DNA of 32,000 nucleotides from Xanthomonas campestris pv. campestris str. ATCC 33913 (GCF_000007145.1 NC_003902.1:2876497-2908496); one strand, 5' to 3'. Positions 1 through 32,000 are shown, numbered from the stretch's first letter. A program made the numbers and translations. The notes: a model not told the origin generated them from the sequence alone.

Positions 1-85
1 CATCGGCGAGCGCCCGGAAGACCTGCGCGTGTTCGACCCGGAAGCGTTTGTCGATGCGCTGCTGCCAGAAGCGCTGGGCAGCTGA
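1..85 (+). CDS. ftsY: 3' end of SRP receptor FtsY (partial; 5' end lies outside the window)
   Basis: Frame 2 reads ...IGERPEDLRVFDPEAFVDALLPEALGS* with TGA at 83-85. This resembles the conserved FtsY C-terminus as I remember it (E. coli ...GVGERIEDLRPFKADDFIEALF). Only 27 codons are visible. Confidence 0.5.
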   Translation, partial: IGERPEDLRVFDPEAFVDALLPEALGS

Positions 86-99
86 TTCCACGCCTGCTG

Positions 100-123
100 C
101 AGTGCTGCACGCATGCAGCACTG
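100..123 (+). terminator. Perfect 10-bp stem / 4-nt loop hairpin downstream of ftsY (possible terminator, no U-tract)
   Basis: CAGTGCTGCA-cgca-TGCAGCACTG read directly, 15 nt after the ftsY stop. Confidence 0.3.
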
Positions 124-572
124 GCGCTGGGGTCCAGATGGCTGCGCGGATGCATTCACCGCGCTGCGTCTGCACTGGCCAGGCAGCTGCGGGATTGCGC
201 TGCAGCGGCCACCTTCAGCCGATGCAGCGGGAGGCGCTGCGGCATGCGCCTCTGGCGCGGCGCAGGTTTGCCATCTGCAGCGCGTGATCGACCCTGCAGC
301 GTCTGATCGACAAAGTACCGGCGTGGCAGTGCCATCAAGGGCGGCCGGATGTGCAGCTAGCCATAAGGCGCGATGCCTATCCACGCAGCAAACACGCACC
401 TTGGTGCGCTGCTGAGTGCCGAGGTCAAGCCACCGACGCCTACACTGCACGATGGTGGCATTGCGTCTCAGCTCGCACGAAGCGCGCAGCCGCATGCGGG
501 ATGAAGTCACCACCCCGCTTTTTTTGCACACCAACCGCCTTGACCCTTCGCCTTCCCACGCCAGCAGACCCC

Positions 573-1643
573 ATGCCCGTACCCGCCACGCTCACCACCG
601 ATGCGTTCGTCGACCGTCTGCTGCACTGGTTCGACGGCCACGGCCGGCACGACCTGCCCTGGCAGCATCCGCGCGCGCCCTACCGGGTGTGGTTGTCGGA
701 AATCATGTTGCAGCAGACCCAGGTCGCGGTGGTGATCCCGTACTTCCAGAAGTTCGTCGCCAGCTTCCCGACCCTGGCCGATCTGGCCGCCGCCGACAAC
801 GACACGGTGATGGCGCACTGGGCCGGGCTGGGTTACTACGCGCGTGCTCGCAACCTGCATGCCGCCGCCAAGCAGTGCGTGGCCTTGCATGCAGGCGAGT
901 TGCCGCGCGATTTCGATGCGCTGCTGGCGCTGCCCGGCATCGGCCGCAGCACCGCCGGCGCGATCCTCAGCCAGGCCTGGAACGACCGCTTTCCAATCAT
1001 GGATGGCAACGTCAAACGCGTACTCACGCGCATCCACGGCATTGCCGGCTATCCCGGCTTGCCAGTCGTGGAAAAACAGCTATGGCAGTTGGCGGCGAAC
1101 CATGTCGCCCACGTGCCCGCCGGCCGCCTGGCCGACTACACGCAGGCACAGATGGATTTCGGCGCCACGCTGTGCACGCGCGCCAGACCGGCGTGCATGG
1201 TGTGCCCGCTGCAGGAAAACTGCGTGGCGCGCCGCGAAGGCCTGGTCGAGGCACTGCCCACGCCCAAGCCCGGCAAGCAATTGCCCGAGCGCGAGGCCAC
1301 CGCGCTGCTGCTGGAAAACGCGCACAACGAGATCCTGCTGCAACGCCGCCCGCCCACCGGCATCTGGGCGTCGCTGTGGACGCTGCCACAAGCCGAAACC
1401 GACAGCGACCTGCGTGAGTGGTTCGCCGCGCATATCGATGGCGATTACGACCGTGCCGACGAAATGCCGATGATCGTGCACACCTTCAGCCACTACCGTC
1501 TGCATTTGCAGCCACTGCGCCTGCGCAAGGTCGCGCTGCGCCAGGTGCTGCGCGACAACGACGACCTGCGTTGGGTGGCACGCGCAGACCTTGCAACGCT
1601 GGGTCTGCCGGCGCCGATCCGCAAATTGCTCGACGCGTTGTAA
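573..1643 (+). CDS. mutY: A/G-specific adenine DNA glycosylase MutY (356 aa)
   Basis: HhH-GPD signature (LSEIMLQQTQV, LPGIGRSTAGAILS). 4Fe-4S cysteine cluster CTRARPACMVCPLQENC. Nudix-like C-terminal domain. Start set at MPVPATL because the upstream part of ORF 351-1643 is R/C-rich and not protein-like. Confidence 0.9.
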   Translation: MPVPATLTTDAFVDRLLHWFDGHGRHDLPWQHPRAPYRVWLSEIMLQQTQVAVVIPYFQKFVASFPTLADLAAADNDTVMAHWAGLGYYARARNLHAAAKQCVALHAGELPRDFDALLALPGIGRSTAGAILSQAWNDRFPIMDGNVKRVLTRIHGIAGYPGLPVVEKQLWQLAANHVAHVPAGRLADYTQAQMDFGATLCTRARPACMVCPLQENCVARREGLVEALPTPKPGKQLPEREATALLLENAHNEILLQRRPPTGIWASLWTLPQAETDSDLREWFAAHIDGDYDRADEMPMIVHTFSHYRLHLQPLRLRKVALRQVLRDNDDLRWVARADLATLGLPAPIRKLLDAL

Positions 1644-1794
1644 ACGCGCCGCACGAGAACCACGTGCGCAGGCAACCGCGGCTCGGCTTTGACAGAACAC
1701 GGGCTTACACTGCGACTCCAGCGCACCGTGTGTTGGTTGAGCCCTGCACACCTGCATCGCCCACATCACGCGCGCCCCATACAAGGAACTTTGC

Positions 1795-2073
1795 ATGTCC
1801 CGCACCGTGTTCTGCCAGTACCAGCAATGCGACACCGAAGGCCTGGATTTTGCGCCGTATCCGGGCGAGCTCGGCCAACGCATCTTCGCGCAGATTGGCA
1901 AGGCCGGCTGGCAGGCCTGGCTTGCGCACCAGACCATGCTGATCAACGAAAACCGGCTCTCGCCGCGTGACCCCAAGCACCGCGCCTTCCTCGAGGCGGA
2001 ACTGCAGAAGTTCCTGTTCGAACGCAACGCCGACAAGCCGGAAGGGTATGTCGATCCGCTGGGTGAAGAGTGA
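1795..2073 (+). CDS. yggX: Fe(2+)-trafficking / oxidative-damage protection protein YggX (92 aa)
   Basis: [31 protein letters not shown]...[16 protein letters not shown] matches the YggX family. The mutY-yggX order is the classic proteobacterial arrangement. Confidence 0.9.
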
Positions 2074-2213
2074 GCACGGCAATGCGCTGATGTGGCTGCA
2101 GCGTGCGTCCGACCCGGTAGTGCCCACATGTTCGCGCTGAGGCGCTGTGGTGCATCGCCACTGCCGCCGACCAGCGGGCCGACATCATGACTCGCCGGAG
2201 TAGGCGCCCACGC

Positions 2214-2678
2214 TCACTCCTGCGTAGTCTGTTCGGCTTCCGCCTCCGTGCGCTCCTGCATCCTGGCCTCGCGTAGTTGTTTCTCCGAGGCACGGATCGC
2301 CTTGACGTCGAGCGGGCGAATCGTCTCGATGCGGCACGGAATACGGATCATCCCCGGGCCACCGAGCGCAATCACATTGTCGAAGCGCGCACTCACCTGA
2401 CCAAAGCGCTGCGTGATCGCAATGGCCGGCGCATACCCCAGCTCGTTGCAGCTCGCGCGTAGTTCCAGCAAATACGCCTGATTGGGGCGCGTCCACACCG
2501 CCAACGCGCTGCCGCCCAATGCGGTCCAGCCGGCCAGACTGTTGCCATAGCGGAAATCGCGAACCGGCGCACCGGCGTTGGCGCGGTACAGCTGCAGGCG
2601 CTCTTCGTCAGACAGGCGCCCGGTGGCGCAGCCAACCAGACTCAGCAGGGCGATGACCATCCAAATGAATTTGTGCAT
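2214..2678 (-). CDS. Putative lipoprotein, function unknown (154 aa)
   Basis: N-terminus MHKFIWMVIALLSLVGCATG has a signal peptide and an LVGC lipobox. No family confidently recognised. Confidence 0.7.
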   Translation of the reverse strand: MHKFIWMVIALLSLVGCATGRLSDEERLQLYRANAGAPVRDFRYGNSLAGWTALGGSALAVWTRPNQAYLLELRASCNELGYAPAIAITQRFGQVSARFDNVIALGGPGMIRIPCRIETIRPLDVKAIRASEKQLREARMQERTEAEAEQTTQE

Positions 2679-2813
2679 GGGACACCTCGGCAATGACGCC
2701 TGAGCATGCCCCGCCGGATGTCATGCCTGGCTGAAAGTGCGCGCGTGCCTGGCCACGCGTTCACGGATGGGCCACTGCCGGGCACTCCAGGCCGCGCCGG
2801 CACCTGCACGTAT

Positions 2814-4436
2814 TCAACCAACGCCGGTGGGACCATCCAGCAACATGCGAATGCGCTTGAGCAATTCCTTCTGCGTGTACGGCTTGTTGACCACGTCGAA
2901 CTCCGCGCCGCCCACATCGGTGCGCTGGATGCTGGCATCGGCATAGCCGGTGGTCAGCAGCACCTTGATCTTGGGCAGCATCCGCCGTGCTTCGCGCGCC
3001 AGCACCACGCCGTTCATGCCGCCTGGCATGATCAGGTCGGTGAACAAGGCGTCCACTTCCGGATGCTGCTCCAGCACCTCGATCGCTTCGCGCCCGCTCG
3101 ACGCGGACAGCGCGCGATAACCGGCACCTTCCAGGAACATCTTGGCCACCACCGCCACGTCCTCCTTGTCTTCCACGATCAGGATGGTTTCGTTGCCGCC
3201 CTTGTCCAAGGCGCGGTTCTTGGTGGACGGCAGCGCGTTTTCGTAATCGCTGGAGGCGGGGAAATACAGCCGCACCGTGGTGCCTTCGCCCACTTCGCTG
3301 TAGATGCGCACGGTGCCACCGGATTGCTTGACGAAGCCATACACCATCGACAAGCCCAGGCCCGTGCCCTGCCCCTCTTCCTTGGTGGTGAAGAACGGCT
3401 CCATGACCCGGCTCACCACTTCCGGCGGCATGCCCGAGCCGCTGTCGGTCACGGCAATACTCACGTAGCGGCCCGGCGCGAGCTGGTGATACATCGACAG
3501 GTCGTGGCTGGTGATCTCCACATTCTGCGTCTGCACCATCACTTCCTTGCGCTCGGCATTGGCCATGGCGTCACGCGCATTGATCAGCACATTCAACAGC
3601 GCCACTTCCGCCTGCGTCGTGTCGATCTGGCAATTCCACAGCCGTTCTTCCAGCGCCTGACGCAATGTGATGCCGCCCCCCAGCGCGCGCTCGGCCATAT
3701 TGTTCATGCCCGACACCAGGCCGTTGAGATTCACCACCCGGCCACGCAATTTCTGTTTACGCGAAAACGCCAGCAACTGCTGGGTCAAGGTCGCGGCCTT
3801 GGCCGCCGCCGCGGCGGCGTGCTCCGCGCTGACCGCGATGCGATCGGGGCTGCCGTTGCCGTTGCTGACCATCATCTGGATGAATTCCAGATGCCCGGAC
3901 ATCACCTGCAGCAGATTGTTGAAGTCGTGTGCAATGCCGCCGGTGAGCTGGCCCAGCGCTTCCATCTTCTGCGCCTGGCGCAGGGCATCTTCGGCATCAC
4001 GGCGGCGGCTGACGTCCAGCTGCGAGCCAAAGAAATACACCAGCTTGCCGGTGTCATCGAAGACCGGAGAAACGAACAGCGCATTCCAGAATGTTGAGCC
4101 GTCCTTGCGATAATTCAGCACTTCAGTGGCGAATTCGCGGCGGTTGTCGATGGCCTCACGCACATCGGCCACCGCCTGGCGGTCGGTCTCCGGGCCCTGC
4201 AGGAAGCGGCAGTTGTTGCCGATGATTTCGTCGGCAGCGTACCCGGTCATTTCCAGGAAGGCCCGGTTGGCGAACACGATCGGGTTATCCGGCAGGTATG
4301 GGTCGGTCACCGTCATCGGCATGCGGGTGGTTTCCACCGCAGCAAAGAAGATGTCCGAGCGATGCTTGCTGACCGGAAGCGTCTGCGATTCGCCAATCAA
4401 TGGCGCCCGTGGCTCTCCGTAACCGGAATCGTTCAA
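2814..4436 (-). CDS. LOV-domain hybrid sensor histidine kinase / response regulator (blue-light photoreceptor type, 540 aa)
   Basis: N-terminal PAS/LOV with flavin-adduct motif [13 protein letters not shown] (Cys codon at 4209-4211). H-box [11 protein letters not shown]. HATPase G-boxes ([12 protein letters not shown]). C-terminal receiver ([10 protein letters not shown]...[12 protein letters not shown]). No transmembrane segment. Confidence 0.9.
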
Positions 4437-4679
4437 GTGCGTGCTCTCCGCGGGGCCATTCCCGTGGCGCTAGTTTAGACGAGCCCGGTGAGGCCCCCAT
4501 CACATCCGTGAGCCTTTCCAGACCGGCAAATGACCGCGATGCAACCTTTGATTGCAGCCGAACGTAGCTGCGCCCGGGTGACTGCCCGGCACCCTCGCTG
4601 CGGAGCGTGTGGACAGCCGCGATGCAGACGATTGCCGGTCTTGCTCGGCGCGCGGGAGACGTGTCCCCGCCGTGCGCCG

Positions 4680-5012
4680 TTACTGCGGCGCCATCTTCGA
4701 GAACACATTGATCACCACCGCACCGGCCACGATCAGCGCCCTGCCCAGCATGGCCGGCAGATCCAGCCGCTGGCCATGCACCAGCCAGGCCACCAGCGAG
4801 ATCAGCACGATGCCGGCTCCGGAACAGAGCGCGTACGCGATGCCGACCGGGATCACCCGCAACGTCGCCGCCAGGCAATAGAACGCCACGGCATAGCCGA
4901 GCACGGTCAGCGGCGACGGCCATCGCCGGGTGAAGCCTTCGCTGGATGTGAGCGCCGCCGTCGCCATCACCTCCGCAACGATTGCCACCGCCAGAAACAC
5001 CCAGTGCTTCAT
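4680..5012 (-). CDS. SMR-family multidrug efflux transporter, EmrE/Qac-like (110 aa)
   Basis: MKHWVFLAVAIVAEV...SEGFTRRWPS...IPVGIAYALCSGAGIVLISL...GQRLDLPAMLG closely parallels E. coli EmrE, including the membrane Glu14 (AEV). Four predicted TM helices. The upstream part of ORF 4680-5249 is not protein-like. Confidence 0.85.
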   Translation of the reverse strand: MKHWVFLAVAIVAEVMATAALTSSEGFTRRWPSPLTVLGYAVAFYCLAATLRVIPVGIAYALCSGAGIVLISLVAWLVHGQRLDLPAMLGRALIVAGAVVINVFSKMAPQ

Positions 5013-5247
5013 CCTCGTCTCCACGCGTTCAATGCCGCGACCATGACGGCAGCCACCGGCTTGCATGCAAGCACCGGGCTGCGCGCCATTGCCGGCACGC
5101 ACCGCGCGCGCTAACGCGCCACGGTCGGGTTTGCCGTAGCATGCGCGTGCACCACGCAGCTCCTGCGTCTCGTCCGGCCGTTCTGGCGCCGTTGCGCGCT
5201 CTTCTCTCTCCGCCGGCCTGCGCGCCTGGTGATCACGCGACGCGACC

Positions 5248-5919
5248 ATGCCGGGCTATCAGACCCAGATCCATGCGCTGACCTTCGGGCAGCACACCTT
5301 CAGCATCCGTGCGTTGGCGGACAAGCAGCAATACGCAGACCCCGACCAGACAGCCGCAGATGCGGGGATTTCCTCGGCGCAGTGGAGCCTGTTCGGCCAG
5401 GTCTGGCCCGCCGGCCAGCTGTTGGCCGAAGCGATGGCCACCCGGCCGGTGGCCGGCAAACGCATTCTCGAACTCGGTTGTGGCCTTGGGCTGGCCAGCC
5501 TGGTGCTGCGCCGCCGCGGCGCCGACATCGTGGCCAGCGACCATCACCCGCTGGCCGAAGTCTTCCTGGCCTACAACGCTGCGCTCAATGCGCTGGAATC
5601 GGTGCCGTACCGGCGCCTGGATTGGGACGCGGGCGCGGCGGACATGGGCCAGTTCGACATGATCATCGCCAGCGACGTGCTCTACGAAACCCGCCACGCC
5701 ACCTTGCTGGCCAAGCTGATTCCCGACCTGGCCAAACCGGCCTGCGAAATCGTGATCAGCGACCCCGGCCGCGGCAATGCGAACACCTTGTCGCGCATGC
5801 TGGCCGACATCGGTTTTTCATTGATTGCCGGCGAACGCCAGGCCTCGGTGCACGTCGCCAAGGCGCCGCGCCTGTTTGTCTACCGGCGTGGCGCGGAGCC
5901 GCGGCAACCGGCTGGCTGA
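5248..5919 (+). CDS. Class I SAM-dependent methyltransferase (Methyltransf_16 / lysine-MT-like, 223 aa)
   Basis: Motif I RILELGCGLGLASL and post-motif FDMIIASDVLYE. Confidence 0.8.
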   Translation: MPGYQTQIHALTFGQHTFSIRALADKQQYADPDQTAADAGISSAQWSLFGQVWPAGQLLAEAMATRPVAGKRILELGCGLGLASLVLRRRGADIVASDHHPLAEVFLAYNAALNALESVPYRRLDWDAGAADMGQFDMIIASDVLYETRHATLLAKLIPDLAKPACEIVISDPGRGNANTLSRMLADIGFSLIAGERQASVHVAKAPRLFVYRRGAEPRQPAG

Positions 5920-5957
5920 GCCGCGCGATCACGCTGCGGGCTCGCCGCACGGCGCAG

Positions 5958-5978
5958 GCGCCGGCCACACACCGGCGC
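5958..5978. terminator. GC hairpin between convergent genes (possible bidirectional terminator)
   Basis: GCGCCGG-ccacaca-CCGGCGC, a 7-bp stem, lies between the methyltransferase stop (5919) and the exported-protein stop (6055). No U-tract. Confidence 0.3.
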
Positions 5979-6054
5979 TGCGCAGATAACGCAGCAAACG
6001 CGCGGCACACGCCGATGCCAGGCCCGGCACTCGCCTGCGGATCACGCCATCACG

Positions 6055-6684
6055 TTAGCGCGACACCCAGCCACCGATGGGGCTGTAGGCAGACAGTGAC
6101 ACCGGCTTGCGCGGGTCGGCCTTGATCACCTCGTGCCGGCTCAGACGCAGCGCCTCGCCATCGCGCTCTGCGTCCGGGTTGGTCACCCAGTCTTCGATGA
6201 TGCGCACATGGAACAGCACTGCACGCTGCGTGCGGTCGTAGCGGAAGGTGATGTAGTCGGTCCAGTGCTGGCCGCATGCAACGCCATTCTGCACGGTGAA
6301 ATAGGCGCCCTTGGCCACCAACCCCTGGCCGTCGTCTTCGAACGGATCGCACTGCCCACCGTCATCGGCCTTGAAGATCACCTGCGCGTTGCGCGCGGCT
6401 TCGACAAAGCGGCCATCGGCCGTCTGCATTAGGACCAGCAACAGCCGCTGCGGTGCATCCTTGCCGGCGGCAATCTGCGCTACTTCGTCGGCGCGCCGCA
6501 ACGCCACCAGGTAATCGCGTCGGCCATCGCCATTCACATCCGCATCAACCGCCTGGATGAGCGTATAGCCGGCAGGCAGGTGCGCGCTCAGCTCGGGCGG
6601 CAGCGCCGCTGCGGCACAGGGGCCGGTTGCCATCGCCGTTGCCAACACCATCGCCGCTGCGTGACCTCGCATCTGCATGCTCAT
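6055..6684 (-). CDS. Exported hypothetical protein with an FG-GAP-like DxNxDGxxD segment (209 aa)
   Basis: Signal-peptide-like N-terminus MSMQMRGHAAAMVLATAMATGPCAAAA. VDADVNGDGRRDYLV motif. Start chosen among three adjacent ATGs. Confidence 0.65.
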   Translation of the reverse strand: MSMQMRGHAAAMVLATAMATGPCAAAALPPELSAHLPAGYTLIQAVDADVNGDGRRDYLVALRRADEVAQIAAGKDAPQRLLLVLMQTADGRFVEAARNAQVIFKADDGGQCDPFEDDGQGLVAKGAYFTVQNGVACGQHWTDYITFRYDRTQRAVLFHVRIIEDWVTNPDAERDGEALRLSRHEVIKADPRKPVSLSAYSPIGGWVSR

Positions 6685-6968
6685 CCATTTCGTTCCGGGC
6701 GTGCAGCATAGCCGGCCGTGCAACTGCCTGTGCGTCTGGGCATGCGCGACCGAACGCGAACGCATCCGTCCACATGCCTACGCGCCAGCGATCGCCATCG
6801 CCATCGCCCGTTTCTTGGCAGTGAAGAAAAATCGCCAAGTCCGCTTATGCGCTCACGTGCGATTGGCGCATCGCCGACGTGCGTTTTATGCAGGCGGCGC
6901 GATGCTCTGCCTCGCACCACGCAAACGCGTGCGTGCATTCCCCAAGCAACGAACCAAGAGAACTCTCC

Positions 6969-7166
6969 ATGGCAAATCAGAACCAAAACCAGGGCGGCAC
7001 CAGTAACCGCGGCTTTGCTTCGATGGATGAAGACAAGCAGCGGGAAATCGCCTCCAAGGGCGGCAAGGCAGCCCATCAGAGCGGCAACGCACACGAATTC
7101 AGCTCGGAAGAAGCACGCGAAGCCGGCAAGAAGGGCGGCCAGTCCAGCGGCGGCGGCAATCGCTGA
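6969..7166 (+). CDS. KGG-repeat general stress protein (YciG-like, 65 aa)
   Basis: MANQNQNQGGTSNRGFASMDEDKQREIASKGGKAAHQSG...EAGKKGGQSSGGGNR carries typical stress-induced KGG motifs. A purine-rich AAGAGAA lies upstream of the ATG. Confidence 0.8.
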   Translation: MANQNQNQGGTSNRGFASMDEDKQREIASKGGKAAHQSGNAHEFSSEEAREAGKKGGQSSGGGNR

Positions 7167-7173
7167 CCGCGCG

Positions 7174-7208
7174 GCGCTTCCGGAGGGCCATGCGCTCTCC
7201 GGAAGCGC
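7174..7208. terminator. Strong 12-bp-stem hairpin between convergent genes (bidirectional terminator candidate)
   Basis: GCGCTTCCGGAG-(11 nt)-CTCCGGAAGCGC sits 8 nt after the KGG-protein stop and about 110 nt after the kinase stop on the other strand. Confidence 0.5.
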
Positions 7209-7319
7209 TCACGGTGTATGTCATTGACCTGAGACCGGGCGCCTGAGAGCGCCCTACTGTCTGTGCATCTCGCGCAGGCGCGGCAACGCGATGCCACCGC
7301 ACAGCACTGCCGCGAACAC

Positions 7320-10181
7320 CTAGCGAATCATCTCGCGAATGCGCGCCGCCATCGCATCGATACCGAACGGCTTGGTCAGCACGGCCATGCCCGGCGCAAG
7401 TTGGCCGGCGCCCAGCACGGCGGTTTCCGCATAGCCGGTAATGAACAACACGCTCAAGCGCGGCCGCGCGATCCGCGCCGCATCGGCCATCTGCCGCCCG
7501 TTCATGCCACCCGGCAAGCCAACATCGGTGATCAGCAAATCGATCCGCACATCGGACTGCAGCACGCTCAAGCCGGATGCGCCGTCCACCGCCTGCAACG
7601 CGGTATAGCCCAGTTCCTCCAGGATGTCGGCCACCAGCATGCGCACGCTGGGTTCGTCGTCCACCACCAGCACGGTCTCGCCCTGTTGCGAACGCGGCAT
7701 CGCCGGCAGCGTGCGCGCTTGCGCATCGCCGGTGGCATCGCCCAGATGCCGCGGCAAGTGGATGCAGACGGTGGTGCCCTCGCCCACGGTCGACGACACC
7801 CGCACCTGGCCACCGGACTGCTGCGCAAAACCGTAAATCATCGACAGCCCCAGGCCGGTGCCCTCGCCGATCGGTTTGGTGGTGAAGAACGGCTCGAACA
7901 CGCGCGCAATGACGTCTTCGGGCATGCCGGTGCCGGTGTCGCTCACGCACAACGACAGGTACTCGCCGTCGGGCACTTCGTTTTGTTGCGTGGCGGAATG
8001 GTTCAACCAGCTATTGGAGGTTTCGATGGTGATGCGGACGCCGTCCGGCATCGCGTCGCGCGCGTTGAGGCACAGGTTGAGCAGCGCATTTTCCAGCTGG
8101 GATGGGTCCACCAACGCGGGCCACAGCGCCTGCTCGGCCACCGTGGTGAGTTCGATCGACGGCCCCACCGTGCGCCGGATCAAATCTTCCATGCCGGCAA
8201 TCAATGCATTCACATCGGTCGGCTTGGGCGCGAGCGTCTGCCGGCGCGAAAACGCCAGCAGGCGATGGGTCAACGCTGCGGCGCGGCCGGCCGCCTTCTG
8301 CGCCACCGCGATGTAGCACTCCACATCGTCGAAGCGGCCCTGGCCCATGCGTGTCTGCATCAACTCCAGGCTGCCGGAAATGCCGGTCAGCAGATTGTTG
8401 AAGTCGTGCGCCAACCCGCCGGTGAGCTGCCCCACCGCTTCCATCTTCTGGCTCTGCCGCAACGCCTCGCGTGCCACCTCCAGACTGGCTTCGGTCTGCA
8501 CGCGGTCGGTGACATCCTGCGCCACCTGGAAGGCGCCCACTCGTCCGCCATGGCGATCGCGCAGCTGGCTGAAGCGCACTTCGTAATGCCGCAGCGCGCG
8601 TGCCGGGTCGCCGAACTCCTCCAGCACCAGGAACTCGTCGCCACTTAGCGCGCGGCCCCAGTGGCGCGCCACCTGCGCGCGATGTTCGGGCAAGCCGTCG
8701 AGCAGACCTAGCAGGTTGTCGCCCACATGCGCAGATACCCCATAGGCGAGCCGCAAAGCCTCGGCGCTGGCGGTGTTGAGGGCCAGGATGGTGAAGTCCA
8801 TGTCGCAAGCGAGCACGGCCGCGTCGGTGCTATCGACGAAGTCGGCAAACAGGCGCCGCTCGGCCAATGCTTCGACAACGCGCTGCTCCAGCGTCTCGTT
8901 CAAGTCGCGCAACTGCTGCTCCACCCGCCGGCGCGGGGTGATGTCCACGATCAGCATCGCCACGTGATTGTCGTGGGTGCCGGCCGGAAACAGGTGCGCG
9001 TCGTACCAGCGCCCCAGCCGTGCGGCCTCGCGCTCGAAGCGCAGCGGCTCGCCGCTGCGGGCAACGCGGCCATACGCCTCGTGCCACTCCTGCTCGATGC
9101 CGGGCAGCAACTGGCTCGACCATTTGCCCACCACATCGGTCAGGCCGGTATGCCGCTCGAAGGCCGGATTGACCGCGAGCATGCGATGGTCGATTGCCTG
9201 ACCCTGCGCATCGAACTTGACCTCGGCAATGCAGAAGCCGGCGTCGATGTTTTCGAACAGCATGCGGTAGCGTTTTTCGCTCTCGCGCAAGGCCTGCTGC
9301 GCCTGCTGCGCATCGGTGGTGTCGAACCCCTGCACGAAGATGCCGGTGACGCGGCCGGCATCGTCCTTGACCGGCTCATAGACAAAATCGACAAAGCGCT
9401 GCTCGGCGCCGGTACCGGTCCGCTGCAGCTGGATCGACACGGCCGACGCCACGAAGCGCTCGCCGGTGCTGTAGACGCTGTCGAGCAATTCGTAGAAGCC
9501 CTGGCCTTCGAGCTCCGGCAGGCCGGCACGCACGCTCATGCCGAGCATGTCGCGACCGCCCACCAGCCGTAAATAAGCGGCATTGACGAAGGCGAACACA
9601 TGCTCCGGGCCGTGCAAGATCGCGGTGAACCCGGGGGCCTGTTCGAACAGCCGGCGCTGCCGCTCGGCTTCGGCGGCGCGCAGGCGATCGGCGCGCACCG
9701 TCTCGGTGATCTCGATGCCCTGGTTGAACAGGCCCACGATGCTGCCGTCTTCGCCGCGGATCGGTGCGGCGCTGAAGTTCCAATAGGTCGTCTCCGGCAC
9801 GCCGCGACGCACCATCGGCAGTTCCACATGCCGCTGCTCGAAACCTTCGCCGGTCTGCAGGCATCGGCGGAACGGCGGCGCCACCTGTTCCCAGGACGCG
9901 CCCCAGACCTCGGAGACCGGCTGGCCCAACGCCCACGGATGGCGATCGGCCATCGACGGGATATAGGCGTCGTTGTAGAGCATCACCAGGTCCGGGCCCC
10001 ACAACACCGTGGCGAGCACCGGCGAGTTCAGGCAGATCGACAGCGCCGAACGCAGCGATTGCGGCCACTGCGACGGCAGCCCTAGCGCCGAGCCACTCCA
10101 GTCGTGCGCACGCATCCGCGCGCCCATTTCGCCACCACCGGCAAGGAAGGAAAACGAATCACCACTGGGATCAACGGGCAT
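7320..10181 (-). CDS. Cytoplasmic multi-PAS hybrid sensor histidine kinase / response regulator (~953 aa; start uncertain, alternative ATG at 10280)
   Basis: Several PAS/PAC-like modules. H-box [14 protein letters not shown]. HATPase ([18 protein letters not shown]). Receiver (VLVVDDEPSV...ITDVGLPGGMNG). The first ~100 codons of ORF 7320-10592 are Arg/Cys/Gly-rich and implausible. Confidence 0.85.
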   Translation of the reverse strand: MPVDPSGDSFSFLAGGGEMGARMRAHDWSGSALGLPSQWPQSLRSALSICLNSPVLATVLWGPDLVMLYNDAYIPSMADRHPWALGQPVSEVWGASWEQVAPPFRRCLQTGEGFEQRHVELPMVRRGVPETTYWNFSAAPIRGEDGSIVGLFNQGIEITETVRADRLRAAEAERQRRLFEQAPGFTAILHGPEHVFAFVNAAYLRLVGGRDMLGMSVRAGLPELEGQGFYELLDSVYSTGERFVASAVSIQLQRTGTGAEQRFVDFVYEPVKDDAGRVTGIFVQGFDTTDAQQAQQALRESEKRYRMLFENIDAGFCIAEVKFDAQGQAIDHRMLAVNPAFERHTGLTDVVGKWSSQLLPGIEQEWHEAYGRVARSGEPLRFEREAARLGRWYDAHLFPAGTHDNHVAMLIVDITPRRRVEQQLRDLNETLEQRVVEALAERRLFADFVDSTDAAVLACDMDFTILALNTASAEALRLAYGVSAHVGDNLLGLLDGLPEHRAQVARHWGRALSGDEFLVLEEFGDPARALRHYEVRFSQLRDRHGGRVGAFQVAQDVTDRVQTEASLEVAREALRQSQKMEAVGQLTGGLAHDFNNLLTGISGSLELMQTRMGQGRFDDVECYIAVAQKAAGRAAALTHRLLAFSRRQTLAPKPTDVNALIAGMEDLIRRTVGPSIELTTVAEQALWPALVDPSQLENALLNLCLNARDAMPDGVRITIETSNSWLNHSATQQNEVPDGEYLSLCVSDTGTGMPEDVIARVFEPFFTTKPIGEGTGLGLSMIYGFAQQSGGQVRVSSTVGEGTTVCIHLPRHLGDATGDAQARTLPAMPRSQQGETVLVVDDEPSVRMLVADILEELGYTALQAVDGASGLSVLQSDVRIDLLITDVGLPGGMNGRQMADAARIARPRLSVLFITGYAETAVLGAGQLAPGMAVLTKPFGIDAMAARIREMIR

Positions 10182-10647
10182 CGCGTCTGACGTAGTTGGG
10201 GTGGACCACTGCCGGAAATACGGCAGGCGTGCGCGATGCGTCTTGCCATCGAACGGCGGGCGGTCGACAGCGTCGTGCATGCTCCATGGCGTTAGCGACT
10301 CCCCGTGAAGACTGCCCGCGTGCGGCATCGGTTGTGCCCGTCGCGGGCGAGACGATAGCGCGCCCGCCAGCATCGCCACAACTTCCGTCCGCCTGCCGGT
10401 CGTTGTGCTGCGACAAAACGCTAAACCGTTCACTGCCGCGCGGCCTGGTGGGCGCAGCGCTGCGCCATGGCCGCCGTCTGATGTCCGATGACCGCGCGTC
10501 TCATCCACTGAGACGCGTGCTTGGCAGCATCGCCGCCGATGACACGCACCACAACGGCTACTCGCCGCACCACATTGATTGAACGGCGGCACTGCGCGCC
10601 TGGCATCGCGCCAAGCAACGCGTTACCACCGAGACAGGAGGCCGGCG

Positions 10648-11505
10648 ATGGTGGGGCGCGCTGAGCGGGCAAAGCGCAGCTGGGGCGCTCCGGACTACAC
10701 CTACCCCGAGCATCTGCGTGCAGAACTGGACACCTTGCCGGCCACGCCCGGGGTCTATCTGTTCCATGGACAGAGCAGCACGTTGCCGTTGTACATCGGC
10801 AAGAGCATCCACCTGCGCAACCGCGTCATGGACCATTTCCGTAACGCGGCCGAAGCCTCGCTGCTGCGTCAGACGCGCAGCATCCAGGTGATCGAAATGG
10901 CCGGTGACATCGGCGCACAGCTGCTGGAGTCGCAGCTGATCAAGACCCTGCGCCCGCTGTACAACCAGAAGCTGCGGCGGATCCCGCGCCAGTTTTCGAT
11001 CCGGCTGTATCGCGGCGAGGTGTCGATCGAACATTCCGGCGAGATCGATCCGGCGGCAGCGCCCTGGTTGTACGGGCTGTATTCCAGCCCCCGTGCGGCC
11101 AAGGAAACGTTGCGCCGCCTCGCCGACCAGCATCATCTTTGTTACGGCTTGTTGGGACTGGAGCGGCTGCAAGCAGGCCGGCCCTGTTTCCGCGCCATGC
11201 TGAAACGCTGCAGCGGCGCCTGCCATGGTGCCGAGCCCTTGGACGCGCACGAAGAACGGCTACGCAGCGTGCTGCAGCATCTGGAACAGGCGGCGTGGCC
11301 ATTTCCCGGCGCCATCGCGCTGAAGGAGCAAGGCGCGCAACGCACCCAGTTCCATGTGCTGCGCGATTGGCACTATCTGGGCAGCGCCACCTCGTTGGCG
11401 GGCGCACGCCGTTTGCAGGCGACACCCGGTGCATTCGACCGCGATTGCTACCGCATCCTGCGCAAATATCTGGAGACGCAGCTGCATTGCGTGTCGCTGC
11501 TGTAG
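10648..11505 (+). CDS. cho: GIY-YIG excinuclease Cho (UvrC N-terminal homolog, 285 aa)
   Basis: GIY-YIG core PGVYLFHG...LPLYIGKSIHLRNRVMDHF...E..LIKTLRPLYN. AGGAGG lies 6 nt upstream of ATG 10648. Confidence 0.8.
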   Translation: MVGRAERAKRSWGAPDYTYPEHLRAELDTLPATPGVYLFHGQSSTLPLYIGKSIHLRNRVMDHFRNAAEASLLRQTRSIQVIEMAGDIGAQLLESQLIKTLRPLYNQKLRRIPRQFSIRLYRGEVSIEHSGEIDPAAAPWLYGLYSSPRAAKETLRRLADQHHLCYGLLGLERLQAGRPCFRAMLKRCSGACHGAEPLDAHEERLRSVLQHLEQAAWPFPGAIALKEQGAQRTQFHVLRDWHYLGSATSLAGARRLQATPGAFDRDCYRILRKYLETQLHCVSLL

Positions 11506-11526
11506 CCGCAAGCGGGCCCAACTGGC

Positions 11527-11745
11527 TCAGCGCTTTCTGCTTCGGCGCGATTGCACAGCACTGCGCTGCTGCGTGGCCGGCACCTGCTGCGCGAACACTG
11601 CGTGCATGCAGGCCACCACCTGCTGCGCGCGCGCAGACAACGGCCATTCGGCGCGCTGGATCAGCCAAAGCGTATCCACCACCGGATGCAGCCCTTCCAC
11701 CACCTGGATCGCGGCCTGGTCGTGCGATGCCAGGCGTGCGCCGCA
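11527..11745 (-). pseudogene. Possible C-terminal remnant of a LysR-type regulator (72 in-frame codons, no start codon)
   Basis: The minus frame reads CGARLASHDQAAIQVVEGLHPVVDTLWLIQRAEWPLSARAQQVVACMHAVFAQQVPATQQRSAVQSRRSRKR*. It is bounded upstream by TAG at 11746-11748. It resembles the tail of a LysR substrate-binding domain by eye only. Confidence 0.3.
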
Positions 11746-11767
11746 CTACGGCCAGCGCGTGCAATCA

Positions 11768-11922
11768 GGTTTTAGAGCAGTTATCAAAACGACTGCGCAG
11801 CCTCAAGGCGGGCGCGGCCGGTGCTCGGAATCGGCATGTACCCACGTACACTCCGGTTTCCTCCGCGCCGTCCGCACCCACCTGACGATTGCTCGCTACG
11901 TTTTGTTAGCCGCTCTTAGCCC
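11768..11922. repeat. 155-bp element bounded by imperfect ~24-bp terminal inverted repeats (MITE-like or structured RNA)
   Basis: Left arm GGTTTTAGAGCAGTTATCAAAACG (11768-11791). Reverse complement of right arm GGGCTAAGAGCGGCTAACAAAACG (11899-11922). 18/24 identical, with the inner 8 nt perfect. The arms are AT-rich relative to the surroundings. Confidence 0.4.
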
Positions 11923-12184
11923 AGCACGCAACGCGGCACTTCATTCGGCCGCAGCGTCAACACCTGCACGCCGGTGCGCGTGACTGCAACACGGTGGCTT
12001 GGCGTGCATCCCGATCACGTCGCACCGGATGGAATGGAATGGATCGGTCACTGGACGCCATCGCCAGATGCAACGCAAGAGTGAACCTTCGCGCCTGGTG
12101 CAAATCTGCGCAGGTAGACTTCAAAATTCTTGATATCAGCAGCGGCTAGAAGGGGCGAAACGCCCGCGCTGCAACGCTTAGAAC

Positions 12185-12260
12185 TGGTGGCCGAGGACGG
12201 AATCGAACCGCCGACACGGGGATTTTCAATCCCCTGCTCTACCAACTGAGCTACTCGGCC
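12185..12260 (-). tRNA. tRNA-Phe (anticodon GAA), 76 nt with encoded CCA
   Basis: The minus strand reads GGCCGAGTAGCTCAGTTGGTAGAGCAGGGGATTGAAAATCCCCGTGTCGGCGGTTCGATTCCGTCCTCGGCCACCA. It has a 7-bp acceptor stem, anticodon loop TTGAAAA and a GGTTCGATTCC T-arm. Confidence 0.95.
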
Positions 12261-12439
12261 ACTGCCTGCGACGCGATGCCTGCGTTGCGAGGAGGCGCAT
12301 CATAACGAGCGTGCGGGATTTCGGCAAGCGTTCGCGCGCATGTCGTGTTGGGGCTGAGCCGCAGCCCGGTTTCTTGCGCCGGTTCACGCCAAGCGGGGGC
12401 GCCGATGGCCTAGCCTGCGCGCGTCCTTTGGAGATTCGC

Positions 12440-12976
12440 ATGCGCCTGCCTCGCCTGTTGTTGTCATTCGCCGCCCTGCTGCCGCTGGCTGCCCTTGCGC
12501 AGCAACCGGTGCGCGCCGTGCCGGCGTTGGATATCTCGCGTTATGCCGGGCAGTGGCACGAGATCGCCCATCTACCGGTGTCGTTCCAGAAGAAATGCCG
12601 CAGCGATATCACCGCCAGCTACACCTTGCGCGACGACGGCCTGATCGGGGTGCGCAATGGCTGCCGCGTTGCCGATGGCAGCCTGACCCAGGCCGACGGC
12701 GTGGCACGCCCGGTGGCCGGGCACCCCGGGCAGTTGCAGGTGCGCTTCGCGCCGGAATGGCTGTCGTGGATCCCGCTGGTCTGGGCGGACTACTGGGTGA
12801 TTGCGCTCGATCCCGACTATCAGTGGGCGGTGGTCGGCGAGCCGGATCGCAAGTACCTGTGGATCCTGTCGCGCTCGCCAGAGATGCCGCGCGCGCAGTT
12901 CGAGCAGTTGAAGGCCACCGCCACGCAGATGGGCTACGACCTGTCGCCCCTGATTGTGGCGGCGCCACTGCGCTGA
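12440..12976 (+). CDS. blc: Bacterial lipocalin (Blc-like, 178 aa)
   Basis: Signal peptide MRLPRLLLSFAALLPLAALA, then the lipocalin signature YAGQWHEIAHLP...YWVIALDPDYQWAVVGEPDRKYLWILSR. GGAGA lies upstream of the ATG. Confidence 0.85.
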   Translation: MRLPRLLLSFAALLPLAALAQQPVRAVPALDISRYAGQWHEIAHLPVSFQKKCRSDITASYTLRDDGLIGVRNGCRVADGSLTQADGVARPVAGHPGQLQVRFAPEWLSWIPLVWADYWVIALDPDYQWAVVGEPDRKYLWILSRSPEMPRAQFEQLKATATQMGYDLSPLIVAAPLR

Positions 12977-13052
12977 GGGCGGCCACCGCCCGGCGGGCAC
13001 CGTACTGCGTAGTATTCTTGGCAATGCACCAACCCGCCAAGGAACCGAGTTC

Positions 13053-13532
13053 ATGCACCGTGCCTTTCGCCTCCTGATCGTGACGCTGTCGTGCGGCCTG
13101 CTGTTGAGCGCCTGCGGTGGCGGCGCGGTTCGCCGTGTCTCCGAGCCGACTGCCCGTATCCAGCAGCTGACCGTGCGCCCGGACGGTGGCTGGTCGGTGG
13201 AGTTGCGCCTGCAGAACTACAGCAGCATTCCGATGCGCTTCGAGCGCGTGGCGCTGGAGATCGGCATGGGCGATGGGGTTGCCGGCAAACTCGACCAGGC
13301 GGTGGGCATTTCGATCGGCCCGGAAACCGCCGATGTCGTGACGGTGAGCCTGCAGCCCGCCTCGCTCGGCCGCATCACCATTGCCGATGTGCTGGCCGGT
13401 GGCCGCTCGCTGCCGTACACGCTCAAAGGCACGGTGTGGGCCACCCCGCAGGACAAGAAACAACGCGAGTTCACGGTTGATTCGCGCAACACGCTCAGCC
13501 CGGCCCCGGGCCTCAACGGCGTGCTGCGCTGA
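13053..13532 (+). CDS. Lipoprotein, LEA_2 / NDR1-like fold (159 aa)
   Basis: MHRAFRLLIVTLSCGLLLSACGG contains an LSAC lipobox. The body resembles late-embryogenesis-abundant type 2 domain proteins (by eye). Confidence 0.65.
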   Translation: MHRAFRLLIVTLSCGLLLSACGGGAVRRVSEPTARIQQLTVRPDGGWSVELRLQNYSSIPMRFERVALEIGMGDGVAGKLDQAVGISIGPETADVVTVSLQPASLGRITIADVLAGGRSLPYTLKGTVWATPQDKKQREFTVDSRNTLSPAPGLNGVLR

Positions 13533-13569
13533 CGCGCACGCCTCCACGCACACGCTTCAAGGATCCCGC

Positions 13570-15363
<1,794 letters not shown>

Positions 15364-15464
15364 GCAGCCGTGTCGCTGCGATGTTGCCCTGCGTGACCGA
15401 TGTGCCTTGAGAGTGGGGCTTGTCGGGTGTCGATGCGGGCGTCGCTGTCATGTCGTGTCGTGTC

Positions 15465-15500
15465 GGTGCGGGTGCGGGTGCCGGTGCGGGTGCGGGTGCG
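15465..15500. repeat. Hexanucleotide microsatellite (GGTGCG)x6, one unit GGTGCC, preceded by (TGTCG)x3
   Basis: Read directly at 15451-15500, in noncoding DNA. Confidence 0.9.
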
Positions 15501-15570
15501 TGCAAGCGTTTGCGGCTAGTCACCCTTCGGCCATGCTGAAGAAAGCGCCCTACCCGGACGCCAGCCCTAC

Positions 15571-15660
15571 GTAGGAGCGCGCTTGCGCGCGATGGAGCTT
15601 TCCCGGCAACGCTTCGAAGCCTTCTCGGTAACGCTCCTTCGCGCACAAGTGCGCTCCTAC
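15571..15660. repeat. REP-type palindromic element pair (GTAG family), copy 1
   Basis: GTAGGAGCGCGCTTGCGCGCGA...(46 nt)...TCGCGCACAAGTGCGCTCCTAC. The two ends are inverted copies of each other and each is itself a GC hairpin. This resembles the GTAG-ended REPs of Xanthomonas/Stenotrophomonas. Confidence 0.8.
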
Positions 15661-15930
15661 ACGTGCGTCGATGGCAGGCGCATGTGCATCGCTCGCGTGG
15701 CTCGCGTGCCGCTTGCGCCTCGCGACCGTTAGTTAGGCCGTTGGGCCGATCGGGCCAGCGCGCCAGCTCAGCAGGCGGCCGACGTTGGCAAAGCGTGGGC
15801 GCGAGCGGGTTTGGTGTTCTTGAGATGCACCCTCTAGAGAGATGCAAGACGCCGACGTGCTCGGCCAGCGCCTGCAGCAACCAGCGTAGGGCCGGGCTGG
15901 GCGCGCCAACGCATCAGAAACCAGCCGCGC

Positions 15931-16020
15931 GTAGGAGCGCGCTTGCGCGCGATGAAGCTTCCCCGGTGACGCTTCGTAGCCTTATCGGTGACGCCACATC
16001 GCGCACAAGTGCGCTCCTAC
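15931..16020. repeat. REP-type palindromic element pair (GTAG family), copy 2
   Basis: Same 90-bp architecture as 15571-15660, roughly 85-90% identical by eye, offset by exactly 360 bp. Confidence 0.8.
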
Positions 16021-16212
16021 GGTGCATGGCGCCGTTGTCGATGGCGCCCGTGTCTGCCGCGCGCGCCTGTAGGCGCTGTGCGGCCATTCGCGGGATCGTC
16101 CTGGCCACCCATGACTTCACAGCACACACCGCCGCCGCCCGCACAGTCGAACAACCGCCGAGATCCCGCAGATACACAAACTGTCAACGATCGGGTATAA
16201 GCTGTTTTCCCG

Positions 16213-16869
16213 ATGGAGACAGACACGCACGTAGGTGATGTGATCGTCCCCGGAGGCTTCCCCGCCCCGGTCACGGGCAGCGCTGTCGCCGCATCCCCGC
16301 CGTTGCCCACCGTGCGCCTGCTCTCCCTGGACGCGCATGGCCGTGTGCTGGACTGGATCAACTGGCAAGACGCCGCCTGCCTGTATGCACGCGATGCGGT
16401 GTCGTGGACGCTGGGCGAGCCCTGCATGCAGATCCACGGCGGCGTCTCGCGCCTCACCGGCGAGCGCAGCGTGCTGGAGCTGCATCCAATCATTGCGGCA
16501 CGCGGCCACGCCCGTTCGCGCGCGCTCGACCCCACGCCCACCCTCACCAACACCGCCCTGTTCGCACGCGACTCGCAGTTGTGCATGTATTGCGGCCAGC
16601 ACTTCAGCCGCCCGCACCTCACCCGCGACCACGTGATGCCGGTATCCAAGGGCGGCCGCGACAGCTGGGAAAACGTGGTGACCGCGTGCTTCCAGTGCAA
16701 CTCGCGCAAGGCCAACCGTACACCGCAGCAGGCGCACATGCCGCTGCTGGCCGTGCCCTACCGGCCGAGCTGGATCGAGCATCTGATCCTGTCCAACCGC
16801 AACATCCTGTCCGACCAGATGGCGTTCTTGCGGGCGCAACTGCCCAAGCGCTCCAAGCTCTCGCTCTAG
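16213..16869 (+). CDS. HNH endonuclease with uncharacterised N-terminal domain (218 aa; start uncertain)
   Basis: C-terminal HNH/zinc motif CMYCG...[35 protein letters not shown]. Confidence 0.8.
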
Positions 16870-17047
16870 ACCGCGCTCGCGCTTGCCCGCATGCGACTGC
16901 GACAGTTCGTCGCAGGCATGCGGCGCAGCCACGCCACGCGTGCATCACGGCTGCTGCAGCCATCACTTCCCGCTGACACCTGAACCGGTTTGCTTGCCGG
17001 GCCTTCGCATGGGGAGGACAATATGGCTTCAGCACATTGACACGATG

Positions 17048-18964
17048 ATGATCGACTCCACCCGCTATCCGCGCCTGTCGCGCATCCAGACTCCCGACGA
17101 TCTGCGTACCTTCGAGGAGGCCGACCTCACCGCGGTCGCCGACGAACTGCGTGCCTACCTGATCGAATCGGTGGGCAAGAGCGGCGGCCATTTCGCCGCG
17201 GGTCTGGGGGTGATCGAACTCACCGTCGCCCTGCACTACCTCTACCAGACGCCGGTCGACCAACTGGTGTGGGACGTGGGCCATCAGACCTACCCGCACA
17301 AGATCCTGACCGGGCGCCGCGACCAGATCCACACGGTCAAGCAAAAGGACGGCGTGGCGCCGTTCCCCAAGCGCGAGGAGAGCGTGTACGACACCTTCGG
17401 TGTTGGGCATTCATCGACCTCGATCTCCGCCGCGCTGGGCATGGCGATCGCTGCGCAGCGCAATGGCGACGACCGCAAGGTGGTGGCGGTGATCGGCGAT
17501 GGCGCAATGACCGCCGGCATGGTCTACGAGGCGCTCAACCACGCCGGCGGCATGGACCCGGAACCCAACCTGCTGGTGATCCTCAACGACAACCGCATGT
17601 CGATCTCCGAGGCAGTGGGCGGGCTGACCAAGATGCTCGGCCGTGCCAGCGGCAGCCGCACGCTCAACGCGATCCGCGAGGGCGGCAAGAAGATCCTCGG
17701 CGACAAGAAGAACAACCCCACCGCGCGCTTCGTGCGCCGCTGGGAAGAACACTGGAAAGGCATGTTCGTGCCGTCCACGTTGTTCGAGGAAATGGGCTTC
17801 CACTACACAGGCCCGATCGATGGCCACGACCTGCCCAGCCTGGTCGGCGCGCTGAAGACCTTGAAGACCTTGAAGGGTCCGCAGCTGCTGCACGTGATCA
17901 CCACCAAGGGCAAGGGCTACGAGCTCGCCGAAGGCGACCAGATTGGTTACCACGCGGTCGGCCCGTTCGACCCGAGCAAGGGCCTGGTGGCCAAGGCCGG
18001 CGCCAAGAAGCCGACCTACACCGATGTCTTCAGCGACTGGGTGTGCGACATGGCGGCGGCCGATCCCAAAATGCTGGTGATCACCCCGGCGATGCGCGAA
18101 GGCTCCGGCCTGGTGCGCTTCAGCAAGGAATATCCGCAGCGCTATTTCGACGTGGCGATTGCCGAGCAACACGCGGTCACCCTGGCCGCCGGCATGGCAA
18201 CGCAAGGCGCCAAGCCGGTGGTGGCGATTTATTCGACGTTCCTGCAGCGCGGTTACGACCAGCTGGTGCACGACGTGGCGGTGCAGAAACTGGATGTGCT
18301 GTTCGCGATCGATCGCGGCGGCGTGGTCGGCCCCGATGGCGCCACCCACGCCGGCAACCTGGACCTGAGCTTCCTGCGCTGCGTACCGCACATGGTGGTG
18401 ATGGCGCCGGCAGATGAGGCCGAGTGCCGCCAGATGCTCACCACCGGCCTGCGCTATGAGGGCCCGGCCGCGGTGCGCTATCCGCGCGGTACCGGCCCCG
18501 GCACCGCACTGGATGCCGCCCTGACCACCTTGCCGATCGGCAAGGCGCAGCTGCGTCACAGCGGCGCACGCATCGCGCTGCTCGGCTTCGGCGCCACGGT
18601 GGATGCCGCTGAAGCGGTCGGCCGCGAGTTGGGCCTGACCGTGGTGAACATGCGTTTCGTCAAACCACTCGACAAGGCGATGCTGCTGGAGCTGGCCAAG
18701 TGCCACGAAGCCTTTGTCAGCATCGAAGACAACGTGGTGGCCGGCGGCGCAGGCTCGGGCGTCTCCGAGCTGCTCAATGCCGAAGGCGTGCTGATGCCGA
18801 TGCTGCACCTGGGCCTGCCGGACAGCTTCCAGCACCACGCCAGCCGCGAAGACCTGCTCGCCGAGGCCGGTATTGACCAGGCCGGCATCCGCGCCGCCGT
18901 GCTCAAGCGCTGGCCGCAGCTGATGGCGAAGGGCCAGCAGGCATTGAATGCAGCGGCAGGCTGA
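17048..18964 (+). CDS. dxs: 1-deoxy-D-xylulose-5-phosphate synthase (638 aa)
   Basis: [21 protein letters not shown]-terminus. ThDP motif [18 protein letters not shown]...NDN. Transketolase-like pyrimidine-binding and C-terminal domains. Confidence 0.95.
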
Positions 18965-19042
18965 GGCCTGCTGTGCTGCATGGCGTGAGGAGCGCAGGCT
19001 GAGGCCTGCGCGCATCGTTGGCGAGAGGGCTGAGTCCTCTTT
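18956..19042 (+). terminator. Three tandem hairpins with CTGAG-containing loops after dxs (terminator candidates)
   Basis: GCAGGC-tgag-GCCTGC occurs at 18956-18971, with the dxs TGA in its loop. The identical unit recurs at 18994-19009. AGAGG-gctgagt-CCTCT at 19024-19040 is followed by TTT. Confidence 0.4.
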
Positions 19043-19239
19043 GCTACACCGCATTCGATGCAATGCGTAGCCAGCAGCGCGATCCGATGCTGCAGGCTTG
19101 ACCGATGGTCACCACATGCACGCAGCACCTTGTTGCGATGCGTGCACGCGAACGGATTGGCAACCGACGCCAGCGCTTTGCAAGCACTCCGTTCTGAAGC
19201 CCGAAATCGTGCAGCACTGCTTTGGTATTCACCACCATG

Positions 19240-20496
19240 CTAAAGCGTGGGCACTTTCCCGTTGCACGCAAAGGCTTCCACCAACTGCAGCAGCGGTGCC
19301 TGCGCATTGATCTCCTGCAATTCCACCTGCAGCCGGTTGACGCCGGGCAACGCGGCGTCGCCGTTCAACGCTTGCTGCAATAACGCAGGCAAGCCGCCCA
19401 GATCGCGCAACCACCACGCGGCACCAGCTGCCTGCAGCCGTGCCGCGTGGTCGAACTGGTCGTAGTCCAGCGGGTAGACGATCGATGGCAGCCCCGCCGC
19501 CAGGCACGCGTACAGAATGCCGGCGCCACCGTGGTGCACCACCAACACGTAGCGCTGCAGATGCTGTGCGTAATCGACATACGGCAGGCAGTGATAATTG
19601 CCCTGCGCTGGCTGCGGCGGCAGCGCGGTATCGCCCGCACTGAAATGGAACACCACGTCCGGGAACTGCGGCGCCAAGGCGCGTAGGTCCGCGTCCATGC
19701 GTTGCTTGACCCATTGCAGATGCGTGCCCAACGTCACCAGGACGTGGCGGCGCCCGTCGATGAACCTGGGCGGCGGCACGTCATTGGGCGGCGTGCACAA
19801 CTGCGGCCCGACGAAGCGCACCGCGGCAGGCCAGCGCCGCGCAAATTCAAACGACGGCAGCCCCAGCGCGAGCACACAGTGCGGCGAATACACCGCCTCG
19901 CTGCCATCCGCGCGGTACAGCGCCGGCAATCCGGCCGCACACATCTGCTGCCGATAACAGCGATGCAGGCTGCGCTTGAAGCCACGCGTCAGACGGCGCG
20001 CGATGGCATGCCAGATCCGTTGCGACCTACCGCTCGCGGGCAACAGGCCGCCGAAATACGCTGGCGGGCCATCGGCGGTTTCCAGCACGCAAGGAGACGG
20101 CAGGCTGGTCCACCAGGCAATGCCCATGGCCTGCGCCGCCAACCCGGCGCTGGGCACGGTGAAGTCGGCAATCACCAGCTCCGGCCGGCGCACGCAGTAG
20201 TGCTGTTGCAGGCCCTCACCCAGCCGCACCATCAGGCCCAATGCTGCGTGCAATTGGCGGCGCAGCCGCAACGGATTGTGGCCGACCGCATGCCGCGGAT
20301 TGGCGATCTGCGCCAGCAGCTGGTCGGCCTGCGCATCCAGCACGCTGATGCCGTGCAGGCCGCACGCTGCGATGCGCGCCATTGCCGCAGGCGTACTGAT
20401 CACGCGCACGTCGTGCTGTGCCGCCAGTTGGCGCGCGATCGCCAGAATCGGATGCAGGTGCCCGCTGTACGGCGGTGCGATCAGATCGATGCGCAT
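19240..20496 (-). CDS. GT1-family (GT-B, MGT/UDP-glycosyltransferase-like) glycosyltransferase (418 aa)
   Basis: N-terminal MRIDLIAPPYSGHLHPILAIARQL. C-terminal nucleotide-sugar motif VVHHGGAGILYACLAAGLPSIVYPLDYDQFDHA. ATG 20496 overlaps the upstream stop by 16 nt. Confidence 0.85.
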   Translation of the reverse strand: MRIDLIAPPYSGHLHPILAIARQLAAQHDVRVISTPAAMARIAACGLHGISVLDAQADQLLAQIANPRHAVGHNPLRLRRQLHAALGLMVRLGEGLQQHYCVRRPELVIADFTVPSAGLAAQAMGIAWWTSLPSPCVLETADGPPAYFGGLLPASGRSQRIWHAIARRLTRGFKRSLHRCYRQQMCAAGLPALYRADGSEAVYSPHCVLALGLPSFEFARRWPAAVRFVGPQLCTPPNDVPPPRFIDGRRHVLVTLGTHLQWVKQRMDADLRALAPQFPDVVFHFSAGDTALPPQPAQGNYHCLPYVDYAQHLQRYVLVVHHGGAGILYACLAAGLPSIVYPLDYDQFDHAARLQAAGAAWWLRDLGGLPALLQQALNGDAALPGVNRLQVELQEINAQAPLLQLVEAFACNGKVPTL

Positions 20497-21095
20497 GTCT
20501 GCCCTCGCCGCCCGGCCTGCTCCACTTCGCTCGCGAACGCCTGGCAGGCCGCGCGCACCGTGCTGTCGCGCAGATAGTCCATGTGCCCGCACGCGGGCTG
20601 CATGTCCACCGGCCCGCGATACAGCGCGCGCGAGATCCAGTCGCGGCGCCCCTGCACGATGCATTGCCGCTCGAACGGTGCCAACGCATTCGCAACTGGC
20701 CCGTAGGCGAACACCGCAACGCGCGCACGCAGTGGCGCCGGCAGGTGCAACGCCGCCAATAGCTGCAGGCCGCAGCTGCCGACCAGCAGCAGCGTGAGCG
20801 GCACTGGCTCCAGCTGCGTGATGACTGCTGCGCGCTCAGGCGGCGCCACCGGGCCACTGCGCGCGGCCAGATACTGCCGCGCGTTGGCCGCACTTGCCCG
20901 CCACAGCGGCACGCGCCGATGCGCAGCGCCATCCGGACGATAGGGATAGTTGCAGTCCAACAGGCGCCTGCCGTGCCCGCGCAATTGCTGCAGAAACAGG
21001 CGCTGCTCCTCGCTCAGCGCGCAGCGCTGCGGATCGCTTTGCCCGGTGAGGAAGGCGATCTGCAACAGCGGCTCACTGCGCACGAAACCGCCCAT
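20481..21095 (-). CDS. Hypothetical protein, possibly a minimal alpha/beta-hydrolase or thioesterase-like fold (204 aa)
   Basis: It fills the only space between GT21 and GT1 in a tightly overlapped operon. Candidate nucleophile elbow LLLVGSCGL, then RRDW and a C-terminal ACGHMDY, in nucleophile-acid-His order. No family recognised. Confidence 0.55.
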   Translation of the reverse strand: MGGFVRSEPLLQIAFLTGQSDPQRCALSEEQRLFLQQLRGHGRRLLDCNYPYRPDGAAHRRVPLWRASAANARQYLAARSGPVAPPERAAVITQLEPVPLTLLLVGSCGLQLLAALHLPAPLRARVAVFAYGPVANALAPFERQCIVQGRRDWISRALYRGPVDMQPACGHMDYLRDSTVRAACQAFASEVEQAGRRGQTCASI

Positions 21096-22221
21096 CCGGC
21101 AGCACGCGGTAGCGACGGGTACGCCAACGGATCGTGCGCACTAGCGCCGCATGCAGCAGGTGCAATGGCTGCAGGCACTCGGCCGCCAGCGACAGCAGTG
21201 GCCGGTGCCGGCTCTCGCCGGTGGTGCGCCACTGCAGCAGGCACAGCAGCGCGGTACGCACGGTGAGCAGGCCAGCCACCGCTGCAAACGACAGCGCTCC
21301 TGGTTGCAGGCAGGCCGAGAGCAGCGTGGCGATCAACAACCATGGTGGCAACCCATGCAGCGCGCCGATCGCCAGCTTCACGGCCGGGCGCTGGCGGCGC
21401 AGCAGCAACAGCGCGAACAACATCCAGCGATGCATCTGCCGCACGTAGCTGGCCAGATCGGGCAACGCAGTGCGCATCGCCACCGGCGCGGTGGACTGCC
21501 AGAGCCGCCCCCCTTGCGCACGCACATGCGCGGCGAAGGCCAGATCGTCGGTCAGCTGGTCCAACAATGGCGCAAATCCGCCCCAGGCCTGCAGTTGCTG
21601 CGTGCGCCCGGCATAGCACATGCCATTGATCGTGAGAGGCGCCGCCCATGGCAGCCACCCCAGATACGTGAGCGCGGCATTGTTGTTGACGAACTGCGCC
21701 AGCAGCCGCCCTGCCAACGTGCTCCCGTCCTGGTAGTACGGCAGCGCGGTCACCAGATCGGCGTGCGCCAGGTCGTGCAGCAAGAGCGCCAGCGCAGCGC
21801 TGCTTAACTGCGCATCGTCGTCCAGGATCAAGGTGATGGATGCCTGTACCTGCGGCAGTGCGTGGTGCAGCTTCCACGCCTTGGGATTGATGCCGAGCGG
21901 TGCGGGCGGCACTGTGATGCGTGCGATCCGCACGCCAGGATGCTGTGCGACCAGGGTTGCTGCAGCAGCGTTGCCCGCTGCGTCGTCGGCATCCAGCAAC
22001 CAGACGAACTGGGCGTGCGGCAGCGCCTGCAGGTTGGCGGCGAGCACCTGCTGCAGATGCGCATCACCGCCAAGGATGGGTTGCAGGATCGCTACCTCCG
22101 CCTGCGTTCCCGCTGGCACCTGCACTGCGGCGCGGCGCTGCACAATCCACAACGCGCCCAGCGCACGCAGCATCAGCATGGCGAGATAGGCCAACGCCAG
22201 CAGCAGCGTAATTACACCCAC
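21073..22221 (-). CDS. GT2-superfamily, GT21-type (ceramide-glucosyltransferase/HpnI-like) integral-membrane glycosyltransferase (382 aa, GTG start)
   Basis: N-terminal TM helix ITLLLALAYLAMLML. D-rich motifs (WLLDADD, LILDDDA, TDDL). INPK segment. QMHRW = (Q/R)xxRW. C-terminal TM helices. The upstream 358 codons of ORF 21073-23295 are the out-of-frame shadow of the SDR gene. Confidence 0.8.
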   Translation of the reverse strand: MGVITLLLALAYLAMLMLRALGALWIVQRRAAVQVPAGTQAEVAILQPILGGDAHLQQVLAANLQALPHAQFVWLLDADDAAGNAAAATLVAQHPGVRIARITVPPAPLGINPKAWKLHHALPQVQASITLILDDDAQLSSAALALLLHDLAHADLVTALPYYQDGSTLAGRLLAQFVNNNAALTYLGWLPWAAPLTINGMCYAGRTQQLQAWGGFAPLLDQLTDDLAFAAHVRAQGGRLWQSTAPVAMRTALPDLASYVRQMHRWMLFALLLLRRQRPAVKLAIGALHGLPPWLLIATLLSACLQPGALSFAAVAGLLTVRTALLCLLQWRTTGESRHRPLLSLAAECLQPLHLLHAALVRTIRWRTRRYRVLPDGRFRAQ

Positions 22222-23171
22222 TGCGCTGCCTGCCAACGCACGAAGGCGTCGATGCCTTCGTCCAGGCCAACGCTGGGCGTGCCCAGGTCGGCCAGCGTGC
22301 GGCGCGGGTCGAAGGTCTTGGAGTACGCAAACACACCCACGCCGAAGCGCGTGATCGGCGGCTCGCCACGCAAGCGCAGCAACCGGCAGGCGCCCTCCAC
22401 CACACTGGCCATCCGCAACGCCGTGCCGATGCGCACCTGCCGCTGCGGCAACGGCAACTGCAGGCGCGCCAGAACATCCAGCAGCAGCTGCTGCAGATCG
22501 ACCGGCTGCGCATTGGTGAGGTTGTAGGACGGTTGCAGTTGCGGCGCGACGGCGGCGCGGTACAGGTAGTCGCAGAGCGCATCGATGTAGATCAGATCGC
22601 CGATCACCGGCTGGCTCTGGCCAACGAAGCGCGGCAACGCTCCTTTGCGTGCGGCAGCAATCACACGCGGAAACAGCACGGTGTCGCCGGGGCCAAATAC
22701 CGCGCGCGGACGCAGGATGCTCTTCTCGCCCGCGTACCCATCCAGCAGCGTCTCGCCGAGGTATTTGGTCTGCGCGTAGGTGTTGACGAAGCGCGGCCCG
22801 ATCGGGCTGTCTTCGCTGAGCCCGTACTGATGTTCTTCGCGGTAGAACACCGAGCTCGATGACACGTACAGCAGACGCGGATTGCCGTTGCGAGTGCAGA
22901 AGTCGATGACATTCGCGGTGGCCTGCACATTGTGCAGCTCGAATTGCGCGCGGGTGCCCCAGGGAGACGCCAGTGCCGCCGCATGAATCACCACATCCGG
23001 CTGCCAGTCGAGCGTAAACGGCTGGCTCAGGTCGATGCGATGGTAGTTGGGCAACGCGCAGGCGCGGCGGCCGATGCCGTGGATGTCCAACCCTGGCTGG
23101 CCCTGAAAGCGCCGCAGAAAGGCGCCGCCCACAAAGCCCGATGCGCCGGTGACAAGAATACGCAGGCTCAT
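22212..23171 (-). CDS. NAD(P)-dependent epimerase/dehydratase (extended SDR, 3-beta-HSD-like, 319 aa)
   Basis: MSLRILVTGASGFVGG Rossmann motif at the N-terminus and a catalytic YAQTK (YxxxK). ATG 23171 overlaps the upstream TGA as ATGA. Confidence 0.9.
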   Translation of the reverse strand: MSLRILVTGASGFVGGAFLRRFQGQPGLDIHGIGRRACALPNYHRIDLSQPFTLDWQPDVVIHAAALASPWGTRAQFELHNVQATANVIDFCTRNGNPRLLYVSSSSVFYREEHQYGLSEDSPIGPRFVNTYAQTKYLGETLLDGYAGEKSILRPRAVFGPGDTVLFPRVIAAARKGALPRFVGQSQPVIGDLIYIDALCDYLYRAAVAPQLQPSYNLTNAQPVDLQQLLLDVLARLQLPLPQRQVRIGTALRMASVVEGACRLLRLRGEPPITRFGVGVFAYSKTFDPRRTLADLGTPSVGLDEGIDAFVRWQAAQWV

Positions 23172-24016
23172 CGCCACTCCGGTTGATAACGGTCCAGACT
23201 GGGCTGGCAATGCGATGGCAGGATCGCCAGCTCCGGATGCGCCTGCACCAAGCCATGCAGCACGCGCACGGTGCGCTGGAACGCGGACCAGTCATGCATC
23301 AGCAGGCGCGTGGGCCACGCCGGCCACGCCAAGCTTGCAAAGGTGGCCGACGACCACACCGCGTCGGCGCACAGCAACACTTCGCGATCGTGCTGGTCGC
23401 GCAACCACAGCCCCATCTGCCCCGGCACATGCCCGGGCAAGGCCACCGCCATCACGCTGCCATCGGCGAACAGGTCGTAGCCCACGCCCAGGCCCTTCCA
23501 CGCAGCACCGAGTGCGCGCTGCGGCGCCTGCTCGGCAAACTGCACGCGCTGCGCGAAGTCGTCTGGCAGCAGTTGCGGCAGCAGTGCACGCCGCAGGCCG
23601 CCCAGGCGCGAGGCGGCGCGCAGCTGTGCATAGTCGGCGTGCAGGCAGACGAAGCGCGCAGTGGGCAGATCGCGCAGACCGCCGACATGGTCGGCGTGGA
23701 AGTGCGAGATCAGGCACCAGCCAATATCCTCGAGCGCCAGATCACGGCGCGCCAGCTGCGCCTGCAGACGCTCCTGGGCGGGCAAGGTCACCGGCGTGGC
23801 CCAGCGATACAGCCGCTCCGGCAACGGATCGGTGGCACGGAAGAAATGCTCTGCATAGCCGGTGTCATAGAGCAGCGCCCCGCGTTGCGGATGCCGGATC
23901 AGCACACTCAACGCGGGGAATTCCACTGAATGCCAATGCCCGTCCGCGCGCACCATGCGTTCGCAGTGGTGGCAATGCCCGATGCGCAACAACTCGACCG
24001 AGACCCGCGTCGCCAT
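23168..24016 (-). CDS. gumP: MBL-fold metallo-hydrolase (282 aa); labelled gumP in Xanthomonas genome annotations, as I recall
   Basis: Zinc motif ISHFHADHVGG (HxHxDH) and a downstream ALPGH. ATG 24016 overlaps the KAS III TGA as ATGA. Confidence 0.8.
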   Translation of the reverse strand: MATRVSVELLRIGHCHHCERMVRADGHWHSVEFPALSVLIRHPQRGALLYDTGYAEHFFRATDPLPERLYRWATPVTLPAQERLQAQLARRDLALEDIGWCLISHFHADHVGGLRDLPTARFVCLHADYAQLRAASRLGGLRRALLPQLLPDDFAQRVQFAEQAPQRALGAAWKGLGVGYDLFADGSVMAVALPGHVPGQMGLWLRDQHDREVLLCADAVWSSATFASLAWPAWPTRLLMHDWSAFQRTVRVLHGLVQAHPELAILPSHCQPSLDRYQPEWR

Positions 24017-25047
24017 CAGTACCTCAACACCATGCCGCCGATCGACAGGCCGGCACCGGTGCCGAGCATCGCGAATAGTTCGCCGCGCTGCAGCTGCTGC
24101 GTGACCCTGGCCTGATGCAGCGCGTGTGGCAGCGATGCCGCCACCTGGTTGCCATGCGCGTGCAGGATGCGCACCACCTGCTCCGGGCGCAGGCCGAGCG
24201 CCTGCACCACATGATCCAGGCCGCCACCGGAGGCTTGATGCGGGATCAGGCAGCGCAGTGCGGTGGTCTCGGTACCGGCGTCGCGCAGCAGCTGGTCCCA
24301 GAACGCCGGCAGGTGGCGCGCCGCAAAGCGATACGCACCGCGCCCATCCATGGTGAAGACCCGCGTGGCTTCGGGCGTGCTGTCTTCGCCACGCGGATAG
24401 CGGCTGCCGCCACCGCGGATGCGGCACAGCTCGGCACCGCTGCCGTAGCTGGCCAGGCGGCTGGACAGCAGCGCCGAGTCTTCGTCAGGCGCGCTGCGCC
24501 CGACCACCACGGCGGCAGCGCCATCGCCGAACAAGCCGGCGGTCGATGGCACCGCCGCATCCAGCCCGCCCGACGCCACTTCGCTGGAGACGATGAGCAC
24601 GCGGCGATAGCGGCCCAGGGCCAGCGCGTTTGTGGCCATGTCCAATGCGACCAGAAAACTCAGGCAGGTGGCGTTGACATCGAATGCCGGGATGCCAGAG
24701 TCACCCAGCCCCAGGGCACGCTGGATCAGCACTGCCTGGCACGGGATCGGCTGCTCCATCACGCTGCAGGCGGAGATCAGGCAGTCGATCTCGCCGCTAT
24801 CGATACCGGCGCTGACCAATGCCGCTTGCGCGGCGGCGGCGCCCATGGACGAGGCCGTTTCGCCCTCGCCTGCATAGTGGCGCGTGGCGACGCCCAGCCG
24901 CGCGAACGTGGTTCCCGGCGGCAACTGCCAGCGTGCGTCCAGTTCTTGCGACGTCACTTCCGTGGCGGGAACGTGGCACCCGGTGCCCAGGATGCGCAGC
25001 GGCAATGCGTTCAACAGATCCGCCTCGTTGGTGAAGGCGCGCAGCAT
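24016..25047 (-). CDS. gumO: FabH-like 3-oxoacyl-ACP synthase III family condensing enzyme (343 aa); labelled gumO in Xanthomonas genome annotations, as I recall
   Basis: Cys-His-Asn triad contexts: DVNATCLSFLVALD, LIPHQASGG, HAHGNQVAASLP. Start at MLRAFTNEADLL, 17 residues before RILGTG. The upstream ORF extension is Arg/Ala-rich. Confidence 0.8.
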   Translation of the reverse strand: MLRAFTNEADLLNALPLRILGTGCHVPATEVTSQELDARWQLPPGTTFARLGVATRHYAGEGETASSMGAAAAQAALVSAGIDSGEIDCLISACSVMEQPIPCQAVLIQRALGLGDSGIPAFDVNATCLSFLVALDMATNALALGRYRRVLIVSSEVASGGLDAAVPSTAGLFGDGAAAVVVGRSAPDEDSALLSSRLASYGSGAELCRIRGGGSRYPRGEDSTPEATRVFTMDGRGAYRFAARHLPAFWDQLLRDAGTETTALRCLIPHQASGGGLDHVVQALGLRPEQVVRILHAHGNQVAASLPHALHQARVTQQLQRGELFAMLGTGAGLSIGGMVLRY

Positions 25048-25382
25048 ACCGTGGCCGGCCAGGCAGACCCAGCTGCCTGCGCAATGTTGGCGCAGTCGTG
25101 GGGCTTGCACGGCGAGCACAGCGCCATCCGTAGCGATGGGATGGGGATGGCGGCACTTGGTGCGGGTCGAGACTGGCATCGCCCACCTGGCCGCGCGGGC
25201 GCATGCGTGGCGAGCCAGGGCACATGTTGGGCGCGCTGCGGTTTTCGCAATAACGTCCGACACCGGGGTGGCACTGAAACTCGCGCGCCGCCCTCTCCTT
25301 TCGTCACCGCGGGCAGCATGCATTCGATACACCGGTCCAAGCGCACATCAGGTCGAGCCAGTCACACAACCTCGCACCGTAC

Positions 25383-26408
25383 TCAGGGCGCCTCCACCTC
25401 ATAGCCCATCGCACGCAAGCGCGCGGCATAGCCGTCGGAGGCGGTCAGCCGGCTGATCGGCAACACCGCAAAGGTGCTGCGGTTGCGCTGCAGCGCCTGC
25501 GTGGCGATCTCCAGCCAATGCTGGCGCAGCCGGCCTTCCAGATCGTTGATGCCGCGCTTCTTGGCCACGCCAGTACTGGCCATCGCTCCCATGCACGGGG
25601 CTTGCGGGTCGGCACGCGGCAACTGCCGCAACGTCTCGATGTCGCCTACCGACCAGGCATTGGCGCGTTCCACCATCGTCGGCAAATCGCGTTCGACAGT
25701 CACCAGAATGCTGCGAAAGCACGCAGTGTCGTCCATACCGCCCGCACGGAAATCCTTGATCGCCTGCCGCGGGTTGTCGATCTTGTATTCGAGCGTGGTC
25801 GAGGTCGGCTTGATACCGGCGCGCTTGGCAGCGCGCTCCACCACCGACCAGATCACCGGCGAGCGGGCCAGGCCAGAGCGTTTGAGCGCAGCCTGATACA
25901 ACTCGCCGGCAGCCAGCATCGGCCGCTTGCGCTCCACGCCACGGTCGCGCCCCATGTAACGCGCCTTGGCAACGGTCCAGCGCGCATACAACTCAGGCGG
26001 CAGCACATCGCGCAGCTCACGCCCGTCTTCGTTCTTCATCGCCTTCATCGCCGCGGGCATCAGGGCCAATTTGCCGAACATGCCAACGTCGGCATCCACC
26101 TGCACCATCGGCGCCATCAGCACCTGCTGCGATTGGCCGATGATGGTTTCGACCTCGGTCGCTTGCCACTCCAGGTCCTTCGGCAACGGTGACAACGTGC
26201 CCAGGATCCACAGCACGTGGTCGCCCTTGCTGACCTTCCACAGGCCGGGGCCGGGTTGCTGCCCGCGCACCACCATGGCTTCCAGATCGACCACCGTTGG
26301 CGGCGCTGCCGGCGCCTGTACGGCCACCTCGACGGCACACGCCAGCATCGGTGCCAACAACGACACCAACGCGATTCCTGCCCGCCACACCGCCCCCCTG
26401 CGCTGCAT
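25383..26408 (-). CDS. gumN: TraB/GumN-family periplasmic protein (341 aa)
   Basis: Signal peptide MQRRGAVWRAGIALVSLLAPMLACA. N-terminal LWKVSKGDHVLWILGT and C-terminal ...GYAARLRAMGYEVE resemble the TraB/PrgY/GumN family. Sits downstream of gumM. Confidence 0.7.
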   Translation of the reverse strand: MQRRGAVWRAGIALVSLLAPMLACAVEVAVQAPAAPPTVVDLEAMVVRGQQPGPGLWKVSKGDHVLWILGTLSPLPKDLEWQATEVETIIGQSQQVLMAPMVQVDADVGMFGKLALMPAAMKAMKNEDGRELRDVLPPELYARWTVAKARYMGRDRGVERKRPMLAAGELYQAALKRSGLARSPVIWSVVERAAKRAGIKPTSTTLEYKIDNPRQAIKDFRAGGMDDTACFRSILVTVERDLPTMVERANAWSVGDIETLRQLPRADPQAPCMGAMASTGVAKKRGINDLEGRLRQHWLEIATQALQRNRSTFAVLPISRLTASDGYAARLRAMGYEVEAP

Positions 26409-26464
26409 CACGTACCGCCTCCCGGTTGGAACGCGGACACTACGCGAACGCGGGCCCGCACGCG

Positions 26465-26962
26465 TTAGGGAAGCGTTGGCGGCTCCGGCGCGGCGCCTTC
26501 GGCAACCAACGCGGCCAGCTGTGCCGCCAGCGGCGAGCCGTCTTCGAGCAGCGCGAAACCTTCCCAGACAAACCCTGGCGAAACCGTGCAGCCCACCAGG
26601 GTGAAGTCCCCCAGCGAGCGCGCCGCCTGCCAGCAGCCGGCCGGCACCACGTGCATGGCGTCGCCGCGCTCTGCGGCGTCCAGCACTTCGCGCCGCAACT
26701 GCCCGCTCGCTTCGTCGAAGATCAGCAACTCCAGCGGCGCACCTTGCTGCCAGTGCCAGCACTCCTCGGCATCCACCCGATGCCAGCGACTGGCTTCGCC
26801 TGCGCACAACAGGAAGCGGATGGCGGTCAGCGCCGGACGCGGCGGCGCACCGCTGTCATCCAGCACCTGGCGCGTCGACGCGTACACGCGCCGGTAGTGG
26901 CCGCCCTCCGGATGGGGGGCAAGGCCCAATGTTCGAATCAGCGCGGCGGCGGTTGGATGCAT
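26465..26962 (-). CDS. DUF985 cupin-fold protein (165 aa)
   Basis: LGLAPHPEGGHYRRVY...HVVPAGCWQAARSLGDFTLVGCTVSPGFVWEGF matches the Cupin_5/DUF985 pattern. Confidence 0.8.
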   Translation of the reverse strand: MHPTAAALIRTLGLAPHPEGGHYRRVYASTRQVLDDSGAPPRPALTAIRFLLCAGEASRWHRVDAEECWHWQQGAPLELLIFDEASGQLRREVLDAAERGDAMHVVPAGCWQAARSLGDFTLVGCTVSPGFVWEGFALLEDGSPLAAQLAALVAEGAAPEPPTLP

Positions 26963-26996
26963 GCACGCATGCTAGGCCACACACCGCCGCCGTGCA

Positions 26997-27788
26997 TCAC
27001 GCCAGCTGTTTGCCCGCACGCAGGCAGGTGCGGAAGAACACCAGCAGATCCCAGCTGTAGCGCTTGAGCAACCGGCGCGGCTCGTTGAGCAGCCGGTACA
27101 TCCATTCCATATGCAAACGGCGCACCCAGTTGGGCGCGCGCTTGGCAGTGCCGGAGAGAAAGTCCAGCAAGGCTCCCACGCCGAACACCAGCGGCACCTG
27201 CAAGGCCTCGCTGTGGTCCAGGATCCACCGCTCCTGCAGCGGGTTGCCGAAGGCCACCAGCAGCACATCGGCGCCGGAGCGATTGATGCGCTCGGCAAGG
27301 CCCTCGCCCGCCGCCGCAAATTCGCCATACCCATCGCACATGCCCACGACCTGCTGGCCCAGCGTTCCGGTCAAGGTCGCTGCGGCGGTCTTGCCCACGC
27401 CCGGGCGGCCGCCAAGCAGGAAGAACTTGAGCGGCTGCGCGGCCTCGCGGCAGAGGTACGGAATCAGGTCGGTGCCGTTGAGATTGCCGGCGAATCGGCG
27501 GCCATGGATCAGGCGCGCCGCCAGATCCATGCCGATCCCATCGTTGACGATGCGCACTGCCGGCGCCTGCATGCGCGCGCGCAGCGCCTGGCACTGCACG
27601 ATGAAGTTGGTGTTCGCGAAAAACACCCGCCGCGGCTGATGCGCGGCCAGCGCATGGAACAGATCCAGCGCAAAGGCTTCCTGCGTGGTCGACAACACCG
27701 GGAAGCCGCCCAGCGGAATCACCACCCCTTGCGCAGGTGTCGCTGGACTCACCGTTGCCGTCTCCACACCTGCTGGCTGGCCATGCAT
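26997..27788 (-). CDS. gumM: GumM, WecB/TagA/CpsF (GT26) glycosyltransferase of xanthan synthesis (263 aa)
   Basis: VFFANTNFIV...GIGMDLAARL...FFLLGGRPGV...LLVAFGNPLQERW...VGALLDFLSG family pattern. The 263-aa length and the position after gumL fit GumM. Confidence 0.9.
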   Translation of the reverse strand: MHGQPAGVETATVSPATPAQGVVIPLGGFPVLSTTQEAFALDLFHALAAHQPRRVFFANTNFIVQCQALRARMQAPAVRIVNDGIGMDLAARLIHGRRFAGNLNGTDLIPYLCREAAQPLKFFLLGGRPGVGKTAAATLTGTLGQQVVGMCDGYGEFAAAGEGLAERINRSGADVLLVAFGNPLQERWILDHSEALQVPLVFGVGALLDFLSGTAKRAPNWVRRLHMEWMYRLLNEPRRLLKRYSWDLLVFFRTCLRAGKQLA

Positions 27789-27795
27789 TGTCGTT

Positions 27796-28590
27796 TCACC
27801 ACAAATCGTAAGGGAACGCAGCCAGCAATCCTGCCTGCAAGCGTTCAAGATCGAAACTGCCGTTGCCGCCCAGTTCCATGCATTCTTCCACGCTGTGGCC
27901 GGCATGCCATTGCATGCGCCTGGTGCCGTGGTAGTAGTCGTCGTACTTGAAACGGTCTTCGCCGTTGCCCCAGTCCAGATACACCGCCGGGATGCCATAG
28001 GCTTCGGCAAGGATCAGGCCGTGCAGCGAACTGCTGATGACAAATTTTGCACCCAGCAGCGCACTCATGAAGGTGGCCGGCTTGACGTTGGGGAACACCA
28101 GATGCTCGGCGTAGGCGCTGTACTTCTCAACCGGCTCGTTGAAGTGCGGCACGATCGCGAACGGACGCTTGGTCACCGGGCCCAGGGCGTCGGCGGGGAA
28201 AAACATCGGGGTCAGCAATCCCGGGTCTCCGTAGACCTCAGGCACGGCGATGCCACGTTCCAGCAAAAACGCGCGGGTCTTGGGACCGCGTACCGCGCGT
28301 ACGTCCAGCGTGCTGAACGTATTGCGCTCGGCTGGAATCTTGCCGTTGATACCGCTTCCCCATACGGTGTCGCCATCTTTGGCGAAATGCAGCACCGACC
28401 CGGTTGCGATCAGCTTCTTGCGCAAATCGCGTTTTTCCAGAAGTGTCTTGTCCTGCAACGCCAACACGCACGACACGATCACCTTCGACAGGTGATCCCC
28501 CATGTTCACGCCACCGTTTTTGGGCTGCCACCAGAACAATGCGCGACGTTCCGCGCGTTCCACCCATTTCTGCAGTAAAGCGTTGGCCAT
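27796..28590 (-). CDS. gumL: GumL, polysaccharide (mannose) pyruvyl transferase (264 aa)
   Basis: Pyruvyl-transferase pattern (NMGDHLS, GSGINGK, VISSSLHGLILAEAYGIPAVYL). Gum-cluster synteny. Confidence 0.9.
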   Translation of the reverse strand: MANALLQKWVERAERRALFWWQPKNGGVNMGDHLSKVIVSCVLALQDKTLLEKRDLRKKLIATGSVLHFAKDGDTVWGSGINGKIPAERNTFSTLDVRAVRGPKTRAFLLERGIAVPEVYGDPGLLTPMFFPADALGPVTKRPFAIVPHFNEPVEKYSAYAEHLVFPNVKPATFMSALLGAKFVISSSLHGLILAEAYGIPAVYLDWGNGEDRFKYDDYYHGTRRMQWHAGHSVEECMELGGNGSFDLERLQAGLLAAFPYDLW

Positions 28591-28630
28591 GACAGGGATC
28601 CTCCTTCAAACGTGGTCAAAAAGCGCCGCC

Positions 28631-29833
28631 TCAATGTGAGAGCGCTGCCTCCGAAGAGAGCTGCGGCGCGGCGGTGGGGGGGTGCGGATAAAGACGGGTT
28701 TCTGGATACGCCCGTGGGTCGAGCACGCGGTCGGTGGTGTCGGACCAGTTGAGACACTGGCGGTAACGTACACGCGGTGCTTCCAGTGCCTGGGTAATGG
28801 CGGCAATCACCGAATCGGCATTGCCTGGCGTGTACCCGAAGCGCGATTTGTACGGCCCCACCACAGCATTCGGGCACACCGCCGGCAAGCCGAAAAAGTC
28901 GTATTGCAGCAATTTCATTGAGCTGTCTGCCAGATACACCGGCACCTGCTCGGACGCGTAAGGCGCAATGCCGAAACGTGCGTGCTTGATATAGCCAATC
29001 GTCTGCGCGTGCTTCATTTCGCCATAGACAATGACATTGTCGCCGTAGCCCGGATGGCGGCCCATCCCGGAGCCGATCACATGGAAGGTCACCTGCGGAA
29101 AGGCCTTGCTGGCAACGACGAAAAATTCAGGATCAAACAGCATCGACCCGACTGCAACTGCATGGATGCCCTCGGCATACGGCGACGGGTCGCCGAGCTG
29201 ATCGAGGTTGTGGTCCACGCCGTGGCCTACATGGAAGACGTTGTCGCGGCTCGCTACTTCTGCGGCCATCGCGGGCGACACCAAGGCAATGACGTCCAGC
29301 GTCGGAGCCACGCGGTCGAACTCGCGCTCGATGTAAGACGCCACGTTGATGGTGCTCAGCCCGTCCGACGCGCGATAGACCAGTTTGGCAGCCGGATTGA
29401 CCCGCTTGGCAAGCTCGATGAATGCGACGGCGATTCCGCTTTCAAACACGATGACATCGGACTCGCGCATCCAGTCCAGCAACTGCTTTGGCGGATGCGC
29501 GGCATACCAGCGGAACATGGCATCTTCCACAGGACGCAGCCAGCTCCGGCGTGTATTGAATGGATGCACTGTCGTGCGCCACAGGTAACAGTCCACACCG
29601 TTGTGCGAGACAACGGTATTTGCGGTGTCATCCAGCGGCAGGCGCATATCTCCCTTCATGCGGGAGAGTCTGCTGTATCGCAACGAAAAAAAACGCGTCG
29701 TGCCACGCAAAGCCAACTGATCGGTGATGAAATGGATGTTAGCCCGACGTGGCGTGCGGAAATCGTGAGCAGACAAGACCAGATAGCAGGGACGGCGAAT
29801 GCCGGAAGCTGGAGCTGCGGGAGAGACGCTCAT
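28631..29833 (-). CDS. gumK: GumK, beta-1,2-glucuronosyltransferase (GT70, 400 aa)
   Basis: Start at [35 protein letters not shown] gives the 400-aa length I recall for GumK. Synteny between gumJ and gumL. Confidence 0.9.
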
Positions 29834-29897
29834 AGGCCGTGTCCTTTGCAAGAGTGGGAAGTTTCGAAGTCCAACATTCCAGTACCGCAGTGCAGTG

Positions 29898-31376
29898 TCA
29901 TCGGCGCGCCTTCGCCTGCGTGAGCAGCTTGCGGATATTGACGATAGCGACCACGTCACGCCGGAATCCCGGCCATGCCAATGCGAGCAGACAGACCAGC
30001 GCCATCGCGCCGGCGCCGACCAGCAGCTGCTGCCACAATGGACCACCGACAGTGACCGATGCGTAATAAGCGCAGCCGCCGGCGATACCGTAGGCCACCA
30101 GCGCACGCATGGCATTGACGAACAACGCACCGACCGGTGCGTCCGTGATCTTGCCGATCCAGACCAGCGATAGCGGCCAGATCAACAGCAGGCCGAATGA
30201 ATAGCCGATCGCCACGCCCATGGCCCCCCAGCGGGAGCCAACAAAAATGCAGGCGATGAGCAGGATGCGACCGACCAACGAATACACCAACTGCTCGCGC
30301 ATCAACCCCTTCGACAGGAACACCCAGTAGGTTGCGTACGACGCCGTCTGGAAGATACCGCCCAGCGTCAACACCTGAAACAGCGGCACCGCTTCCCGCC
30401 ACTGCTCACCCAGCACCAGGACGATGAGCGGCATGGCCAGTGCACAGGCAAACGCGAACAACGCAAAGATCAAATGCACCATGACCGTCTGGCCGCGCAA
30501 CAAAAAAGCGCTGTAACGCTCGCGCTCATCCTGCAATTGCGAAAGCACCGGCAACGCAACGCTGGTGGCCGGTGCATTGATCTGGTTCAACGGCATCATC
30601 AGCAACTGGAAGGCACGGTTGTACAGACCCAGCGCATCGGGCCCGGTTCTCCAGCCGATGATCACCTGGCCAACGTTGCGGCTCGCATAGCCGAGCAGCT
30701 GCGCCGCCATCAGGTTCCAGCCAAAGCTCATGAAATCGCGCATCGGCGCCTGCCGTGCGTACCCGCGCGGCAACCAGCGTGCACATGCGCCGGCGATGAT
30801 CAGGTTCACGATGGCCTGCACCACCTGCTGCACGATCAACGCCCAGTAGCCCCAGCCGGCCAAGGCGGCCGCAACTGCAGCACCCAACCCCAACACCTGC
30901 GAACCCACATCGCTCAGCGCTACCTGACCGAAACGCAGCCCCCGACTGAGGTGTGCGCGGTATTGGGTGGTCATCCCGTTGAGCAGGAAGGTCACCGCCA
31001 ATGCCTGCGAAATCGTCACCAATGCGGGCTCGTGATAAAAGTCCGCAATCCAGTGCGCGGTGGCGAACACCACCACCGACAGCATCAGACCGATGCCGCT
31101 ATTGATCCAGAACAGGTTGTCGCGTTGCTCGCGGCTGACATGTTTCGCCTGGACGGCGGCTGCGGAGAGACCGAAGTCGCGCAGGATTTCGGCGGCCCCC
31201 ACGATGGCGGTCACCATGGCCATCAAGCCGTAGTCGTACGGCGTCAACAAGCGTGCCAGCAGCACGATGCCGCCGAACTGCACGATCATCTTGGCCGACT
31301 GCCCGATCATGGTCACGGCGGCGCCGCCAGCGGCACGCGACCCGAGGCTGCGCGGCGGCGGTGTTGGGGAAGTCAT
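29898..31376 (-). CDS. gumJ: GumJ, Wzx-like polysaccharide flippase (MOP superfamily, 492 aa)
   Basis: Polytopic membrane protein (more than 10 hydrophobic helices) with N-terminal [24 protein letters not shown], typical of polysaccharide biosynthesis/export proteins. Gum synteny. Confidence 0.9.
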
Positions 31377-31393
31377 GGTCGATGTCTCTGCGG

Positions 31394-32000
31394 TCACAGC
31401 GCGGCGTCTCCATCCTTGCCGAGCGCTTCCAGATAGGTGCGATAGTGCAATTGCCCGATCCGTGGCCAATCACGTTGTGAAAGATCGGGCGCCGGGCCAC
31501 GCGGCGCGGCGCGCACCTGATCGAGCATGCCGCTCAACAACGCCGCATCGAACTCGCCTTCGTACAGGAACACCCAACCCGGACCCACCTCTTCGGCGAT
31601 CGCGGCGTTCGATTCGCTCCACGGCGCAAGCACGGGCCGCGCCAACGACAACGCCAGCAGCAAGGTGCCGGAGTTGTGCATCTGCTTGTATGGCAGTACC
31701 ACCAGTTCGCAGGCACTGACTTCGCGCGCGAGCACCGGCTCCTCGACATAGGCCAGCAGTGCACTGATACGTGCATCCTGCGCGCAGGCGGTTTCGACCA
31801 GCGTGCGCATCTGCGGCGTCGCCGGGTTGCCGACGATGCGCAGGCTCAGGCGCGGGTCTTGCACATCGCGCATGACGTCGAGCAACACCTCAACGCCCTT
31901 GTACGGCCGGATCAATCCAAAATGCAGCAGCCGACCAGGCACCGTGGTGCCCTGCTCCATCGTCGCGAACCAGTCGCGGTAATGGCCGTGCAGGATGGTG
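31394..32000 (-). CDS. gumI: GumI, beta-mannosyltransferase (3' part; the gene continues beyond the window end)
   Basis: The frame stays open from 31960 to 32000 (…TILHGHYRDWFATMEQG…), so the listed ATG is internal. GT-B C-terminal pattern (LLHFGLIRPYKG...LPYKQMHNSGTLLLALS). Gum synteny. Confidence 0.85.
   Translation of the reverse strand, partial: TILHGHYRDWFATMEQGTTVPGRLLHFGLIRPYKGVEVLLDVMRDVQDPRLSLRIVGNPATPQMRTLVETACAQDARISALLAYVEEPVLAREVSACELVVLPYKQMHNSGTLLLALSLARPVLAPWSESNAAIAEEVGPGWVFLYEGEFDAALLSGMLDQVRAAPRGPAPDLSQRDWPRIGQLHYRTYLEALGKDGDAAL

Follow-up and report, generated by a model that had tools for sequence, protein, structure and literature searches.

A conserved two-module gene cassette beside the gum cluster of Xanthomonas campestris as a candidate glycosylated-lipid pathway

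The ketosynthases MxnB and CorB of myxopyronin and corallopyronin biosynthesis are stand-alone enzymes of the KAS III fold, which belong to trans-AT PKS clusters and join two carrier-bound beta-ketoacyl chains to each other. Thioesterases of the metallo-beta-lactamase (MBL) fold also exist, for instance PqsE, which works with PqsD. Extended SDRs act in some cases on nucleotide sugars and in others on lipids, and bacterial GT21 enzymes reportedly glycosylate diacylglycerol, as in the work on Pgt of Agrobacterium and Mesorhizobium. Pyrones can be made by a single KAS III-like enzyme that has no dedicated ACP or ligase (PMC4578411, PMC4901931), and in CorB a proline at position His+2 has been tied to non-decarboxylative chemistry (PMC5506619). 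The gene names gumO and gumP are historical, and no role of their region in xanthan has been reported (PMC2585010).

We analysed a window of 32,000 nucleotides from Xanthomonas campestris pv. campestris str. ATCC 33913 (NC_003902.1:2876497-2908496), in which gumO and gumP are the first two of six genes on the minus strand (25047-19240; Table 1). Direct reading of the sequence confirmed the gene order given in an initial annotation, as well as the overlap that it had claimed for all five junctions. Its description of the first junction as ATGA did not hold: gumO and gumP are joined by TGATG (24018-24014) with an overlap of 1 nt. The other four junctions are as described, with ATGA between gumP and the SDR gene (23171-23168), an overlap of 10 nt that places the GTG start of the GT21 gene inside the SDR gene, 23 nt between the GT21 gene and the gene for the 204-aa protein, and 16 nt at the last junction, where the ATG of the GT1 gene lies inside the hydrolase gene. 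Based on this gene geometry, the six genes form a putative operon. Pfam and NCBIfam profile searches agreed with the earlier family call for every named domain. We propose, with somewhat better than even confidence, that the six genes constitute a self-contained two-module cassette for a glycosylated lipid, which has spread by horizontal transfer and lies beside gum by position only.

Table 1 Features of the six-gene locus and its upstream spacer. Positions are counted from the first nucleotide of the window.
Feature	Length	Coordinates	Strand	Start codon	Stop codon
KAS III-like gene gumO	343 aa	24016..25047	minus	ATG 25047	TGA 24018-24016
MBL gene gumP	282 aa	23168..24016	minus	ATG 24016	TGA 23170-23168
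Extended SDR gene 'chd2'	319 aa	22212..23171	minus	ATG 23171	TAA 22214-22212
GT21 membrane glycosyltransferase gene	382 aa	21073..22221	minus	GTG 22221	TGA 21075-21073
Alpha/beta hydrolase gene	204 aa	20481..21095	minus	ATG 21095	TGA 20483-20481
GT1 (GT-B) glycosyltransferase gene, last of six	418 aa	19240..20496	minus	ATG 20496	TAG 19242-19240
Spacer between gumN and the ketosynthase gene	335 nt	25048..25382	minus		

GumO is a stand-alone KAS III-type ketosynthase (Pfam ACP_syn_III and ACP_syn_III_C) that scored below the curated cut-off of every FabH model (347 versus 402 bits for PRK07204, 208 versus 292 bits for TIGR00747). Its best solved relatives are MxnB (4v2p, 244 bits) and CorB (4yuc, 238 bits), with approximately 45% identity over the full length, compared to at most 171 bits for true FabH structures, 93 bits for PqsD and 54 bits for the OleA of X. 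campestris. Judged by these alignments, GumO is closest to MxnB/CorB rather than to a housekeeping FabH. Cys128, His270 and Asn300 were conserved in 67 orthologues, and the start codon was conserved among Xanthomonas species. In each of the 67 orthologues the His+2 residue is alanine (HQAS), which FabH has as well, whereas it is proline in CorB and MxnB; the missing proline counts against the proposal of a chain-fusing reaction (PMC5506619).

GumP is an MBL-fold hydrolase (Pfam Lactamase_B), in which H105-x-H107-x-D109-H110, H196, D218 and H269 as well as the N-terminal Cys15 and His17 were conserved in 68 orthologues. Its top family and structure matches were AHL lactonases of the AttM/AiiA type, GcL and 4-pyridoxolactonase, all far below curated cut-offs, and according to these matches it resembles lactonases more closely than thioesterases. 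With a lactonase-like GumP and an MxnB/CorB-like GumO, thioester hydrolysis is only one of the ways in which 'release' might proceed.

These similarities also raise the possibility of a pathway to a small molecule of the lactone or pyrone type. Like the photopyrone and pseudopyronine synthases, which use fatty-acid intermediates, the ketosynthase would join two acyl chains into an alpha-pyrone-type lactone, the MBL enzyme would open the ring, and the diketone or keto acid would be reduced and glycosylated to yield a diffusible signal or surfactant instead of a membrane lipid. The identity of GumO to MxnB/CorB, which clearly exceeds its similarity to FabH, the lactonases as sole nearest relatives of GumP and the constant pairing of both genes would be in line with such a pathway, and the fact that a lone KAS III-like enzyme can build pyrones fits a window without ACP or ligase genes. 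However, no PKS or carrier protein is encoded nearby, His-Gln-Pro of CorB/MxnB is replaced by the FabH-like His-Gln-Ala, and MBL-fold thioesterases are known as well, with PqsE acting beside PqsD, a moderate match of GumO. We consider this pathway improbable.

The SDR (Pfam Epimerase, 3Beta_HSD and NAD_binding_4) showed its top NCBIfam match with the 2-alkyl-3-oxoalkanoate reductase OleD (137 bits; cut-off 580) and its top PDB match with NSDHL. Conserved positions comprise G9-x-x-G12-x-x-G15, S104, Y132-x-x-x-K136 and R35/R36 after beta-2. According to established SDR cofactor rules, the conserved Arg35/Arg36 and the lack of an acidic residue after beta-2 suggest that the enzyme is probably NADPH-dependent. 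OleD and NSDHL, its closest characterised relatives, act on lipid beta-keto/beta-hydroxy acids and not on nucleotide sugars. Weaker matches were obtained with RmlD (44 bits), GalE (35 bits) and fucose synthase, and the substrate could be a nucleotide sugar instead.

In the GT21 protein (Pfam Glyco_transf_21, 145 bits), D77, D80, D134-D136, D225/D226 and H264-R265-W266 of the (Q/R)xxRW motif were conserved in 79 orthologues, and hydrophobic segments were detected at residues 1-28 and 283-330. Its best PDB match was ceramide glucosyltransferase (E 1.7e-7), and it reached 86 bits against HpnI (cut-off 310). The 204-aa protein encoded next had been regarded as an orphan, a view that we could not uphold. 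No Pfam or NCBIfam model matched it, and no Pfam match appeared even at E = 5; its 578 homologues (296 clusters at 50% identity) share an invariant Ser107-Asp152-His171 triad with S107 in A/V-G-S-C-G. In the AlphaFold2 model (pLDDT 92.8) this serine is located between strand 100-105 and helix 109-116, and a Foldseek search with the model retrieved lipase A of B. subtilis/pumilus, XC6422, cutinases and dienelactone hydrolases (TM 0.42-0.57). Triad, model and structural matches identify the protein as a lid-less minimal alpha/beta hydrolase of a small Pfam-less family. Two metagenomic proteins, P0256 and P0359, are fusions of GT21 and hydrolase; given the overlap of the two genes, these fusions might be artefacts of a frameshift. 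The GT1 enzyme (Pfam Glyco_tran_28_C, EryCIII-like_C and UDPGT) falls within the MGT/activator-dependent glycosyltransferase subfamilies, under their cut-offs, with rhamnosyltransferase 9ke1 and CalG3/CalG1 as best PDB matches. G12-H13-L14-H15-P16, H321-H322-G324-G326 and D344-x-D346-Q347 were conserved in 78 orthologues.

A scan of 185,579 species genomes recovered 80 loci. Where all six genes were present, they were collinear, on one strand and tightly packed; a minority of the loci contained the back module only or was ended by a contig edge. The catalytic residues of all six proteins were kept in at least 97% of 67-81 orthologues, and overlapping junctions recurred between the genes for SDR and GT21 (67 of 74 loci), GT21 and hydrolase (64 of 75) and hydrolase and GT1 (74 of 79). 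Co-conservation of the six genes, on which the initial annotation had staked its proposal, proved to be strong, with collinearity across phyla. The cassette is real, strongly conserved and horizontally mobile, and members of at least eight bacterial phyla carry it. When all ORFs of 20 diverse loci were clustered, no further conserved neighbour emerged, which is why we regard the cassette as self-contained, and no sphingolipid or hopanoid genes were present in its neighbourhood. Neither a characterised homologue nor a paper on function was found for the cassette proteins, in agreement with the earlier statement that no product or phenotype had been established.

The cassette consists of two modules, a front module (KAS III and MBL) and a back module (SDR-GT21-hydrolase-GT1). 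The back module occurs by itself, with no KAS III or MBL genes in the 20-kb loci that were read, in Stenotrophomonas, where it is flanked by ppiD and hupB-lon-clpXP, and in an actinobacterial MAG, where a P450 and a protein of the MMPL lipid-exporter family follow it. Dyella-like genomes contain a front module of KAS-SDR2-MBL-ligase joined to unrelated downstream genes, and the KAS-MBL pair was always found together in the loci examined. The window SDR is 59-62% identical to the SDR of cassettes that lack the KAS or contain a ligase, and 31-37% identical to the front-module SDR2, for which OleD was likewise the top NCBIfam match (158-210 bits). Judged by these identities, it is the orthologue of the back-module SDR and the first gene of that module. 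This weakens the proposed order of building, release and reduction, as the SDR belongs to a four-gene module that exists without KAS III and MBL.

In 15 of 20 phylogenetically spread loci, a TIGR02304 F390-synthetase-related adenylating gene is located between the MBL and SDR genes. This ligase is of the PaaK/F390 and not the OleC type; it is present in most copies outside the Xanthomonadales and absent from those within, which is most simply explained by loss. The earlier statement that the operon has no adenylating enzyme thus applies to the Xanthomonadales version only, and the claimed lack of an exporter is correct for the window but not for the actinobacterial copy with its downstream MMPL transporter.

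As the back module functions without KAS and MBL in some genomes, the front-module product may be a decoration and not the aglycone. The back module could then be a general membrane-glycolipid synthase acting, for example, on diacylglycerol or another common membrane lipid. In this case, the SDR would provide a nucleotide sugar in modified form, the hydrolase would acylate or deacylate the sugar, and the role of KAS III, MBL and, elsewhere, the F390-like ligase would be limited to an unusual acyl decoration. We regard this as possible, albeit rather unlikely. It would agree with the separate occurrence of the back module, the combination of the front module with other back ends, the reported glycosylation of diacylglycerol by bacterial GT21 enzymes, the weaker but real SDR matches to RmlD, GalE and fucose synthase, and the position of the ligase, where present, at the module boundary, as expected for activating a front-module acid for transfer. 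However, the best SDR matches are lipid-acting, Arg35/Arg36 suggests an NADPH reductase over an NAD+ epimerase, and Xanthomonas keeps KAS and MBL under purifying selection after ligase loss, which is hard to explain if attachment of the acid needs adenylation.

GumJ, GumK, GumL, GumM and GumN domains were found upstream on the same strand, as expected from the annotated position beside the gum cluster, and dxs lies downstream in convergent orientation. The spacer between gumN and gumO contained no sigma-70-like or terminator-like consensus site. Its last ~12 nt, the KAS start context CCACGGTATG, are kept across Xanthomonas species; the remainder is unconserved and of variable length among the species compared. 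The six genes may be transcribed from their own promoter or by gum read-through. Their position immediately after gumN in the same orientation, the lack of a recognisable terminator in the spacer, the historical names (PMC2585010) and a cassette beside gumM in L028, a Lysobacteraceae genome outside Xanthomonas, could indicate accessory gum genes that modify xanthan (e.g. by lipid-anchoring or acylation), another envelope polysaccharide or LPS. We consider this very unlikely. Among the 80 loci, a gum-adjacent cassette was restricted to Xanthomonas and L028, and cassettes without gum were found in Luteimonas, Tahibacter, Stenotrophomonas, Acidobacteriota, Verrucomicrobiota, Gemmatimonadota, Betaproteobacteria and Enterobacterales; the lack of gum in most lineages therefore argues against a xanthan function. 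Conversely, X. oryzae, X. translucens and Xylella bear gum and lack the cassette according to published comparisons (PMC5554336, PMC4468381). Moreover, the xanthan repeat-unit pathway uses none of the enzyme families of the cassette, and no xanthan role has been described for it in the literature (PMC2585010). The independence from xanthan synthesis that had been claimed is therefore well founded.

Returning to the two-module glycosylated-lipid cassette, our best guess for the product is a glycosylated fatty-acyl-derived lipid. The gene content, order and coupling, the conserved catalytic residues, the modularity, the distribution across phyla and the independence from gum follow directly from the data, whereas the sugar donors, the acceptor, the reaction order and each of the chemical steps are inferred; since all family matches except those of GT21 and GT1 are far below curated cut-offs, the substrate assignments are analogies. 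The front module would make a beta-keto-acyl-derived lipid from primary fatty-acid intermediates, with the MxnB/CorB-like ketosynthase catalysing a decarboxylative or chain-fusing Claisen condensation and the di-metal hydrolase GumP freeing or opening the product via thioester or lactone hydrolysis. The OleD/3-beta-HSD-like SDR, probably using NADPH, would convert a keto group into the sugar-bearing hydroxyl. The membrane-anchored GT21, a relative of ceramide, diacylglycerol and hopanetetrol glycosyltransferases, would attach the first sugar on the cytoplasmic side of the inner membrane, and the soluble GT1 would add the second. Near GT21, the lid-less hydrolase might act on the lipid or glycolipid as an esterase, an acyltransferase or a thioesterase. 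Lipid chemistry is favoured by the membership of GT21 in a lipid-glycosylating family and the transmembrane segments of the window protein, by the lipase and cutinase matches of the hydrolase and its fusion to GT21 in two independent metagenomic proteins, by the lipid-acting relatives of the SDR and by the MxnB/CorB-like ketosynthase.

The cassette resembles OleABCD in its condensing enzyme of the KAS III fold, its OleD-like SDR, its alpha/beta hydrolase and, in versions outside the Xanthomonadales, its adenylate-forming enzyme. These four shared classes, the top OleD matches of both SDRs and the lactonase-like enzyme could point to an Ole-like head-to-head condensation towards a beta-hydroxy acid, beta-lactone or olefin, with the ketosynthase as OleA, the SDR as OleD, the small hydrolase as OleB and the F390-like ligase, where present, as OleC. 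This appears extremely unlikely, as GumO matches MxnB far better than OleA, the SDR stays far under the OleD cut-off, the ligase is of another type and absent from the window, Foldseek gave no match of the lid-less minimal hydrolase to the haloalkane-dehalogenase-like OleB, and olefin synthesis has no use for two glycosyltransferases. Each component belongs to a different subfamily than its Ole counterpart, under curated cut-offs, and the cassette has the MBL enzyme and two glycosyltransferases in addition.

The Cys-His-Asn triad and the RGGGSR-P insertion of GumO are also present in MxnB and CorB; unlike them, GumO has no PKS or carrier protein nearby (20 loci) and carries alanine for the His+2 proline. 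The enzyme classes of GumO and GumP are also those of PqsD and PqsE in the alkylquinolone pathway of Pseudomonas, and their action may be likened to it, in that an MBL-fold hydrolase frees a beta-keto acid after condensation. The homology of PqsD to GumO is detectable; GumP showed no specific similarity to PqsE in the family and structure searches, in which lactonases were nearest. In contrast to the Pqs system, the cassette has no anthranilate-related genes and includes downstream glycosylation instead of quinolone formation. Ceramide glucosyltransferase and the hopanoid enzyme HpnI show the same GT21-family motif set D...DxD...(Q/R)xxRW and N- and C-terminal membrane segments as the window GT21, which is only distantly related to them. 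RhlA and the sophorolipid esterase were absent from the top 50 Foldseek matches of the hydrolase. As an analogy of enzyme classes, the parts list may nevertheless be likened to that of glycolipid surfactant clusters (RhlA/RhlB/RhlC for rhamnolipids; a P450, two UGTs, an esterase and an exporter for sophorolipids), which share with the cassette an alpha/beta hydrolase, a GT1 and a GT2-clan enzyme, there acting on hydroxy-fatty-acid lipids; the actinobacterial copy of the cassette has a P450 and a lipid exporter in addition.

The cassette comprises six genes on the minus strand. The first two, encoding a KAS III-like ketosynthase (gumO) and an MBL hydrolase (gumP), are referred to here as the front module, and the remaining four, encoding an SDR (chd2), a GT21 glycosyltransferase, a 204-aa protein and a GT1 glycosyltransferase, as the back module. 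Homologues of the 204-aa protein were aligned, and the alignment served as query for a genome scan covering 185,579 species with one genome per species. This revealed 92 relatives; 80 loci were kept and compared with the six window proteins using tblastn. In every locus the genes present were collinear and on one strand. Most loci contained all six genes, the exceptions being back modules alone or copies cut off by a contig end. The overlaps at the three back-module junctions were kept in 67 of 74, 64 of 75 and 74 of 79 loci, respectively, and the catalytic residues of the six proteins in at least 97% of 67–81 orthologues. The initial annotation had staked its six-gene unit on co-conservation across genomes, and the unit is clearly co-conserved.

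Positions of features in the window and of the sister cassette in three further loci
Feature	Position	Strand	Remark
KAS III-like ketosynthase (gumO)	25047-24016	minus	limits read off sequence
MBL (gumP)	24016-23168	minus	limits read off sequence
SDR (chd2)	23171-22212	minus	limits read off sequence
GT21	22221-21073	minus	limits read off sequence
204-aa protein (hydrolase)	21095-20481	minus	limits read off sequence
GT1	20496-19240	minus	limits read off sequence
GumJ, GumK, GumL, GumM, GumN domains	~31469 to 25383	minus	domain search
Spacer gumN to KAS III gene	directly after gumN (25383)		335 nt
dxs	16883-18964	+	convergent with the cassette, downstream of GT1
Large multi-PAS hybrid histidine kinase/response regulator	7320-10592	minus	
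Blc-type lipocalin	12311-12976	+	
Long acyl-CoA dehydrogenase with Acyl-CoA_dh_C domain	13381-15363	+	
Sister cassette	L083/L084 9001-16430; L085 9001-15405		KAS III, OleD-like SDR, MBL, F390-related ligase, PRK06849 ATP-grasp-like, 371-aa protein

Within the window, Pfam and NCBIfam searches agreed with every domain family that had been assigned to the genes from sequence alone. All five junctions overlap, four of them exactly as first described; the KAS/MBL junction is a TGATG at 24018-24014 with a shared A and not an ATGA. The GC content of the cassette is the same as that of its flanks, and it therefore does not have the look of a recent insertion. A consensus scan for promoters and terminators in this region of 65–70% GC returned nothing useful, the interval between GT1 and dxs contained only weak inverted repeats, and an alignment of the gumN-gumO spacer across species revealed no conserved promoter block. 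The histidine kinase, the lipocalin, the acyl-CoA dehydrogenase and dxs are not kept beside the cassette in other genera. For the adjacent gumN (25383-26807, minus strand), the longest frame encodes 474 aa, of which only residues 189-472 are covered by the TraB/PrgY/gumN domain. The true start of gumN is thus probably well downstream of 26807, and the published ‘intervening ORF’ of the gumM-gumN region may be located within this stretch.

A xanthan-related role would fit the location of the cassette after gumM/gumN in Xanthomonas and in one other Lysobacteraceae genome, yet we consider it unlikely, as had been argued in the initial annotation. Elsewhere among the 80 loci gum is absent. The cassette is not co-inherited with gumB-gumM: 52 of the 80 loci contain neither gumM nor gumN, including those of Luteimonas, Tahibacter, Stenotrophomonas, Acidobacteriota and Enterobacterales. 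The carriers without gum further comprise Rhodanobacteraceae, Undibacterium, Rhodoferax, Rheinheimera, Leminorella, Cedecea and Buttiauxella as well as Luteolibacter, Brevifollis, Holophagales, Thermoanaerobaculia, Gemmatimonadota and metagenome-assembled genomes (MAGs) of Leptospirales and actinobacteria. No GumD/M/H/K/I, GumF/G/L or GumB/C/E/J activity is represented among the six Pfam/NCBIfam assignments. Conversely, X. oryzae, X. translucens and Xylella are described to contain gum without the cassette (PMC5554336, PMC4468381). In the literature, the names gumO, gumP and chd2 are used for genes that vary among strains and for which no role in xanthan synthesis is known (PMC2585010), and XAC2571 was handled as a FabH paralogue in an RNA-seq study (PMC6833247). 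Apart from that study, our literature search on gumO, gumP, chd2 and related enzyme combinations returned comparative-genomics remarks and no functional study; neither a product, nor a phenotype, nor a characterised homologous cluster was found.

Two individual loci deserve mention. In a MAG labelled Synechococcus sp. UW140 (L033, 4676-11835), a seven-gene cassette encodes proteins 49–70% identical to those of Xanthomonas, and this copy is as close to Xanthomonas as the Luteimonas copies are, which suggests that the contig was mis-binned or that the MAG acquired the cassette by recent transfer. A tblastn search of 72,556 plasmids with the hydrolase returned zero matches, so that nothing points to a plasmid as vehicle. 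The second locus belongs to Xanthomonas vasicola NCPPB 2417 (L016, 6040-11846) and contains the complete six-gene cassette adjoining gumM/gumN. X. vasicola infects monocots, namely maize, sorghum, sugarcane and banana. Its cassette contradicts the published absence of gumO/gumP from monocot-infecting xanthomonads, according to which the two genes occur in the dicot-infecting group 2 species and are missing from monocot pathogens (PMC5554336, PMC4468381).

The loci also differ in gene content. In 20 loci the gap between the MBL and SDR genes measures about 1.3 kb, and the extra gene it contains matches TIGR02304, the model of ‘F390 synthetase-related’ proteins, with 659 and 370 bits (cut-off, 252). 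The encoded adenylate-forming enzyme is a distant relative of PaaK-type ligases. Fifteen of 20 diverse loci carry this ligase gene; Xanthomonas, Luteimonas, Tahibacter and their relatives do not, for which loss is the simplest explanation. The statement that the system lacks an adenylating enzyme thus does not hold in the form in which it was made. Clustering of the ORFs from the 20 diverse loci revealed no other conserved neighbour beyond antisense shadows, and neither an ACP nor a transporter. Copies from Enterobacterales have a LysR regulator gene upstream, and their KAS and MBL genes are separated by a second SDR gene. In Stenotrophomonas, the locus consists of SDR-GT21-hydrolase-GT1 only, situated between ppiD and hupB-lon-clpXP; this genus was seen in the 20-kb loci, and no Stenotrophomonas protein occurs among the top 120 KAS homologues. 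An actinobacterial MAG (L068, 11499-15409) likewise contains the four back-module genes, directly followed by genes for a cytochrome P450 and an MMPL-family transporter, the latter being the only exporter adjoining any cassette copy seen. Dyella-like genomes combine KAS, a separate front-module SDR (SDR2), MBL and ligase with quite different downstream genes, which encode a PRK06849 ATP-grasp-like protein, a 371-aa unknown protein and, in one locus, a Rieske oxygenase. This is the arrangement of the sister cassette in L083/L084 and L085, which ends with the 371-aa protein without family or, in L083/L084, with a Rieske oxygenase. Its front module corresponds to that of the cassette described here, its back end is wholly different, and it likewise appears to be uncharacterised. 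The window SDR is 59–62% identical to the back-module SDRs of Stenotrophomonas and Acidobacteriota and 31–37% identical to SDR2. Based on these identities and the module variants, the operon of Xanthomonas unites a front module reduced to KAS and MBL with a back module that is complete (SDR, GT21, hydrolase and GT1).

The 204-aa protein, 98% identical to an X. campestris protein, had been regarded as an orphan but is not one. A set of 5.8 billion proteins contains 578 homologues (E ≤ 1e-3), and a search of 1.84 billion representatives yielded 296 clusters at 50% identity; the protein hence represents a small but real family. It did not match any Pfam or NCBIfam model at E ≤ 0.01, and a Pfam search with 24 family members at E ≤ 5 returned only noise and no hydrolase family. 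In the alignment, Ser107 (within A/V-G-S-C-G), Asp152 and His171 are all invariant and would form a triad in the order Ser-Asp-His. The AlphaFold2 model (pLDDT 92.8, pTM 0.90) places Ser107 between a predicted strand (100-105) and helix (109-116), which corresponds to a nucleophile elbow. Foldseek matched this model to minimal alpha/beta hydrolases lacking a lid, namely Bacillus lipase A, X. campestris XC6422, cutinases and dienelactone hydrolases, with TM-scores of 0.42–0.57, 11–15% identity and a probability of ~1.0. Nucleophile elbow, triad order and the fold of the predicted model are those of an alpha/beta hydrolase. In two metagenomic representative proteins, P0256 (534 aa) and P0359 (557 aa), a Glyco_transf_21 domain is followed by this small alpha/beta hydrolase, which suggests that GT21 and hydrolase act together at the membrane. 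True fusions would indicate a physical complex; however, they are possibly frameshift artefacts because the two genes overlap. Within Xanthomonas, the hydrolase diverges much faster than the products of neighbouring genes: between X. campestris and other species (L001-L027) it is 61–66% identical, compared to 80–90% for KAS, MBL and SDR and 68–79% for the two glycosyltransferases.

The gumO ketosynthase carries a Cys-His-Asn triad (C128, H270, N300) that is kept in 67 orthologues. Its scores are below all curated FabH cut-offs (TIGR00747, 208 against 292; PRK09352, 228 against 249; PRK07204, 347 against 402), and its closest solved relatives with a KAS III fold are the chain-fusing pyrone synthases MxnB (244 bits) and CorB (238 bits) with ~45% identity, followed by FabH (≤171 bits), PqsD (93 bits) and X. 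campestris OleA (54 bits). We therefore rejected a second housekeeping FabH, also considering that the gene is locked to that of the MBL in every genome. A pyrone or lactone small molecule is a possible product given these relatives. However, CorB and MxnB contain H264-Q-P266, with the proline two positions after the histidine linked to a widened, non-decarboxylating active site (PMC5506619), whereas gumO has H270-Q-A272-S, kept in at least 97% of 67 orthologues. The likeness to MxnB and CorB combined with the alanine at this position means that the reaction could be of either type. The MBL has a complete di-metal site (H105, H107, D109, H110, H196, D218 and H269, kept in 68 orthologues), and its nearest relatives are, with low scores, AHL lactonases and 4-pyridoxolactonase. 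An operon for a quorum-quenching lactonase was rejected since the scores of the MBL fall far short of the family cut-offs (AttM, 65 against 390; AiiA, 36 against 375) and the enzyme is always paired with a ketosynthase. Outside the canonical metal site, the MBL contains an N-terminal G-x-C-x-H at residues 13-17 (GHCHHCE in the window), with G13, C15 and H17 kept in 68 orthologues; this may represent an additional metal or redox site.

The SDR is nearest to OleD (137 bits) and to NSDHL, a sterol 3-beta-HSD/decarboxylase, and not to sugar-nucleotide enzymes. Conserved Arg35/Arg36 after beta-2 argue, by established SDR cofactor rules, for a preference for NADPH and hence for a reductase. While the relation to OleD could point to an Ole-type pathway, its score compares with a cut-off of 580, no genes of the OleA, OleB or OleC type were found in the cassette, and each component is of the wrong subfamily. 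Membership of the Ole family is thus excluded, whereas a loose analogy is conceivable. GT21 is a clear member of its family (PF13506, 145 bits against a gathering score of 21.7) with conserved motif aspartates (D/DxD) and H264-R265-W266 of the (Q/R)xxRW motif, as well as hydrophobic segments at residues 1-28 and 283-330, in agreement with membrane anchoring. Ceramide glucosyltransferase is its only solved relative and HpnI its top NCBIfam match. GT1 exceeds the Pfam gathering scores of Glyco_tran_28_C (38.8 against 22) and EryCIII-like_C (32.7 against 31.7), contains the motifs GHxHP and HHGGxG...DQ with conserved H321-H322-G324-G326 and D346-Q347, and is nearest to a rhamnosyltransferase and calicheamicin glycosyltransferases.

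Judged from these sequence features, the cassette most likely directs the synthesis of a glycosylated lipid. Architecture and conservation are observed directly, and from them we infer each chemical step. The ketosynthase would build a beta-keto-acyl-derived lipid, which the MBL would release or ring-open and the SDR, as an NADPH-type enzyme, would reduce at the keto group. GT21 would attach the first sugar at the membrane, the hydrolase beside it may tailor the lipid or glycolipid, and GT1 would add a second sugar. A glycolipid pathway apart from xanthan, as first proposed, is thus plausible; the linear order of building, release and reduction did not stand as formulated. The existence of stand-alone back modules raises a serious alternative, in which the target of glycosylation by the back module would be a common membrane lipid and the front module would supply a decoration only. 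Returning to a dedicated glycolipid, it may be speculated, with considerable doubt, that the cassette produces a new bacterial class with a reduced aglycone derived from beta-keto-acyl or chain-fusion chemistry, to which two sugars are added at the membrane by the joint machinery of GT21, a hydrolase from a new alpha/beta-hydrolase family and GT1. The module would have been exchanged among at least eight phyla, and the lipid would help those Xanthomonas species that have kept it in their association with plants.

The genus Xanthomonas is of major importance among crop pathogens and the gum region is among its most studied loci, yet for 25 years the cassette genes have gone under gum names that reflect position only, and no function has been assigned to them. 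They form an independent two-module cassette that is common to distant phyla, includes an unmodelled hydrolase family and is accompanied outside Xanthomonadales by an adenylating enzyme. A new glycolipid, if confirmed, could bear on envelope biology, surfactant production or the host specificity of the retaining Xanthomonas species. Natural variants are available for comparison as back module alone and as six-, seven- and eight-gene forms. The cassette is a well-defined target, accessible to experiment, in a pathogen genus of importance. As a type of system it is unsurprising, and what is new here is its architecture and distribution, not proven new chemistry. In comparison to known systems, the cassette is a variant of the familiar gene clusters for fatty-acid-derived glycolipids, with an unmodelled hydrolase family and an unusual pairing of a KAS III with a lactonase-like enzyme.
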